A stretch of DNA of 64,000 nt from Spirochaetia bacterium (GCA_963668545.1 OY764868.1:1426065-1490064); one strand, 5' to 3'; shown: positions 1 through 64,000, numbered from the stretch's first letter. The notes: generated from the letters alone by a model not told the origin. Numbers and translations: made by a program.

Positions 1-146
1 TGAGAGTACAAGAACTGAACCCGGGAGAAATTTTTTATGCTGCATAATCCTGAACTCCTATGTTTAAATGTATAAACATTTAAACATATTTTATCAGATC
101 TTTAGGCAAAGTACAATTCCAATCTTTAATAAATTATACCCTTATA

Positions 147-959
147 TTATTCGGAAATATTGTCAATAAACCAGTCATAAAGTGCTTCAACCCTGCTGTG
201 GATTGAATTCCTTATCTTCTTTTCGAGAAAACCTGCATTGGCATGACTGCATATCCCCGAGCAGTATATTGCAAGATCATCACCGTCCGCCATTATAACC
301 AGGTAAAAAGTAAGGTCACCTTTGCCGATGGCCGGAATTATTTTATAACGCATGTCATCTATATTGGTCATTTCCATTACCAGGTAGTTATCAGAAACAG
401 TATAGTCAAGCCTGTAGTAGTTCCTGCCGAAGGAAAGGTCCCGGGTATAGCAGTTGAAGCTGTAATTCCTTATGTTTTCATTGAAAACAGGCTTTTCAGC
501 TGTATCATTTCTGTCTGTACCTTTAACAGGATATGCTTCGGCAAAAAGTGTTCTGTATTTTTCCCTTGAATGGGAATAGTACTCAATGCCTTCGAGTGTC
601 CTGACATCTGTAAGTACATCGAAATATTCTTTAATGCTTTTCTGATACTTTTTCTCTCTGTGAAGAAAAAGTGTTTCAATTCCTGTGTTGAAACTGCTTT
701 TTTCAATTTCATTTTCCATCCTGCTTTTTTCTGAAATGTCGGGAAGAAAAACCGGTAACTGCCCTTCCTTAAGAAAGAGAGTAAGTTTTCCAGTATTTTC
801 AAGTTTGACAAGTTCAGAAGAAGGAATTCCTGAAAAATATTTCTCCTTGACAGATATCCCGGAAGAGTGCTGAACAGAATTCTGCTCTTCTGAATATGAA
901 CTGCAAGGAGGCATAAAAATTAAAAAAAGTGTTAAGATTGAAATTAAGTGTTTTCTCAT
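147..959 (-). CDS. hypothetical protein, probable lipoprotein/secreted
   Basis: 270-aa ORF. N-terminus MRKHLISILTLFLIFMPPCSS has a hydrophobic signal and a Cys that could be a lipobox. No recognisable catalytic motif. Divergent from murG. Confidence 0.45.
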   Translation of the reverse strand: MRKHLISILTLFLIFMPPCSSYSEEQNSVQHSSGISVKEKYFSGIPSSELVKLENTGKLTLFLKEGQLPVFLPDISEKSRMENEIEKSSFNTGIETLFLHREKKYQKSIKEYFDVLTDVRTLEGIEYYSHSREKYRTLFAEAYPVKGTDRNDTAEKPVFNENIRNYSFNCYTRDLSFGRNYYRLDYTVSDNYLVMEMTNIDDMRYKIIPAIGKGDLTFYLVIMADGDDLAIYCSGICSHANAGFLEKKIRNSIHSRVEALYDWFIDNISE

Positions 960-1005
960 GTTATCCTGAATTTATTTAAAACTGAGTGATTGATCAAGAG
1001 GTTAT

Positions 1006-2121
1006 ATGAAAATAAAAATATGCTTCACAGGGGGAGGAACAGCAGGTCATGTTTATCCCGGTATATCTGTACTTGAAAAAATAAGGGAAAAGGGGCTTGA
1101 GGATAATTTTGAAACTGATTTTTTCTGGATAGGATCTTCCTCCGGAATGGAGAAGAACCTTATTTCAGATACAGGCATAAGATATTACGGAATACAGACC
1201 GGCAAACTGAGAAGATATTTTTCATTAAGGAATTTTACTGATCTTTTCAGAATTCTCGCCGGTCTTCTCCAGTCCCTGTTTATAATCATGAAGGAGAAAC
1301 CTGATCTGATTTTTTCCAAGGGGGGGTATGTCAGCGTACCGCCTGTTGTTTCTGGATGGATTCTGAGGATACCTGTGATAACCCACGAGTCTGATTATAC
1401 ACCTGGCCTTGCAACAAGGATAAACAGCCGTTTTTCTGAAAAGATACTGATTTCTGTCGGCGAAACAGCCAGGTATTTCAAAAAAGGATACATGGCCAGA
1501 ATTATTGAAACAGGAAATCCGGTCAGACAGAATTTTTTCTCCGGAGACCCTGAAAAAGGGAGAAAATACTTCGGAATTGAAAACAGTCTCCCGGTAATTC
1601 TTGTGCTGGGGGGAAGCCAGGGAGCTTCCGAGATAAATAATCTTGTAAGAGCAGTCCTTAACAGGCTTAGCGGAAGTTTCAATGTCATCCATCAGTGCGG
1701 AGAAAGGGATTATAAACCTGAAACCGGAGATAAAATCATCAACTATTATCAGGTTCCATTTGTAAGGGATGAATTCCCTGATATACTTGCATCAGCCGAC
1801 CTTGTTGTTTCGAGAGGCGGAGCCGGAACAATCTGGGAACTTTCAGCAGCAGGAAAGGCTGCTGTAATAATTCCGCTCAGAGGGAGCGGCACACGGGGGG
1901 ACCAGGTAATGAACTGCAGATTTCTCAACTCTATTGATGCAGCATCAGTTCTTGATGATAAAATAATTACAGAAGATATGTTCTTCGAAAGGATCAGGTC
2001 TGTTTTTGATAACAGAGAGTCTTTAGTCAAGTACAGAAAAAATATCAGAACAATCACCAAAAAAGATCCGGCTGAAAAAATATCCGGTATTATAATAGAA
2101 AGAGCAGGCGGTGGAATGTGA
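1006..2121 (+). CDS. murG: UDP-N-acetylglucosamine--N-acetylmuramyl-(pentapeptide) pyrophosphoryl-undecaprenol GlcNAc transferase
   Basis: 371 aa. N-terminal FTGGGTAGHVYPG glycine loop and C-terminal GT-B motifs (LVVSRGGAGTIWE) are typical of MurG. Confidence 0.9.
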   Translation: MKIKICFTGGGTAGHVYPGISVLEKIREKGLEDNFETDFFWIGSSSGMEKNLISDTGIRYYGIQTGKLRRYFSLRNFTDLFRILAGLLQSLFIIMKEKPDLIFSKGGYVSVPPVVSGWILRIPVITHESDYTPGLATRINSRFSEKILISVGETARYFKKGYMARIIETGNPVRQNFFSGDPEKGRKYFGIENSLPVILVLGGSQGASEINNLVRAVLNRLSGSFNVIHQCGERDYKPETGDKIINYYQVPFVRDEFPDILASADLVVSRGGAGTIWELSAAGKAAVIIPLRGSGTRGDQVMNCRFLNSIDAASVLDDKIITEDMFFERIRSVFDNRESLVKYRKNIRTITKKDPAEKISGIIIERAGGGM

Positions 2122-2591
2122 ACAGTATCAGTATTGTCCCTGTAGATATAATATTCTGTGTAGTTATTATTTTCTTTACTATTCGATGCATAATTAAGGG
2201 ATTTGTCACTGAATTCCTGTCCATGGCTGCAGTAATTGGGGGCATCAGTGCAGGTATTATATTTTCAGGAACTTTAAACAGGTATATTGATATTTATATA
2301 GGAAAATCTGGATGGAATTACCTTATTTCATTTCTCGTTCTTTTCATTGTTGTTTATCTTATTATCAAGATGTTTGAAAAAATGCTTTGCCGTTTTGTGG
2401 AAAGGGTTGAACTTGAACAGCTGGACAGGGCACTTGGTCTGTTCCTGGGACTTGTTGAAGGAGCTGTTGTTGTGCTTGTTATTATTCTGCTTATAAAGCT
2501 TCAGCCGCTTTTCCCCTATGATAAAATTGCAGACGGCAGTATTGCATTCAGCCTGGCGGAAAAAATATTTGTTTATCTGCCGGATTTCTAG
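2118..2591 (+). CDS. cvpA: CvpA family membrane protein (colicin V production protein-like)
   Basis: 157 aa with four predicted TM helices. Start overlaps the murG stop (ATGTGA). Same position in the conserved spirochete murG-cvpA arrangement. Confidence 0.75.
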   Translation: MNSISIVPVDIIFCVVIIFFTIRCIIKGFVTEFLSMAAVIGGISAGIIFSGTLNRYIDIYIGKSGWNYLISFLVLFIVVYLIIKMFEKMLCRFVERVELEQLDRALGLFLGLVEGAVVVLVIILLIKLQPLFPYDKIADGSIAFSLAEKIFVYLPDF

Positions 2592-2602
2592 AAGGATTAC
2601 AG

Positions 2603-3805
2603 ATGTTTGAAAATATAATTGGACATGAAAGTGTTGTGGACCAGATAAAGAATGAAATTACAGGGAAAAGGTTTCCAGGATCGTCAGTAATAACCGGCCC
2701 TGAGTATTCAGGCAAACAGACTCTTGCGCTTGAAATCGCCCGTTCCCTCACATGCCAGAAAAGCGGGGAATGGGGCTGCATGTGTGAATCATGCAGGCTG
2801 CAGAGGAGCCTGATGCATCCTTCAACACTGCTTGCGGGATCTGATTCATTTCTTCCTGAAATAAAAATGACTGCAGATATAATGAAAAAGAAGAAAGGTG
2901 AATTGTTCAGCCGCTTTCTTTTTGTAAGGAGTGTGAGAAAGCTTATCAAGAGATTTGATCCTGTTTTTACAGAAAGCGGAGATCAGAAGATTAAAAAGAT
3001 TATTCCTCTTATAAGAGAGATAGAAGATCTTATATATGATATTTCACCGGAAGAGGACAGTGATCCAGCAAAACTTGAAGAAAAAGCAGATCAGATTATT
3101 GAAAAGTGCGTAATAATTACAAATGATATAAATATTTCAGGTGTTTCAGTGGATCAGGTCAGAAAAATCACTTTCTGGGTCCACACAACAGGTTACAGGG
3201 AAAAGAAGGTTATAATAATTGAAAACTCCGAAAAAATGAATGAGAGTGCCAGGAATGCTGTTCTGAAGATTCTTGAGGAACCTCCTGAGGGGGTATATTT
3301 CATATTTCTGACATCCCGATACGGTGAAATTATCCCTACAATCAGATCACGCCTGAGGAAATACGAACTGAAGGAAAGGACTTTTCAGGAAAGCAGGGAT
3401 GTTATAGAAAAAATTTTCAGGGAAAAACCGGGTATTGAATTTTCCCTCCCTGATTTTTTCAATTCCTGGTCTACAGAACATGAGCTGATAAGAAAAGCAG
3501 CAAAAGAGTTTATTACAGATATCATAGATACGGGAAAAAATTTCAGCAGTACAGGTCCGGAGCTGAAAAAAATCATGAAATCGTCGGGACCTGATAATCT
3601 CAGGATATTTCTTGAATCAGCTCTTGAATATATCAGACTTCTTTTAAACAGCAGTGATTACATGAAAAGTTCACCCGGGACATACAGGGATATTAAAAAG
3701 CTTTCAAAGCTTATTAATGACGGATACAGAAACAATGAGATACTTAATGTAAATCCTGAACTTGTAATTGAAAATATATTTTTCAGGATGAGAAACAGTA
3801 TATGA
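2603..3805 (+). CDS. holB: DNA polymerase III delta-prime-like AAA+ protein
   Basis: 400 aa. Degenerate Walker A GPEYSGKQT followed by a Cys-rich zinc module (CQKSGEWGCMCESC), as seen in HolB/delta-prime clamp-loader subunits. Confidence 0.65.
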   Translation: MFENIIGHESVVDQIKNEITGKRFPGSSVITGPEYSGKQTLALEIARSLTCQKSGEWGCMCESCRLQRSLMHPSTLLAGSDSFLPEIKMTADIMKKKKGELFSRFLFVRSVRKLIKRFDPVFTESGDQKIKKIIPLIREIEDLIYDISPEEDSDPAKLEEKADQIIEKCVIITNDINISGVSVDQVRKITFWVHTTGYREKKVIIIENSEKMNESARNAVLKILEEPPEGVYFIFLTSRYGEIIPTIRSRLRKYELKERTFQESRDVIEKIFREKPGIEFSLPDFFNSWSTEHELIRKAAKEFITDIIDTGKNFSSTGPELKKIMKSSGPDNLRIFLESALEYIRLLLNSSDYMKSSPGTYRDIKKLSKLINDGYRNNEILNVNPELVIENIFFRMRNSI

Positions 3806-5001
3806 GAAATTTCATAAAGCGTGCTGTAAAAAGGATATCAAAACTTGACCAGAACCAGATTCTGAATCTGATTAATATTCTGACAGATGAAAATGAACTG
3901 CTCGAAATTGTTCTGGATTCAATGACAGACGGGCTTATAGTTTCTGACAGGGAGGAAAACCTTCTTTTTATCAATAAATCGGCCAAAAGGCTTCTGGGGA
4001 CACAGTATCTGAATGAAAATGTTGAAAACAGCCTGTGGGATGCTGTTCCAGACAGAAAGATCAGGGAAATGCTTGTCGAGTCTCTCAACAGACATGATGA
4101 CAGAACCGTAAACAACTATATTGATACAAACAAAAAGGAATCAAGGATTCTCGAGTTTACAACAACTCCCCTTGTAAGGGAAAAATGTATATACGGAAAT
4201 ATTATCATGATCAAGGATATTACCGAGAGAAAAATCAGGGAAACAAAGCTGAGAAGGGCTGAAAGCCTTGCTTCGCTTACTACGCTTGCGGCAGGTGTTG
4301 CGCATGAGATAAAAAACCCGCTTGGTTCTATCAGTATATATCTACAGCTTGTTGAAAAACTAGTTTCAAAAAAAGAGGATGATCCTGATAAGGAAAAAAT
4401 ACTTGGAAACCTGTCAGTTATTAATGAAGAGGTGGACAGGCTTAACCAGATTGTTGTGGATTTCCTTTTTGCAGTAAGACCTATTAATCTTGATCTTGAA
4501 TACAACAACATTAACAAGATTATTGATGAAACCCTTGATTTCATGAAGGTGGATTTTGATGAATCGGGGATAAAGGTGATAAAGGAGCTTTCTGATGATG
4601 TTCCTGATATCATGCTGGACAGCAGGTTTGTCAAACAGGCTATAATAAACCTCATTAAAAACGCAGAAGCTGCAATGAAGGAAAAAGAAGGGATACTTGA
4701 AATAAGATCTTATCTTAAAGACAGCAATGTGATGCTTGATATAAAAGACAACGGATCAGGGATACCTGAAAGAATAATTGGAAGAATATTTGAGCCGTAT
4801 TTCACAACAAAGGAATTCGGTTCCGGAATAGGCCTTACTCTGGTATATAAGATTATAAGGGAGCATAAAGGCGATATAGCAATCTCCTCTGTCGAGGGTG
4901 AGGGAACAACGTTCACACTGAGTTTTCCTGCACACAAGAAGGAACAGAAACTACTAAGCTGGGAAGGAGGTAACAGTGGAATTTTCGATACTTGTTGCTG
5001 A
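3802..5001 (+). CDS. cytoplasmic PAS-domain sensor histidine kinase
   Basis: 399 aa with no TM segment. PAS-like N-terminus, an H-box (AAGVAHEIKNPLGSI), and ATPase N/G boxes (NLIKNAEAA; DNGSGIPE; GSGIGLTLV). Overlaps the downstream response regulator by 26 nt. Confidence 0.85.
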   Translation: MRNFIKRAVKRISKLDQNQILNLINILTDENELLEIVLDSMTDGLIVSDREENLLFINKSAKRLLGTQYLNENVENSLWDAVPDRKIREMLVESLNRHDDRTVNNYIDTNKKESRILEFTTTPLVREKCIYGNIIMIKDITERKIRETKLRRAESLASLTTLAAGVAHEIKNPLGSISIYLQLVEKLVSKKEDDPDKEKILGNLSVINEEVDRLNQIVVDFLFAVRPINLDLEYNNINKIIDETLDFMKVDFDESGIKVIKELSDDVPDIMLDSRFVKQAIINLIKNAEAAMKEKEGILEIRSYLKDSNVMLDIKDNGSGIPERIIGRIFEPYFTTKEFGSGIGLTLVYKIIREHKGDIAISSVEGEGTTFTLSFPAHKKEQKLLSWEGGNSGIFDTCC

Positions 5002-6325
5002 TGATGAAAAAAACATACGTTTCGGCCTCGGTCAGGCCCTTGAAGGGGAAGGATATAATACATTTCTTGCGGAAAACGGGTTAAAAGCGCTTGAAATAAT
5101 TGAAAAGGAAAATATTGATATAGTTATCACAGACCTCAGAATGCCTGAAATGACAGGGGAGGAACTTCTTAAAAGAATTTCAAAAGACCATAAGAATATT
5201 CCTGTAATTATCCTCACCGGGCACGGTACAATTGAAAATGCTGTACAGACAATGAGGGACGGTGCATATGATTTCATGACAAAACCTCTTAATCTTGAAC
5301 ACCTGTTCCTGATTATAAAAAGGGCACTTAAAAACCGTGAGCTTGTCCTTAGCAACAAGGCTCTTCAGGAGGAAGTTGAGAAGATAAGGAACAACAAGCT
5401 TAAGGTTATAGGTAAAAGCGCTGCTATTAAAAAGGTCCTGGATACAGTACAGCAGATTGCATCAACAAGAGCTTCAGTGCTTGTAACAGGTGAAAGCGGA
5501 GTAGGCAAGGAAGTTATTGCAGATGTAATCCACAGTTTATCAGACAGGAATGATAAACCATTTATCAAGGTACACTGTGCAGCACTTTCAGATACCCTTC
5601 TCGAGTCTGAACTTTTCGGGCACGAGAAAGGGGCGTTTACAGGTGCTGTTGCCAGAAAAAGGGGTCGTTTTGAGCTGGCCCACAGGGGTACAATTTTTCT
5701 GGACGAGATAGGGGAGATAAACCAGTCGACACAGATAAAGCTTCTGAGGGTTCTTCAGGAAAGGACATTTGAAAGAGTCGGGGGAGAGGAAACTGTAAGT
5801 GTGGATGTCAGAATTATTTCTGCAACCAACAAGGACCTTGAAAAAGAGGTTGAAAAGGGTAATTTCAGGGAAGATCTATATTACAGGCTAAATGTTGTAA
5901 AACTTGATATTCCCCCTTTAAGGGAAAGAAAGGATGATATCCCTCTTCTGGTAGCTTCATTTCTCAAGGATTTTTCAAGGGAGAACAATAAAAACATAGA
6001 GGGACTTGACCAGAAGGCACAGGCTGCACTTTATAACCATAACTGGAAGGGAAATATCAGGGAACTCAGAAACTGCATTGAAAGCGCTGTTGTAATGGCA
6101 AGGGAGAGTATTATAAGCTATGATGATCTTCCCTTGTCTGTTAAAAGCGACAGCAGTGCTGATTTTATAAACATAAAAACCGGTGTCACACTTGAAGAAG
6201 TTGAAAAGACGGTTATACAGAGTACGCTGAACAGCCTTAACGGCAATAAAAGCAGAACAGCCGAAGTGCTTGGGATTGGGCGGAAAACTCTTCACAGAAA
6301 GCTTAACGAGTATAATCTTCAGTAG
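4976..6325 (+). CDS. sigma54-dependent response regulator, NtrC family (REC + AAA+ + Fis-type HTH)
   Basis: 449 aa. Receiver domain with phospho-acceptor context (DIVITDLRMPEMTG). Walker A GESGVGKE, GAFTGA loop (GHEKGAFTGA), and a C-terminal HTH (RTAEVLGIGRKTLHRKL). Confidence 0.9.
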   Translation: MEFSILVADDEKNIRFGLGQALEGEGYNTFLAENGLKALEIIEKENIDIVITDLRMPEMTGEELLKRISKDHKNIPVIILTGHGTIENAVQTMRDGAYDFMTKPLNLEHLFLIIKRALKNRELVLSNKALQEEVEKIRNNKLKVIGKSAAIKKVLDTVQQIASTRASVLVTGESGVGKEVIADVIHSLSDRNDKPFIKVHCAALSDTLLESELFGHEKGAFTGAVARKRGRFELAHRGTIFLDEIGEINQSTQIKLLRVLQERTFERVGGEETVSVDVRIISATNKDLEKEVEKGNFREDLYYRLNVVKLDIPPLRERKDDIPLLVASFLKDFSRENNKNIEGLDQKAQAALYNHNWKGNIRELRNCIESAVVMARESIISYDDLPLSVKSDSSADFINIKTGVTLEEVEKTVIQSTLNSLNGNKSRTAEVLGIGRKTLHRKLNEYNLQ

Positions 6326-6329
6326 CATC

Positions 6330-6359
6330 AATGCTGTAAGCATTGATGCTTACAGCATT
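6330..6359. other. 11-bp perfect inverted repeat (AATGCTGTAAG-8 nt-CTTACAGCATT) between convergent response-regulator and aminotransferase genes
   Basis: Seen directly in the sequence. No T-tract. Probably a bidirectional transcript-end hairpin. Confidence 0.5.
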
Positions 6360-6361
6360 AA

Positions 6362-7606
6362 TCAGCAAAGTTCCTTTATTATGCCTGACAGCCTTTCAAC
6401 AGCCTTGTTTATTGTATCAGTATCAGCCATTGTGTAGTTCAGCCTCATTGTCTCGATACCTTTATCAGGATCTGTAAAAAAGAATTTCCCGGGAACAAAT
6501 GCCACATTATTCTTAATTGCCTTGTGATAAAGATCCATCATATTGAAATTTTCAGGACCCGAAACCCACAGAAACATTCCCCCGTCAGATTTTGCTGTTT
6601 TAAATGATTCAGGCATATTCCTTCTGAGGGCTTCAATCATGGCATCCTGTTTCGGCCTGTACAGGGATATGATTTCAGGCAGATGTCTTGCAAGGTGTCC
6701 CCCTGAAATATATTCTGAAGCGAGAGCCTGGTTAAAGGTACTTGTATGCAGGTCCACCCCCTGTTTGACAAGGACAAGCCATTTTCTTATCACGTCAGGG
6801 GCAGTGAAAAAACCTGTTCTCAGTCCCGGTGCAAATACTTTGGAAAGTGTGCCTGAATAAATGACATTATCAGGAGCAAATACAGCAATCGGTGGAAGCG
6901 GCTCTCCGCTGTACCTCAATGAACTGTAGGGATCATCCTCAAGAAGAAGCGTGTTATTTCTTATAATTATTTCAGCTATTTTTTTTCTTCTCTCAAGAGA
7001 AATTGATCTTCCTGTGGGATTCTGGAATGTTGGTATGAGATATACGAATTTTATTGTATTATTTGCAAGCACTTCTTCCAGAGATTCAGGGATTACACCG
7101 TTATCGTCTGTCTCAAGGCATATATATTCAGGCTGATAGGGGTTGAAAGCTGAAATTGCCCCAAGATAGGTTGGAGATTCAACCGCTATTTTGTCACCTT
7201 TTGATATAAGAATTTTTCCTGCAGCATCAAGCAGCCCCTGAGACCCGCTGGTGATACAGATTTTATCAGCATCTGTTTTAATACCCCTTTCTTCAAGAAG
7301 GGAAACAAGGGATTCCCTGAGAGGCATAAATCCTTCTGTACAGTCATACTGGAGAGCTGATGAGCTGTATTTTCTCAGAACAGTATCGGTAAGTTCGTTT
7401 ATTATATCCATAGGGAAACTTTCCGGAGAAGGAATCCCCCCTGCAAGGGATATCATGCCGGGCTGTGATACCACCTTGAGTATCTCTCTTATGGCATTTG
7501 CTCCCATGATTTCTGTTCTTTCAGCAAGAAGTTTTTTAAAATCCATATCAAGCTCCTGATAAATAATATTGACATATTGAAAATAATAGATGCTGTTCAA
7601 TAACAA
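6362..7606 (-). CDS. PLP-dependent aminotransferase, class I/II fold (AAT/LysN-like)
   Basis: PLP-lysine context GTLSKVFAPGLRTGF and an N-terminal aminotransferase signature. The true start is probably the internal MDFKKLL at about 7546. Confidence 0.8.
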   Translation of the reverse strand: MLLNSIYYFQYVNIIYQELDMDFKKLLAERTEIMGANAIREILKVVSQPGMISLAGGIPSPESFPMDIINELTDTVLRKYSSSALQYDCTEGFMPLRESLVSLLEERGIKTDADKICITSGSQGLLDAAGKILISKGDKIAVESPTYLGAISAFNPYQPEYICLETDDNGVIPESLEEVLANNTIKFVYLIPTFQNPTGRSISLERRKKIAEIIIRNNTLLLEDDPYSSLRYSGEPLPPIAVFAPDNVIYSGTLSKVFAPGLRTGFFTAPDVIRKWLVLVKQGVDLHTSTFNQALASEYISGGHLARHLPEIISLYRPKQDAMIEALRRNMPESFKTAKSDGGMFLWVSGPENFNMMDLYHKAIKNNVAFVPGKFFFTDPDKGIETMRLNYTMADTDTINKAVERLSGIIKELC

Positions 7607-7657
7607 TAACAGATACAGAATATTGATTTTATAACCATAACAGTTTAGCCTTAAAAC

Positions 7658-9115
7658 ATGAATATGAAAAAAGAAAAAAAGTTCCGTTACGAAGAGATTG
7701 CAGAATATATTACTTATGCAATCGAGGATGGAACAATAAAGTTCGGAAGCAGGGTTCCATCCCTGCGGGAAATAAGCAGAAGATTCAGATGTTCAATATC
7801 TGTAGTTATGCAGGCGTATGAGGTGCTTGAAAAAAGGGGAAAGATTCATGCTGTTGAAAAGTCGGGATTTTTTGCTTCTCAACCTTTTACCAATCCTGTT
7901 CCTTCAACTGATACCGGTACATACTCACTGAGGTCGGAAGAGGCTAAACCGCTCAGCATTATAGGAAAAATAGTTGATGCGAGCAATGACAGGACAATTG
8001 TACCTCTCGGGGCGGGAATTCCCCATGAAAGTCTTCTCCCTGTAGGAGCAATAAAACAGTCACTTAACCGTGTCCTGAGAGAAAATCCGCTTCTGCTTAA
8101 TCAGTATTCTGATGAAGCAGGGTATCACAGCCTCAGGTGTGAAATATGCAGAATACTGCTTAACAGGGGGGTGAATGCAAACCCTGATGATATTCTGATC
8201 ACAAACGGCTGTACTGAAGCTCTCTCCCTTGCTGTAGCGAGCTCTACATCTCCCGGTGATACAGTTGCAATTGAGAGCCCTGTTTTCATGGGTGCAATTC
8301 AGATACTTAAGGAACTGGGGAGAAGAATAATAACAGTTCCGACATCTGCAGACAGCGGAATGGATCTCGATTATCTTGAAATGGCTGTAAAAAAATCAGA
8401 TGTCAGGGCTGTCATGATGACTGCCGCATTTCAGAACCCTCTGGGATTTGTCATGCCTGAGGAAAAAAGAAAAAGGGCTGTTGAGCTTGCTGAAAAATAC
8501 AGTATCATAATTATTGAAGACGATTTGTACAGCGACTGTTCCCACAACTTTACAGCAGAACGTCCTGTCAAAAGTTTTGACAGGACGGGGCATGTGATAT
8601 ACTGCTCCTCTTTTTCAAAGACATTGAGCCCGGGACTAAGGATAGGATGGATGATGGGGGGGATACATCACAGGAAATGCAGGACTATGAAAATTACACA
8701 GAATCTCGGAGGAAGCCCTGTTCTGCAGGCCGCCCTGGCTGATTTTCTCAAAAACGGACGATATTTGAATCATGTCAAAAAATTCCAGAAAAGTATTTCA
8801 AGGCAGGCACTTGAAATGAAGATGCTGCTTTCAAAGTATCTCCCGGATGATACAGCCATATCCACCCCGTGCGGGGGATTCTTTTTCTGGCTTGAAATCA
8901 ATGGAGATATCGATACTGTTGAGCTTTTCAGTAAAGCGCTGGAGGAAAAAATAAGTATTGCCCCGGGACAGGTTTTCGGTAATGGTGAGAGATTTAAAAA
9001 CTGTCTCAGAATAAGTTTCGCATCACCTGTTACAGATGAATTAAGAAGTGGAATTATTAAACTCGGTAATATTATAACTGATATGAAGCAGGGTAATATG
9101 AGAAGAATCGGCTAA
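7658..9115 (+). CDS. MocR/GabR-family transcriptional regulator (GntR wHTH fused to aminotransferase-like domain)
   Basis: 485 aa. N-terminal GntR-type wHTH (SLREISRRFRCSISVVMQAYEVLEKRG) plus a PLP fold with SFSKTLSPGLRIGW. Divergent from the aminotransferase gene. Confidence 0.8.
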   Translation: MNMKKEKKFRYEEIAEYITYAIEDGTIKFGSRVPSLREISRRFRCSISVVMQAYEVLEKRGKIHAVEKSGFFASQPFTNPVPSTDTGTYSLRSEEAKPLSIIGKIVDASNDRTIVPLGAGIPHESLLPVGAIKQSLNRVLRENPLLLNQYSDEAGYHSLRCEICRILLNRGVNANPDDILITNGCTEALSLAVASSTSPGDTVAIESPVFMGAIQILKELGRRIITVPTSADSGMDLDYLEMAVKKSDVRAVMMTAAFQNPLGFVMPEEKRKRAVELAEKYSIIIIEDDLYSDCSHNFTAERPVKSFDRTGHVIYCSSFSKTLSPGLRIGWMMGGIHHRKCRTMKITQNLGGSPVLQAALADFLKNGRYLNHVKKFQKSISRQALEMKMLLSKYLPDDTAISTPCGGFFFWLEINGDIDTVELFSKALEEKISIAPGQVFGNGERFKNCLRISFASPVTDELRSGIIKLGNIITDMKQGNMRRIG

Positions 9116-9122
9116 TTACTTA

Positions 9123-9929
9123 TCAGATATTTCCTTCATCATAGAAATACTGGCCTGTATAAACATATTCAGGTGCAGCTGTTATAAAAGCTTCATTTTT
9201 AATCTGGTCCCATTCTGCAAAAGCCTTTGTATTATAGAAATTTACAAGAAGGGAGTTTTCATAACCGTTCAGAACAGATGCAATTGCACCTGCTGATAAA
9301 GTCAGCGAATTGTCTGTATTCATCCTGTTTTTCCAGGCTGTTATACTGATTATGTCAGGAGAAAGAGGTTTTACAAAAACAGGCTGGCAGAGGGAAAGGG
9401 TTTCTGATTTCATTATTTCCTTGTGCATCTTTTTAAGGAACTCCCTCGGCTTGTTCTCCGGGAAAAAAACTATTCCTGTTTTACCGATTTTCACCCTGCT
9501 GAATCTGTAAGTGAAATTGTTGTATATCAGGTTTTCAGTATTGCCAGTATCAATTTCCGGTTCTCCTGTCTTTATCCTGAAATTCCTGCTGTCTATGGCT
9601 CTGAGAGTATATTCCCTGTTGTTGTTGATTATAATTATATCTGAATTGTCTGTAGAAACAGTATCATAAATATATCTTGATGCTGCAATGGATGAATCAG
9701 AAGAATAGTCATGAAAAGAACCGTCGGGAGAAAAAGTCAGTATTTCCGTGCAGTTATTATTATGTTTCGTAATAAATATAATTCCATTAGCACCGGCTCC
9801 TGTATGCCTGTCGCAGATTTTTACCGCAATGTCTGAGAAAACGGAATGATCCGGCAGCTTTTCATCTCTGAAATCAGCAAGCAGAAGATCATTCCGTAAT
9901 ATATGAAGTTTGAAAAAGTTTATTTCCAA
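9123..9929 (-). CDS. diaminopimelate epimerase-like protein with both catalytic cysteines replaced by serine
   Basis: 268 aa. N-terminus FFKLHILRNDLLLAD parallels the DapF FSKMHGLGNDFMVVD, and DRHTGAGANG parallels DRHLGVGFDQ. Positions aligned to DapF Cys73 and Cys217 read S (SSDSSIAAS; LTLSAGAIAS). Confidence 0.6.
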   Translation of the reverse strand: MEINFFKLHILRNDLLLADFRDEKLPDHSVFSDIAVKICDRHTGAGANGIIFITKHNNNCTEILTFSPDGSFHDYSSDSSIAASRYIYDTVSTDNSDIIIINNNREYTLRAIDSRNFRIKTGEPEIDTGNTENLIYNNFTYRFSRVKIGKTGIVFFPENKPREFLKKMHKEIMKSETLSLCQPVFVKPLSPDIISITAWKNRMNTDNSLTLSAGAIASVLNGYENSLLVNFYNTKAFAEWDQIKNEAFITAAPEYVYTGQYFYDEGNI

Positions 9930-9931
9930 TT

Positions 9932-11272
9932 TTACTTCTCAAAAAACTCTTTATGGAGGTTGATAATTGTATTGTCTATTTCATTCTGATCCAGAACCAT
10001 GGAGAGGTTTACATCAGAAGATCCCAGCGAAATCATTTTAATGACAGCAGGGGAAAGTGTGGCAAAAATTCTCGAGATAAGAGAAGAATCCTTCCATATA
10101 TTTTTTCCAACAAGACAGATAATTCCGCATCCGGATTCAACTGTTGTTTTTCCTATCATTTCAAGCTCTGATTTGATTGAATTCAGGTTTTTTGTATCTT
10201 CGATTGTCATTGATACAGAAACCTCTGATGTTGAAATAAGATCAACAGGTGTCTGGTATTTGTTGAAAATTGAAAATATTCTGGAGAGGAAACCGTATGC
10301 ATTCAGCATTCTTGAAGAAGTGATGTTGATCAGTGTTATGTTTTTCTTCCCTGCAATTCCAGTAAGTCCTGATGAAGCAGCATCTTTGATAATTCTTGTT
10401 CCGGGAGCATCGGGATTCCTTGTATTTTTTACAACTACCGGTATCCTTTTTTCAACCGCCGGCTGTATTGTTGACGGGTGTACAACCTTTGCCCCGAAAA
10501 AAGCAAGTTCGGCAGCTTCGATATAGCTTATTGTTGTCATTGTTTTTGCACCTTTGACAAGCCTGGGGTCAGTTGTAAGGATTCCGTCAACATCTGTCCA
10601 TATCTGTACTTCTTCAGCATTAAGTGCTGACCCGTAGATTGTAGCTGTATAGTCGGAACCGCCTCTTCCAAGGGTTGTGGTAGAACCGCTTTCAGTTGAA
10701 CTGATAAAACCCTGCGCAATTATCAGCTTGTCAGATTCAGGCTTAACCATTTCCCTTATTATGTTGTCAGTAAGAGGAAAAATGGGAACTGCAGCTGAGT
10801 AGTTGTCATCAGTTTTTATTATATCCCTTGAATCAAGAAGCTCTGCCCTGATTCCCCTTTCAACAGCTCTGTGATATATGAGTGCAGTTGAGAGTCTCTC
10901 TCCGAATGATAAAAGAGTGTCTCTGCTTTTGAGCGTGCATTCCTGAAGGAGAAAAAGCCCTCTTGCAAGTGAATACAGCTGTTCAAACATCTCATTGATT
11001 GTTTCAGATGCTTTTTTGAGGTTGTCGCCTGTAAGGAAAGCTTCTGCTGTTTCAAGATGGGATTTTTTGAGGTTTTCAATATTGTTTATTATCCCGTCTT
11101 TGTTTTTGCCTGCAGCAAAATCAGCAATTTCAACAAGTCTGTCTGTTGTTTTTCCCATGGCGGAAGAAATCATCAGCGGTGCTGATTTAATCTGTTTTTC
11201 AGCAATATCAATTGCCTTGTCAATCCATTCGCTGTTCTGGACTGAAGTTCCTCCGAATTTTAATACAATCAT
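9932..11272 (-). CDS. lysC: aspartate kinase
   Basis: 446 aa. N-terminal MIVLKFGGTSV kinase motif and C-terminal ACT-type regulatory domains. Confidence 0.9.
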   Translation of the reverse strand: MIVLKFGGTSVQNSEWIDKAIDIAEKQIKSAPLMISSAMGKTTDRLVEIADFAAGKNKDGIINNIENLKKSHLETAEAFLTGDNLKKASETINEMFEQLYSLARGLFLLQECTLKSRDTLLSFGERLSTALIYHRAVERGIRAELLDSRDIIKTDDNYSAAVPIFPLTDNIIREMVKPESDKLIIAQGFISSTESGSTTTLGRGGSDYTATIYGSALNAEEVQIWTDVDGILTTDPRLVKGAKTMTTISYIEAAELAFFGAKVVHPSTIQPAVEKRIPVVVKNTRNPDAPGTRIIKDAASSGLTGIAGKKNITLINITSSRMLNAYGFLSRIFSIFNKYQTPVDLISTSEVSVSMTIEDTKNLNSIKSELEMIGKTTVESGCGIICLVGKNIWKDSSLISRIFATLSPAVIKMISLGSSDVNLSMVLDQNEIDNTIINLHKEFFEK

Positions 11273-11545
11273 GTTCCTTTCCTGTTCCTGTTTTCATGTA
11301 TCTGATGTTGTTAATCAGCGTTATTGTACAGTATTATTATTTTAATAGAAAGCTTTTAGAAAGCCGGTAAAAATTATAAATAACTGTTCTGATATATAAT
11401 AACACTTCAATGATGCTGATTGATTGTTGCTAACATTAATGAATCATTATGTCAATAAAGCAGAATTTACCATGGTGTCTTAAAATATTATCTATGATAT
11501 GCTAAAATATATAAAAGTTGATAAACTTGATTATGGAGAAATATT

Positions 11546-12343
11546 TTGAAAAAAGGTTTTCATGAAAGAGTGGAACAGGTCTACAGATCCTGTAATATTG
11601 ACAGAGAATATTGTCCTGAAACAGCTGTTGTTCTCGGTTCAGGCTTGTCTGAGCTGGTGAAATCATACAGCGGAAGGGAAATATCATTTTCAGATATAGA
11701 AGGATTTCCTTCTGTAAACATAAAAGGGCATCCGGGGCTTTTCAAGCTTGCAGAAAAAGCAGTTCTCATGGCAGGGAGGATTCACTTTTATGAGGGACAT
11801 TCCATGGAAGATGTTGTTCTTCCTGTTGCTCTTTTGTGGCGGATGGGGGTAAAAAAAATAATTCTCACAAATGCTGCGGGGGGGGTAAACAGGGAATTTG
11901 TTCCCGGGGACCTTGCACTTATTACTGATCATATAAATCTTACCGGGCAGAACCCTCTGATAGGAAAAAACGAAGGTTTTGAAGGCCCCCGTTTCCCTGA
12001 CATGAGCAGGGTATATGATGAGGAAATAAACAGGGCAGCAATGTCAATAGATCCGGAACTTAGGAAAGGTGTTTATGCAGGACTTACCGGTCCTTCATAT
12101 GAAACACCTGCAGAGATAAGGATGCTTGAAGCAGCAGGAGCTGATATGGTGGGTATGTCTACAGTAAATGAGGCAATTGCTGCAAGGTATCTTGGTATGA
12201 GGGTTGCCGGTATTTCATGTATTACCAATATGGCAGCAGGCATTCTTGATCAGCCTCTTGACCACAGCGAAGTAGTTGAGACAGGGAAAAAGGTCAACAG
12301 GCGGTTCATAAACCTTGTCAGCAGGCTTCTTGAAGAAATATAA
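11546..12343 (+). CDS. purine nucleoside phosphorylase (PNP/MTAP family I)
   Basis: 265 aa. Motifs VVLGSGL, GRIHFYEGH and TVNEAIAARYLGMRVAGISCITNMAAG are typical of trimeric PNP. Confidence 0.85.
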   Translation: MKKGFHERVEQVYRSCNIDREYCPETAVVLGSGLSELVKSYSGREISFSDIEGFPSVNIKGHPGLFKLAEKAVLMAGRIHFYEGHSMEDVVLPVALLWRMGVKKIILTNAAGGVNREFVPGDLALITDHINLTGQNPLIGKNEGFEGPRFPDMSRVYDEEINRAAMSIDPELRKGVYAGLTGPSYETPAEIRMLEAAGADMVGMSTVNEAIAARYLGMRVAGISCITNMAAGILDQPLDHSEVVETGKKVNRRFINLVSRLLEEI

Positions 12344-12370
12344 AAAAACCAGGAACACACCGGAATAATT

Positions 12371-14767
12371 ATGAAAGCATCAGAAAAATTCTCAGCGCCT
12401 GTTATACAGCAGATGCGGAAAGCTGTTTCAGATACAGGGGGAAATGAAGTAATGTTTACAGGCCGGAGCGGAGACAGCGGCCTGATTGAACATATAGAAA
12501 CAGCAGCCCGGGGAAACGAGAATTCTGTTCCTGCACTTGAAGGATTTGTAGACAGGGGGGATGTTGTTATTCATAACCATCCCGGAGGAAACCTTAGCCC
12601 AAGTGCTGCAGATTTGAGAATAGCATCAATACTGGGAAATCAGGGGATAGGTTTTTATATTATCAATAATGAGGTCACTGAAGTTTATGCAGTGGCTGAA
12701 ACTGTTGCTGAAAGGATAGTCCCTTTAAATACAGATGAAATCAAATCACACCTGGAACCTGGCGGGTCTTTATCAGGAATCTTTGAAAAGTACGAAGTAA
12801 GGCCGTCCCAGATTGAGATGCTTTGCGATGTTGCTGATGCAATTAACAATGAGGAAATCATAATTGCAGAAGCAGGCACCGGGGTCGGAAAATCGCTTGC
12901 TTATCTTATTCCTGCATTCCAGTGGGTTATTAATAATAATGACAGGATAGTAATATCAACAGGGACAATAAACCTTCAGCACCAGCTTATTGAAAAAGAT
13001 ATTCCTCTTGTCAGAAAAATGCTTAAGACAGATAAAAAGGCTGCCCTTGTAAAAGGAAGGGGCAATTATGTCTGCATGAGAAAATATCTGGAAAAACTGA
13101 ATGAAACTTCCCTTTTCAATGAAACAGACAGGGAACTGATGCTTATAAAGGAATGGGTTGAGACAACAGATACAGGAGATAAGTCTGACTTGAGTTTTCT
13201 TCCCGACCATGCACTGTGGGGAGATATTGCTTCCGAATCAGATTACTGTCTCGGGCTGCACTGTCCGTACCGGGAAAAGTGTTTTGTGATAAAATCAAGG
13301 AAAAGAGCTGCCGCGGCACAGATACTTGTTGTAAATCACCATATACTCTTTTCAGATATATCAGCAAGAAGTGCAGGGGGAGGTTTCAACGGTACAGCTG
13401 TCCTTCCCGGGTTCAGCAGAATTGTATTTGATGAAGCACATAATATGGAAAATGCTGCCACCTCATTTTATTCTCCGACACTGTCCCGGGGTATGATGTT
13501 TAAGACTATTACAAAAATATACAGAAGAAAAAAGGGGCGGATATCAGGTATATATGTGAGCCTTAAAAACAGTGAAGGGGCTGAAGATAAAATCGAAGAG
13601 ATACCTTCACTGACAGCTGAGGCTGTCAGTGAATTCGAGCTTCTGGAAAAGGAGGCTGAAGATCTTCTCAAGGGATCATATAACCTGAGGATAGATCATG
13701 AAGAAAAATTTGATAATCTGCTTTCCAGAACAGCATCTCTTAAAAGTCATCTTTCAAAAATACATATGATTATTGATGATATTACACAGGGAATGGATTT
13801 TTCCCCTGAAGATGATGCCGGGGTTTATGAAATAATTCTGATAAAAAACAAGCTTCAGGGGCTTGTCTCAACCTGTGAAAAACTTCTCGATACTGATGAC
13901 AACTATATACCGTGGTTTGAAAAATCAAAAAGAATCTTTTTCTATGTTACACCAATTGATATTAGCAGGATACTTCAGGATACTCTTTACAGCAAAGTCA
14001 AATCAATAGTATTTACCTCTGCAACACTCAGTATAAGTTCAAAATTCAGTTTCTGGAAAAAAAGGGTGGGGCTGGATTCTGAAATGTTTCCTGTCACAGA
14101 GAATATCTATAAATCCCCTTTCAATTATGAAAAGAATGTGCTTCTGGGGATCCCCCAGGATCTTCCTGATCCCTCAGATGAAGAATACACGGAAAAACTT
14201 TCACAGTTTATCTATGATTCACTGCTGATATCTGAAGGTAAGGGACTTGTCCTTTTTACATCATATACAATGCTGATGAAAGTATATGAAAGTATTAGGG
14301 ACAGACTTGTTGAAAACAAGATCATGGTTTACAGACAGGGGGAAGATGACCGTTTCAGGCTGCTGAGATCTTTTAACAGTGACAGGAACAGCGTGCTGCT
14401 TGCAACAGATTCATTCTGGGAAGGGGTGGACAGTCCGGGAGATACTCTTAAAAATCTTATTATATGCAGACTCCCTTTCAGGGTTCCTTCTGATCCTGTC
14501 ATTAAGGCAAGAATGGACAGGATTGCTGAAAACGGTGGCAACCCCTTTATGGATTTTTCTCTTCCTGAAGCGGTCATCAAGCTCAAGCAGGGATTCGGAA
14601 GACTTATGAGGGCTAAAGATGACAGAGGTGTTGTGCAGATAACTGATAACAGAATACTCAGGAAACAGTACGGTTCAATTTTTCTTAAGTCTCTTCCTGA
14701 AGCATCAAGATATTTCGGAACAGCGGAAAATCTTCACTCCAAAATCGAGGATTTTTTATACAGCTGA
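12371..14767 (+). CDS. dinG: DinG-family Fe-S (Rad3/XPD-like) helicase with N-terminal RadC-like JAB/JAMM domain
   Basis: 798 aa. Residues ~1-115 carry a JAMM motif H-N-H-P-x7-S-x2-D (VIHNHPGGNLSPSAADLRIA). Motif I AEAGTGVGKSLAYL follows. Four Cys of the Fe-S domain are present (CMRKY...CLGLHCPYREKC), then DEAH-like FDEAHN and C-terminal helicase motifs. Confidence 0.8.
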   Translation: MKASEKFSAPVIQQMRKAVSDTGGNEVMFTGRSGDSGLIEHIETAARGNENSVPALEGFVDRGDVVIHNHPGGNLSPSAADLRIASILGNQGIGFYIINNEVTEVYAVAETVAERIVPLNTDEIKSHLEPGGSLSGIFEKYEVRPSQIEMLCDVADAINNEEIIIAEAGTGVGKSLAYLIPAFQWVINNNDRIVISTGTINLQHQLIEKDIPLVRKMLKTDKKAALVKGRGNYVCMRKYLEKLNETSLFNETDRELMLIKEWVETTDTGDKSDLSFLPDHALWGDIASESDYCLGLHCPYREKCFVIKSRKRAAAAQILVVNHHILFSDISARSAGGGFNGTAVLPGFSRIVFDEAHNMENAATSFYSPTLSRGMMFKTITKIYRRKKGRISGIYVSLKNSEGAEDKIEEIPSLTAEAVSEFELLEKEAEDLLKGSYNLRIDHEEKFDNLLSRTASLKSHLSKIHMIIDDITQGMDFSPEDDAGVYEIILIKNKLQGLVSTCEKLLDTDDNYIPWFEKSKRIFFYVTPIDISRILQDTLYSKVKSIVFTSATLSISSKFSFWKKRVGLDSEMFPVTENIYKSPFNYEKNVLLGIPQDLPDPSDEEYTEKLSQFIYDSLLISEGKGLVLFTSYTMLMKVYESIRDRLVENKIMVYRQGEDDRFRLLRSFNSDRNSVLLATDSFWEGVDSPGDTLKNLIICRLPFRVPSDPVIKARMDRIAENGGNPFMDFSLPEAVIKLKQGFGRLMRAKDDRGVVQITDNRILRKQYGSIFLKSLPEASRYFGTAENLHSKIEDFLYS

Positions 14768-14791
14768 TGTTTTTCGGCTGTGACGGGGCAT

Positions 14792-14817
14792 AAAAAAGCC
14801 CGGCAGAAAAACCGGGC
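14792..14817 (-). terminator. rho-independent terminator of groES, shared with the convergent dinG
   Basis: Stem GCCCGG/CCGGGC with an 8-nt loop. On the minus strand it is followed by TTTTTT. Confidence 0.7.
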
Positions 14818-14842
14818 ATATCAGATAATCAGGAAATTAAAA

Positions 14843-15109
14843 TTATTCTACAATTGCAATAATATCATTTGCCTTGAGAATGAGGAATTCCTCCCCATCG
14901 ATTTTGATAGATGTTCCGGCATATTTATCATACATGATTTTCTGGCCGATTTTAACTTTAATTACATCTTTATCATCACCAATAGCTGATACAACGCCTG
15001 TCTGGGTTTTTTCCTGTGCTGTCTGAGGTATGTATAGTCCCCCTTTTGTTTTTTCTTCTGACTCAGAGATTTTAACAAGTACACGGTCCCCTAAAGGTGT
15101 GATTTTCAT
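14843..15109 (-). CDS. groES: co-chaperonin GroES
   Basis: 88 aa, MKITPLGDRVLVK...GGLYIPQTAQEK. No groEL follows it. The downstream space is occupied by the convergent dinG. Confidence 0.95.
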   Translation of the reverse strand: MKITPLGDRVLVKISESEEKTKGGLYIPQTAQEKTQTGVVSAIGDDKDVIKVKIGQKIMYDKYAGTSIKIDGEEFLILKANDIIAIVE

Positions 15110-15391
15110 ATAATCCTCCTGTGGAAATATATTATATTTGATTTTTGTGTTTTTTATTAATCAAAAATATACGAATGTTCTTAATATTGGTCAAGATAAA
15201 TATATCAGGAAACATAAAAATCATTTTACTGAATGATAATGGGTCAAAATGAACCTTAATTACTTACAGACTGAACATGTGTGTCGAAATGATACTGTAT
15301 AATAAAAGGAGTGATTTCAAGGAAAAAGTTAAAGTTAATATAAATATATATATTATAAGGAATTAAATAATTTTTAACTGGTTTATGGAAT

Positions 15392-15407
15392 TGGCATGAA
15401 CTTTGCT
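15392..15407 (+). promoter_or_regulatory. sigma54 (RpoN) -24/-12 promoter: TGGCAT-gaact-TTGCT
   Basis: GG at 15393-15394 and GC at 15405-15406 with canonical spacing (consensus TGGCAC-N5-TTGCW). About 25 nt upstream of the ATG of the RpoS-like gene. RBS GAGGTGA at 15420-15426. Confidence 0.7.
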
Positions 15408-15430
15408 TTATATAGCTGAGAGGTGATAAA

Positions 15431-16300
15431 ATGACAGCAGAAAGAACTAGGCTTTATAACAGCCAGTCAAATGATGAAAATGTATTATCAATCTATCTTA
15501 AAGAAATTAATGCAATACCGCTTCTTTCAAGAGAAGATGAGGATAAATATGCCAGGCTTGCAGCTGATGGCGATGAAAAGGCAAGAGAGATACTTATTAA
15601 ATCCAATCTCCGTTTTGTTGTTAATGTTGCCAAGAAATATCAGAACAAGGGAATTCCCCTTTCTGATCTTATCAATGAAGGTAATATAGGTTTGATGAAT
15701 GCAATAGAAAAGTATGATGTCGACCGCGGCTATCATTTTATTTCATATGCAGTATGGTGGATAAAACAGTCAATTCTCAAGTCAATAGGCGAAAAATCAA
15801 GAATGATAAGGCTGCCGTTAAACAGAGCAGGTGAACTGGTGCAGATAGAAAGGGCAAAAAAGGAACTACTTTCAGAGAATGGCATTGATCCCGAGCTTCA
15901 GGAAATAGCTGATGCAGTAGGACTTGATGAGGAACATGTAAGAGATCTCATTGATATATCACGTGATCTTGTTTCTATAGATAATCCTGTAAAGTCAGGT
16001 GAAAAAGAATCTGCACTTCTGAGTGATTATATTGTTGATAATAAGACACCTCAGCCGGAAGATATTGTTATTGACAGTTCTCTCAAGGAGGAAATAAACA
16101 AACTTCTTGAAACACTTTCAGAAAAGGAAGCTGATATAATTGAACAGAGATTCGGTCTTAACGGTATTATACCTATGTCGCTGAAGGAAATTGGAGACAG
16201 ATATAACCTGACAAAAGAAAGGATAAGACAGATAGAAAAGAAAGCTATTGACAGAATGAAACATGTTTCAAGAAGCCGTTATCTGGAAGCTTTTGTTTGA
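15431..16300 (+). CDS. rpoS: group-2 sigma70-family sigma factor (RpoS-like; regions 1.2-4.2, no region 1.1)
   Basis: 289 aa. Region 2 (DLINEGNIGLMNAIEKYD; YAVWWIKQSI) and region 4.2 HTH (SLKEIGDRYNLTKERIRQIEKKAIDRM). Too short for RpoD. Preceded by a sigma54 promoter, as for Borrelia rpoS. Confidence 0.8.
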   Translation: MTAERTRLYNSQSNDENVLSIYLKEINAIPLLSREDEDKYARLAADGDEKAREILIKSNLRFVVNVAKKYQNKGIPLSDLINEGNIGLMNAIEKYDVDRGYHFISYAVWWIKQSILKSIGEKSRMIRLPLNRAGELVQIERAKKELLSENGIDPELQEIADAVGLDEEHVRDLIDISRDLVSIDNPVKSGEKESALLSDYIVDNKTPQPEDIVIDSSLKEEINKLLETLSEKEADIIEQRFGLNGIIPMSLKEIGDRYNLTKERIRQIEKKAIDRMKHVSRSRYLEAFV

Positions 16301-16346
16301 TATGATTTTTTTTCTATATTTTACAAATAATTAAAAAATAATATCG

Positions 16347-16383
16347 ATAACCGTAGGTGATAATACTTATTGCCTGCGGTTAT
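16347..16383 (+). terminator. stem-loop downstream of the sigma factor gene (ATAACCGtAGG...CCtGCGGTTAT inverted repeat)
   Basis: 11-bp imperfect inverted repeat with a 15-nt loop, 46 nt after the stop codon. No strong T-tract follows. Confidence 0.35.
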
Positions 16384-16510
16384 ATTGACATACATTTCTT
16401 TATAATTTAATCTTATGTCGAAAAATCTTATTTTTCCGTTTTAGCTTTAAAAATAATGTTAATAAATATTCATTAATTTTATTAGAATTTATCTGGAGGT
16501 CAGAAAAGTA

Positions 16511-19168
16511 ATGTCAGAAAAATTTGTTTATTTCTTTGGTGGAGGATCTGCTGACGGTAAGGCAGAAATGAAGGAACTTCTCGGGGGAAAGGGTGCCAAC
16601 CTTGCTGAGATGACTAATCTCGGTATTCCGGTTCCTCCCGGATTTACTATTTCAACAGGTGTATGTAAATCTTATTATGACAATAATAAAACTTACACAG
16701 ATGCTGTTAAAGAGCAGGTTGCAGAAAATGTAGCAAAGCTTGAAAAAGTATTGGGACAGAAATTTGGAGATCCTTCCAATCCATTATTAGTATCTGTAAG
16801 ATCAGGTGCTGCAGTTTCAATGCCTGGTATGATGGATACAGTTCTCAACCTCGGTCTTACAGACGAAGTTGTTGAAGCTGTTGCAAAATCAACTGGAAAT
16901 CCGAGATTTGCATGGGATGCATACAGAAGATTCATCCAGATGTTCGGTGATGTTGCAATGGGTGTTCCTCATCACGACTTTGAAGAAATTCTTGCAGGTG
17001 TAAAAAAAGAAAAAGGTGTAACAGAAGACCTTGATCTTGATGCAGATGATCTTAAAGAAGTTGTTACAAGATACAAAAAAGCATACAAAGACTACCTGAA
17101 GGAAGATTTTCCTCAGGATCCTATGACACAGCTCTGGGCAGCTATTGATGCTGTATTCGGTTCATGGAACAACCCGAGAGCAATCAAATACAGAGCAATC
17201 AACGGTATTGTCGGCCTTCTCGGAACAGCTGTAAACGTTCAGTCAATGGTTTTCGGTAACTACGGCGATTCTTCAGGAACAGGTGTATGTTTCTCAAGAG
17301 ACCCCTCTACAGGTGAAAACTACTTCTACGGTGAATACCTGATGAATGCTCAGGGAGAAGATGTTGTTGCAGGTATCAGAACTCCTGAAACACTTGCTTC
17401 ACTTGAAAAAGCAGATCCGAAAATGTATAAAGAACTTGTCGGATACAAAGAAAAACTTGAAGACCACTACAGAGATATGCAGGATATCGAGTTCACAATT
17501 CAGGAAGGAAAACTCTACATTCTCCAGACAAGAAATGCAAAGAGAACAGGTCCTGCTGCTGTAAGATGTGCAGTAGAAATGGTTGAAGAAGGTGCTATAA
17601 CAAAAGAAACAGCTGTTACAAGAGTAACTCCTGATCAGCTTGATCAGCTTCTCCATCCGATGATTGACAAGAAAACAAAGGGTTCTCTCGAACTTCTTGC
17701 TAAAGGTCTCAATGCTTCTCCAGGCGCTGCATGCGGTCAGGTTGTTTTTACAGCAGATGAAGCAGAAAAATGGGTAGAAGAGGGCAAGAAAGTTCTCCTC
17801 GTGAGAAGGGACACATCTCCTGAAGATATCGGCGGTATGGTAGTTGCTGAAGGTATTCTCACTTCAACAGGCGGTATGACTAGTCATGCAGCTGTAGTTG
17901 CAAGAGGTATGGGTACTCCCTGTGTTGCAGGCTGTAAAGAACTTGATATTACAAATAAAACAATCAAGGTTAAAGGCAAGGAAATCAAAGAAGGTGACTG
18001 GCTTACAATTGACGGATCAACCGGTGAAGTATTCAACGGTGAAGTTCCTCTTGTAGAAGTTACTTTTGATGAAAGACTTACAAAATTCCTCTCATGGGCT
18101 GATGAAATAAGACTTTCTGCTGAAAGAAAGGGACTTCCTAAAGGTTTCCTCGTAAGAACAAATGCTGACCAGCCGCATGATGCAAAAGTTGCAAGAGATT
18201 TCGGTGCTGAAGGTATAGGTCTCTGCAGAACTGAGCACATGTTCTTTGAAGGTGATAAACTCCAGTCATTCCAGGAAATGATTGTTGCAAAAGATGTTGC
18301 AGACAGAAAAAAAGCTCTTGCTAAAATACTTCCACTTCAGATTACTGACTTTGCAGGTATTTTTGAGGCAATGGATGGTCTTCCTGTAACTGTAAGACTT
18401 CTTGATCCGCCTCTTCATGAGTTTGTTCCACATACAGACGAAGATATAAAAGCACTTGCTTCTACAATTGGTATAACTGCTGCTGAACTCAAATCAAAAG
18501 TTGATTCACTCCACGAACTCAACCCGATGCTTGGTCACAGGGGATGCCGACTTGGTATTTCTTTTCCTGAAATCTATGATATGCAGGTTGAAGCTATCAT
18601 GACAGCTGCATGTGAGCAGACAAAGAAAGGAATAAAAGTTCTTCCTGAAATCATGATTCCTCTTGTAGGAACATATGTGGAACTCAAGATGCTCAGAGAA
18701 AATGCGGAAAAAGTTATTGCTTCTGTATTTGAAAAACTGGGAATAAAAGTTGACTACAAGATCGGTACAATGATTGAGATTCCAAGAGCTGCTATTACAG
18801 CAGACGAAGTTGCTAAATATGCAGACTTCTTCTCATTCGGTACTAACGACCTTACACAGATGACTTTCGGATACTCACGAGATGATATCGGCGGATTCCT
18901 CCCGGATTACCTCGGACAGGGTGTGCTTGAAAGAGATCCTTTCCAGGCTATAGATCAGAGCGGTGTTGGCGTGCTTGTTGATATGGCTGCAAAAAAATCA
19001 AGAGCTCTCAAACCTGAGATCAAACTTGGTATCTGCGGTGAGCACGGCGGTGAAGGTTCTTCAATCGAATTCTGCTACAGAACAGGGCTTAACTATGTTT
19101 CATGTTCTCCATACAGAGTTCCGCTTGCAAGGCTTTCTGCAGCTCAGGCTGTACTCAAGAACAGATAA
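16511..19168 (+). CDS. ppdK: pyruvate, phosphate dikinase
   Basis: 885 aa. ATP-grasp N-terminus, phospho-histidine swivel domain (GGMTSHAAVVARGMG) and PEP-utilising TIM-barrel C-terminus (GICGE). Confidence 0.95.
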   Translation: MSEKFVYFFGGGSADGKAEMKELLGGKGANLAEMTNLGIPVPPGFTISTGVCKSYYDNNKTYTDAVKEQVAENVAKLEKVLGQKFGDPSNPLLVSVRSGAAVSMPGMMDTVLNLGLTDEVVEAVAKSTGNPRFAWDAYRRFIQMFGDVAMGVPHHDFEEILAGVKKEKGVTEDLDLDADDLKEVVTRYKKAYKDYLKEDFPQDPMTQLWAAIDAVFGSWNNPRAIKYRAINGIVGLLGTAVNVQSMVFGNYGDSSGTGVCFSRDPSTGENYFYGEYLMNAQGEDVVAGIRTPETLASLEKADPKMYKELVGYKEKLEDHYRDMQDIEFTIQEGKLYILQTRNAKRTGPAAVRCAVEMVEEGAITKETAVTRVTPDQLDQLLHPMIDKKTKGSLELLAKGLNASPGAACGQVVFTADEAEKWVEEGKKVLLVRRDTSPEDIGGMVVAEGILTSTGGMTSHAAVVARGMGTPCVAGCKELDITNKTIKVKGKEIKEGDWLTIDGSTGEVFNGEVPLVEVTFDERLTKFLSWADEIRLSAERKGLPKGFLVRTNADQPHDAKVARDFGAEGIGLCRTEHMFFEGDKLQSFQEMIVAKDVADRKKALAKILPLQITDFAGIFEAMDGLPVTVRLLDPPLHEFVPHTDEDIKALASTIGITAAELKSKVDSLHELNPMLGHRGCRLGISFPEIYDMQVEAIMTAACEQTKKGIKVLPEIMIPLVGTYVELKMLRENAEKVIASVFEKLGIKVDYKIGTMIEIPRAAITADEVAKYADFFSFGTNDLTQMTFGYSRDDIGGFLPDYLGQGVLERDPFQAIDQSGVGVLVDMAAKKSRALKPEIKLGICGEHGGEGSSIEFCYRTGLNYVSCSPYRVPLARLSAAQAVLKNR

Positions 19169-19186
19169 TCTGAAAAGATTTAAAAC

Positions 19187-19218
19187 AGGGCAGGGGATTC
19201 GAGTCTCCTGCCTTTTTT
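19187..19218 (+). terminator. rho-independent terminator of ppdK
   Basis: GC-rich imperfect stem GGCAGGGGATTC/GAGTCTCCTGCC followed by TTTTTT. Confidence 0.75.
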
Positions 19219-19284
19219 AGTTACAGGATGTAACTATCCCGAGTGCGCAGGGATGCGCAAAAACGAGGGAGTTACAGGATGTAA
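19219..19284 (+). repeat. two perfect 15-bp direct repeats AGTTACAGGATGTAA (19219-19233 and 19270-19284) flanking a GCGCAgggaTGCGC palindrome; degenerate third copy near 19337
   Basis: Seen directly in the sequence. Lies between the ppdK terminator and the endonuclease III-like gene. Confidence 0.6.
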
Positions 19285-19394
19285 TATTATACCTGGCACA
19301 GAATCCTGAGTGAGGTGTGCGCAATAGGCACAGGGTTAGACAGGATGTCTTCACTGTAGGGTTATGGAAAGCGATAAAAGAGTTTTGTATTAAC

Positions 19395-20129
19395 ATGAAA
19401 GAAATAATAGGCCCTGATGAATTATACAGTGAATTATACAATCATTACGGTCCGCAGGGATGGTGGCCTGTTATTATTGAAGACCATCAGTTTGAAAAGG
19501 ATAACCGGGGATATCACAAAGAAAACCCTGTTTTTGAAACCAGCTTAAAAGATAAATTTGAAATAATAACAGGTGCGGTGCTTACACAGAATACAGCCTG
19601 GAAAAACGTTGAAAAATGCCTGATGAAGCTTAAGGAAAACAGTATTGATTCTGCTGGGTTGTTTCTTGAAAAGGATGAAAATGATATAAAGTCACTTATT
19701 AAATCATCAGGTTATTATAACCAGAAATATAAAAAGCTGAAAATTGTAATGGAATATCTTTGTGCAAAAGGTTACCTGACTGATAAAAAAAATTATGAAA
19801 ACAGGATTCCCGAAAGAAGCGGACTTGTAGATCTCTGGGGAATAGGGGAAGAAACAGCTGATTCAATACTTCTGTATGCATTCAATGTCCCCACCTTTGT
19901 TATTGATATGTATACAAAACGTCTTACCGAAAGATTAAATCCGGACCTTAAAATGAAGAGTTATAAGGAATATAAAAAGTATTATGAAAATAATCTTGAC
20001 AGGGATGTAGAACTATATAATGAATATCATGCACTGGTAGTTAAACATTGTGTGGAGAAATGCAGAAAAAAGCCTATCTGCAGTATGTGCTTTCTAAAAG
20101 AAAGGTGTTCATATTACCAAATAAGTTGA
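19395..20129 (+). CDS. endonuclease III-like HhH-GPD DNA glycosylase with Fe-S cluster loop
   Basis: HhH-GPD motifs (LTQNTAWKNVEK; LWGIGEETADSILLYAF) and a C-terminal Cys cluster (CVEKCRKKPICSMCFLKERC). The ORF-track start at 19317 is probably upstream read-through, with the real start at MKEIIG (19395). Confidence 0.7.
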   Translation: MKEIIGPDELYSELYNHYGPQGWWPVIIEDHQFEKDNRGYHKENPVFETSLKDKFEIITGAVLTQNTAWKNVEKCLMKLKENSIDSAGLFLEKDENDIKSLIKSSGYYNQKYKKLKIVMEYLCAKGYLTDKKNYENRIPERSGLVDLWGIGEETADSILLYAFNVPTFVIDMYTKRLTERLNPDLKMKSYKEYKKYYENNLDRDVELYNEYHALVVKHCVEKCRKKPICSMCFLKERCSYYQIS

Positions 20130-20241
20130 TTTATATAAATAATATATATAAGTAGACAGAATATACATTATCGGAAGCAATAATGAATTCAGCCGGTAAA
20201 ATAAAAAGCTGAATATTCTATTTGGTTTACAGGTAAACTGA

Positions 20242-20523
20242 TTATTTCTTTTCGCTTACCTTGTGGTATATGTAGATTACTGTCATTGATACAACAAGCG
20301 GAGGGAAAATATTTACAACGCCGTTTACCTTTGTAAGAGCATCAATAATCCATTTAAAATAATATTCAATTATTGCACCGAGGAATGAACCGATAATGGA
20401 GACAATAAGCACTCCCCAGAAGTTTCCTATAAAAGCCTTGTTGAAGACATAAAAGAAAACAAGAGCTGTTCCGAAACCAATAAGCAGGTAAACAAGCGCT
20501 ATATTAAAGTAGTAAGAAAACAT
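20242..20523 (-). CDS. small integral membrane protein (possibly GlsB/YeaQ/YmgE-like)
   Basis: 93 aa, three hydrophobic helices, Gly-rich. Confidence 0.4.
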   Translation of the reverse strand: MFSYYFNIALVYLLIGFGTALVFFYVFNKAFIGNFWGVLIVSIIGSFLGAIIEYYFKWIIDALTKVNGVVNIFPPLVVSMTVIYIYHKVSEKK

Positions 20524-20544
20524 AAAATCTGCCTCAATAATTTT

Positions 20545-21237
20545 TTAATATGTTATGTAACCAAGCCATACAGGCTTGCTGTAGATATTATATACATTGT
20601 CATCTTTGCCGTATGCAAAAACATACATTGAAAGAGCAAGTTGTCCTGATGATCTGTCAGAATCACCAGAAACATGATCAGCCGGTATAAAAGTTTTATA
20701 TTCAGTTTTTCCGGAAGTTGAATTATACTGTGTAATATTTCTTCTAAGGGTTCTATCAGAATAACCTGAGTATTCAACTCTTGGAGCTGTATCAGAAGAA
20801 ACCTCATCAAAATATACTGTAAGTGTAAAGGATGTATCCCTGTCTGAATAATCAACAGGAATCATCGGATAAGTTGTGGTTTCCTCTGTTGTGAGAACTG
20901 TGTTTAATCTTCTATACCCTACATTTTTAAGATCATCAGGTTCAGGCTCTGATGTGTTGAATATTTTTTTATCATCATCTGCAATTTCAGAATGACTGTT
21001 ATAGTATTTATAGTAAATCTCGTAACCCCTGAATACTTCAGGATCATTATCTGATCTGTTGTATATTAAAGCTGAACTGGGAATACCCGGTTCAAAAGTG
21101 GTTACATTGGGAGCTGACAGATACGGAGATGTATAAAGACCGCAGGATGACGTAAATATTGTAATGAGTATAAATATTTTTAAATGTAAGAAAAAATTAC
21201 GGGGTATCATACCCTCCCTTGACATCAAGAAGCTCAT
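20545..21237 (-). CDS. hypothetical lipoprotein
   Basis: 230 aa. N-terminal hydrophobic segment ending in SSCG (lipobox-like), then a Tyr/Ser/Asp-rich domain. The 5' end overlaps the cyclase 3' end. Confidence 0.45.
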   Translation of the reverse strand: MSFLMSREGMIPRNFFLHLKIFILITIFTSSCGLYTSPYLSAPNVTTFEPGIPSSALIYNRSDNDPEVFRGYEIYYKYYNSHSEIADDDKKIFNTSEPEPDDLKNVGYRRLNTVLTTEETTTYPMIPVDYSDRDTSFTLTVYFDEVSSDTAPRVEYSGYSDRTLRRNITQYNSTSGKTEYKTFIPADHVSGDSDRSSGQLALSMYVFAYGKDDNVYNIYSKPVWLGYITY

Positions 21238-23587
21238 AGATGAGTACAGGTTTGTTTTTACCCTTAACCCTTATATTGTCAAGTTCCCTTACAACAACAT
21301 GTTCATTTACAAGTGCATGAGTGAACTCACTGATTATGACATTTGTTTTATACTGCTTGTTTGTACCTTCAAGCCTTGCACCGAGGTTTACATTATCACC
21401 CATAAGTGTGTAGTTCATTCTACCCATGGATCCCATGTTTCCTACTGTCATTACACCGGAATTAAGACCGATACCGATATTAATCCTTTTTTCTTCAGGC
21501 CATCCTTCATTCAGCTTGTGAAGTGCATCCATCTGTTTTAAGGCGCACTTGCATGCGAATAATGCATGTTCCTCCTGAGGAATCGGGGCACCCCAGAAGC
21601 ACATTATTTCATCCCCTACATACTTATCAAGTGTACCGTTAAACTCAAGGATTATATCTGTCATTGCTGTCAGATAAATATTAAGATGGTTTACAAGTTC
21701 CTGAGGTGTCATGGTTTCTGAAAGGGTTGTAAATCCCCTGATATCTGAAAAAAGAACTGTAAGGTTTTTGTCAACACCACCGAGTTCGGGAGGATTATCG
21801 AGAATCTGATCAACTACTGCAGGACTTACATATTTACCGAACATGTTCTTAATCCTTTTCTTGTCCTTTTCCTCTGTCATAACCCTGTAGATTACAATAG
21901 ATATGAAAGTAAGCGATCCTCCCAACGCAGGAGACGGGAAATCAAGTACTATGTTGAAATTGTCAAATATGATACTAGTTGTTATGAAATAGGCCGCTAT
22001 TGAAACAATTGAAAAAAGTGCTGCCCAGAGGGTTGATAGCCTTGAAGTAACTATAGCCGTAATAAAAACAAGAATAAACAGTAATAAAACATTTACCCAT
22101 TTGTCCACTTCTGTAATAAATTTATTCATTATAATGGTGTTCAGTGAGTTTGCATGTATCTCGACACCATACATGAGTCCGTAAGGTGTTGTTTTTTCAT
22201 CTGCTGCAATACCTCTTGCGAACGGGCCTGTCATGAGGATCTTGTTACCGACAGCTTTTGTTTTCGGCCATTTTGAAGGATCAGGACCAGGGGATTTCGC
22301 AGCATATCCTGAATAGGACCTGATTGGAAATGTCTGGTGTCCTCCGGGGTCTGCAGTTGAAGGATTTCCCATGAAATTTATAAGCATCTGTCCATGTTCA
22401 TCTATCGGGATAATAATATCATCAAGAACCTTTTCAACTCCCGGTTTCTTTAAAGAGCCGTCTTTATTATATTTAGGCTGTTTAACAGTTATCCTGTAAG
22501 GTTCCCATGACTGCTTTTCCGTATTGTAGACTTCAGGTGACGGTATTTTTATGTATTCCCCTACTTTCACCTCAAGATCTTCAGGCGATTTGTTGAAATA
22601 CTGCATAGCAAGAGAAAGAGTTATTGAAGGAACAAATGTGTCTTTGTATTTTTTTACAATAAAGTAATAACTGTCCTGCCCTTCTGCAGTTTTTGATTTA
22701 ATTGGAGGAGAATTTGTCTGTATAGTATTTTTAAGATCTGTAATCTGTTCCTCTGTAAGCGGATACTTTATCGGGTGATCAATTCCATTAATATCAGTCC
22801 ATCCCAGTCTTTCAAAGTTTTTGTGATCAATGGTAAAGGATGGAGAAAGTTCTTCCAGATTAATTACATCCATAAGAATGGACGATTTTGAAATTAGACC
22901 CTGTCTTCTGTAGACCTTGTCGAAGTCTTCCCTGAAATTTGCATGCCCGTAACCCCTGCATGCTCTTGCAAGAGGCTGAAGAGGCGGCTGAAGACCTGTA
23001 TATGAGCTGATTGTATGCCAGTTCCCTTCGATATTTGTTATTCTGCCGTAGTTGTCATAAAGAAGTTCCTGTCTTTTTACATAATCGTCACGGATGGCAT
23101 CTGACGGTGGTACTTCGTCCAGGACTGTTTCAAGAAAAACATTTCCGTTTTCCTTGATAGCTTCAACAAGAAGAGCATCATCGTAGGCTTTTCTTTCATC
23201 AGGTTCAATGAAAAAAACGTCAATAAATAATGCCCTTTCCCGTTCATTCTGGTTCTGTATCCTGGAAAAGGACTTTATAAGGTCTGCATGTCTGTATCTC
23301 GGAAAAGGCCATTTTCCGAATTTGTTGAGACTTCTGAAATCTATACCGACTATCATTATATCCGGTGATATATTCGGATTCTGTACAGACTGAGTTACAC
23401 CTTCCTGGATATAGGTTTTCTGTGAGACATTTTTAAGGTAAAAATTGACATCAAGCATTTTCAACTTAAGCTTATTGGTAATATCAGTAAAGTTATCAAC
23501 ACCGATTATAAGGAAAAATATAAAAAGTGCTATTATTATACCGAATATCTTTGTTTCAAATACTTTTATAGATCCCTTTTTACCCAC
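21197..23587 (-). CDS. CHASE2-sensor class III adenylate/guanylate cyclase
   Basis: 796 aa. N-terminal TM, large periplasmic region, TM cluster, then cyclase homology domain (LTVLFSDIRGFTTLSE...KYVGDEIMCFWGAP...GIGLNSGVMTVGNMGS). Confidence 0.85.
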   Translation of the reverse strand: MGKKGSIKVFETKIFGIIIALFIFFLIIGVDNFTDITNKLKLKMLDVNFYLKNVSQKTYIQEGVTQSVQNPNISPDIMIVGIDFRSLNKFGKWPFPRYRHADLIKSFSRIQNQNERERALFIDVFFIEPDERKAYDDALLVEAIKENGNVFLETVLDEVPPSDAIRDDYVKRQELLYDNYGRITNIEGNWHTISSYTGLQPPLQPLARACRGYGHANFREDFDKVYRRQGLISKSSILMDVINLEELSPSFTIDHKNFERLGWTDINGIDHPIKYPLTEEQITDLKNTIQTNSPPIKSKTAEGQDSYYFIVKKYKDTFVPSITLSLAMQYFNKSPEDLEVKVGEYIKIPSPEVYNTEKQSWEPYRITVKQPKYNKDGSLKKPGVEKVLDDIIIPIDEHGQMLINFMGNPSTADPGGHQTFPIRSYSGYAAKSPGPDPSKWPKTKAVGNKILMTGPFARGIAADEKTTPYGLMYGVEIHANSLNTIIMNKFITEVDKWVNVLLLFILVFITAIVTSRLSTLWAALFSIVSIAAYFITTSIIFDNFNIVLDFPSPALGGSLTFISIVIYRVMTEEKDKKRIKNMFGKYVSPAVVDQILDNPPELGGVDKNLTVLFSDIRGFTTLSETMTPQELVNHLNIYLTAMTDIILEFNGTLDKYVGDEIMCFWGAPIPQEEHALFACKCALKQMDALHKLNEGWPEEKRINIGIGLNSGVMTVGNMGSMGRMNYTLMGDNVNLGARLEGTNKQYKTNVIISEFTHALVNEHVVVRELDNIRVKGKNKPVLIYELLDVKGGYDTP

Positions 23588-23602
23588 TTGTATGTCTCCT
23601 TG

Positions 23603-24298
23603 TTATTTTATCAATTCAGAAGCTTTCAGGTAAATTATACGGTCTCTGGCAAAATTTGTCCAACCACTATTTGAATAATTGTCGACGATCTCTGAATAGC
23701 TTTTCAGAGCTTTATCATAGTTTTCCGAAGATTCAGAAAGCCTTCCTATTGAAAAAAGAATTCCCGGAATATCAGGATAGGAATCTGAATATTTATCTTT
23801 TACAGATTCATATGTTTTAAGAGCTTCATCATAATTACCAAGTTCCTCGCTGCAGACACCGCTGTTGTAAAGAGCAATAGGAGCAAGATAAGTATCGGAA
23901 TACCTTTCTGCATATGCCTTGAATGACTCAGAGGATTTCTCATATTCCTTTCTTGCAAAATAGATATTGCCTTTCATGAAAACAGCCCTCTGTCCTGCAT
24001 AAAAGGAAGGATATTCCTTTATAAGTGAATCAAGAGAGTCGATTATTTTTTTAATATCATCATCTGACAGATCGCCGTCTTTTTCTGAAAGAAGATTGGA
24101 ATAATCTGTCTGGATTTTTTCAATTGCAAGTGCAGATTCTTCATTTTTGCCGGATTTGAAGTTAATTGAAACAGCTATACTTGAAACTGCAATTACAATA
24201 AGGACTGAAAAGATTATAATAATTTTACTGTAGTTTGAAAGAAAACTGTTCAGGCTGTTTAATATTTTATCTTTTCCTGTAATTTCATCCTGGTGCAT
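23603..24298 (-). CDS. membrane-anchored TPR-repeat protein
   Basis: 231 aa. One N-terminal TM helix (IIIFSVLIVIAVSSIAVSI) followed by TPR-like repeats (AGQRAVFMKGNIYFARKEYEKS...). Confidence 0.55.
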   Translation of the reverse strand: MHQDEITGKDKILNSLNSFLSNYSKIIIIFSVLIVIAVSSIAVSINFKSGKNEESALAIEKIQTDYSNLLSEKDGDLSDDDIKKIIDSLDSLIKEYPSFYAGQRAVFMKGNIYFARKEYEKSSESFKAYAERYSDTYLAPIALYNSGVCSEELGNYDEALKTYESVKDKYSDSYPDIPGILFSIGRLSESSENYDKALKSYSEIVDNYSNSGWTNFARDRIIYLKASELIK

Positions 24299-25309
24299 TT
24301 AATACTCCTTGTTGTTAAATATATCAAGCTCTTTTATAAGCCTGGATAAGTATGTTCTCTGGATACCTAGCATATCTGCAGTTTTCATCTGGTTCCAGTT
24401 ATTGTACTTCAACGCTTTTATAATATAATTTTTTTTGAAATTTGTAACAGCTTTTTTTAGCGGTATTACAGTTTTTTTTAAATCGCTGCAGGAATCAAGT
24501 ATTATATCGCTTTCTTTTAAAGATGTATCAGCAGATAATACTGCTCTGTAAAGTGTGTTGAAAAGCTCCCTTACATTGCCGGGCCAGTCATATGATAATA
24601 GCTTGTCCATTGCAGAACTGTCTATTGTCCTTTCAGAGAATCCGGTTTTATTCAGAAAGTATTCTGCTAGATCAGGTATATCTTCCCTGTGATCCCTCAG
24701 GGGGGGTATTTCAAGGTTTAGAACATTTATCCTGTAAAGAAGCTCTTTTTTGAAATTTCCATCTGAAATTTCCTTATTGATATTTCTGTTTGTCGCTGCA
24801 ATAATTCTGACATCAATCTTCAGGGGATGTTCTGACCCTATCGGATATATTTCCCCATTTTCAATAACCCGCAATAAACTGGACTGTATATTCAACGGCA
24901 TTTCAAAAAGTTCATCTAGAAATATTGTGCCCTTATCAGCAGTCTGAAACCTTCCTTTTCTATCACGGGAGGCATCGGTAAAGGATCCCTTGAGATGTCC
25001 GAAAAGTTCTGTTTCAAAAAGATTTTCAGGTATTGAAGCACAGTTTATTTTTATGAAAGGTCTGTTTTTTCTTACGCTTTCAGAATGGATATAATCAGCA
25101 AAAATATCTTTTCCTGAACCGCTTTCTCCTGTAATAAGTACAGGAGCATCAGAAAGTGCAATTTTCTTTGCTTTGAGTAATGTTTTTTGTATTGTATTTC
25201 CGGAACCTGTTATTTTCTGATCTGTATAAAAAACAGGCAGCACCCGGTCAGGCTTGTCTGATGCTGAATTAGTGCTGCCTTTATCATTGAGATGATTATT
25301 AGTTGTCAC
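24299..25309 (-). CDS. sigma54-interacting AAA+ activator lacking an N-terminal sensory/receiver domain (PspF/HrpS-like architecture)
   Basis: 336 aa. Walker A GESGSGKD, GSFTDA in place of GAFTGA (GHLKGSFTDA), Walker B/R-finger region, and C-terminal HTH (KTADMLGIQRTYLSRLIKEL). Only about 35 aa precede the AAA+ core. Confidence 0.8.
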   Translation of the reverse strand: MTTNNHLNDKGSTNSASDKPDRVLPVFYTDQKITGSGNTIQKTLLKAKKIALSDAPVLITGESGSGKDIFADYIHSESVRKNRPFIKINCASIPENLFETELFGHLKGSFTDASRDRKGRFQTADKGTIFLDELFEMPLNIQSSLLRVIENGEIYPIGSEHPLKIDVRIIAATNRNINKEISDGNFKKELLYRINVLNLEIPPLRDHREDIPDLAEYFLNKTGFSERTIDSSAMDKLLSYDWPGNVRELFNTLYRAVLSADTSLKESDIILDSCSDLKKTVIPLKKAVTNFKKNYIIKALKYNNWNQMKTADMLGIQRTYLSRLIKELDIFNNKEY

Positions 25310-26999
25310 CCTGTTTTAAGAAATCACCAAGTGTTGCCATTGGTGCATCACCGTCATCCTGTATATATTTAGAAATCTCCTCTCTCTGGAGAGATTTTTT
25401 ATATTCCCTTATAGAAAGTGAAAGTTTTTTCTTTCTTGGGTTTATTTCAGTTACTGCTGCCTTGATCTTGTCGCCTACATTGTATTTTTCAAGTTCCTTG
25501 TCAGCATCTTCATTGTACTGATCTGAAATATTGCTTTTATTTATAAGACCTTCAATATCGCCCTGCACTTTCACAAAAAGACCGAAATCAGTTTTTCCGG
25601 ATATTTCACCTTCAATTACTTTGCCTTTCGGGAAGTTCTTGTAAAGGAAATCCCATGGATTTTCTTCAAGCTGTTTTACACCCAGTTTGATCCTTCTGTT
25701 TTCCTTGTCAATGCCTATAACAATAACCTTGATGTTCTCATCCTGTTTAAGAACTGAGAAAGTATTTTTAACTTTCTTTGTCCAGGAAAGGTCATCAATA
25801 TGAAGAAAACCGCTGATTCCCTCTTCAAGCTCAATAAAAGCACCTGCATTGGTAACTTTTGATATTTTTCTTTCCAGCTGTGTACCTACAGGATAGATTT
25901 CATCAATTTTGTCCCAGGGATTTTCAAATACCTGTTTTATACCTAGAGATATTCTTCCCTGCTCAAGATCGTATGAAAGAATCATGCATTCAACTTCATC
26001 ACCGATTTTGAATACTTCTTTGGGATGATTGATTTTTTTGACCCATGAGAATTCAGATATATGGGCCATTCCTTCAATACCTTCCTCAAGTTCAATAAAT
26101 GCACCGAAATCGGTGAGCTTGGTTACTTTTCCTGTAATAATGTCATTTACATGATATTTATTTTCGAAAGAAAACCAGGGGTTATCTGAAAAATGCTTTA
26201 ATGAAAGGTTTATTTTATTGTTTTCCTTATCAATGTTGATAAGTTTAAGCTTTATTTTCTGGTCTTTTTTTACATAATCCTTCGGTCTTGCTACATGTCC
26301 CCAGCTCATATCATTGATATGAAGAAGACCGTCAAAACCTCCGAGATCAATAAATGCACCGAAAGAAGCAATGCTTTTCACTGTTCCTTCTACCTCATCT
26401 CCAACCTGTGCATTTTCGAAAAATTCATCTTTCTTTTTATTCTGAATATCTGAGAGGTATTTTCTTCTGTTGAGAACAATATTCACTTTTTTATCGCTGT
26501 AAAGTCTCTCAATAAGGAAATCTGATTTTATATTGATATATTTATCAGGATCTTCAACCTTGACAACATCTGTTTTTGATATAGGGAGAAAAGCTCTTAT
26601 GCTGTGACCGAGAGAAACTTCAAATCCCCCCTTGATGCTTTTTGTAATGGTACCTTGAACAGGAAGCTTGTCCTGAAAAGCATTTTTAAGATTTATCCAG
26701 AATTCCTTTTCATCATATTTTCTTTTGGATACTACTATCTGTCCGTCCTTGCTTTCTTTTTTAACAAGAATTACTTTGACTTCATCATTCAGTTCAGGAG
26801 CCTTTTCAAATTCTGTTATAGGTATTTTTCCTTCAGATTTGTATCCGATGTCTATAAACACAGTTTCATTTGTTACCTGTATAACATTACCTGTAACTAC
26901 CTGTCCCTCTTCCAGATCATCGAGAGATTTCAGGTATTCTTCCTGAAGGTTTGTCTGGTTTATAGTGTCTTCGTTGATGATGTTTTCCTTCTCAGCCAT
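25299..26999 (-). CDS. rpsA: 30S ribosomal protein S1
   Basis: 566 aa with six S1 repeats (…GKIPITEFE…, …GLLHINDMSW…, …GMAHISEFSW…, …GFLHIDDLSW…). Confidence 0.9.
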   Translation of the reverse strand: MAEKENIINEDTINQTNLQEEYLKSLDDLEEGQVVTGNVIQVTNETVFIDIGYKSEGKIPITEFEKAPELNDEVKVILVKKESKDGQIVVSKRKYDEKEFWINLKNAFQDKLPVQGTITKSIKGGFEVSLGHSIRAFLPISKTDVVKVEDPDKYINIKSDFLIERLYSDKKVNIVLNRRKYLSDIQNKKKDEFFENAQVGDEVEGTVKSIASFGAFIDLGGFDGLLHINDMSWGHVARPKDYVKKDQKIKLKLINIDKENNKINLSLKHFSDNPWFSFENKYHVNDIITGKVTKLTDFGAFIELEEGIEGMAHISEFSWVKKINHPKEVFKIGDEVECMILSYDLEQGRISLGIKQVFENPWDKIDEIYPVGTQLERKISKVTNAGAFIELEEGISGFLHIDDLSWTKKVKNTFSVLKQDENIKVIVIGIDKENRRIKLGVKQLEENPWDFLYKNFPKGKVIEGEISGKTDFGLFVKVQGDIEGLINKSNISDQYNEDADKELEKYNVGDKIKAAVTEINPRKKKLSLSIREYKKSLQREEISKYIQDDGDAPMATLGDFLKQGDN

Positions 27000-27012
27000 T
27001 TGAAAAAAACTC

Positions 27013-27663
27013 CTAATATTTATTCTGCCTGTTTTTATTTATTTCAGACATTACTTTCTCACAAACTTGATCTATGGTCAAGTCCGAAGTATTCAAATAA
27101 ATTGCATCTTCAGTGATTTTTAAATTGCCGTATTCCTTGTTGCGGTCTATTTCATCCCTTTTTTTTATGCTTTCTTCAATTTCTCTAACGTTTTTCTGAC
27201 TTACTCCCTGATTGGATCTTCTTGAAGCCCTTGTTTCGATTGAAGCATCCAGAAAAACCTTGACATCGGCATCCGGGAAAACAACAGTTGTCATGTCTCT
27301 TCCTTCTGCAATTATGTCAAGATTTTCAGATACTGATCGGATCTTTCTGTTGATTTCAATCCTCAGCTCTTTTATGGAAGAAACCTCTGCAACATTTGAA
27401 TCAATTTCATCGGTGTGGAGAAAGTCTTCAACATCCATGCCGTTAAGATATATATGTGAATTTATAATCCTGATATCTGATTTTTCAGCAATTTCGATGA
27501 GTTTTTCAGAATCAGTCAAATCAATTTTACTGTTAATTGCTTCAAGGGTAACAGCCCTGTAAAAGTTACCTGTATTCAGATAAAAAAGATCTGCTTTTTG
27601 TGAAATTAGTTTTGCTATAGTGCTTTTTCCTACACCTGCCGGTCCGTCAATAGCTACTGTCAA
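27013..27663 (-). CDS. cmk: cytidylate kinase
   Basis: 216 aa. P-loop VAIDGPAGVGKST and the NMP-kinase fold. Confidence 0.9.
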   Translation of the reverse strand: MTVAIDGPAGVGKSTIAKLISQKADLFYLNTGNFYRAVTLEAINSKIDLTDSEKLIEIAEKSDIRIINSHIYLNGMDVEDFLHTDEIDSNVAEVSSIKELRIEINRKIRSVSENLDIIAEGRDMTTVVFPDADVKVFLDASIETRASRRSNQGVSQKNVREIEESIKKRDEIDRNKEYGNLKITEDAIYLNTSDLTIDQVCEKVMSEINKNRQNKY

Positions 27664-28394
27664 TGTTCTTCTCCCTTGAATCTGGAAAACCAGTCAATTT
27701 CCTTTTTGCCAAGATATCTGTAGCTTCCGGGATAAAGATTCCCTATTTTGACATTACCTATCCTTATCCTGTGGAGCTTTTTAACCTTTATCCTGTAATG
27801 GGTAAACAGCTTTCTTATCTCCCTGTTTTTTCCCTCTGTAAGGACTATGTGTATCTTTACAGGGTTTTTTATGGTATACCTGTTTATCCTGTAGTATACC
27901 CCTTCAATATTAATACCTCTGATCATATCAGAAAGGACTTTTTCATCTACAGGTGAACCTGTTTCAACAACATATTCCTTTTCCATTTCTGAAGACGGAT
28001 GTGTGATTTTTTCTGCAAAATCACCGTCATTTGTAAGAAAAATAAGTCCGGTAGACATATAATCAAGCCTTCCTACATAAAAAAGCCTGTAGGAGCTGAA
28101 CTCCTGAAAATACTGATTAATTGTATCTCTTCCTTCAGGATCATAGTTTGAACAGAGTACTTTTCTTGGTTTGTAGAATGCTATGTAGAATTTCTTTTTT
28201 GAAGGGGATACCCTGTTTCCTCTGTAATATACAATATCATCGGGGAAAACCTTTTCTCCCATTTTTGTAATGTAACGGTTATTTATTTTAACATGACCCT
28301 TGCTGATCAGTTCTTCACATTTTCTTCTGGAACCCAGGCCGCATTGTGAAAGATAAACCTGAAGCCTTATCCCCTCTTTTTCATCTCTATCCAT
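27660..28394 (-). CDS. rluB: rRNA pseudouridine synthase (RsuA/RluB family) with S4 domain
   Basis: 244 aa. S4 RNA-binding N-terminus (LQVYLSQCGLGSRRKCEELISKGHVKINN) and catalytic Asp in VGRLDYMSTGLIFLTNDG. Confidence 0.85.
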   Translation of the reverse strand: MDRDEKEGIRLQVYLSQCGLGSRRKCEELISKGHVKINNRYITKMGEKVFPDDIVYYRGNRVSPSKKKFYIAFYKPRKVLCSNYDPEGRDTINQYFQEFSSYRLFYVGRLDYMSTGLIFLTNDGDFAEKITHPSSEMEKEYVVETGSPVDEKVLSDMIRGINIEGVYYRINRYTIKNPVKIHIVLTEGKNREIRKLFTHYRIKVKKLHRIRIGNVKIGNLYPGSYRYLGKKEIDWFSRFKGEEH

Positions 28395-28926
28395 TTAATT
28401 CAAACCTTTTAAGATCAGTTTCTTCAAGTTTCGGAAGGTCTGAAATACTGTTCAGTTTGAAAAGTTTAAGAAAATCAGGAGTAGTACCGTATGTCACCGG
28501 TTTGCCCGGGATATCCTTTTTACCGACCTCCCTGATAAGTTTCCTGCTTAAAAGAAGCCTGATCATTCCGTCAGCCGACACACCTCTGATATTTTCCACT
28601 TCACCTCTTGTGATAGGCTGGGAATATGCAATTATAGAGAGGGTTTCGATTGCTGCCCGCGAGAGTCTGTTTTCATTTTTCTTGCCGTATCTGACTTTAA
28701 GGTAACCCCAGAGTTCCTCTTTCGGTATAAGCTGGTAACCGCCTACTATTTCAGTAAGATCCATTCCCCGTGAAGGGTCCTCATATTTTTCCCTGAGATT
28801 TTTAATTGTTTCTGAAACAACTTCCTTAGACAGATCTGTAATCTTTATAATTGTATTGATATCAATCGGATCACTTTCCAGAAAAAGTATTGCCTCGATA
28901 AGTGCTTCCTCTTTTTCCAACTTCAT
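28387..28926 (-). CDS. scpB: segregation and condensation protein B
   Basis: 179 aa, winged-helix ScpB family. Immediately downstream of scpA. Confidence 0.8.
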   Translation of the reverse strand: MKLEKEEALIEAILFLESDPIDINTIIKITDLSKEVVSETIKNLREKYEDPSRGMDLTEIVGGYQLIPKEELWGYLKVRYGKKNENRLSRAAIETLSIIAYSQPITRGEVENIRGVSADGMIRLLLSRKLIREVGKKDIPGKPVTYGTTPDFLKLFKLNSISDLPKLEETDLKRFELNG

Positions 28927-29702
28927 TATCCTTCCTTGTTTTCATGAGAAATATTATCTGTGCTTAATTTATCAGCAGAGTATTTTTTTATACGGATATC
29001 TCCGAACATCTTATTCTGATAGACCTGGATAATTTTGTTTTTAACAGCATCCAGTACAGCCAGAAATGAACATACAAATTCAAGTATTGATGAATTGTTT
29101 ATAATAAGCTCATTAAACAGAATTTCATTGTTTTTATCAAGAAGTTCAGACATTAGTGTTAGTTTTTCGTTTATTGAAACTTCTTCATAAAAATCTATTA
29201 TCTGTTCATTTGACAGATTTCCGACAATACTTGAAAAGGTCTGGAGAAGGTCCCATACATCCACTTCCTCCCATAATTCCTTATCATCGACAAAAGAAAA
29301 ATTTCTCTGCTTTTTGTTTCTCTCAATAATCCATTCTGATTCTTTTTCCTTGACAGACATGAGGTCTGATATTTTTTTGAATTTCTGGTACTCGATAAGC
29401 CTTTCCACAAGTTCTGACCTCGGATCCTCAAATTCATCTTCAACGTTAACTTCCACAGGGAGCAGCATTTTTGATTTGATGTATAGCAGTGTAGATGCCA
29501 TGATGTAGAATTCAGAAAGATTATCAAGGTTCTTTTTTGCAGCATATTCAAGGTATGCAAGATACTGTTCAACAATCTCAGCTATGGGAATATCGTAGAT
29601 GTTTACTTCTGATTTTCTGATAAGAAAAAGAAGGAGATCTAGAGGGCCTTCAAATTCCTGCAGTTTGAATTTATGTGATGAATCGTTCTGAATCTGTTCC
29701 AT
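28926..29702 (-). CDS. scpA: segregation and condensation protein A
   Basis: 258 aa kleisin, with the ScpA N-terminus (FEGPLDLLLFLIRKSEVNIYDIPIAEI). Confidence 0.8.
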   Translation of the reverse strand: MEQIQNDSSHKFKLQEFEGPLDLLLFLIRKSEVNIYDIPIAEIVEQYLAYLEYAAKKNLDNLSEFYIMASTLLYIKSKMLLPVEVNVEDEFEDPRSELVERLIEYQKFKKISDLMSVKEKESEWIIERNKKQRNFSFVDDKELWEEVDVWDLLQTFSSIVGNLSNEQIIDFYEEVSINEKLTLMSELLDKNNEILFNELIINNSSILEFVCSFLAVLDAVKNKIIQVYQNKMFGDIRIKKYSADKLSTDNISHENKEG

Positions 29703-29705
29703 AAA

Positions 29706-30284
29706 TTATTTTCCCCTTTTATATTGATTTTCAATATATCGGCACGATTCAAAGTAGTATATACCATCTTCTTCAACAGAATTCATTATATCAGAATATC
29801 TGCTGCCTGTCTGCGGATCGGAAATGCTGATGTCAAATTCAAGAAGAGGTTTAAGAACAAAAAGCCGCTCTTTGATACCGGGATGGGGAATTTCAAGTAA
29901 ATCAGTTTTTAATACTGTATTTCCGAACAAAAGGATATCTATATCAAGAGGCCTTGGCCCCTTGAACCCGGATTTTTTTCTGTCCCTGCCGAGCATGTAC
30001 TCAATATCATGAATAATATCCAGCAGTTCAGCAGCTGTCATGCTGCATCTTCCCTTGAAGACTGCATTGAGAAAACGGGGCTGATCTGTCATATACATTG
30101 GTTCAGTTTCATAAAGAGAAGATGTTTCAAGTTCTTCCAGATATTCTTCCAGAAGACTGAAACCTTTAATTATATTGTCTTTTCTGTTTCCCAGATTTGA
30201 ACCGATTCCGAGATATACTGTCTCAGAAGAGTTCTGCTTTTTCAAGGTTATCCCCTGCCTCCGGTTTGTTGATGTTTTCTGCAT
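29706..30284 (-). CDS. folK: 2-amino-4-hydroxy-6-hydroxymethyldihydropteridine pyrophosphokinase
   Basis: HPPK motifs YLGIGSNLG and [13 protein letters not shown]. The ORF 5' end overlaps the recA 3' end by 62 nt, so the true start is probably further downstream. Confidence 0.8.
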
Positions 30285-31341
30285 TCTTCTTGTCGGCAGT
30301 ATCAGCTTTGTCCGGAAACAGAAGTTTTCTCACCTTTATGTCAATCTCTTTGTATATATCCGGGTTCTGTTCGAGGAATTCTTTAACATTTTCCCTTCCC
30401 TGACCTATTTTGTCTTCGCCGTACGAGTACCAGCTTCCGCTTTTCTGGATGATGTCGCCGGTGATTGCTGCATCAAGAAGGCATCCGGTTGCAGATATGC
30501 CTTTACCGAATATTATTTCCAGTTCAACTTTTCTGAAAGGGGGAGCCACCTTGTTTTTAACAATTTTGATTCTGACCCTGTTCCCTGTTGATTCTTCCCC
30601 TTTTGTTATTGTCTCTATCTTACGAACCTCGATCCTGACAGATGAATAAAACTTGAGAGCTTTTCCTCCTGTTGTTGTTTCAGGATTGCCGAACATTACA
30701 CCTATTTTCATTCTGATCTGGTTGATGAAAATCATTGCTGTATTTGACTTTGAAAGGATTGATGTGAGTTTCCTGAGTGCCTGGCTCATAAGCCTGGCCT
30801 GAAGACCCATGTGGGAATCACCCATATCCCCCTCGATTTCCGCCTGGGGAGTCAGCGCTGCTACAGAGTCAATTACAATTATATCAACTGCGCCTGACCT
30901 GACAAGGGATTCCGCAATTTCAAGGGCCTGTTCGCCGGTATCCGGCTGAGAAACCCATAGTTCATCAGTATTTACCCCAAGATTAGCCGCATAGATTGGA
31001 TCCAGTGCATGCTCAGCATCAATAAATGCCGCTACCCCACCCTGTTTCTGAGCTTCTGCAATTGCGTGGAGGGCAAGTGTTGTTTTTCCTGATGATTCAG
31101 GTCCGTATATTTCAATTACTCTCCCTTTCGGATATCCTCCGATACCGAGTGCAGCATCAAGTGTAATTGATCCTGAAGGAATTGTCTTTATCCCTTGATT
31201 AATGCCGGTATCTCCAAGTTTCATGAGAGATCCTTTGCCGAACTGTTTTTCAATCTGCAGCCTGGCTGCTTCCAGAGCTTTAACCTTTTCGCTGTCAGAA
31301 GTTTTTATTTCTGTTTTTAAAACTTCACCTTTTTTTGCCAT
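30223..31341 (-). CDS. recA: recombinase RecA
   Basis: 372 aa. Walker [10 protein letters not shown] and L1/L2 loops. Very high conservation. Confidence 0.97.
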
Positions 31342-31444
31342 TATGTCCTCCTGAAATGATAACTGATATTATGCTGCAGATACTTCAAAGCTGAATTTTA
31401 CATATTTACTTTACGAGGTCAATAACCGTCGTTATAATTGTTGC

Positions 31445-32059
31445 ATGCCTCTGTTAATATTTACTGCAATGCTGGGTCTGTTAAATATAACATCTAATTC
31501 TGCTCAGGAAAATGATAATTATTCAAGAACAGAATGGGTAACTGAATCAGACAGCAGCAGCAACAGGCTGGTTTCTGAAATTATAATGAAATCAGGCTTG
31601 ACTGACAGAATAGATCTGATTAAACAGCTGGGTATGAGGGAGGACAGGGATTTCTGCAGAATTGCTGAAGATATTTATTACAGCCTGGATTGTCCAGACA
31701 GGGACAGGGAGCTGATTTTATATTTCACAGTGAACTCGTTTATCAAATCGCCAGGTGATTATGAAATAAACAGGAATGTATTCGAAGAAATATTTTACTC
31801 TGTTGACAGCTTTTCAGAATCAATTCTGCGAAAGGAGATTATCAGGAAAACAGAATATACTGATAAAAAAACTGCATTGAAGATACTGACCAGGGAAGGA
31901 AGGATGCTTGCTGAAATGGGAAGGGAAAACAGTCTGTTAAACCCTGTTATTCTTGAGGAATGCAGGGTCTATAGAAGTTATTCTGAAAAGTACAGTGAAG
32001 CTGTTCTTGATCAGATTAATGATGTTATCTACAGGAATGTATTAAAACTGCAGGAATAG
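31445..32059 (+). CDS. hypothetical secreted protein
   Basis: 204 aa. N-terminal signal-like segment and no recognisable motif. The only plus-strand gene in a long minus-strand array. Confidence 0.4.
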   Translation: MPLLIFTAMLGLLNITSNSAQENDNYSRTEWVTESDSSSNRLVSEIIMKSGLTDRIDLIKQLGMREDRDFCRIAEDIYYSLDCPDRDRELILYFTVNSFIKSPGDYEINRNVFEEIFYSVDSFSESILRKEIIRKTEYTDKKTALKILTREGRMLAEMGRENSLLNPVILEECRVYRSYSEKYSEAVLDQINDVIYRNVLKLQE

Positions 32060-32509
32060 TCAGAAATCCTTGAATGAATCCACAAGAATAGTAACAGGTC
32101 CGTTATTTATATAGTCTATCTTCATTTTGGCTCCGAATACACCTGTTTCTGTCCTGAACCCCCTTTCCCTTATCATATTGACAGCTTTCTGGTAGTAGTC
32201 ATTGCCTTTTTCAGGAGATGCAGCTCCGTTATATGATGGTCTTCTCCCTTTTCTTGTATCACCGTATAGGGTGAACTGGGATATAACCATTATTTCACCT
32301 TCTATGTCAGTGACCGATCTGTTCATTTTACCGTTTTCATCTTCAAAAATCCTGAGATTAACTACTTTATCCACGGTATAATCAAGATCCTTTTCTGTAT
32401 CATCTGTATGTACACCAAGATAAACCAGGATTCCTTTTTCGATTTCCCCCTCAGAATTACCATCAACTGAAACTGATGCACTGTCTACACGCTGTACAAC
32501 TGCTCTCAT
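32060..32509 (-). CDS. dtd: D-aminoacyl-tRNA deacylase
   Basis: 149 aa. N-terminal MRAVVQRV and the SQFTLY motif. Confidence 0.9.
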   Translation of the reverse strand: MRAVVQRVDSASVSVDGNSEGEIEKGILVYLGVHTDDTEKDLDYTVDKVVNLRIFEDENGKMNRSVTDIEGEIMVISQFTLYGDTRKGRRPSYNGAASPEKGNDYYQKAVNMIRERGFRTETGVFGAKMKIDYINNGPVTILVDSFKDF

Positions 32510-33579
32510 TTTATAAACTTCCTTATTGAGACTGCACTTATTCTGAATGTATCGGAAGTATGCAGTTTACCTATAATCTCATATGAAAAATCCTCTTCAA
32601 GAAGAACCGGGAAATCGACATTGACCCTTATTATACCTTCAAGCAGCTTTCCGTCTTCATATCCCACAAGGAAATCAAAATCCAGATTGCTTTCATTTAC
32701 ACTTATATTGGTGATTTTACCCTTCCATTTTACATAACAGTTGTTGAACAGAAACGGTTTTTCAGCAACTTCACCAAAGTTTATTGTGTTATTGAAATAT
32801 CTGAAATCCGGTTTTTCCAGATATGACTGAAGAAGAGTTGCCTTATCCTTAACATTTTCCGAAGCATTTGAAAACAGCAGCCTGTTAATTTCAATCTGTG
32901 CGCTGTTGTCATTGTTATCTATAAAGTGTTTTCTTGCCCTGTCGAAAGTCTTGATTATTTCCTTTTCTGTAAGATCTATTTCGAAATAACCGTTTTCAGC
33001 GGTCAGATTGCTGTTTTTATCAATACTGACCTCCGGATATATATTATTCCTGTTTTTAATATAACTTATTGTCTTTACTGCAGAGAAATAAAGACCAGCT
33101 GAAATGGATAGTGTTAAAACAAGGACCAGGATAATTCTGATAAATTTATTGATGGAAACAGTGAATTGTCCCGGAATAAGCCTGTTTATGTTTTTTTTAA
33201 TAAACTGATCTGAAACACTGTCAGGAACACCGCTTTTCCTCAGAAGATTGAGACCTCTCTTTGCAAACCTGTTGTCGGGATGCTTGTCAAGAACTTCAAG
33301 CCAAAGACGTATTGATTCCTTTGAATTATTTCTTTTAAGGTGAATAACAGCCAGTGCCAGAAGAGTACTGCTGCTTACAGGATTTATCTGAAGTGATCTT
33401 CTGATATAGGAATTTGCGCCGCTGTAATCTCCTGTAAAAAGGCAGGAGACACCAAGCAGATAGTAATATCTGTCATCTTCGCGATAATTGAATACATCAG
33501 GCTCAAGAAGTCTTATGACTTTTGAATAATTGCCGTATCTGAAATATTTCTGTGCTTTTTTAAGGTTATTGCTCTTCAT
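32506..33579 (-). CDS. TPR-repeat membrane protein, hypothetical
   Basis: 357 aa. N-terminal TPR repeats, a central TM helix (IRIILVLVLTLSISAGLYFSAV) and a C-terminal domain of unknown function. Confidence 0.5.
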   Translation of the reverse strand: MKSNNLKKAQKYFRYGNYSKVIRLLEPDVFNYREDDRYYYLLGVSCLFTGDYSGANSYIRRSLQINPVSSSTLLALAVIHLKRNNSKESIRLWLEVLDKHPDNRFAKRGLNLLRKSGVPDSVSDQFIKKNINRLIPGQFTVSINKFIRIILVLVLTLSISAGLYFSAVKTISYIKNRNNIYPEVSIDKNSNLTAENGYFEIDLTEKEIIKTFDRARKHFIDNNDNSAQIEINRLLFSNASENVKDKATLLQSYLEKPDFRYFNNTINFGEVAEKPFLFNNCYVKWKGKITNISVNESNLDFDFLVGYEDGKLLEGIIRVNVDFPVLLEEDFSYEIIGKLHTSDTFRISAVSIRKFIK

Positions 33580-34468
33580 TCACCGGTTCACTGGTTTCAG
33601 TTTTATTTACAACTGGATTATCTGATTTATCTTTATTATCATTATTCATATTTTTTAAAATTTCAATCTCTTTTTCCTGGAGTTTCAGTTTGTCCTGAAG
33701 AACAGCAATCTGTTTTTTAAGAACACTGTTTGTTTCCCTGAGTGTAAGGACTTCGTTGCTGATTTCATTATCTGACAGTATGGCCAGTTTTCTCTGGTAT
33801 GCAAGAAGAGCCTGCTTATATTCCTTTTCCTTTTTAATGAAAAGCTCTCTTTCATTCAATGATTCCTCATGGCTCCATTTGAGGAGCTTTAAAAGCTCAT
33901 CTTCTTTTTTCCCCAGATTTATCAGTTCTGCCCTGTAGTTCGAAGCTTCATATTTATAGCTTTCAGGATAATCGTAAATAACCTTTTTATAAAAGGACAA
34001 TGCCTTGTCTTTATGGCCCAGATAAAAAAGAGACTCACCTATCCAGAAGTATGCGTTGCCGTTAAGCCTGTTTTCACCTGATTTCTCCAGAAATGTATGC
34101 ATCTTTTCGATTGATTTCTCATAATCATTTTCGATGAAAAGTATTCTTCCTTTCTGGTATACAGAATTAACTGCCTCAGCTGTTCCAGGATATTTTTCAA
34201 CTATGACATTAAATATATTATCTGCCTTGCTGTAGTTACCAAGGGCCATATTGGACTGCCCTGACCAGTAGTATAAAACCGGTTCATATTCAGGATCGCA
34301 TCCGGAAAGTGCATTCTCAAAATAAGTAAGTGCCATGTCATACTGATTATTTAAATAGGCTTCCTTGCCTTTCTCATAATCACTGTAAAATGCGGATTCC
34401 GTATAAACATTGGAATGGAGTGTTATAATAAATAAAATAATAACAGATACGGTTTTCGATAATTTCAA
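33566..34468 (-). CDS. secreted TPR-repeat protein with C-terminal coiled coil
   Basis: 300 aa. Signal peptide, TPR repeats, and a Lys/Glu-rich heptad region. Confidence 0.5.
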   Translation of the reverse strand: MKLSKTVSVIILFIITLHSNVYTESAFYSDYEKGKEAYLNNQYDMALTYFENALSGCDPEYEPVLYYWSGQSNMALGNYSKADNIFNVIVEKYPGTAEAVNSVYQKGRILFIENDYEKSIEKMHTFLEKSGENRLNGNAYFWIGESLFYLGHKDKALSFYKKVIYDYPESYKYEASNYRAELINLGKKEDELLKLLKWSHEESLNERELFIKKEKEYKQALLAYQRKLAILSDNEISNEVLTLRETNSVLKKQIAVLQDKLKLQEKEIEILKNMNNDNKDKSDNPVVNKTETSEPVNEEQ

Positions 34469-34507
34469 GGGATTCCTCCTCTGAAATTATCGGAAAAACC
34501 TGCATAT

Positions 34508-35194
34508 TTATTTACTCACAGCTCTGAAATCACTGCTTTTTCTTATTTTCTCTGCAATAACTGCAGGATTGTCGGAATTGAAGAAAGCAGATGCAGTTAT
34601 CAGTATATCAGCTCCGTATTCTATGAGTTTACCTGATGTCTCAGGATTTACTCCCCCGTCAACAAAAATTGTGAAATCAAGATTATTTTCTCTGCGGATA
34701 ACATCGAGCTGCCTGATTTTGTCTACACAGGACTGTATCATCTTCTGACCTGAAAAACCGGGATTGACTGTCATGACCTGAACATAATCAACATCTGAAA
34801 TAATTTCAGAGAGAAAATCAACAGGCGTTGAAGGTACAAGACATATACCTGCTTTTACACCGCGTGATTTTATATATTCCAGAGACCTGTGTACATGTAT
34901 ATCCGCTTCAATATGAAACGAGAGTGAATCTGCTCCCGCATCCATATATGAATCAAGGAACTTTGCCGGGTTATTCACCATCAGGTGAACATCAAGCGGA
35001 AGTTCTGTAATTTTCCTGATATCTGCTACAAATTTGTTTCCGAAAGTTATATCAGGAACAAAATGACCATCCATTATATCAAGATGAAGCATGTCTATAC
35101 CTGATGTTTCACAGAGACGGACAGCTTCTTTAAGAGAGCTCAGATCAGCTCCCAAAACAGATGCAGCAATAAGTTTTTTCTTTAATTCTTTCAT
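34508..35194 (-). CDS. rpe: ribulose-phosphate 3-epimerase
   Basis: 228 aa. MLHLDIMDGHFVPDITFG and FVDGGVN motifs. Confidence 0.9.
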   Translation of the reverse strand: MKELKKKLIAASVLGADLSSLKEAVRLCETSGIDMLHLDIMDGHFVPDITFGNKFVADIRKITELPLDVHLMVNNPAKFLDSYMDAGADSLSFHIEADIHVHRSLEYIKSRGVKAGICLVPSTPVDFLSEIISDVDYVQVMTVNPGFSGQKMIQSCVDKIRQLDVIRRENNLDFTIFVDGGVNPETSGKLIEYGADILITASAFFNSDNPAVIAEKIRKSSDFRAVSK

Positions 35195-35249
35195 GGATCA
35201 TTATTAACAAATTATTATAATAAAAGCAATTATCAAAAAAGCTCTTTAA

Positions 35250-35277
35250 TTGACTATTTTCTGCTTCTGGGTATAAT
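35250..35277 (+). promoter_or_regulatory. sigma70-type promoter (TTGACT-16 nt-TATAAT)
   Basis: -35 at 35250-35255 and -10 at 35272-35277, about 14 nt upstream of the 35291 ATG. RBS GGAAGGA. Confidence 0.5.
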
Positions 35278-35290
35278 AGAAGGAAGGATT

Positions 35291-36238
35291 ATGGATAAAC
35301 GTGTTATTAACAGCCAGAATGAATTAAGCGCAATACTGCAGCGTACAAGAGATATTATTAAAAACGGGGATTTTGACGAGGCAAGAACTGAGCTTGAAAA
35401 CGGATTATCCATTGATTTTAATAATACTGAAGTAATTACCGGCCTTAAATATATAAATTTCTGGATTGAAAGGAAGTCAAAATTCCATAACGTATCGGGG
35501 CATTTTGAAAGAGGAATGTATCTGTTCAAGCAGTGGGAAAAATTTCAGGAATTTATACAGAAATACAGTTTGAAAGACGAGATGACTCTTTATGCCCTCA
35601 AGTACTGGGTATTCAGCCAGGCTCTTTACCATTTCCTGGAAATACTTAATCATTCCCCTGATGATTATGAAATGCTTATAAAAATAGGGATATCATATAA
35701 AAATCTGGGTGATTACTGCAAGGCTCTCGAGTATCTGGAATATGCCGGTCAGAAGAAAAATGATGATGCAGAACTGCTTTCGGAAATGGCTGACTGTTAT
35801 GCTTTGATTAATGAAGTGAGGGCTGCAAAAATATTTTTCAGGGAGGCATTCTTTATTGATCCTTCAAAAATAAATCTGTATTCCATGGAATCTCTTCTGA
35901 TCGCTAAGCTTATTGAAAATATCAGGAGTCAGGGATATGAAAAAACCGAACTTAATGAATGGATTCCTGTATACGGAGTACTTTACGGTGTTTTTAATAT
36001 AAAAAGGGAGCTAAAAGCGCTTGAGCTTGGGAAACTTAAGCAGTCAATTCATGCACTGGAAAACAGATATGAAGAGGAACCTGAAAACAGGTATATTACA
36101 ATTCCGCGCCTGTTAAACAGGTATTTCTGGCTGATTGATTATTATATTAATGTAAAAGACAGCCGTGACAGAATAGAGGATATTCTCAAAAAAATTAATA
36201 AATTAAATCCTTCAGTATATGAACTTTATACAAACTAA
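35291..36238 (+). CDS. hypothetical protein, TPR-like helical repeats
   Basis: 315 aa, cytoplasmic and helical. Immediately upstream of greA. Confidence 0.45.
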   Translation: MDKRVINSQNELSAILQRTRDIIKNGDFDEARTELENGLSIDFNNTEVITGLKYINFWIERKSKFHNVSGHFERGMYLFKQWEKFQEFIQKYSLKDEMTLYALKYWVFSQALYHFLEILNHSPDDYEMLIKIGISYKNLGDYCKALEYLEYAGQKKNDDAELLSEMADCYALINEVRAAKIFFREAFFIDPSKINLYSMESLLIAKLIENIRSQGYEKTELNEWIPVYGVLYGVFNIKRELKALELGKLKQSIHALENRYEEEPENRYITIPRLLNRYFWLIDYYINVKDSRDRIEDILKKINKLNPSVYELYTN

Positions 36239-36285
36239 GGTTGTTATACTTCTCATAATTTTATAAAATACTTCTGGAGATAAAA

Positions 36286-38979
36286 ATGAGTTCTAAAACT
36301 ATTGATAAGATTAGTCATCTGCTTAATGAAGAAAAATGGACAAGGGCAACAATTAAAAGTTATTCAATCACAAATTTCAAGGATCTTGATGAGCTGATTG
36401 ATGAGGTAATGGATGATGAAAATCAGCAGGAAATTGTTGATATATGCGAGGAGCACCTGCATCATACAAAGAACAGTATCATAGCTCTTTATATATCCGG
36501 AATTATTTCACTTTCAAGGCACATGATTGATGATTCAAACCTGATGATTCTGATAAACATTTTTTCAGACAATCATAAATGGAATGTTGTAGAGTACCTG
36601 TGTGAAAGGATACTGGACTTCGGTGAAAACAAGTTCGCACTCAGGACACTGGCGGAATGTTATGATAATGAAAATGAAGAGGAAAAAAAATACGAGATAT
36701 GGGAAAGACTTGTAAGAATTGATTATGACGAGACAGAAATAGTAAGGCAGCTTGCTGAAAAATATGAGCAAGAGGGTAACTCCGAAAAAGCTGTTGAATA
36801 CTATAAAAAAGCGGTTCACAGATATGTAAACAAAAAACTCTTTGCAAATGTCAAGGAAATCTGGACAAAGCTTCTTGAAATCTGTCCGGATGATATTGAT
36901 TTTTATTATCACCTAAATAAGAAAATTGCAAAAAATATCAGCACTGAAAGGGCTTCACAGCTGCTTGAAGAACTGTATGAATACTATAAAGAAAGAAAAG
37001 AATGGGATACAGCCATTGATATCCTTAAAAATATTTTGTTTTTTGATACAAAGGATTCAGATACCAGAAGTGAAATTATATACTGTTTCAGACAGAAATA
37101 CAGTTATCACAGCCAGGTTGAAGAATATATCAAGGTATCAAATCTTGCACAGAAATGGAGAAATATCAACGAGGCAATTTCAGATTTTGAAAAGCATATT
37201 TCCTTTGATGCGGGAAACTTTGTATTCCACAGGTCATGGGGTATTGGACGGATCAAGTTAATTAAAGGTGATAATGTGGTTATTGATTTTATCAAAAAGC
37301 GGGACCATAAAATGTCGCTTAAAATGGCTGTAAATGCACTTACAATGCTCGGCAGGGAGCATATCTGGGTAATCAAAAGTACTACAAAGAAAGATGAACT
37401 CAGAAAAATGATAAAATCTGATATTGCCTGGACTCTCAAAACTATTATCAGAAGTTTTGACAATGCGGTTGACATGAAAAAAATCAAGTCAGAACTTGTT
37501 CCTGGTATTCTTACCCCAGGCGAATGGACAACATGGAGCAATGAGGCGCGAAAGATACTTAAAACTGACTCGGATTTCGGAAATCTTCCTGATAAAGTTG
37601 ATTTTTTCGTTGTAAGGGATACCCCTATCTCATACGAAGAAAAGACATTCAACAAGTTTAAGGCAGAAAACAACTTTTTTGCCAAAATAAAGACTTTTCA
37701 GGATTTCATGGATGAAATTTCTGTTGAATCAGATTATTTCCCTGAAATGTTTCTGTACTTTACAAACTACCTTAAATCATATTCATCTGTTAATGAATTT
37801 GTAATAAGCAGTTATCTTATCATGGAAATGGTTATCAACAGGTTCCCCCATATGAATCCCAATATGCAGATGGAATTCCGTGAATTATTTGAGGAAATAG
37901 ATGACCTGACAGGTCTGTTTCAAAAAATCAATGACAGTGAACTTAGAAAACTCTTTCTTGATAAGATCAAGAAAGAAGTTGAAACATGGCCGGAGATATT
38001 TGCTGAGCTTTTCCCTGTATTTCTCAACAGATATATAATTGATTCACTCAACAAGGCAGGAAAAAAGGAATCCATCAAAAAACTTGTTATGAAAATCCAG
38101 GAAGACTACAAGGATTACCGTGAGGCATTTATTTGGATTTACAGGAACAGTGAAGATTATCCTTTCTTTCAGAAATATTTCTATGATGAAGAAAAAGTTC
38201 TGGTCAACTTGATTCATCTGCTGGATATTACATACAGAGAGATTATAAATAAAAGAAATGTAAGCAACAACAAGAAGATCAACAGGCAGATATCAATATT
38301 CCTTTTCAAGGAAAACAGACTTGAAAACTTTCTAAAGGAAGCTGACAGGGAAACAGTAATCAGAATGATATCTCTTATTGATGATGTTCAGGGTCTTGAT
38401 CCCGCTATGGTTGTCGGTCTTAAAAAACTTGTCAAAGGGAAATATGCCGATATTGCATTTATCGGAGAAACAGAAGAAATTGAGACTTTCTCCAGGGGCG
38501 GAATCATTGTTACAGAAGATGCTCTTAACAGGAAAAAACTTGAGCTTAAGCATATACTTGAAGTTGAAATACCTCTTAACTCCAAGGAGATCGGAGCTGC
38601 AATAGAGCTCGGTGACCTCAAGGAAAATGCCGAATACAAGGCAGGAAAGGAAAAACAGGAACTTCTGAACATTTCAGTCGGAAAGCTGAAGGACGAGATT
38701 GAAAAATGCAAGGTTTTTGATCCTTCAACAGCTGATACAAAAAAAATATCGTTTGGGAATGTTGTGGAACTTAAAAACAAAGAAACCGGAAAGAAGGAAG
38801 TCTATACAATACTTGGACCCTGGGAATCTTCACCTGAAAAAAATATTATTTCATACATGGCTCCGTTCGGAAGCGCTCTTCTTAATGCGAAAACAGGGGA
38901 AGAGCTGAAATTTACTATCAATGACAGAAACTATGAGTATGAAGTAGGGAAAATAAAAATGGCTGATATATTCAAATAA
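36286..38979 (+). CDS. greA: transcription elongation factor GreA, long spirochete-type form (~900 aa)
   Basis: The C-terminal ~160 aa match GreA (LKENAEYKAGKEKQELLN...; FGNVVELKNKETGKKEVYTILGPWES). The ~740-aa N-terminal extension resembles the ~900-aa GreA known in Borrelia. Confidence 0.75.
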   Translation: MSSKTIDKISHLLNEEKWTRATIKSYSITNFKDLDELIDEVMDDENQQEIVDICEEHLHHTKNSIIALYISGIISLSRHMIDDSNLMILINIFSDNHKWNVVEYLCERILDFGENKFALRTLAECYDNENEEEKKYEIWERLVRIDYDETEIVRQLAEKYEQEGNSEKAVEYYKKAVHRYVNKKLFANVKEIWTKLLEICPDDIDFYYHLNKKIAKNISTERASQLLEELYEYYKERKEWDTAIDILKNILFFDTKDSDTRSEIIYCFRQKYSYHSQVEEYIKVSNLAQKWRNINEAISDFEKHISFDAGNFVFHRSWGIGRIKLIKGDNVVIDFIKKRDHKMSLKMAVNALTMLGREHIWVIKSTTKKDELRKMIKSDIAWTLKTIIRSFDNAVDMKKIKSELVPGILTPGEWTTWSNEARKILKTDSDFGNLPDKVDFFVVRDTPISYEEKTFNKFKAENNFFAKIKTFQDFMDEISVESDYFPEMFLYFTNYLKSYSSVNEFVISSYLIMEMVINRFPHMNPNMQMEFRELFEEIDDLTGLFQKINDSELRKLFLDKIKKEVETWPEIFAELFPVFLNRYIIDSLNKAGKKESIKKLVMKIQEDYKDYREAFIWIYRNSEDYPFFQKYFYDEEKVLVNLIHLLDITYREIINKRNVSNNKKINRQISIFLFKENRLENFLKEADRETVIRMISLIDDVQGLDPAMVVGLKKLVKGKYADIAFIGETEEIETFSRGGIIVTEDALNRKKLELKHILEVEIPLNSKEIGAAIELGDLKENAEYKAGKEKQELLNISVGKLKDEIEKCKVFDPSTADTKKISFGNVVELKNKETGKKEVYTILGPWESSPEKNIISYMAPFGSALLNAKTGEELKFTINDRNYEYEVGKIKMADIFK

Positions 38980-39002
38980 GACAGAATCCAGGTAAAAAAG
39001 AT

Positions 39003-40685
39003 ATGATAAAAAGAACAGTTGTTTTAATAATAATGATTGCAGTATGTACGTTTTCTATATCGGCAAAACCTGTGGATGTTGTCGTAATGCTTGATACATC
39101 AGAAAGTGTTCTGCCGATATATGATAAACTTGTAAATTATATAGTTAAAAATGTTTTAACAAATCATGTGAGGTTCGGAGATACTTTTCACCTGATAAGT
39201 TTTGATTCAAAGCCTGAGCTGATATATTCCAGGCAGCTTCAGAACAGCGAAGATCTTGAGAATGTAGTCGCAGACCTTTTTCTCTTAAACCCTCTGGGTA
39301 AACATACCGATTTGATAATGGCGCTAAAGTATCTGAATCAGTATGTATCATCCCTGTCAGATTCAGGAAACAGTGAAATAATTATTCTGACAGACGGGAT
39401 TCATGATCCTCCTCCGGGAAGTCCTTTCAGTGAAATTTATGAAACAGATAAAATTACAGGTGATAAAATAAACCTTCTTGAAAATGAACTTAAATCAATT
39501 ACAAGGAACGGAATGAGTGTAAGCCTTGTAAAGCTTCCTGAAAACGGTAAAACTGATACAGGATCGGAAAATAATTCAGAAACAGGCACTGCTGATTCTT
39601 TATCTACAGATCAGAAGGAAAAAAGTGATGATTCAGGATCTGATGCAAAAGCAGTTTCAGACAGCAACAATGAACTCCCGGTAATTAATGAAAAAACAGA
39701 TAACAATATTTTTTCATTTGCTGATAATGGATCATCAAAAATATATAAGACAGAATTTTTCAGCAGTCTGAAGAACGATGATTCTGCAACAGGGTCTCCA
39801 CGAATAACATATCCTGTTAAAATGGATAAAATAAAATACCATTTCAAACTTCCCCTTGATATTGAAAATTTCTACAGCAAAGCTATACTGCTTAAACTGG
39901 ACAGAGTGCTGTTCAGAGGAGAGGATATACTTGATAATGATATCAGTATCAAGCTTGAGGAAAGGGAGAATAAGAAAATATCAGTTGACCTGAAGCTGCC
40001 ACGCACTGTTGAGCCTGGTGAGTTTGATCTTTCAATAAAGCTGATATTCAATGATCAGAACCGGGCATATCCTGATACAGCTGTTATTCATGTTTACCTG
40101 AAAAAATCAGTTTCTGATTTCCTCAAGGATATAAATATTGTATTCAAGATAATTTTTCTGGTGCTTATTGCCGCGGTTCTTGTAGTATTTTTCTTTATTT
40201 TCTTCAGCTCATTTGTGCATGTTTCTGTAAGGGATTCATATAATGTTATAAAAAAGGATTTTGAGGAAATATTGAGCGATAAGGCTCTGCGTCCACTGGC
40301 CCTCAGAGTTATAGGACAGAATGACAGCAGAATAGGAAGAAGAAATATACACAGTTTTAATGACAAATCTGTGAAGACTCTCGGCGGAGGGCACTCATCC
40401 TACCTGATTTTTCTTTATAAAATACCTTCGCATATAGCTGAAATAGCTCACAGGGACGGAAAATACTGGATTTCTGTCAGGGAAAAAGATTTTTTTCCTG
40501 ATATGGAAGAGGACTCTTCTGAAATAGTATTTGAAAGAAATATAAGAATACGTACAGAAAACAATACATATGTAGAATGCTATTTTTATGAGTATATTTC
40601 ACCGCTGGAAAAAATCAATACAATAATGAAACTTACTGAACATAAGGGAATGCCTGAAAACAGGATTTCTATTTATTCCAGGTAG
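39003..40685 (+). CDS. von Willebrand factor A domain membrane protein with C-terminal FHA-like region
   Basis: 560 aa. Signal peptide, vWA with MIDAS motif DTSES, acidic linker, and TM helix (IIFLVLIAAVLVVFFFIFF). The C-terminus (GRRNIHSFNDKSVK...SSYLIF...SHIAEI...DGKYWI) is weakly FHA-like. Confidence 0.55.
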   Translation: MIKRTVVLIIMIAVCTFSISAKPVDVVVMLDTSESVLPIYDKLVNYIVKNVLTNHVRFGDTFHLISFDSKPELIYSRQLQNSEDLENVVADLFLLNPLGKHTDLIMALKYLNQYVSSLSDSGNSEIIILTDGIHDPPPGSPFSEIYETDKITGDKINLLENELKSITRNGMSVSLVKLPENGKTDTGSENNSETGTADSLSTDQKEKSDDSGSDAKAVSDSNNELPVINEKTDNNIFSFADNGSSKIYKTEFFSSLKNDDSATGSPRITYPVKMDKIKYHFKLPLDIENFYSKAILLKLDRVLFRGEDILDNDISIKLEERENKKISVDLKLPRTVEPGEFDLSIKLIFNDQNRAYPDTAVIHVYLKKSVSDFLKDINIVFKIIFLVLIAAVLVVFFFIFFSSFVHVSVRDSYNVIKKDFEEILSDKALRPLALRVIGQNDSRIGRRNIHSFNDKSVKTLGGGHSSYLIFLYKIPSHIAEIAHRDGKYWISVREKDFFPDMEEDSSEIVFERNIRIRTENNTYVECYFYEYISPLEKINTIMKLTEHKGMPENRISIYSR

Positions 40686-40697
40686 AAAGAAAAACTG

Positions 40698-42041
40698 TCA
40701 AAGTTCTTCAAGAACTGCTTTCGCATAATTCTTAAAAGATGAAGAAGAAACATTATCAGCTGTAAATGTTTCAACCTTGCTTTTCAGCGAACTGCATTTG
40801 TTTGTTTTTATCCCTTTCAGTCCGGACAGCTTGATTGTAAGTGATGGATGGTCAAGCATTCTTGAATAAAAATCCTCAAGATTATCAGATTTTTTATTAG
40901 CAAGTGTGCTGCATGCAGTTTCCAGAAGGACAGGTGTTTTTGATTCCCATTCATCTTCAAGTATCCCGCTTATAACAGTTCTTGAACCTGAAATATCGTT
41001 GTTAATAAGTTCTATAAGTGAAAGCTTTCTCAATTCAACTGAAGCTTTTTTATCAGATACTTTCTCACGGAGAAACTTCAGGGATTCAGGTGATGCTATC
41101 TCTGCAAGTGCTTTAACTGATTCTGTCCTTACAGGTTTTGCTGGATCATTAACTGCTTTATATTCAAGGTAAGGAACAAATGATTCCTTTTTCATCCCGG
41201 CAGCTGATACTGCTGCCTGTTTCCTTATCTGCCAGCTGTCATCTTTAAGTGCCTGAAGCATTATTTTTTCAGTATCATCCCTGTTGAATTTAGAGATTGC
41301 TTCAAGTGCATAGGACCTGATAAAAGGGTCGGTATCTTCATATGTCCTGAGAAGAAAAGGATATGCTTTATCATCCCCTATAAGTCCCAGAGAATGGCAT
41401 GCATACTGTTTGGAAGTTTTATCAATATAATCATCATTAAGTATATCAAGAAGAAAATCAACAGATGAACTGTCTTTAAGCTCACCGATGTTGAGCAGTA
41501 TTTCTGTTCTGACTTTGTCGCTTTCATCCTTATCATACTGTTCAATAAGTTTAGCGGTGAAATCTTTGCTGCCTGATACGGAAAGTGCTTTTACAGCTTC
41601 AATGCGGAATATTTCATCTGATGAGTCAAGAAGTGAAATAAAATCATTATTGTATTTCCCCTTCCCTGTTCTGGAGAGATATACAATTGATTTACTGACT
41701 ACATTTTTACTGTTGTATTCTTTCTCTTCAATAAATCTGTAAACAGTTTCATCTGCATCATAATACTCTGTTTCAATAAAGAGATTCAGAATATTTTCAG
41801 CTACTTTCCTGTTTTTTGTTTCTGAAAGAATTTCAGTAAGTCTTTTATTGAAGTCTGGATTTTTTTCCTCAGTAAGAGATTCAATAAGATCAAGTATTTC
41901 AGAGTTTATTCCGTAAAGAAGCTTCTCTTCCCTCTGCATTTTTAATGATTTTTCTGTTTCAATATTATTTTCCGACTGCTGTGAAAAAACAGTTTGCGGT
42001 ATTAACAGTGCAAGCAGGAATATGACATATTTGAATTGCAA
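40698..42041 (-). CDS. secreted HEAT/PBS-lyase-like repeat protein
   Basis: 447 aa. Signal peptide, then repeated A-x-x-L-G motifs (VKALSVSGS; HSLGLIGD; KALAEIAS). Confidence 0.5.
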   Translation of the reverse strand: MQFKYVIFLLALLIPQTVFSQQSENNIETEKSLKMQREEKLLYGINSEILDLIESLTEEKNPDFNKRLTEILSETKNRKVAENILNLFIETEYYDADETVYRFIEEKEYNSKNVVSKSIVYLSRTGKGKYNNDFISLLDSSDEIFRIEAVKALSVSGSKDFTAKLIEQYDKDESDKVRTEILLNIGELKDSSSVDFLLDILNDDYIDKTSKQYACHSLGLIGDDKAYPFLLRTYEDTDPFIRSYALEAISKFNRDDTEKIMLQALKDDSWQIRKQAAVSAAGMKKESFVPYLEYKAVNDPAKPVRTESVKALAEIASPESLKFLREKVSDKKASVELRKLSLIELINNDISGSRTVISGILEDEWESKTPVLLETACSTLANKKSDNLEDFYSRMLDHPSLTIKLSGLKGIKTNKCSSLKSKVETFTADNVSSSSFKNYAKAVLEEL

Positions 42042-43601
42042 TTATGATCTCCTTTTAAAAAACATAAAATCAAGTCTGAAAAGTTTATAAGATGTCAGTA
42101 TAATTATCGAAAACAATGAAGTAATTATTATAAAATATAATAAAAGAGAAAGTGAAAATCCATATTTCCACATGGAACCGAAATAACGTCCAGTTATCAG
42201 AATGAGAGCAGCTGCAGGGATAATTGAAAGTATTATCCTGATAAAATCGGAAAAAAGATGGAAAAGCCTGAAATCAGGGTAGGATTTTTTTATATCAATT
42301 ATAATGAAGACAACAATAAGAGTAAAAGATACTGAGTTTGCAACTGCAAGTCCTGTAACTCTGAGAAAGGTTTCTTTAAGCCAGAGAGACAGGGCAATAT
42401 CAAGAATTGAAACAGCAACAGCAAAATAAAAAGGCTTTTTAAAGTTATCAGCTGAATAATAAAAACGCTGGGAGAAATTAAACATGCCGATTGTGAATAG
42501 TCCAGGTGCGTATCCTTTCAGTACGAGAGCAGTGATGTATGTATTTTCACTGCTGAAAAAGCCCCTCTGCATTGCAATTGATATGATTTCGGGACCAAGC
42601 AGAAAAAGAAAAACACCGGAAGGGAGTAGTAGACACATCAGATTTCTCATCCCTGTCTCAACTGTATTCAGAAGGCTGGAAGAATCCCCCAGGGCCCTGA
42701 ATTTGCTCATTCTTGGAAACAGAACAGTTGTAATGGAAGCTGAAAAAATACCGAAAGGAAGCTGCCAGAAGACAAGTGCATAACTTAATGCGGAAGTGCT
42801 TCCTGTATCAAGACCTGAAGCAAATCTTATTGCAATCTGCTGGTTTATTGTGAAGACTGAAGCAGTTGCTGCAACAGGTCCCCAGTTTTTCATTATTTTT
42901 CTGAAATAGGGGCTTTTGAAGCTGAAATCTGGTTTCAGGTCATAACCGAGCCTGTAAAAAAGTGGTAGCTGGAAAAATATCTGGAGAAGCCCACCTGAAA
43001 GTACCCCTGCAGCCATTGAAAAAATGCCGAGTGTTTTATAGAGAGATACTATACTGATAATTACGGAAATAGAAAAAAGCAGAGGTGTAACAGCAGGAAT
43101 AAAAAAATAGCTGTTTGAATTAAGTACTGCCATCATCGCTGCGCTTATACTTATCAACAGTATGTAATTGATAAACCATCTGAAAAGTGAAACTGACAGC
43201 GCGTTGAGATATGGATCATCAAAATCAAGCAGTATTTTTGTAATAAGAAAATCTGAAAAGATTATTGATAATATACAGACAGGAACAAGAACCAGGGCCT
43301 GAAATGTAAGAATATTTCTGACAAGTCTGACAGTTGCATCACTGTTTTTTTCCTTTACAAGGGATTCCGAGAGTACAGGTATGAAGGATGTAGAAAGGGC
43401 TCCTTCAGCCATAAGCTTTCTCAGGTTGTTGGGTATTGAAAAAACTGAATTAAGAACATCTGCTTCACCTGAGGCACCGAAAAATGCCCCTATCAGTGCG
43501 ATTCTTATGAATCCGAGTATTCTTGAAAACAGAGTACATATCATTACAGCCATAGCTGAAACAGAAGTTTTCCTTGAAGATTCCGAGCTGTCAACCTGCA
43601 T
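42042..43601 (-). CDS. murJ: lipid II flippase MurJ/MviN
   Basis: 519 aa with about 14 TM helices and the MviN family N-terminus (ALSTSFIPVLSE). Confidence 0.85.
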   Translation of the reverse strand: MQVDSSESSRKTSVSAMAVMICTLFSRILGFIRIALIGAFFGASGEADVLNSVFSIPNNLRKLMAEGALSTSFIPVLSESLVKEKNSDATVRLVRNILTFQALVLVPVCILSIIFSDFLITKILLDFDDPYLNALSVSLFRWFINYILLISISAAMMAVLNSNSYFFIPAVTPLLFSISVIISIVSLYKTLGIFSMAAGVLSGGLLQIFFQLPLFYRLGYDLKPDFSFKSPYFRKIMKNWGPVAATASVFTINQQIAIRFASGLDTGSTSALSYALVFWQLPFGIFSASITTVLFPRMSKFRALGDSSSLLNTVETGMRNLMCLLLPSGVFLFLLGPEIISIAMQRGFFSSENTYITALVLKGYAPGLFTIGMFNFSQRFYYSADNFKKPFYFAVAVSILDIALSLWLKETFLRVTGLAVANSVSFTLIVVFIIIDIKKSYPDFRLFHLFSDFIRIILSIIPAAALILITGRYFGSMWKYGFSLSLLLYFIIITSLFSIIILTSYKLFRLDFMFFKRRS

Positions 43602-44706
43602 AATTATCTAAAAAATCCTTTTTAAAATCTGAAAAAGCGTCATTGTATATGCTATTTCTTATATCATCAACAAAATTCTTCATAAAGTGTATGTTATGTT
43701 CGGATGCAAGCATCGGCCCCAGTATTTCCCCGGTTTTAAAAAGATGTCTCAGAAATCCCCTTGAGTAGTTTCTGCATGCGAAACAGCTGCAGTTTTCCTC
43801 AATAGGATAAAACTGGTCCTTGAATATATCTTTTTTAAGCGAGAGTTTGCCATTTCTTGTAAAAACTGTTCCGTTACGGGCAATTCTTGTCGGATAAACA
43901 CAGTCAAACATGTCTATGCCGTTACCAACAGCCTCGAGAATATACTCAGGTGTGCCAATTCCCATTACATATCGTGGTTTTGCGGGATCAATAAGATCAG
44001 ATGTATATGACAAGTATTCACTGAACATGTCAAAAGATTCTCCGACTGACAGTCCCCCTATGGCAATTCCCGGCAGATCAAGAGTGTTTACAAAATCAGC
44101 GCTCTGTTTCCTGAGATCCTTATAGAAATTGCCCTGTACTATTCCGAACAGGTTCCCGCCCCACTCGTCCCTGCATTCATGCCACTTTGATCTGCTTTTT
44201 TCAAGCCAGCTGTGGGTTTTTTTCATGGCATTTAAAGCCTCTTTTTCAGGTATATCCGGAGGTGTACAAACATCAAGAGGCATGAGTATGTCGCTCCTGA
44301 AAAAACGCTGAAGATCGACAACTTTTTCGGGTGTGAGTGTATGATAAGAACCGTCAATATGAGACCTGAAGTATATCCCCTCATCTTTTATCTTTCTGAA
44401 AGGAGCAAGGGAAAATATCTGGAAACCGCCAGAATCTGTAAGAATGTTTCCCTTCCAGGTGCTGAAATCATGCAGACTTCCCGCTTTTTTTATTATTTCA
44501 ATACCAGGTCTCAGGTAGAGATGGTATGTATTTGAAAGTATGAGGTTTATACCGGATTCTGAAATAGTACTGTGTTTTACTGCTTTTACAGCACCGTTTG
44601 TACCGACCGGCATAAAGATGGGTGTTTCAACCCTGCCGTGAGGGAGAAAAAATTCTGTTATCCGTGCATTTGATTTGTTATCAAGCTTTAAAACTCTGAA
44701 ATTCAT
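43591..44706 (-). CDS. tgt: queuine tRNA-ribosyltransferase
   Basis: 371 aa. LTDSGGFQ motif and the Zn site CxCxxC...H (CSCFACRNYSRGFLRH). Confidence 0.9.
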   Translation of the reverse strand: MNFRVLKLDNKSNARITEFFLPHGRVETPIFMPVGTNGAVKAVKHSTISESGINLILSNTYHLYLRPGIEIIKKAGSLHDFSTWKGNILTDSGGFQIFSLAPFRKIKDEGIYFRSHIDGSYHTLTPEKVVDLQRFFRSDILMPLDVCTPPDIPEKEALNAMKKTHSWLEKSRSKWHECRDEWGGNLFGIVQGNFYKDLRKQSADFVNTLDLPGIAIGGLSVGESFDMFSEYLSYTSDLIDPAKPRYVMGIGTPEYILEAVGNGIDMFDCVYPTRIARNGTVFTRNGKLSLKKDIFKDQFYPIEENCSCFACRNYSRGFLRHLFKTGEILGPMLASEHNIHFMKNFVDDIRNSIYNDAFSDFKKDFLDNYAG

Positions 44707-44727
44707 ATCTACATCCTGTGAGTGAAA

Positions 44728-45876
44728 TTATGATTTTGCATATCTGAATAAAACTGCTGAAAGAAAAAGAAAAATCAGAAATGTTCCCCAGGCACCTGCT
44801 GCAGGTGGAATATATCCCAGTTTGGCGAAAAGAATCAATATCATCTGTATTATATAATAGCCTGAAGCAATCATAAGACTTACCAGAAGACTCATCAGAA
44901 GTATATTTTTTCTGAAACGTCCCCCGAGTGATGATGCTATCAGGGTTACTATGAGGCATGTGAGGGGAAATGAAAACCTCTTATAATATTCTGTAAGCTG
45001 TTTCCTGAAAGGGAGTCCTGCAGTTCTCAGTGATTTGAGCCATTTTCTTGCCTCTCCCTTTTTCAGTTCATCAATATTCTTGACAATTTTCCTGAAAGTT
45101 TCAGGATCAAGATCATATGACTTTCTGTCAATCTGGCTGATGATTTCAATGCTGTAGTTCTGATTTTCTTTATCCCACTTGAAAGACCTGCAGTCCATGA
45201 GGATCCAGTATCCTGCTGTACTATCCCATTTTGCCCATTTTGCATCTATTCTATCCGGGTATTGAAGATTTTCAGTTCTGTCAATCAGCATGAGAGTGGA
45301 AAGTGTTTTATTGTTGTCATTGTAATAATCAGCATTATAGATAATTTTCCTGTCAGGACTTGAAACTGTTACATTGCTGTTGCTAAGTGATTGTTTGCGT
45401 TTAAGAAGCTCTGCAGAAAGGTCAGATTTCTGTTTAAAACTGTCTATGACGAAATTTTCTTCAAAATAATAGAGAAAAATACTGAGAAACAGGGACAAAA
45501 CTATCATTGGAAAAACAAAACGGTATATCGGAACACCTGATCCGAAAACTGAAATCAGTTCATTATTGGCATATAAACTACCCAGTGTATATGAAGAGGA
45601 GAACAGAACAGATACAGGAAGTGCAAATGAAACTGATTTTGGAAGATACAGTACAGCAACTTTTAAAATCTGTGAAAGGGGGACATCATTATTGAGATAT
45701 CTCCAGAGGTTTGCAAAAATATCCAGGAGTTCAAGGATCAGAACAAAAAAGAAAAGAGAGGAAATAAGATTAATCATGAAATCTCTTATAATCATCCTGT
45801 CAAGTATTCTCATCTTGAAAACCTCAGTGTATAGAGAAATAAACCTAGAAGGCTTATAGTTATATTCGGCATCCAC
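44728..45876 (-). CDS. LptF/LptG-family LPS export permease
   Basis: 382 aa. YjgP/YjgQ topology of 3 TM, a periplasmic beta-jellyroll, and 3 TM. Confidence 0.7.
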   Translation of the reverse strand: MDAEYNYKPSRFISLYTEVFKMRILDRMIIRDFMINLISSLFFFVLILELLDIFANLWRYLNNDVPLSQILKVAVLYLPKSVSFALPVSVLFSSSYTLGSLYANNELISVFGSGVPIYRFVFPMIVLSLFLSIFLYYFEENFVIDSFKQKSDLSAELLKRKQSLSNSNVTVSSPDRKIIYNADYYNDNNKTLSTLMLIDRTENLQYPDRIDAKWAKWDSTAGYWILMDCRSFKWDKENQNYSIEIISQIDRKSYDLDPETFRKIVKNIDELKKGEARKWLKSLRTAGLPFRKQLTEYYKRFSFPLTCLIVTLIASSLGGRFRKNILLMSLLVSLMIASGYYIIQMILILFAKLGYIPPAAGAWGTFLIFLFLSAVLFRYAKS

Positions 45877-47090
45877 ATGGACAGAACAGGATTAAAATAG
45901 CTCCTGATTCCAAGAGTGTGTCCCGCAAAAAGGAGACACCAGTAAAAAACCGATAAAATAAGTCCAAGGCCGAATCCTACAGATCTTCCGCTTCTCCTTG
46001 TAAAAAGGGCTGCCGGAAGAGAGAAAACTGCAAGAAAAAAACATGAAAGAGGCAGAGAAAACTTCTTCTGGAATTCAAGTCTGTAAATCTGAAGAGGTCT
46101 GTCTTTTACAGCAGTATATTTTATATCTGTATATGCCGTTAATGCTTTTTCCATGTTTTCTGTCAGTGAGGTACGTCTGCTGTCAGGAGTATTTTCTGAA
46201 CACAGTTTATAATAGTATGAAATGAAATTCATGTAGTTGGAATCATTTGAATACTGTATTCTCTGTTTTTTCTCTTCAAGGCTTTTTTCCTTGATTCTGA
46301 TGTTCCTGTAAACATCTATTGAGCTCATTTCACGCGGGCCCGGATTTCTGATTGAAACACTTATATCGCTTAACAGAATGTTGTATATCATTTTTTCAGA
46401 AATCAGATAACTGTAATCCAGTTCTTTCTTGTCATCATTGGAATGGGTGAAAACATTGTCGAGATTAAGTGAAATCAGCCCCCTGTTGCTCCTGTCTTCC
46501 AGGAAAAAAGCCCTGTCAGCAGTAATAAAACGCCTGTTGCCGCTGCTGTCCCTGTCAATTATAATTATATCATCAATCTGCCTGTTCCTGACATTTCCGG
46601 TGACCAGGACTGTATTCTGGTATCTTTTTATTGAATAAGGTTCAAGCTCCAGCTCAGGATTTGAATATATAAGTTTTCTGTAGAGTTTTATATAGTTTAT
46701 TGTTCCGCGGGGAATAAAGTAATCATTTATAAAAAATGAAAAAGATGAAAGAAAAATGCTTAAAACTATAAAAGGGAGAAATATCTGAAGAAAACGGATA
46801 CCTGATGCCTGGAAAGCAAGTATTTCATTATCTGATGACAGCCTGCCTGCAGTCATAAGTGCTCCTACCAGAGAGGCAAAGGGAAAAGACAGTGAAACCA
46901 TTGCAGGCATGAAATATACAAGGAGAAGAAGAACATCCCTGACAGGTATTTTTTTTGAAAGAATGTGTTCAGCAAGTAAAAGTATCTGGTTCACAAAAAA
47001 TATAAAGAAAAAGAAAAAGAAACATACAATAAAAGAAAAGAGATATTCCTTTGTAATGTATTTGTAGTAAATTGGTATATTCAAATTCAT
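45810..47090 (-). CDS. LptF/LptG-family LPS export permease
   Basis: 426 aa with the same YjgP/YjgQ architecture. Paired with the neighbouring permease gene. Confidence 0.7.
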   Translation of the reverse strand: MNLNIPIYYKYITKEYLFSFIVCFFFFFFIFFVNQILLLAEHILSKKIPVRDVLLLLVYFMPAMVSLSFPFASLVGALMTAGRLSSDNEILAFQASGIRFLQIFLPFIVLSIFLSSFSFFINDYFIPRGTINYIKLYRKLIYSNPELELEPYSIKRYQNTVLVTGNVRNRQIDDIIIIDRDSSGNRRFITADRAFFLEDRSNRGLISLNLDNVFTHSNDDKKELDYSYLISEKMIYNILLSDISVSIRNPGPREMSSIDVYRNIRIKEKSLEEKKQRIQYSNDSNYMNFISYYYKLCSENTPDSRRTSLTENMEKALTAYTDIKYTAVKDRPLQIYRLEFQKKFSLPLSCFFLAVFSLPAALFTRRSGRSVGFGLGLILSVFYWCLLFAGHTLGIRSYFNPVLSMWMPNITISLLGLFLYTLRFSR

Positions 47091-47113
47091 TATTTAATTT
47101 AATAAAAGCTATA

Positions 47114-47554
47114 TCATGTGCCGGTTGAGCCGAAACCTCCGTCTCCCCGGACAGTTTCAGAAAGATTATCATCAATTGAAAACATACCCCTGACAACCGG
47201 GGCAATAATCATCTGTGCAATTCTGTCGCCGCATGAAACGGGAAAATCCTCATGCCCGAGATTTATCATAATGACTTTAATCTCGCCCCTGTAATCTGAA
47301 TCTATTGTACCGGGAGTATTTAATAGTGTAATCCCGTTTTTGACAGCAAGTCCTGACCGGGGCCTTATCTGTGCTTCATAACCTTCAGGGAGTTCTATCC
47401 TGAGACCTGTTGGAACAAGAAACCTGTCTCCTGGTTTGATGATGATTTTACCTTCGGGAAGATACGCATAAAGATCTGCTCCTGCAGCATGTTCTGAAGA
47501 ATATACAGGAAGATATTTGCTGTTTTCAATACTGCATTTTATTTTAATGTTCAT
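47114..47554 (-). CDS. dut: dUTP diphosphatase
   Basis: 146 aa. Motifs [34 protein letters not shown], and a C-terminal Gly-rich tail. Confidence 0.9.
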
Positions 47555-48824
47555 GGTTATTCTCCGTAAGCCCTATCCTTGATTCCGATATTCTGCTGTT
47601 GATACCTTTGCCATATATCAGTGTATTGAAAATATCAGTTTTAAGATTTCTATCAATAAAATCATTTATATTATTTTGATTTACATTATGAAGAATATCA
47701 AGTGATTCCTCATAATCAGGGGTTTTCCCGCATAAAATGAAATGTCTTGCAGCCCGCTTCATTCTGAGCTCCATATCCTCCCTTGCCAGAATAAGCCCCC
47801 CCTCGAGATGTGTTTTTGCATCTGCAAGCTCGGTAGATGTGAATCTTTCCCTGTCAATTATGTGAAGTTCCTGTACCAGTTTATCTATAAGTTTTTCCGC
47901 ATTTTCAGGGACTGTATTTGCATATATGTTCCACATTGAAATATCTGAATAGAAGGACCTGAAGGAATAAACAGAATAACACAAACCTGATTCCTCCCTC
48001 AGTTTCTGATAAAAACGGGAGCTCATGGATTCACCTGCAAGAGTGCTGAAAATAAGAAAATGATAGTAAATTTCCATTTCTGAAGGTGTTTTTAAATCAA
48101 GTCCTGTATAAATCTGGACCTGGCGTGTATCTTCGGGAATTATGTCAAAGCTGTAATTTTTCCTGTGATTATAGACTGTTTTTTCTGAAACAGGGTGATT
48201 TGTTGCTGGAAGATTTCTGTTGCAGTATTCTTTAATTTCATTTTCATCAAAATTTCCTGATACAGAAATTACCAGGTTTTCATGAATATAGTTATCAAGA
48301 TAATACCTGTAAAGGCTGTCCCTGTTTATGTTTTCTATATCTTCTGTATTGCCTGTAATTTTCCAGCCCAGTGAGCAGTCAGGCCACATTTTTTCCATAA
48401 AGATATCATAACTGTCTTCTTCAGGATTGTCCTCATATTCTCCGATTTCACTTATTATTACATTCTTTTCCTTTTCAATCTCCTTTTCATCAAAAAGAGG
48501 ATTGAATATCATGTCAAAAAGGATATCAAGTGCATAGTAAAGGTGAATTGATGGAAATGTACAGTAAAAGCATGTTACATCCTTTTCTGTAAATGCATTT
48601 ATATTGCTGCCTATCCGGTCAAAGGATTTTGCAATATCTGAGGTGGATATTTTCTCTGTACCTTTAAAAAGGATATGCTCAATAAAATGGGCATATCCTT
48701 TCTGTTCGCGTGCTTCATTGATAGAACCGTGTCTGAACCAGAATCCTACTGAAGTTATATCAGTCATGCTGATTTTATCAAGCAGCATGACTGAACCAGG
48801 TTCAAGTTCAATATGTTTTATCAA
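47544..48824 (-). CDS. M16-family zinc peptidase (pitrilysin-like)
   Basis: 426 aa with the inverted zincin motif [11 protein letters not shown] (HxxEH). Confidence 0.85.
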
Positions 48825-51145
48825 GTGTTTCTCCGGAAAAAACCGCCTGATTTTTTGTCCTTGCCGGAGTTTCCGCCTTCTTCTGCATCATTTTTGTGAT
48901 TATCTGATGTTTTTTCATAGTCGCGGTTATATCTTTCTCTGTCACGGCTTCTGTCTCTGTCACGGTTATCCCGGCTGTGTCTGTCCCTGTTCCTGTCTCT
49001 GTCACGGTTATCCCGGCTGTCTCTTCCCTGGTTTCTGTCCCTGTTCTCTGAAGAAGAAGGTTTATAGTCAGGGTCAATTGCATCAATGTAGCTCAGGTTT
49101 ACCCGGCCCATTCTGTCAACTTCAATAAGTTTTACAGGGATTTCCTGATTTTCTGAAAGAACATCTGTTACGGAATTGACCCTTTCCCTTGAAAGTTTGG
49201 ATATATGACATAAGCCTTCTTTTCCTGGAAGGAATTCTATGAATGCTCCGAAATCTGTTATCCTTTTTACAACACCGTTATAAATCTTTCCTGGTTCAGG
49301 TTCCTCGATAAGAGCTTTTATCATATCTTTGGCTACCTGGGCTTTTTCCTTGTTTTTACCGTAAATCATGATGTTTCCGTTGTCATCAATATCAACAGAA
49401 GATTCAGATTTTTCAGCAATATTTTTAATATTTTTTCCGCCGGAACCTATTACTGCCCCGATTTTATCAACATCAACTTTCATTTTAAGGATCTGAGGTG
49501 CATATTCAGATACAGTAGCCCGTGCTTCTGAAATAGTTTCATTCATTATACCGAGAATATGGAGCCTGCCTTTTTTTGCCTGCTCAAGGGCCCTGGTCAT
49601 TATTTCAGTAGTTACACCTGAAATCTTTATATCCATCTGAAAGCCGGTAATACCCTCTTCTGTTCCTGCAACTTTGAAATCCATATCACCGAAGTGGTCT
49701 TCTTCACCGAGAATATCACTTAGAATAACTGTTTTTTCACCTTCGGTGATAAGGCCCATTGCAATACCTGCTACAGGTTTTTTTATCGGAACACCGCAGT
49801 CGAGAAGTGAAAGTGTTCCGCTGCAGACAGACGCCATTGAAGAAGAGCCGTTGGATTCAAGAATTTCTGATACAATCCTGATTGTATATGGAAAATCTTC
49901 CTTTGTAGGAACTACAGCTTCGAGAGATCTCATTGCAAGGTGTCCATGTCCAATTTCCCTTCTTCCTGTTCCTGTTCTTCCTGTTTCACCTACACTGAAG
50001 GGGGGAAAGTTGTAATGAAGCATGAAATTACCGAAGTGCTTGTCGCTGTCAATATTGTCAAACATCTGTTCATCACTTGCAGTTCCCAGTGTTGTTACAC
50101 CAAGTGACTGTGTTTCACCTCTTGTAAAAAGAGCAGAACCATGTGCTCTCTGAAGAACACCTGTTTCACATGTTATCTGCCTTATTTCATCAGATTTTCT
50201 TCCGTCAGATCTTTTGTTTTCTTCCAGGATAGCTTTTCTGAGTATATCATATTCAACATCTTCAAATACCTTGAAAAGTTCTCCCTTGTCTTCATCATTG
50301 ATCTTTTCTTCAAAAAACTTTCTGGCATCATTTTTTATTTTTGATTTTGCATTGTTTCTTTCTATCTTGCTGGAAAGGAAACATGCTTCCCTGTATGGTT
50401 CATATATATGATTCCAGACTTCATCACGGAGAGCAAAAGTTTTTTCCTCTTTTGTGATAGGAAGTTTTTCCTTTCCTGCAAGAGAAACAAGCTCTTTCTG
50501 TGCCCTGCAAATATCCTGAATAACTGTTCTGGCTTTCTCGATTGCCTGAAGCATTATTTCCTCTGATATTTCCTTAGCACCCCCCTCAACCATTGTAATA
50601 CCATCTTCAGTTCCGGCTACAACAATTTCCAGCTGACTTTCCCTGATCTGGTCAAATGTAGGGTTTACTATGAATTCATCATTTATACAGCATATTCTTA
50701 CAGAACCAACAGGCCCTTCAAACGGAATATCTGAAACAGCAACAGCTGCTGCAGATGCAATCATTGCTACTGTATCCGGAGGATTTATCTGGTCAGCTGA
50801 TATTACTGTAGGTATTACCTGAATATCTCTGCTGAATTCCTTGTGAAACAAGGGTCTCATAGGTCTGTCGATAAGACGTGAAACAAGTATTTCCTTGTCT
50901 TTTGGTTTACCTTCCCTTTTAAGAAATCCTCCGGGTATTTTACCTGCTGCATAGTATTTTTCATTGTATTCAACCTGCAGAGGCACATAATCAAGTCCTT
51001 CAATTTCATTTTCTGAGCAGCATACTGTTGCCAGAACGGAAGAACCTTCAAAAGTAGCTAATACAGCACCATTTGCCTGCTTTGCCATTTTTCCAGTTTC
51101 AAGTATTAGTTCTTTTTCACCTATTGGTATTGTAATTTTAGGCAT
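48821..51145 (-). CDS. pnp: polynucleotide phosphorylase with Arg/Asp-rich C-terminal tail
   Basis: 774 aa. Two RNase PH domains, KH, and S1 ([20 protein letters not shown]). About 75 aa of RD/RS low-complexity tail follow ([32 protein letters not shown]). Confidence 0.95.
48940..49030. repeat. ~42-bp imperfect tandem repeat inside the pnp 3' end (encodes RD-rich tail)
   Basis: CTGTCTCTGTCACGGTTATCCCGGCTGT occurs twice (about 48950 and 48992). Confidence 0.7.
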
Positions 51146-51169
51146 TTAATTGTTCCTTATATTGTTCTT

Positions 51170-51439
51170 TTATTTCCTGAGTCCCAGTTCTTTAATAAGT
51201 GTTCTGTATGATTCAAGATTTTTTCTCTTGAGGTATTTTAAGAGTTTTCTTCTCTGTCCTACAAGTTTAAGAAGACCTCTTCTTGAATTATGGTCTTTCT
51301 TGTGAATTTTAAAGTGTTCAGTAAGTTCAATAATTCTTTTTGTAAGAAGTGCAATCTGTACTTCTGTTGAACCTGAGTCTTTGTCATTAGATCCGAATTT
51401 GGAAATAATTTCCTGTTTAGCATCTTTTGATAGTGCCAT
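51170..51439 (-). CDS. rpsO: 30S ribosomal protein S15
   Basis: 89 aa; [29 protein letters not shown]. Confidence 0.95.
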
Positions 51440-51477
51440 TTAAATCTCCTCTTAAGAAAACAGTAAAACAGTAAAAA

Positions 51478-52221
51478 CTATCTGTTAAACCATTTAATAA
51501 TTCTTTTATCTTTAAAAACTTCCCTACGGCAAGTTTTATTATCATAATAAAGATCTGCAAAAAAACTGTTCCTTTCTGGCAGCAGCTGGTTGATATTATC
51601 CAGTTTCACATATAAATAATCATTTTCAGAGTGTATTTCAGTTTCTGACAGATCAACAGAATAACCGAATGGAAGAAGTTCCTTTACAAGAACAGTATTT
51701 CCCGAAATAATCATTTTTCTTATATCACTGCTGCTTACAGGAATATTCTTATAATTCTGCCTGTTGACAATAACTACTTCAATATCCCTTTTTTTAAGCA
51801 TATTAAATATATCAAAAGAGTTGGTACTGTGATCAACTCCGCATTTGAAATCCTTACCAAGAACAATTTTTTTCAGGTTTAAATGATCAAGTATTGTTCC
51901 TATAAAATATTCCCCTTTAAGTTTACTAAAATCACTGGAAAAGTCAATCAGTACAGTTGTTGTTACCCCAGCTTTGTCAAGAGCGGCTAATTTCTGTCTT
52001 AAGGTATATATATTGCCCTCAAAAGCTCTGTTCCTGATATAAATAAGAGGATTCCGGATAAAGGTGAATACAACTTTCTCCTCCACATAGGTATCATTCA
52101 GCTTGTTTATCAGGTAGCTGTGCCCTCTGTGCACTCCATCAAAAACTCCTACAGTTGCTGATGCAGGTTCCTTGAGCATATATGTATCTGATGTAAAATC
52201 TTCCCATGAAATAATTTTCAT
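51478..52221 (-). CDS. ribF: FMN adenylyltransferase (FAD synthetase) domain protein, RibF-like but apparently without a full riboflavin kinase domain
   Basis: 247 aa. The N-terminal nucleotidyltransferase motif GVFDGVHRGHSYLI and the SSSDIRKMI motif are present. Only about 60 aa follow, and they lack riboflavin-kinase signatures. Confidence 0.65.
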   Translation of the reverse strand: MKIISWEDFTSDTYMLKEPASATVGVFDGVHRGHSYLINKLNDTYVEEKVVFTFIRNPLIYIRNRAFEGNIYTLRQKLAALDKAGVTTTVLIDFSSDFSKLKGEYFIGTILDHLNLKKIVLGKDFKCGVDHSTNSFDIFNMLKKRDIEVVIVNRQNYKNIPVSSSDIRKMIISGNTVLVKELLPFGYSVDLSETEIHSENDYLYVKLDNINQLLPERNSFFADLYYDNKTCRREVFKDKRIIKWFNR

Positions 52222-52223
52222 AT

Positions 52224-53108
52224 TTATACGCTTCTTTCCGGTATGACAAACCTGTAACGGAATTCATTCACTGTTTTTTCGATAAATGCTGTAAAATTAT
52301 TTTCAGAGTCAAAAACTGCAGAAGGACCATCAGGTACTGCTGAAGTAAAGCTTTCTGAATCTGGTTGAATTCCGTTGAGCATTTTATCTCTGAAACTGTC
52401 TTTTACTGTGACAGTACTGATTCCCATCTGTTTTATCCCGTTATAAGGACTTATAAGCATATCACTTCTGAAATCATCAGGTGAAACTGCATATTTAATG
52501 CTGAAACTGCCTATATCTGTTCTGACAAGCGATTTAAGAAAAGCAGCTGATCCGCATTCTCTTGCAAGGTCTCTTGCTATTGAACGTATATAGGTCCCGG
52601 ATGAGCATGAAACAGTAAAATTAAGAATATTATCATTATAGCTGTTTAGATCAAGTGAGTATATAAAAGAATTCCTCGGTTTAAGATCTGCTTTTATACC
52701 TTCACGTGCAAGCTGATACGCCCTTTTCCCGTTTACATGGACAGCAGAATAGACGGGCGGAATCTGTTTTATCTCTCCCCTGAACAATGATGCTTTTGAT
52801 GAAATAGTTGAAAAATCAGGCAGAAAAGCAGAAACTGCTGAAGTTTCGCCGGTAATATCCTCAGTATCTTTTTCCTCGCCGAATACAGCTTCTGCTGTAT
52901 AGGTTTTACGGAAATTCATGAAAAAATCAAAAAAACGGGTCATATCTCCTATTAAAATAACCAGAAGTCCCTCTGCAAATGGATCAAGTGTACCGGTATG
53001 TCCTGCTTTTTTTGTATTTAATTTTTTTTTTAGAATACTTACAGCCTTGAAGGAAGACATTCCGGCAGGCTTGTTTAACAATGCAAAACCTGATAACGGA
53101 AATTTCAA
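52224..53108 (-). CDS. truB: tRNA pseudouridine(55) synthase
   Basis: 294 aa, with the catalytic motif AGHTGTLDPFAEGLLVILIG. Confidence 0.9.
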   Translation of the reverse strand: MKFPLSGFALLNKPAGMSSFKAVSILKKKLNTKKAGHTGTLDPFAEGLLVILIGDMTRFFDFFMNFRKTYTAEAVFGEEKDTEDITGETSAVSAFLPDFSTISSKASLFRGEIKQIPPVYSAVHVNGKRAYQLAREGIKADLKPRNSFIYSLDLNSYNDNILNFTVSCSSGTYIRSIARDLARECGSAAFLKSLVRTDIGSFSIKYAVSPDDFRSDMLISPYNGIKQMGISTVTVKDSFRDKMLNGIQPDSESFTSAVPDGPSAVFDSENNFTAFIEKTVNEFRYRFVIPERSV

Positions 53109-53452
53109 CTGAGATTATCCTCAATAATCCTGTTAATCTCAAAACCCTCTTTCAGGGAATCATCCTTGAAGAATTTAATACGGGGAGTAAGCCTGGTTTT
53201 TAATTTTTTGCCTATCACACCCTGGATAAATCCTACACCGTGATTAAGGGCTGATACACTTCTTTCAACTTCTTTATCAGAACAGTAGCCTGAAATATAA
53301 ATTTTTGCATATCCAAGGTCTGATGAAACATTTACCCTTGTAATTGATATAAGTTTGTTGACACGGGGATCTTTTATTTTCCCCGTAACAACCATTTTAC
53401 TTATTTCTTCCTGAATTAATTTTTCAGCCCGCTGTATACGGAATTCAGACAT
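53105..53452 (-). CDS. rbfA: ribosome-binding factor A
   Basis: 115 aa, RbfA KH-like fold. In the conserved infB-rbfA-truB context. Confidence 0.9.
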   Translation of the reverse strand: MSEFRIQRAEKLIQEEISKMVVTGKIKDPRVNKLISITRVNVSSDLGYAKIYISGYCSDKEVERSVSALNHGVGFIQGVIGKKLKTRLTPRIKFFKDDSLKEGFEINRIIEDNLS

Positions 53453-53454
53453 TT

Positions 53455-56064
53455 CTAACCATCCAGTTTCTTTGAAATTTCTTTTATTTCAATAATTTCA
53501 ATAATATCACCAACCTGTATATCTGTGAAGTTTTCAAGACCGATACCACATTCATAACCTGTAGCTACTTCCTTGGCATCATCCTTGAAACGCTTGAGCG
53601 ATGATATTTTTCCGCTGAAAATGTCAATACCGTCTCTGTAAAGATGGGCAACTCCCCCTCTCAGTACCTTACCGCTTGTGACATAGCAGCCTGCTATTGT
53701 GCCTATTTTGGGAACCTTGAATGTTTCACGAACCTCGACAGTACCGACAGTTTCCTCTTTAAGTTCAGGAGCAAGCATACCTTCAAGGGCAGTCTTTATA
53801 TCTTCAACAGCATCATAAATTATATTGTATTTCTTAATTTCAACCTTTTCCTGATCTGCAAGAAGCTGTGCCTTGGGAGTCGGCCTTACATGGAACCCGA
53901 CAATGATCGCATTTGAAGCAGAAGCAAGGTTGACATCATTTTCAATGATAGCTCCGGCTGACGAATGTATTACATTAAGCCTTATTTCCTTTGTACTGAG
54001 CTTTTCAAGAGCAATCTTGAGCGCTTCAACAGACCCCTGTACATCTCCCTTGATTATAGCCTTGAGTTCCTGGATCTCACCATCCTGAATTGAATCATAG
54101 AGATTATCCAGAGTTACTTTCTTGACATTCTTGGCAGCACCTATTTTTTCAAGTTCCTGACGTTTTTCTCCAATCTGCCTTGCATATTTTTCATTTTCAG
54201 TTACCTGGAACGGATCACCTGCATTAGGCATACCTGTAAATCCTGAAATTTCAACAGGAGTTGCAGGAGGAGCTGAATCAACTTTTTTCCCCTTGTCATT
54301 GAACATTGCCCTGACTTTGCCCGGATAAACACCTGCAATGAAAGCATCACCTACCTTAAGTGTACCCCTCTCAATAAGAACGGTTGATACAATTCCCCTT
54401 CCATGGTCCATCTTTGATTCAATAATCTTGCCTTCTGCCCTGCAGTTGGGGTTTGCCTTGAGTTCAAGCACTTCTGACTGAAGAAGAATGTTTTCCAGAA
54501 GATCATCTATACCTGTTTTCTTGAGAGCGGAAATATTTGTGAAAATTGTATTTCCTCCCCAGTCTTCAGGTATGAGGTTGTATTCTGAAAGCTGCTGCTT
54601 TACCCTGTCAGGATTGGCATCGTGAAGATCTGTTTTATTTACAGCAACAATGATTGGCACACCTGCTTCCTTTGCATGGTTTATTGCTTCAACAGTCTGA
54701 GGCATAACACCGTCATTTGCTGCAACAACAAGTACTACAATATCTGTTATCTGTGCACCTCTTGCCCTCATGAGAGTAAATGCCTCATGACCGGGAGTAT
54801 CAAGAAAAACAACACTCTTTCCTTCGGCAACATTGACTTTATATGCCCCTATGTGCTGAGTAATACCGCCGTGTTCAGAACCTGCAATATCTGTTGATTT
54901 TATTGCATCAAGAAGTTTTGTTTTACCGTGGTCAACATGCCCCATTACAGTTACTATAGGGGGTCTCTCCATTATATCGTCATCATTGCCTTTATCGCAT
55001 TCTACAATTGTCTCTTCATAAAGGGATACAATATTTACCTTGCAGTCAAACTCAGATGCAACAATCTCTGCAGTTTCAGCATCAATCTGCTGGTTGATTG
55101 TGACCATCATGCCGAGTCCCATCAGTTTTGCAATAAGCTCTGATGCTTTAAGGTTCATCTTTTTAGCAAGTTCAGAAACAGTAACAACTTCCATAATATC
55201 AATTTCTTTCGGAACAGGATTAGCCATCTGTACTGATTTCTTCTTGATCTGGAAATCTTTTTCAATGATATTTTCTTTTTTTGTTTTCTGGTATGATGTT
55301 TTTTTCTTTGCCTTGAAAAACTTCTTGGTGGAAGATTTTGATGCAGTTTCAGGTTTTATGGGGGCACCACCTGCCGGCTGACCCTGTCTTGGAGGTCTCT
55401 GGCCGTCACGGGGCTGGAACCCGCCCTGTCTTGGAGGTCTCTGGCCGTCACGGGGCTGATAACCGCCCTGTCTCTGACCGTCACGGGGCTGATAACCGCC
55501 CTGTCTCTGACCGTCACGGGGCTGATAACCGCCCTGTCTCTGGCCGTCACGGGGCTGATAACCGCCCTGTCTCTGACCGTCACGGGGCTGATAACCGCCC
55601 TGTCTCTGACCGTCACGGGGCTGATAACCGCCCTGTCTCTGACCGTCACGGGGCTGATAACCGCCCTGTCTCGGAGGTCTCTGACCGTCTCTCTGCTGAT
55701 AACCGCCCTGTCTCTGGCCGTCACGGGGCTGATAACTGCTTCTGTCTGAATCGAATGATCTCACTCTATCACTTGGAGAAGGCCTTTTATCAGAAGGAGA
55801 TCCTGTTAAAGTATTGAGTTTCTCCGCAGTTGTTCTTTTAGCTGGAGCAGAATCATCTTTTCTGGCTTTACCTGCCGGTTTATGCTTTACAGTCTCATCA
55901 GTTGTATCTTTTTTCCCTGATTTTTTTACTACAACTACTTTTTTCTTGACAACAACAACCTTCTTTTTTTCTTCTTCGTCAGGTCCTTTATGGTTTGTCT
56001 GAGGTTTTTTGTGTTTAATCAATGTTGTTTTTGGTTTTTCTTTTTTATCCTGTTCTTCTGCCAT
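53455..56064 (-). CDS. infB: translation initiation factor IF-2 with repetitive N-terminal domain
   Basis: 869 aa with G-domain (GHVDHGKT, DTPGH, NKTD) and C-terminal domains. The N-terminus carries about 11 tandem copies of G-G-Y-Q-P-R-D-G-Q-R-Q. Confidence 0.95.
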   Translation of the reverse strand: MAEEQDKKEKPKTTLIKHKKPQTNHKGPDEEEKKKVVVVKKKVVVVKKSGKKDTTDETVKHKPAGKARKDDSAPAKRTTAEKLNTLTGSPSDKRPSPSDRVRSFDSDRSSYQPRDGQRQGGYQQRDGQRPPRQGGYQPRDGQRQGGYQPRDGQRQGGYQPRDGQRQGGYQPRDGQRQGGYQPRDGQRQGGYQPRDGQRQGGYQPRDGQRPPRQGGFQPRDGQRPPRQGQPAGGAPIKPETASKSSTKKFFKAKKKTSYQKTKKENIIEKDFQIKKKSVQMANPVPKEIDIMEVVTVSELAKKMNLKASELIAKLMGLGMMVTINQQIDAETAEIVASEFDCKVNIVSLYEETIVECDKGNDDDIMERPPIVTVMGHVDHGKTKLLDAIKSTDIAGSEHGGITQHIGAYKVNVAEGKSVVFLDTPGHEAFTLMRARGAQITDIVVLVVAANDGVMPQTVEAINHAKEAGVPIIVAVNKTDLHDANPDRVKQQLSEYNLIPEDWGGNTIFTNISALKKTGIDDLLENILLQSEVLELKANPNCRAEGKIIESKMDHGRGIVSTVLIERGTLKVGDAFIAGVYPGKVRAMFNDKGKKVDSAPPATPVEISGFTGMPNAGDPFQVTENEKYARQIGEKRQELEKIGAAKNVKKVTLDNLYDSIQDGEIQELKAIIKGDVQGSVEALKIALEKLSTKEIRLNVIHSSAGAIIENDVNLASASNAIIVGFHVRPTPKAQLLADQEKVEIKKYNIIYDAVEDIKTALEGMLAPELKEETVGTVEVRETFKVPKIGTIAGCYVTSGKVLRGGVAHLYRDGIDIFSGKISSLKRFKDDAKEVATGYECGIGLENFTDIQVGDIIEIIEIKEISKKLDG
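55381..55745. repeat. 33-bp tandem coding repeat (~11 copies) inside the infB 5' region
   Basis: Plus-strand unit ACCGCCCTGTCTCTGACCGTCACGGGGCTGATA repeats with minor variants. Encodes the GGYQPRDGQRQ repeats of IF-2. Confidence 0.9.
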
Positions 56065-56173
56065 TTAAAATTTCCTCTCCTGCTGAAACGGATTTATTCT
56101 ATCCGTATCCTGTAGACTCTGCGACTGCGGATTAAATAATTCACAAAGTCTTATTCCGTAAGATTTTACGGAA

Positions 56174-57733
56174 TTATTCTTCTATATCATCATCTTCATC
56201 ATCTTCATCATCATCTTCTTCAAAGCTGAGCCCAACACCGCAGTTTGGACAAGAAGTCATATTTACTGTTATTTTGTTTCCGCATTCCGGACATTCATAT
56301 TCTTCAGAATCTGAATATTCTTCAGTTTCCTCTTCAGAAAAATCTTCAACTTCAGAATCCTCAACTTCAGAATCTTCAATTACCAGATCTTCAGATTCTG
56401 TTTTCTGCTCATCTGAAATGCTGTCTTCAATTATTTCAACATTTTCTTCAAGTATTGATTTTATTGAATCAATATCACTGTCAGATAATCCTTCAAGTGA
56501 AGTAAGCTGTTCAACCGGCAGAGATAAAAATGTTTCAATCAATTCTATACCATGCTGTCGCATAAGTTCAACAAGCCTTTCAGGAATTCCAGGCAATTCT
56601 TCAATACGGGTAATTTCTTCATTTTTATCTGCAGATTCATCTTCTTCTGTGAAAAGATCTGAAAGTGCTTTTTTCTTATCAATGGAGATATCCATTTCTT
56701 CGAACTGCTCAAGTGTTTTTACATCAATATTCCAGTCAACAAGCCTGTTTGCAAGACGTACATTAAGGCCCTGCTTTCCGATTGCCAGGGACAGCTGATT
56801 GTCAGCAACTACTGCAAGTGCATGTCTTTTGGCTTCATCAAGTACAAATACTGATTCAACATCTGCAGGTGACAGTGCATTTTTTATAAAGACAGTAGGA
56901 TCTGTATCATATTTAAGAATATCGATTTTTTCCCCTTCCATCTCTTTTACAACTGCCTGTATTCTCACCCCTTTCAGCCCTACGCAGGCGCCTACAGGAT
57001 CAACATCTTCCCTGTTTGAATAGACTGCAATTTTTGTTCTGTATCCCGGTTCCCTGACAATCTTGAAAAGTTCAACTGTCTTGTCATAGATTTCAGGAAC
57101 TTCAAGTTCAAAAAGTTTTTTTACAAAATCTGTATGTGTTCTCGAGAGAATAATATTAAGACCGGAATCGGATTTTTCCACCTCATATATTATAGCCTTG
57201 ATTCTGTCGTTTGGACGGTATATCTCTCTCGGCGACTGGAACCTTTTGGGAAGTATTCCTTCTATCTTGCCGAGATCTACATATATGTTGCCGTTTTTTT
57301 CTCTCTGGTAATAACCGATTATCATTTCTCCGGTTTTTTCGATGAATTCGGAGTACAGAGTGTCTTTCTGTATTTCTCTCAGTTTCTGTCTTGCTTTCTG
57401 TTTAGCGCTCTGTACAGCTATTCTTTCAAAATCCTTGGGATTTATTTCAATAAGAAGTTCGTCACCAATTTCACATTCAGAGTTATAGGCAAGAGCATCT
57501 TCCAGAGACATTTCTGTCACATCATCAAATACTTCTTCTACAATTTTCTTTTTTGAAAATACAGTAACCTCTGATTCATCATCATTAAAACGTATAACCG
57601 CATTTTCAACTGTGCCGTATCTTCTTTTGTAAGCGGCCAGCAGAAAATCCTCAATTGTTTTTAATACGAGCTCTCTAGGAATTCCTTTATCCTGTTCAAA
57701 TAATCTGATTGCATCAGAAAGGTCTGAAGCCAT
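56174..57733 (-). CDS. nusA: transcription termination/antitermination factor NusA with C-terminal zinc ribbon and acidic tail
   Basis: 519 aa with NTD, S1, KH1 and KH2. The C-terminal CPECGNKITVNMTSCPNCG zinc ribbon is flanked by runs of E and D. Confidence 0.95.
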   Translation of the reverse strand: MASDLSDAIRLFEQDKGIPRELVLKTIEDFLLAAYKRRYGTVENAVIRFNDDESEVTVFSKKKIVEEVFDDVTEMSLEDALAYNSECEIGDELLIEINPKDFERIAVQSAKQKARQKLREIQKDTLYSEFIEKTGEMIIGYYQREKNGNIYVDLGKIEGILPKRFQSPREIYRPNDRIKAIIYEVEKSDSGLNIILSRTHTDFVKKLFELEVPEIYDKTVELFKIVREPGYRTKIAVYSNREDVDPVGACVGLKGVRIQAVVKEMEGEKIDILKYDTDPTVFIKNALSPADVESVFVLDEAKRHALAVVADNQLSLAIGKQGLNVRLANRLVDWNIDVKTLEQFEEMDISIDKKKALSDLFTEEDESADKNEEITRIEELPGIPERLVELMRQHGIELIETFLSLPVEQLTSLEGLSDSDIDSIKSILEENVEIIEDSISDEQKTESEDLVIEDSEVEDSEVEDFSEEETEEYSDSEEYECPECGNKITVNMTSCPNCGVGLSFEEDDDEDDEDDDIEE

Positions 57734-57736
57734 TAT

Positions 57737-58267
57737 TTAAACCTCCCCTGAAAAATCTAATTTTGCTTTTTTTATTTCAGTAAATGGTAATATTCTCATT
57801 TCTCCGGATGACTGTATTTCCACTTCTTTATCATTGCTGTTTCCAATAATACCCCTGATCCATTCTGAATCATTTTCAAGAAGAATCCTCACATGTCTCC
57901 CTTTGAAAACAGCAAACTCATTTGCACTCTTGAAATTCCTTGTTATTCCTGGAGATGAAACTTCAAGATAAAAATATCTGTCCTCATTCAGTGCTTCTAT
58001 TCTTTTCTGAATTGTCCTGTGGACTCTGCTGCAGTCATCAATTCCTATACCTTCGGGTGTATGAATTATAAGATGAATATGAAGGTCTTCAGATACTTTT
58101 CCGGAAGTGAGTTCCACTATTGTATAACCCATTGCATCAACAACAGGGGCTACAATAGAGTAAATATTACTGTTATGTTCTGTTATATAATCCACAATAC
58201 CTCTGCATAAAAAAAGAGTCGATTTTTTCGACTCTTTCAGGACCGAAATATTTTTAATGTACATCAA
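57737..58267 (-). CDS. rimP: ribosome maturation factor RimP
   Basis: 176 aa. Position immediately upstream of nusA and size match RimP. Confidence 0.75.
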   Translation of the reverse strand: MMYIKNISVLKESKKSTLFLCRGIVDYITEHNSNIYSIVAPVVDAMGYTIVELTSGKVSEDLHIHLIIHTPEGIGIDDCSRVHRTIQKRIEALNEDRYFYLEVSSPGITRNFKSANEFAVFKGRHVRILLENDSEWIRGIIGNSNDKEVEIQSSGEMRILPFTEIKKAKLDFSGEV

Positions 58268-58287
58268 ATTTAGCAGAAAAAATGTTT

Positions 58288-59031
58288 TTAATCAAGAGCA
58301 ATGGTGAGAATATGAATATTATTATTTTTCACAGATTTAAGTATGGTTCTGGTGCATTCATTGACAGTTGCACCTGTTGTAAAAATATCATCTATGATAA
58401 GTATTCCTCTGAATGAGTTAAGAATAACAGTTTTAAAGTTTTTTTTTATGTAAAATCTGCTGTTTATATTGCTGAGCCTTTCATATGATGAAAGTTTTTT
58501 CTGTTCTGTACCATGCCTTCTTTTTAAAACTGAAAATACAGGTATTTTTCTGTTAATGAGATGTCTGGATATTATTTCCATATGGTCCCAGCCCTTGTTT
58601 TTCAGTCTTTTTCTGCTGCAGGGGACAGGAATAACAGCATATCCGCTGTAGAGAGTAAAATAAAATTCAGATATTTTATCTGAAAGAAATAATGAGGCAG
58701 ATTTGAAATTCCTGAATTTGTAGTTGTGTATAAGCTGTCTGACTGTCTGATCTGAATATCTCCAGATGGAAATGTTTCTGATGAACAGATAATCCCTGTT
58801 TCTGCAGACTGTGCAAAGCTGATCTTCAGAGATAAGTATTCTGCTGCATTTACTGCAGAAGGATTGATTTGATAAAGAGACATAAAAAGGTGTTGGTATT
58901 TTTTTTCTGCATTCTCCGCACAGGTTGTTAATCAATCCCGGGTTTACTATTCTGCCGCAGACTATGCATCTCCGGGGGAAAAAATAATAATAGATATATC
59001 GCGGTATATTTAACAGAAACATAAAATGCAT
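58288..59031 (-). CDS. ComF-family phosphoribosyltransferase-domain protein
   Basis: 247 aa. N-terminal Cys pairs (CIVCGR...CGEC; CSKC...CTVC) and the PRTase motif ILIIDDIFTTGATV. Confidence 0.75.
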   Translation of the reverse strand: MHFMFLLNIPRYIYYYFFPRRCIVCGRIVNPGLINNLCGECRKKIPTPFYVSLSNQSFCSKCSRILISEDQLCTVCRNRDYLFIRNISIWRYSDQTVRQLIHNYKFRNFKSASLFLSDKISEFYFTLYSGYAVIPVPCSRKRLKNKGWDHMEIISRHLINRKIPVFSVLKRRHGTEQKKLSSYERLSNINSRFYIKKNFKTVILNSFRGILIIDDIFTTGATVNECTRTILKSVKNNNIHILTIALD

Positions 59032-59065
59032 AAATACATAAAACAGCGTTAATTATTAAGCTGAT

Positions 59066-61648
59066 TCAGTTTTTAAGCATTTTTTTCCATGAATTAATTT
59101 TATTAAGTGCTTCAAGAGGTGTCATATTATTGATATCAAGAGATTCTATTTCCCTTGATATAAGGTGGTCTGAAGAGAATAGATCAATCTGGGAATCCGG
59201 AGATGATAAACTGTTCCTGTGAAACTGCTCTTTTTCGGATCTGTCATATTTTTCAAGAAGCTCTTTGCCTCTTATAATCACTTCGTAAGGAATACCTGCT
59301 ATTTCAGCAACATTAATTCCGTATGACTTGTTGGCAGAACCTTTTTTTATTTTTTTCAGGAAAATGAGTTTCCCGTCCTGTTCAACAGCATTCATTGAGA
59401 GGTTCAATATTTCAGGGTAATCAAGACTTACAAGCTCATGATAGTGCGTCGCAAAAAGTGTTCTTGCACGGATTTTCTTTATAATATATTCACATATACT
59501 CCATGCTATTGAAAGACCATCATTGGTGCTTGTACCTCTGCCGACTTCATCCATAATAACAAGAGAGTTTTCAGTTGCTGTCCGGAGAATGTTTGCTGTT
59601 TCCGACATTTCAACAAGAAATGTGGATTCACCCCTGGCCAGGTTGTCTGATGCCCCAACCCTGCAGAATATTCTGTCGACAAGACCTATTTCTGCATCTG
59701 AAGCAGGAACAAATGATCCTGCCTGTGCCATCAGTACAATTAATGCAGTCTGCCTGAGATATGTTGATTTTCCCGCCATATTCGGGCCGGTAAGAAGTAT
59801 GAAATTGTTTTTACCCTTCAGATATATATCATTTGGAACATACTCGCCGGTGGGGAGATTTGCCTCAACAACAGGATGCCTTCCGTTTTTTATATTGAGT
59901 TCCCTTTTATCCGTAATAACAGGTTTTGTATATCCGTTTACTGTTGCTGCATGGGCCAGAGACTGAAGACAGTCAATATCAGATACTTTTTCAGATATAT
60001 CTGATATGAATGGAATGAATGTTTTTATTTTTTCCCTTATTTCAAGAAAAAGCTGCTTTTCCAGCGCAACAATTTTATCTGAAGCACTGTTGAGTTCGCT
60101 TTCAAGATTTACCAGTTTTTCTGTTGTATACCTTTCAGAACCGACAAGAGACTGTCTTCTTATAAAATGCTCAGGTACATTATCAAGATATGATTTAGTT
60201 ACTTCCATGAAGTACCCTATTATCTTGTTGTATCTTATTTTAAGATTGGGAATCTGTGAATTGATTCTTTCATTTTCAATGTAGCTGTTGAGAATATTCT
60301 GGCTGTTGTTTTTCAGATCACGCAGCCTGTCCAGCTCAGTGCTGTACCCGTCTTTGATAATGTTTCCATCTGTGATTAATACAGAAGGTTCTTCTTTAAT
60401 GGAATCATCGATTATCAGGCAGATACTGTTTATTTCATCAATAAGAGAGTTGTTTTCAAGGTATGAAAGAACAGTACTTCCCGAGCTTTCAGAAAGGGTT
60501 TCAAGAATATTTCTAATCGAATAAAAACTGTTTTTAAGACCTGTAAGGTCTTTTCCGTTTGCCCTGTCCATAGCAATTCTGGAGGAGAGCCTTTGAATAT
60601 CCCTTACTGATGAAAGGTTTTTTCTGATTTCAGAAAGCAGTATCTGATTCCTGTAGAAAAAATCAACACAGTTATACCTGAATTCAATTGCATCTTTATC
60701 GGTAAGCGGCGAAGTAAGCCATTTTTTAAGAGTTCTGCTCCCCATGGATGTTCTGGTATAATCAAGAATACTGAAAAGGGTGTATGCCGGCGAATTGTCA
60801 TGAAGGTTTTTCAGTATTTCAAGATTTTTGAGACTGTTCTCGTCAAGTCCCATGAATGAGCTGTTATCATGCTTGATCAGCTTTGTAATGTGTGGAAGAA
60901 GGTTTTTCGAATTTTCATAGAGGTATTCTATAATGACACCTGCACTCAGCAGTTCCGGTGAATCATCTGAAAAGCCGAAGCCTTTAAGTGTGTCCACATT
61001 AAAATGCTTCTTGAGAATTGAAACTGAATTCTCAAGATTGAAATACCAGTCTGGATATCTGTTGACAGGTTTTTTAAACTCTTCAAAAATCCTTTTTACT
61101 TCACTGTTATATTCTGGTATTGATTCCTGTATTATTATTTCACCCGGGTCAAGGCGTGTAAGCTCCCTGCTCAGTATTTCCCTGAGGGATTTCTCATCAG
61201 AGGAAAGCGCAGCAAATTCACCTGTAGATATGTCTACATATGAGAATGAATAACTGTTTCTGTTTTTGCTCAGTGCAGCAAGGTAATTGTTAGTTTTGTT
61301 GTCAAGAAAATCTTCATCAATAACTGTACCTGGAGTGATAATTTCTACAACTTCCCTGTCGACAATTTTTTTCCCTTTGGCTGGTATATTTGAAAGCTGT
61401 TCGCAAATTGCAATTTTTTTACCGGATTTAAGAAGTTTTGCAATATAGGGAGATGATGAGTGGTAAGGTACTCCGCACATTGGAATGCTGTGACGCTTTG
61501 TGAGTGCTATGTCAAGAAGAAGACTTACCTCTTTCGCATCATTTTCAAACATTTCGTAGAAATCGCCGAGGCGGAAAAAAAGAATAGAGTCAGGGTTCTG
61601 ACTCTTTATTCTTTTATACTGCTGCATTACCGGAGTATCTGATGACAT
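59066..61648 (-). CDS. mutS: DNA mismatch repair protein MutS
   Basis: 860 aa. Mismatch-binding N-terminus (GDFYEMF), Walker A GPNMAGKSTYLRQ and an HTH C-terminus. Confidence 0.95.
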   Translation of the reverse strand: MSSDTPVMQQYKRIKSQNPDSILFFRLGDFYEMFENDAKEVSLLLDIALTKRHSIPMCGVPYHSSSPYIAKLLKSGKKIAICEQLSNIPAKGKKIVDREVVEIITPGTVIDEDFLDNKTNNYLAALSKNRNSYSFSYVDISTGEFAALSSDEKSLREILSRELTRLDPGEIIIQESIPEYNSEVKRIFEEFKKPVNRYPDWYFNLENSVSILKKHFNVDTLKGFGFSDDSPELLSAGVIIEYLYENSKNLLPHITKLIKHDNSSFMGLDENSLKNLEILKNLHDNSPAYTLFSILDYTRTSMGSRTLKKWLTSPLTDKDAIEFRYNCVDFFYRNQILLSEIRKNLSSVRDIQRLSSRIAMDRANGKDLTGLKNSFYSIRNILETLSESSGSTVLSYLENNSLIDEINSICLIIDDSIKEEPSVLITDGNIIKDGYSTELDRLRDLKNNSQNILNSYIENERINSQIPNLKIRYNKIIGYFMEVTKSYLDNVPEHFIRRQSLVGSERYTTEKLVNLESELNSASDKIVALEKQLFLEIREKIKTFIPFISDISEKVSDIDCLQSLAHAATVNGYTKPVITDKRELNIKNGRHPVVEANLPTGEYVPNDIYLKGKNNFILLTGPNMAGKSTYLRQTALIVLMAQAGSFVPASDAEIGLVDRIFCRVGASDNLARGESTFLVEMSETANILRTATENSLVIMDEVGRGTSTNDGLSIAWSICEYIIKKIRARTLFATHYHELVSLDYPEILNLSMNAVEQDGKLIFLKKIKKGSANKSYGINVAEIAGIPYEVIIRGKELLEKYDRSEKEQFHRNSLSSPDSQIDLFSSDHLISREIESLDINNMTPLEALNKINSWKKMLKN

Positions 61649-61652
61649 TTTT

Positions 61653-62174
61653 TTATCTGGATGCCTTCAGTTTCTCAATTACAAGATCAGTGATATCAAC
61701 TGTCTGGCTCCACCATATGATATTGGGGTCCTTGGAATTGAAAATTATTGAATAACCTTCACTTTCTGCAATATACTCTATTTTTTCAAGTATTTCAGAG
61801 AGGAATTCCGCAGACTGGATAAGCTTGTTTTTTTTGGCTTCAATATTTGAAAGTTTAAGCTTGCTGTATTCCTTAAGGTAAAGTTTTTTCTTTTCTATCT
61901 GTTCCTCATATTTTAAAACATTGATCTCGTCATTGTTATTCTGGTAATAAAGCTTTCTTTCCTGAAGCTTGTATATATCATCTTTTATGGAAGATACACC
62001 ATCTTCATAACTTTTAATCATTCTTTCGATTTCTCTCAGAGACCTTGAGTCGCCTGAATATGCAGATACAATTTTCGAATAATTTATTATTCCTATTTTC
62101 GCTATCTGCTCTCCTGTAACAAGGGAAACAGCAATAAAGCAGAATGCTGCAAGTATCAGATATTTTTTCATCAT
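61653..62174 (-). CDS. periplasmic chaperone Skp/OmpH-like
   Basis: 173 aa. Signal peptide followed by a coiled-coil-rich sequence. Located between bamA and mutS. Confidence 0.7.
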   Translation of the reverse strand: MMKKYLILAAFCFIAVSLVTGEQIAKIGIINYSKIVSAYSGDSRSLREIERMIKSYEDGVSSIKDDIYKLQERKLYYQNNNDEINVLKYEEQIEKKKLYLKEYSKLKLSNIEAKKNKLIQSAEFLSEILEKIEYIAESEGYSIIFNSKDPNIIWWSQTVDITDLVIEKLKASR

Positions 62175-62183
62175 GTTCTCCTA

Positions 62184-64000
62184 TTAATAAAAACTTGGTG
62201 TAAAACCAATTACAAAGTCAAGTTTCATTGAACTGTCAAAGAGTGGTCCGTCATGCCAGACAATTTCATTATCTTCATATTCATACCTTTTTACAAAGTA
62301 GAAACCGATAGGAAGTCCGGGGACTGTAAGTCTGAATCCTCCACCTAGAGAATAATAGTAATCATTTTTATCCCTGTCTCTGAAGGAATCCCTGTCAGAC
62401 CATATACCGGTTGCGCTTATAAACCAGTCCCACCACAGAAATCTTTCTGCAATAGGCATCCTGAGTTCCAGCCAGTTATCCCAAAGGGCATGGCCGTCAT
62501 AAACCCTAGTCCATCCTCTGGCCATTGTCATACCGTCGATATAGAACATTTCACTCCTGGTAACATCAAGACTTCCGTCAAACTGTTCCCATAAAAGGGA
62601 AAGAGCTGTATGTCCTGCAAGCACCATTTTGAAATTCCAGGATGAGAACACTGGTATTGAAAAAAGCTGATGAAAAGCTTCTGCCTTGGATGTAGTGCTT
62701 ATATAGTTTCTCTCGGAAGGAAGAATACCTCCTGCATATGTTATTGACTGTTTCAGGTAGAAACCTTTGCTTGGATTATAGATAATATCCCTTGTATCCC
62801 ATGAAAGGCTGTACCAGAGCTTGTTTATAGTCTGCCATTCCTGAAAGTTGTCCCTGATTGTTTCGTTGTATGGCCTGTATATTTCATCATCATAATCCAC
62901 CCATGTCCTTGATATATCATAGCCTGTGGATGCATTAACCCTTCCGACAGGTGTATGCCATGTATAACCTGTGTTGAGACCAAGTGAAACATCCCAGGAG
63001 TCATATTCCATCAGGTATGATTCAGGTATTGTTTCTCCCATTCTTATAGCATATTCATAGTCAGTTATGGAATCGCTGTCTTGGGGTTCAATTTCACCTG
63101 TATCCGGATCAACCCAGTATCCGTAATAAGGATCAGGGACCTCCCCCTCATCAAGGTCATCTCCCTGGAATATCGGGCCCAGTATGTCCTGAGGTACCTG
63201 CCTGGTTTTCTCATGTGCAAATGAAAGCGTTACTCCCCCTGTCCATCTCTTGTTTGCAAGCCATCTTTCGGTAAATCCTATAGAAACTTCCTGCGCTTCG
63301 CTTGAAAGGTTAGTCCCTATGCTCAGCTGCTGACCGTTTCCGAGAAAATTCCTGTCTGTCCATTTTATGAAAGTCATTATGGGAAGATCACCTGCTTCTG
63401 CAGTAAATGAAAGGCCGAACTGAACATCAGTGGTTTTACCCTCTTCAACATTTATAATAAGGTCCATAAGCCCGTCAGCACTTCCCTGTGGTGTTTCAGG
63501 TTCAACAACACCGAAGTACTGAAGGTTGTAGAGGTTTGTCATCCCTTCTATGATTTTTTTCTTGCTGAATATATCTCCTACCTCAAGGGGAAGCTCCCTT
63601 AATATTACATGGTCCTTTGTCTTGTCATTTCCCCTGACTGTAATGTTTTCAATATGGGCCCTTCCCTGCTCTATGATTTTCACCCTGTATGCTATCCTGC
63701 CGTCAGTTTCGTTTCTCTGCTCCTCTTTGGATATCACATTGAAAATATATCCGTCATCATAGTAAAGGTCTGCAACACGGGAAAAATCAGCTTCCAGCTT
63801 TGTCTTATTGAGAATGTCGCCCTCTTCCATCCGAACCTGCTCAAAAAGCTCTTCATCCGTGAAAATAACATTCCCGTCGAAAATCATACCGTCATATACA
63901 TACTGCTTTCCCTCAGATATATAGAATGTAATAATCATGTTTGTCTGGTTGCCTTCATCATCAGCTGTAATATCTTTTTCAACATTTGTGATTTCAGCAT
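62184..64000 (-). CDS. bamA: outer membrane protein assembly factor BamA (3' portion; gene continues beyond window end)
   Basis: POTRA-like region followed by beta-barrel strands ending in an aromatic C-terminus (…VIGFTPSFY). The reading frame remains open to coordinate 64000. Confidence 0.8.
   Translation of the reverse strand, partial: AEITNVEKDITADDEGNQTNMIITFYISEGKQYVYDGMIFDGNVIFTDEELFEQVRMEEGDILNKTKLEADFSRVADLYYDDGYIFNVISKEEQRNETDGRIAYRVKIIEQGRAHIENITVRGNDKTKDHVILRELPLEVGDIFSKKKIIEGMTNLYNLQYFGVVEPETPQGSADGLMDLIINVEEGKTTDVQFGLSFTAEAGDLPIMTFIKWTDRNFLGNGQQLSIGTNLSSEAQEVSIGFTERWLANKRWTGGVTLSFAHEKTRQVPQDILGPIFQGDDLDEGEVPDPYYGYWVDPDTGEIEPQDSDSITDYEYAIRMGETIPESYLMEYDSWDVSLGLNTGYTWHTPVGRVNASTGYDISRTWVDYDDEIYRPYNETIRDNFQEWQTINKLWYSLSWDTRDIIYNPSKGFYLKQSITYAGGILPSERNYISTTSKAEAFHQLFSIPVFSSWNFKMVLAGHTALSLLWEQFDGSLDVTRSEMFYIDGMTMARGWTRVYDGHALWDNWLELRMPIAERFLWWDWFISATGIWSDRDSFRDRDKNDYYYSLGGGFRLTVPGLPIGFYFVKRYEYEDNEIVWHDGPLFDSSMKLDFVIGFTPSFY

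Follow-up and report, generated by a model that had tools for sequence, protein, structure and literature searches.

A gene for a sigma-54 activator (bEBP) without a sensory domain lies directly behind rpsA in a 64,000-nucleotide stretch of a Spirochaetia genome (here called the window), and the L1 loop of the protein reads GSFTDA rather than GAFTGA. The question raised by this locus is whether such a protein can still function as an activator and, if it can, what sets its activity. The evidence presented below suggests, with a probability that we put at roughly 0.6, that ORF 24299-25309 is a functional sigma-54 bEBP of an rpsA-linked family that lacks a GAF domain, is uncoupled from a ligand, is most likely intrinsically active, and has its level set by coupling to rpsA.

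A conserved gene module behind rpsA

All of the ORFs that a preliminary description had proposed were present on the minus strand at the positions it gave (Table 1), and the Sigma54_activat, TPR, CHASE2, and Guanylate_cyc domains that it anticipated were all matched in Pfam. The genes are ordered rpsA, bEBP, TPR protein, CHASE2 cyclase, lipoprotein, and 93-amino-acid membrane protein, with overlaps or gaps of 0 to 21 nt from rpsA to the 93-amino-acid gene. Junction sequences bore out the tight coupling to rpsA, the last 11 nt of which overlap the start of the bEBP gene, and this overlap is kept in relatives (11 nt in locus L081 and 17 nt in locus L082). The junctions further downstream were also as described previously: the bEBP stop codon, TAA, is followed directly by the ATG of the TPR protein, the cyclase starts 15 nt past the TPR-protein stop, and the lipoprotein and small membrane protein follow. 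However, the bEBP start codon inside the 3' end of rpsA is GTG, not the ATG previously assigned, and the same is true in L081 and L082.

Because five independent Spirochaetia genomes or contigs (L001, L081, L082/83, L084/85, which is Spirochaeta isovalerica, and L086) have the same gene order, the module is real, and the co-conservation on which its initial interpretation had been made to depend does hold. The order was seen in none of loci L002 to L080, nearly all of which are non-spirochaete. The bEBP family is specific to Spirochaetia, and its genes are always positioned directly behind (cmk-)rpsA and ahead of the genes for the YfgM-like TPR protein, CHASE2 cyclase, lipoprotein, and small membrane protein. 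The module is strongly conserved in spirochaetes and hitherto undescribed.

Table 1. Features of the window discussed in the text
Feature	Coordinates	Strand	Evidence or position
rpsA (ribosomal protein S1), six S1 domains	25299..26999	-	Pfam
GAF-less sigma-54 activator (bEBP), 336 aa	24299..25309	-	Pfam, NCBIfam, PDB matches, alignment A1, NJ tree
YfgM/CpoB-like TPR protein, single N-terminal TM helix	23603..24298	-	Pfam TPR_6, TPR_2, TPR_21
CHASE2-sensor class III nucleotidyl cyclase, 796 aa	21197..23587	-	Pfam, PDB alignment
Lipoprotein, no known family (lipobox ..SSCGL)	20545..21210	-	Alignment of five orthologues and junction sequence
93-aa multi-TM membrane protein, no known family	20242..20523	-	Orthologue identities
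RpoS-like group 2 sigma-70 family factor, 289 aa	15431..16300	+	NCBIfam rpoS TIGR02394, 3e-81, below cutoff
Sigma-54 type -24/-12 promoter, TGGCAT-N5-TTGCT	15392..15407	+	Starts 39 nt and ends 23 nt upstream of RpoS-like ATG
Two enhancer-like palindromes, GTGTCA-N3-TGACAC, 40 bp apart	15241-15255 (distal), 15281-15295 (proximal)	.	Conserved position
Hk2/Rrp2-like two-component bEBP system	3802..6325	+	PAS histidine kinase and REC-AAA+-HTH activator

Integrity of the activator

The previously proposed architecture, an AAA+ domain and an HTH without a sensor domain, was confirmed with Pfam. Sigma54_activat matched over its full length (7e-65, residues 34 to 199) together with AAA_lid_14, HTH_8 matched at residues 292 to 327 (2e-07), and no N-terminal domain was matched. 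The AAA+ domain is preceded by about 33 residues of low conservation; Walker A (GESGSGK), earlier thought to begin after about 35 residues, is instead at residues 61 to 67. FLDE at residues 130 to 133, R168, and WPGNVRE with R247 are invariant in alignment A1, in which 81 invariant columns cluster in the catalytic and DNA-binding motifs, and 120 homologues all have the same recognition helix (IQRTYLSRL). The protein has the features of the bEBP class, with Walker A, Walker B, Arg fingers, and sensor II in the AAA+ domain and a C-terminal HTH of the Fis type. PDB matches to NtrC1, NifA, ZraR, and PspF were at 1e-55 to 1e-71, and the best NCBIfam scores, which concern the AAA+/HTH part, were those of NorR (309 bits) and NifA (308 bits). 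Judged by these features, the protein apparently works as a sigma-54 transcription activator.

One alternative, for which the preliminary description had allowed, is that the ORF is a truncated, nonfunctional paralogue that remained after deletion of a sensor domain. The GAF domain found in most orthologues is absent, the GTG start has a poorly spaced Shine-Dalgarno sequence, and the bEBP evolves more rapidly, with 66% identity to its counterpart in L081 where rpsA and the cyclase have 86 to 87%. However, the rate of the bEBP is matched or exceeded by those of the TPR protein and the lipoprotein, and both the start and the rpsA overlap are conserved. The protein belongs to a deep, monophyletic clade of at least 30 GAF-less sequences with no frameshifts (NJ tree). 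Walker A and B, the conserved Arg residues, and sensor II do not differ between the short and long forms, whose overall identity is about 50%, the HTH is intact, and invariance is concentrated in the motifs that catalysis and DNA binding require. Decay is highly improbable.

The GSFTDA loop

The L1 loop (G108-S-F-T-D-A113; nucleotides 24971 to 24988) keeps the Phe and Thr, which are nearly invariant in the family (alignment A1), and differs from GAFTGA at positions 2 (Ser) and 5 (Asp). It had been singled out as an uncommon substitution and an anomaly. Its rarity holds in general, with GAFTDA in 3 of 79 unrelated bEBP loci, but not within its own family, in which 98 of the 120 closest homologues have Asp at position 5 (GAFTDA, 84; GAFTGA, 22; GSFTDA, 8; GAYTDA, 6). 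In the NJ tree Asp is ancestral at position 5, and Gly marks a derived subclade with re-reversals. An orthologue with GAFTGA (P0065) sits at the same rpsA-linked locus. The same Gly-to-Asp replacement is found in unrelated lineages and in other domain contexts: sigma-54 regulons are given in PMC4641369 for D. vulgaris DVU2106, with the loop GAFTDA, and DVU2275, with GAYTDA, and sigma-54 was not pulled down with VfmH (GAFTDA) of Dickeya (PMC10714721). The pairing of Ser at position 2 with Asp at position 5 is specific to the subclade of the window's protein. Because Asp is typical of the family, Gly and Asp are exchanged at one locus, and GAFTDA activators have been published with sigma-54 regulons, the loop is unlikely to be a defect. 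On comparison with its homologues, GSFTDA is the family's normal and probably tolerated variant of GAFTGA and should be compatible with sigma-54 activation, which removes a false lead: the loop is lineage-typical and probably no broken motif.

VpsR, TyrR, and Rhodobacter NtrC act at sigma-70 promoters. The altered loop might have made the window's protein a comparable ATPase/HTH regulator that functions independently of sigma-54, a reading with which Ser at position 2, Asp at position 5, and the VfmH pull-down result would agree. However, the loop retains its Phe and Thr, orthologues with the canonical GAFTGA are found at this same locus, the D. vulgaris activators with Asp have sigma-54 regulons, and Sigma54_activat is matched along its full length. 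Sigma-54-independent action is very unlikely.

A GAF domain in orthologues and a linked cyclase

Most orthologues of the bEBP are about 500 amino acids long with an N-terminal GAF domain (GAF-AAA+-HTH), as in L001, P0059, and P0065, whereas Pfam detected no GAF domain in the window's protein. The receiver-less state, which had been attributed to a design like that of PspF or HrpS, is instead a lineage-specific absence of GAF that is probably a loss, although the tree does not strictly polarize loss versus gain. The orthologues share their domain order with GAF-domain bEBPs (NorR, NifA, and FhlA and Aquifex Nlh1 and Nlh2), two of which also gave the window's protein its best NCBIfam scores. The GAF domain of P0059 best matched those of Anabaena CyaB2 (1YKD, 1e-26), Leptospira Lcd1 (5W10, 8e-25), and PDE2/5/10, and the match to GAF domains of bEBPs such as Nlh1 was far weaker (5e-10). 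Lcd1 is activated by cAMP (PMC8846402; PMC11800159). The GAF domain of the orthologues resembles the cyclic-nucleotide-binding type, most closely the cAMP-binding GAFs, and is nearer to the cAMP- or cGMP-binding domains of CyaB2, Lcd1, and the PDEs than to the NO-, 2-oxoglutarate-, and formate-sensing GAFs of bEBPs; its NKFDE-like motif is imperfect (N-K-x5-F-x3-D-L). No description of a cNMP-gated bEBP was found in the literature, and the first cAMP-responsive sigma-54 activators may well be found among the GAF-containing members of the module.

The cyclase matched CHASE2 (1.3e-31) and Guanylate_cyc (3.2e-24) in Pfam and aligned with P. aeruginosa CyaB (3R5G, 2e-36), with the motifs FSDIRGFT, LDKYVGDE, and NYTLMGDNVNLGARLE. 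As in CHASE2 class III adenylate cyclases, an extracytoplasmic CHASE2 sensor and TM helices are combined with a class III catalytic domain, in which the two Asp residues for metal, the transition-state Asn and Arg, and the substrate-defining adenine pair of Lys (LDKYVGD) and Thr (NYTLMGD) are present. The enzyme is probably an adenylate cyclase, and it is 87% identical to its L081 orthologue. What sets it apart from those cyclases is its constant place in the operon of the bEBP, the YfgM-like TPR protein, the lipoprotein, and the small membrane protein.

In the family as a whole, an envelope signal may be received by the CHASE2 cyclase, and the cAMP produced would bind the GAF domain, release the AAA+ domain, and permit transcription with sigma-54. 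The earlier notion of a second-messenger circuit is plausible to this extent, given a cAMP-type GAF in orthologues beside an apparent adenylate cyclase, but not in the part that relied on a PspA-like TPR anti-activator (see below). With GAF absent, the activator in the window's lineage would therefore be uncoupled from ligand gating. By analogy with NorR-type precedents (PMC2941729), the GAF-less protein is probably constitutive and intrinsically active, and its level may be set by cotranscription with rpsA and by translational coupling at the GTG start. The GAF-less clade provides a natural comparison for how a circuit is rewired after a sensor is lost.

The TPR protein and possible control in trans

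There are precedents for domain-less bEBPs that are regulated in trans, and the preliminary description cast the TPR protein as an anti-activator that restrains the bEBP, as in PspF/PspA or HrpS/HrpV, and relays envelope stress. The lack of a sensory domain is what this idea would predict, and the TPR gene, which begins directly after the bEBP stop, is always the neighbor. The bEBP is also similar to E. coli PspF and to HrpR/HrpS in having an AAA+ domain and a C-terminal HTH with a short N-terminal tail, and its AAA+ domain can be aligned to PspF structures (about 5e-55). However, its scores were far below the cutoffs of the PspF models of NCBIfam (TIGR02974, 247 bits versus 443.55; NF008622, 213 bits versus 529). 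Its domain-less state probably arose by GAF loss in a GAF-bEBP family, its gene sits after rpsA instead of in an operon of the psp or hrp kind, and neither Pfam nor NCBIfam detected a PspA- or HrpV-like domain in the module genes.

The properties of the TPR protein also speak against this role. Across its TM and TPR region (residues 18 to 202) it matched Pfam TPR_21 (PF09976) at 44.1 bits against a cutoff of 25.5; the archetype of TPR_21 is E. coli YfgM (2.6e-51, 174.5 bits), an ancillary SecYEG subunit. Like YfgM, the window's protein has a TPR-like domain after its N-terminal TM helix, and it shares the TPR domain of CpoB/YbgF, but a direct comparison with YfgM showed little similarity (22% identity, E 0.006), and the NCBIfam CpoB/YbgF match (6e-18) was below cutoff. 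The C-domain of YfgM is periplasmic (PMC9643414). The TPR protein is YfgM-like, probably with a periplasmic TPR domain, an orientation in which only about 25 residues would be cytoplasmic, and because of this it is unlikely to be an anti-activator of the PspA type. The TPR gene is equally present beside GAF-containing orthologues and therefore is no substitute for the missing sensor. Restraint of the bEBP by a partner in trans is thus unlikely, and an intrinsically active protein whose level follows rpsA is preferred.

A sigma-54 promoter ahead of an RpoS-like gene

The window contains one strong sigma-54 promoter and two bEBPs. The promoter precedes a gene for an RpoS-like sigma factor whose orthologues across Spirochaetia are 63 to 93% identical; no other site in the 64 kb matches with one mismatch or none. 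Of 26 orthologous genes, 24 had a -24/-12 element no more than 200 nt upstream, and the background frequency is 0.018 per 200 nt. The enhancer-like palindromes are located 111 nt (proximal) and 151 nt (distal) upstream of the -24 element, and in a search of the window that allowed two mismatches the proximal one was the sole hit. In orthologues the proximal palindrome is at -101 to -111 in most cases and at about -104/-105 to -120 in others, and the second copy, where seen, is 40 bp further upstream. Genomes of the short, GAF-less clade have conserved the promoter element and the palindromes too. The promoter ahead of the RpoS-like gene indicates that the organism probably uses sigma-54. From its conservation and the second bEBP we infer that sigma-54 is present in this genome; rpoN was not found within the window or the loci examined.

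The second bEBP (4976-6325) has a receiver domain, which the rpsA-linked bEBP lacks, and a canonical GAFTGA, and a PAS histidine kinase (3802-5001) is encoded upstream of it. The hk2-rrp2 pair of Borrelia has the same order and domains (PMC2940757). With an RpoS-like gene behind a sigma-54 promoter, the window resembles the Hk2-Rrp2-RpoN-RpoS system of Borrelia burgdorferi in its parts; the rpsA-linked bEBP, without a receiver domain, is not the counterpart of Rrp2. By analogy with Borrelia, in which Rrp2 is the sole bEBP and drives rpoS (PMC12655853), the Hk2/Rrp2-like pair is the likelier activator of the RpoS-like promoter.

The promoter, about 8 kb away, is nevertheless a candidate target for the rpsA-linked bEBP. 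We can only tentatively suggest that this protein, and not the Rrp2-like regulator, binds both palindromes and activates transcription there, in a cAMP-dependent manner in its GAF-containing relatives and in a manner coupled to growth or rpsA in the window's lineage. Conservation of the promoter and enhancer extends over the taxa in which the bEBP family occurs, the bEBP and sigma genes are 8 to 15 kb apart on shared contigs in many genomes, and an invariant recognition helix accompanies an invariant enhancer. The palindrome core also fits the GT-N7-AC core of NorR sites (PMC2831303), which is a weak point. According to Blevins 2009, as cited in PMC3037356, Borrelia Rrp2 activates rpoS without an enhancer, whereas two conserved palindromes precede the window's promoter. 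However, the Hk2/Rrp2-like pair is about 9 kb from the promoter, on its other side, is more conserved (64 to 92% identity), and shares even contigs of 11 to 15 kb with the sigma gene, and the HTH of the Rrp2-like family is equally invariant, so that HTH conservation does not discriminate between the two bEBPs.

A broader proposal, which we regard as doubtful, is that the rpsA-linked family is a cAMP-gated sigma-54 activator that is fed by the CHASE2 cyclase and binds the RpoS-like enhancer instead of or with Rrp2, and that the RpoN-RpoS cascade of Borrelia descended from a circuit linking the envelope, cAMP, sigma-54, and RpoS. If this were true, deletion of the cAMP gate in the window's lineage would amount to an experiment performed by nature. 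Free-living Spirochaetia apparently possess the parts of the Borrelia Rrp2-RpoN-RpoS virulence cascade, together with a classical enhancer, which makes the origin of the pathway testable.

Lipoprotein and small membrane protein

The 230-amino-acid lipoprotein ORF has a lipobox (..SCGL) that is conserved in five orthologues, and it matched no Pfam or NCBIfam family. Translation probably begins at the ATG at 21210 (MIPRNFF), which overlaps the cyclase stop. The 93-amino-acid protein is hydrophobic and matched no family in Pfam or in a further family search. It is the most conserved product of the module, with identities of 96% to L081 and 84% to L082, compared with 66% and 57%, respectively, for the bEBP.

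Conservation of the bEBP module downstream of rpsA

The presence of a module comprised of a bEBP, a TPR protein, and a CHASE2 cyclase after rpsA is real. The ORFs and their domains (Sigma54_activat, TPR, CHASE2, and cyclase), initially assigned from the sequence, were confirmed by Pfam, and six closely spaced genes were found on the minus strand between 20242 and 26999. The junctions were also as first described: the bEBP start overlaps the end of rpsA by 11 nt; the TPR ATG, preceded by an AAGGAG Shine-Dalgarno sequence, immediately follows the TAA stop of the bEBP gene; and a 15-nt gap precedes the cyclase start. Two details of the preliminary description were corrected. The bEBP gene starts with GTG rather than ATG, as it also does in two relatives, where the GTG likewise overlaps rpsA. 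Walker A, thought to begin after about 35 residues, comprises residues 61 to 67, and it is the AAA+ domain that is preceded by ~33 residues.

Features of the window discussed in the text
Feature	Position	Strand	Description
Gene run	1006-6325	+	murG, cvpA, holB, PAS histidine kinase, bEBP
PAS histidine kinase	3802-5001	+
Rrp2-like bEBP	4976-6325	+	REC, AAA+ with canonical GAFTGA, HTH
groES	14843-15109	-	alone, no adjacent groEL; divergent from rpoS-like gene
groES promoter, sigma-70 type	15166-15194	-	TTGACC-N17-TATATT
Palindromes	15241-15255 and 15281-15295		GTGTCA-N3-TGACAC, 40 bp apart; ~100-150 nt upstream of -24/-12 element
-24/-12 element	15392-15407	+	TGGCAT-N5-TTGCT; sole match with at most 1 mismatch in the 64-kb window
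rpoS-like gene	15431-16300	+	289 aa; NCBIfam rpoS 3e-81, below curated cutoff
93-aa ORF	20242-20523	-	membrane protein; last of series
Lipoprotein ORF	20545-21237 (listed)	-	true start probably 21210
Cyclase	21197-23587	-	796 aa; Pfam CHASE2 1.3e-31, class III cyclase domain 3.2e-24
TPR protein	23603-24298	-	231 aa; TPR repeats (Pfam)
Sigma-70 promoter match	23634-23662	-	TGGACA-17-TATAAT, 11/12
bEBP	24299-25309	-	336 aa; Pfam Sigma54_activat 7e-65 (residues 34-199), AAA_lid_14, HTH_8 (292-327)
rpsA	25299-26999	-	six S1 domains
cmk and rpsA, unfused	25299-27663

The Pfam search found no domain N-terminal to Sigma54_activat. The 230-aa lipoprotein and the 93-aa protein had no match in Pfam or NCBIfam, including at permissive E-values. 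Scans of the operon found sigma-70 promoter-like sequences at chance level and no clear internal terminator. The sigma-70 promoter match within the last part of the TPR gene, ~45 nt ahead of where the cyclase begins, could be an internal cyclase promoter, in a region where promoter-like counts are at chance.

The order (recA-...-scpA-scpB-rluB-cmk-)rpsA-bEBP-TPR-CHASE2 cyclase-~225-aa protein-~92-aa protein occurs independently five times: in a closed 3.87-Mb MAG (L081), a 123-kb contig together with a second contig (L082/L083), Spirochaeta isovalerica (L084/L085), another MAG (L086), and a Spirochaetia MAG (L001), the last of which was the only true orthologue recovered when genome contigs were scanned with exact peptide patterns. 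The bEBP, TPR, and cyclase genes are co-conserved in these spirochaetes, and the refutation suggested at the outset, a lack of such co-conservation, therefore fails. In the tblastn survey of all loci examined, the synteny was restricted to these spirochaete loci and was absent from L002-L080, nearly all of which are non-spirochaete. The module had been proposed as an undescribed system, and no description of it was found in the open-access literature searched.

Identity to the L081 orthologues was 86% for rpsA, 66% for the bEBP, 52% for the TPR protein, 87% for the cyclase, and 54% for the lipoprotein; the bEBP thus diverges faster than rpsA or the cyclase. The 93-aa protein (14803-15084 in L081) is 96% identical, above rpsA. 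In L081, the nearest closed genome, a block of small ORFs (15197-21014) lies between the module and the HhH-GPD/PPDK/rpoS-like region and stretches the spacing from the module to the rpoS-like region from 8 kb to ~15 kb; it includes Peptidase_M15_4 and a REP_ORF2-G2P replication protein and looks phage- or plasmid-like. In some lineages with GAF-containing bEBPs, cmk and rpsA are fused into one ORF of ~780-807 aa (L001 900-3323; L084/L085 5635-7986); they are separate in the window, L081, L082, and L086.

The bEBP is a GAF-less form with a loop typical of its family

The rpsA-linked activator belongs to the bEBP superfamily, and its L1 loop is a variant, G108-S-F-T-D-A113. The loop had been considered abnormal, with an uncommon substitution in a motif where changes usually abolish activation. 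However, Asp is at position 5 in most close homologues: among the closest 120, the loop is GAFTDA in 84, GAFTGA in 22, GSFTDA in 8, and GAYTDA in 6. A homologue with GAFTGA (P0065) is encoded at exactly the same locus as other family members. A neighbor-joining tree with unrelated bEBPs at its root has Asp at this position in both major clades; in it, GAFTGA marks one derived subclade of the GAF-containing long forms, with re-reversals to GAFTDA, and GSFTDA is confined to the subclade of the window protein. Outside the family, GAFTDA was found in 3 of 79 unrelated bEBP loci. The loop Phe and Thr, which are critical in PspF and NtrC, are kept. Desulfovibrio vulgaris DVU2106 (GAFTDA) and DVU2275 (GAYTDA) are listed among activators with sigma-54 regulons, and these variants are counted as activity preserving (PMC4641369); for VfmH (GAFTDA), the effect of the variant is stated to be unknown (PMC10714721). 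Judged by its homologues, the GSFTDA loop is ordinary within its family, not an anomaly. The GAFTGA subclade (within P0044-P0119; e.g., L086 8001-9509), in which the loop switched from Asp to Gly and back at one locus, with GAFTDA proteins P0077 and P0086 nested inside, offers a natural mutational series for position 5.

The protein was initially described as a receiver-less activator. The AAA+/HTH architecture without a sensor stands, but what is absent is a GAF domain, which is N-terminal in ~90 of the 120 homologues (~500 aa). The window protein falls in a monophyletic clade of 30 GAF-less sequences (317-349 aa) whose sister group is the GAF clade. A GAF domain could not fit in the short forms, whose genes start within rpsA, and the N-terminal tails of these proteins align with the linker between GAF and AAA+ in the long forms; both points lend mild support to loss of the GAF domain rather than gain. 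A decaying gene was also considered. Walker A, Walker B, the conserved Arg residues, sensor II, and the HTH recognition helix IQRTYLSRL are invariant across both clades at ~50% overall identity, and therefore the bEBP appears to be under constraint rather than decaying.

Possible roles of the TPR protein and the cyclase

The TPR protein, suggested earlier to be an anti-activator, passes the Pfam TPR_21 cutoff over residues 18 to 202, TM segment included. Escherichia coli YfgM is the TPR_21 archetype (2.6e-51); a direct BLAST comparison with YfgM gave only a weak match (E 0.006), and assignment to the YfgM family rests on this profile. In YfgM, a TM segment at the N terminus is followed by a C-domain in the periplasm (PMC9643414), and the TPR protein has sub-threshold NCBIfam similarity to the TPR domain of periplasmic CpoB/YbgF. 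Its own TPR domain is therefore most likely periplasmic as well. A cytoplasmic AAA+ ring would then be out of its reach, and it could instead have the CHASE2 domain, the lipoprotein, or the small membrane protein as its partner. Furthermore, the TPR protein is no substitute for the missing sensor because it also accompanies GAF-containing orthologues. These findings do not favor the anti-activator role.

The catalytic domain of the cyclase aligns best with Pseudomonas aeruginosa CyaB (3R5G, 2e-36) and cyanobacterial class III cyclases. Like CyaB, it has two metal-binding Asp residues, an Asn/Arg pair, and a Lys/Thr substrate pair (LDKYVGD, NYTLMGD), in contrast to the Glu/Gly at the substrate positions of Synechocystis Cya2 (PDB 2W01), which we take to be a guanylate cyclase, although the PDB entry itself is labelled adenylate cyclase. 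From these residues we infer that the product is cAMP. The best matches to the GAF domain of the long form P0059 were cyclic-nucleotide-binding GAF domains, those of Anabaena CyaB2 (1YKD, 1e-26), Leptospira Lcd1 (5W10, 8e-25), and PDE5, PDE2, and PDE10 (1e-17 to 1e-21); bEBP GAF domains such as that of Nlh1 reached only 5e-10. Entry 5W10 is the Lcd1 GAF domain (PMC11800159), and cAMP activates Lcd1 (PMC8846402). In the long-form lineages, an activator with a cAMP-type GAF domain is encoded two genes away from a probable adenylate cyclase, and this arrangement suggests a direct circuit in which a CHASE2 signal would raise cAMP, which would act through the GAF domain on AAA+ activity. No paper describing a cNMP-gated bEBP was found in the open-access literature. 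The second-messenger link proposed initially is thus plausible, and the circuit itself is our reading of the orthologues.

For the rpsA-linked bEBP of the window, the simplest reading is that without a sensor domain it is most likely an intrinsically active activator, because in NorR-type bEBPs the GAF domain represses the AAA+ domain (PMC2941729). How much of it is made would depend on cotranscription with cmk-rpsA and on translational coupling through the GTG start, which is conserved and lies where rpsA ends. Alternatively, a trans-acting inhibitor encoded elsewhere may control it. The bEBP would work like the domain-less bEBPs of the PspF/HrpS type. However, membership in that group was ruled out: it scores below the PspF equivalog cutoff, has no linked inhibitor, and descends from GAF-bEBPs. 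Overall, the conserved module and a plausible second-messenger link survive from the first interpretation; the abnormal loop and the TPR anti-activator do not.

A putative sigma-54 promoter upstream of an rpoS-like gene

The -24/-12 element lies upstream of the rpoS-like ATG, starting 39 nt and ending 23 nt away from it. Of 26 orthologous genes with an identity of at least 50%, including one on a contig that carries the Sediminispirochaeta smaragdinae protein, 24 have the element within 200 nt upstream, against a background of 0.018 per 200 nt for the same pattern, and it is retained in L169 and L170, which represent genomes with GAF-less bEBPs. Beyond the conserved sigma-70 promoter of the divergent groES, two palindromes form what looks like a classical enhancer arrangement: many orthologues have them at a conserved spacing from the -24 element, and the proximal one is the only match with up to 2 mismatches in the whole window. 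Because the promoter is conserved and accompanied by this arrangement, we infer that sigma-54 is used in this organism. A search for the RpoN box found rpoN only in a Chloroflexi locus (L048) among the loci examined and none in the window. In the window and ~130 kb of related spirochaete loci, bEBP operon and flanks included, neither sigma-54 promoters nor enhancer palindromes were found other than at the rpoS-like promoter. No sigma-54-dependent rpoS outside Borrelia was found described in the open-access literature. The promoter in 24 of 26 orthologues across Spirochaetia, together with the palindromes, suggests that the Borrelia RpoN-to-RpoS arrangement is ancient and was originally enhancer dependent.

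The Rrp2-like protein is the better candidate for activating this promoter, with a probability of roughly 0.55. It is encoded with its kinase ~9 kb from the rpoS-like gene, in the same architecture and order as Borrelia hk2-rrp2 (PMC2940757); the rpsA-linked bEBP, which has no receiver domain, is not the Rrp2 counterpart. The Rrp2-like homologues, at 64-92% identity, are more conserved than the rpsA-linked bEBP and are found in genomes that also encode the sigma factor, the two genes being together even on contigs of 11-15 kb. Borrelia has no bEBP other than Rrp2, which drives rpoS (PMC12655853; PMC3037356). That the rpsA-linked bEBP, alone or jointly, activates the promoter is less likely; in its favor, Borrelia Rrp2 is reported to be enhancer independent (cited in PMC3037356), which would fit, speculatively, an enhancer belonging to a different activator since lost. 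The recognition helices of both bEBP families are invariant, and HTH conservation does not tell the two apart.

The probable cAMP gating of the rpsA-linked family and its likely natural loss in the window lineage deserve experimental follow-up, as does the neighboring, putatively sigma-54-dependent rpoS-like gene with its Hk2/Rrp2-like pair. The sigma-70-type promoter of the solitary groES is shared with L101, L169, and L170.
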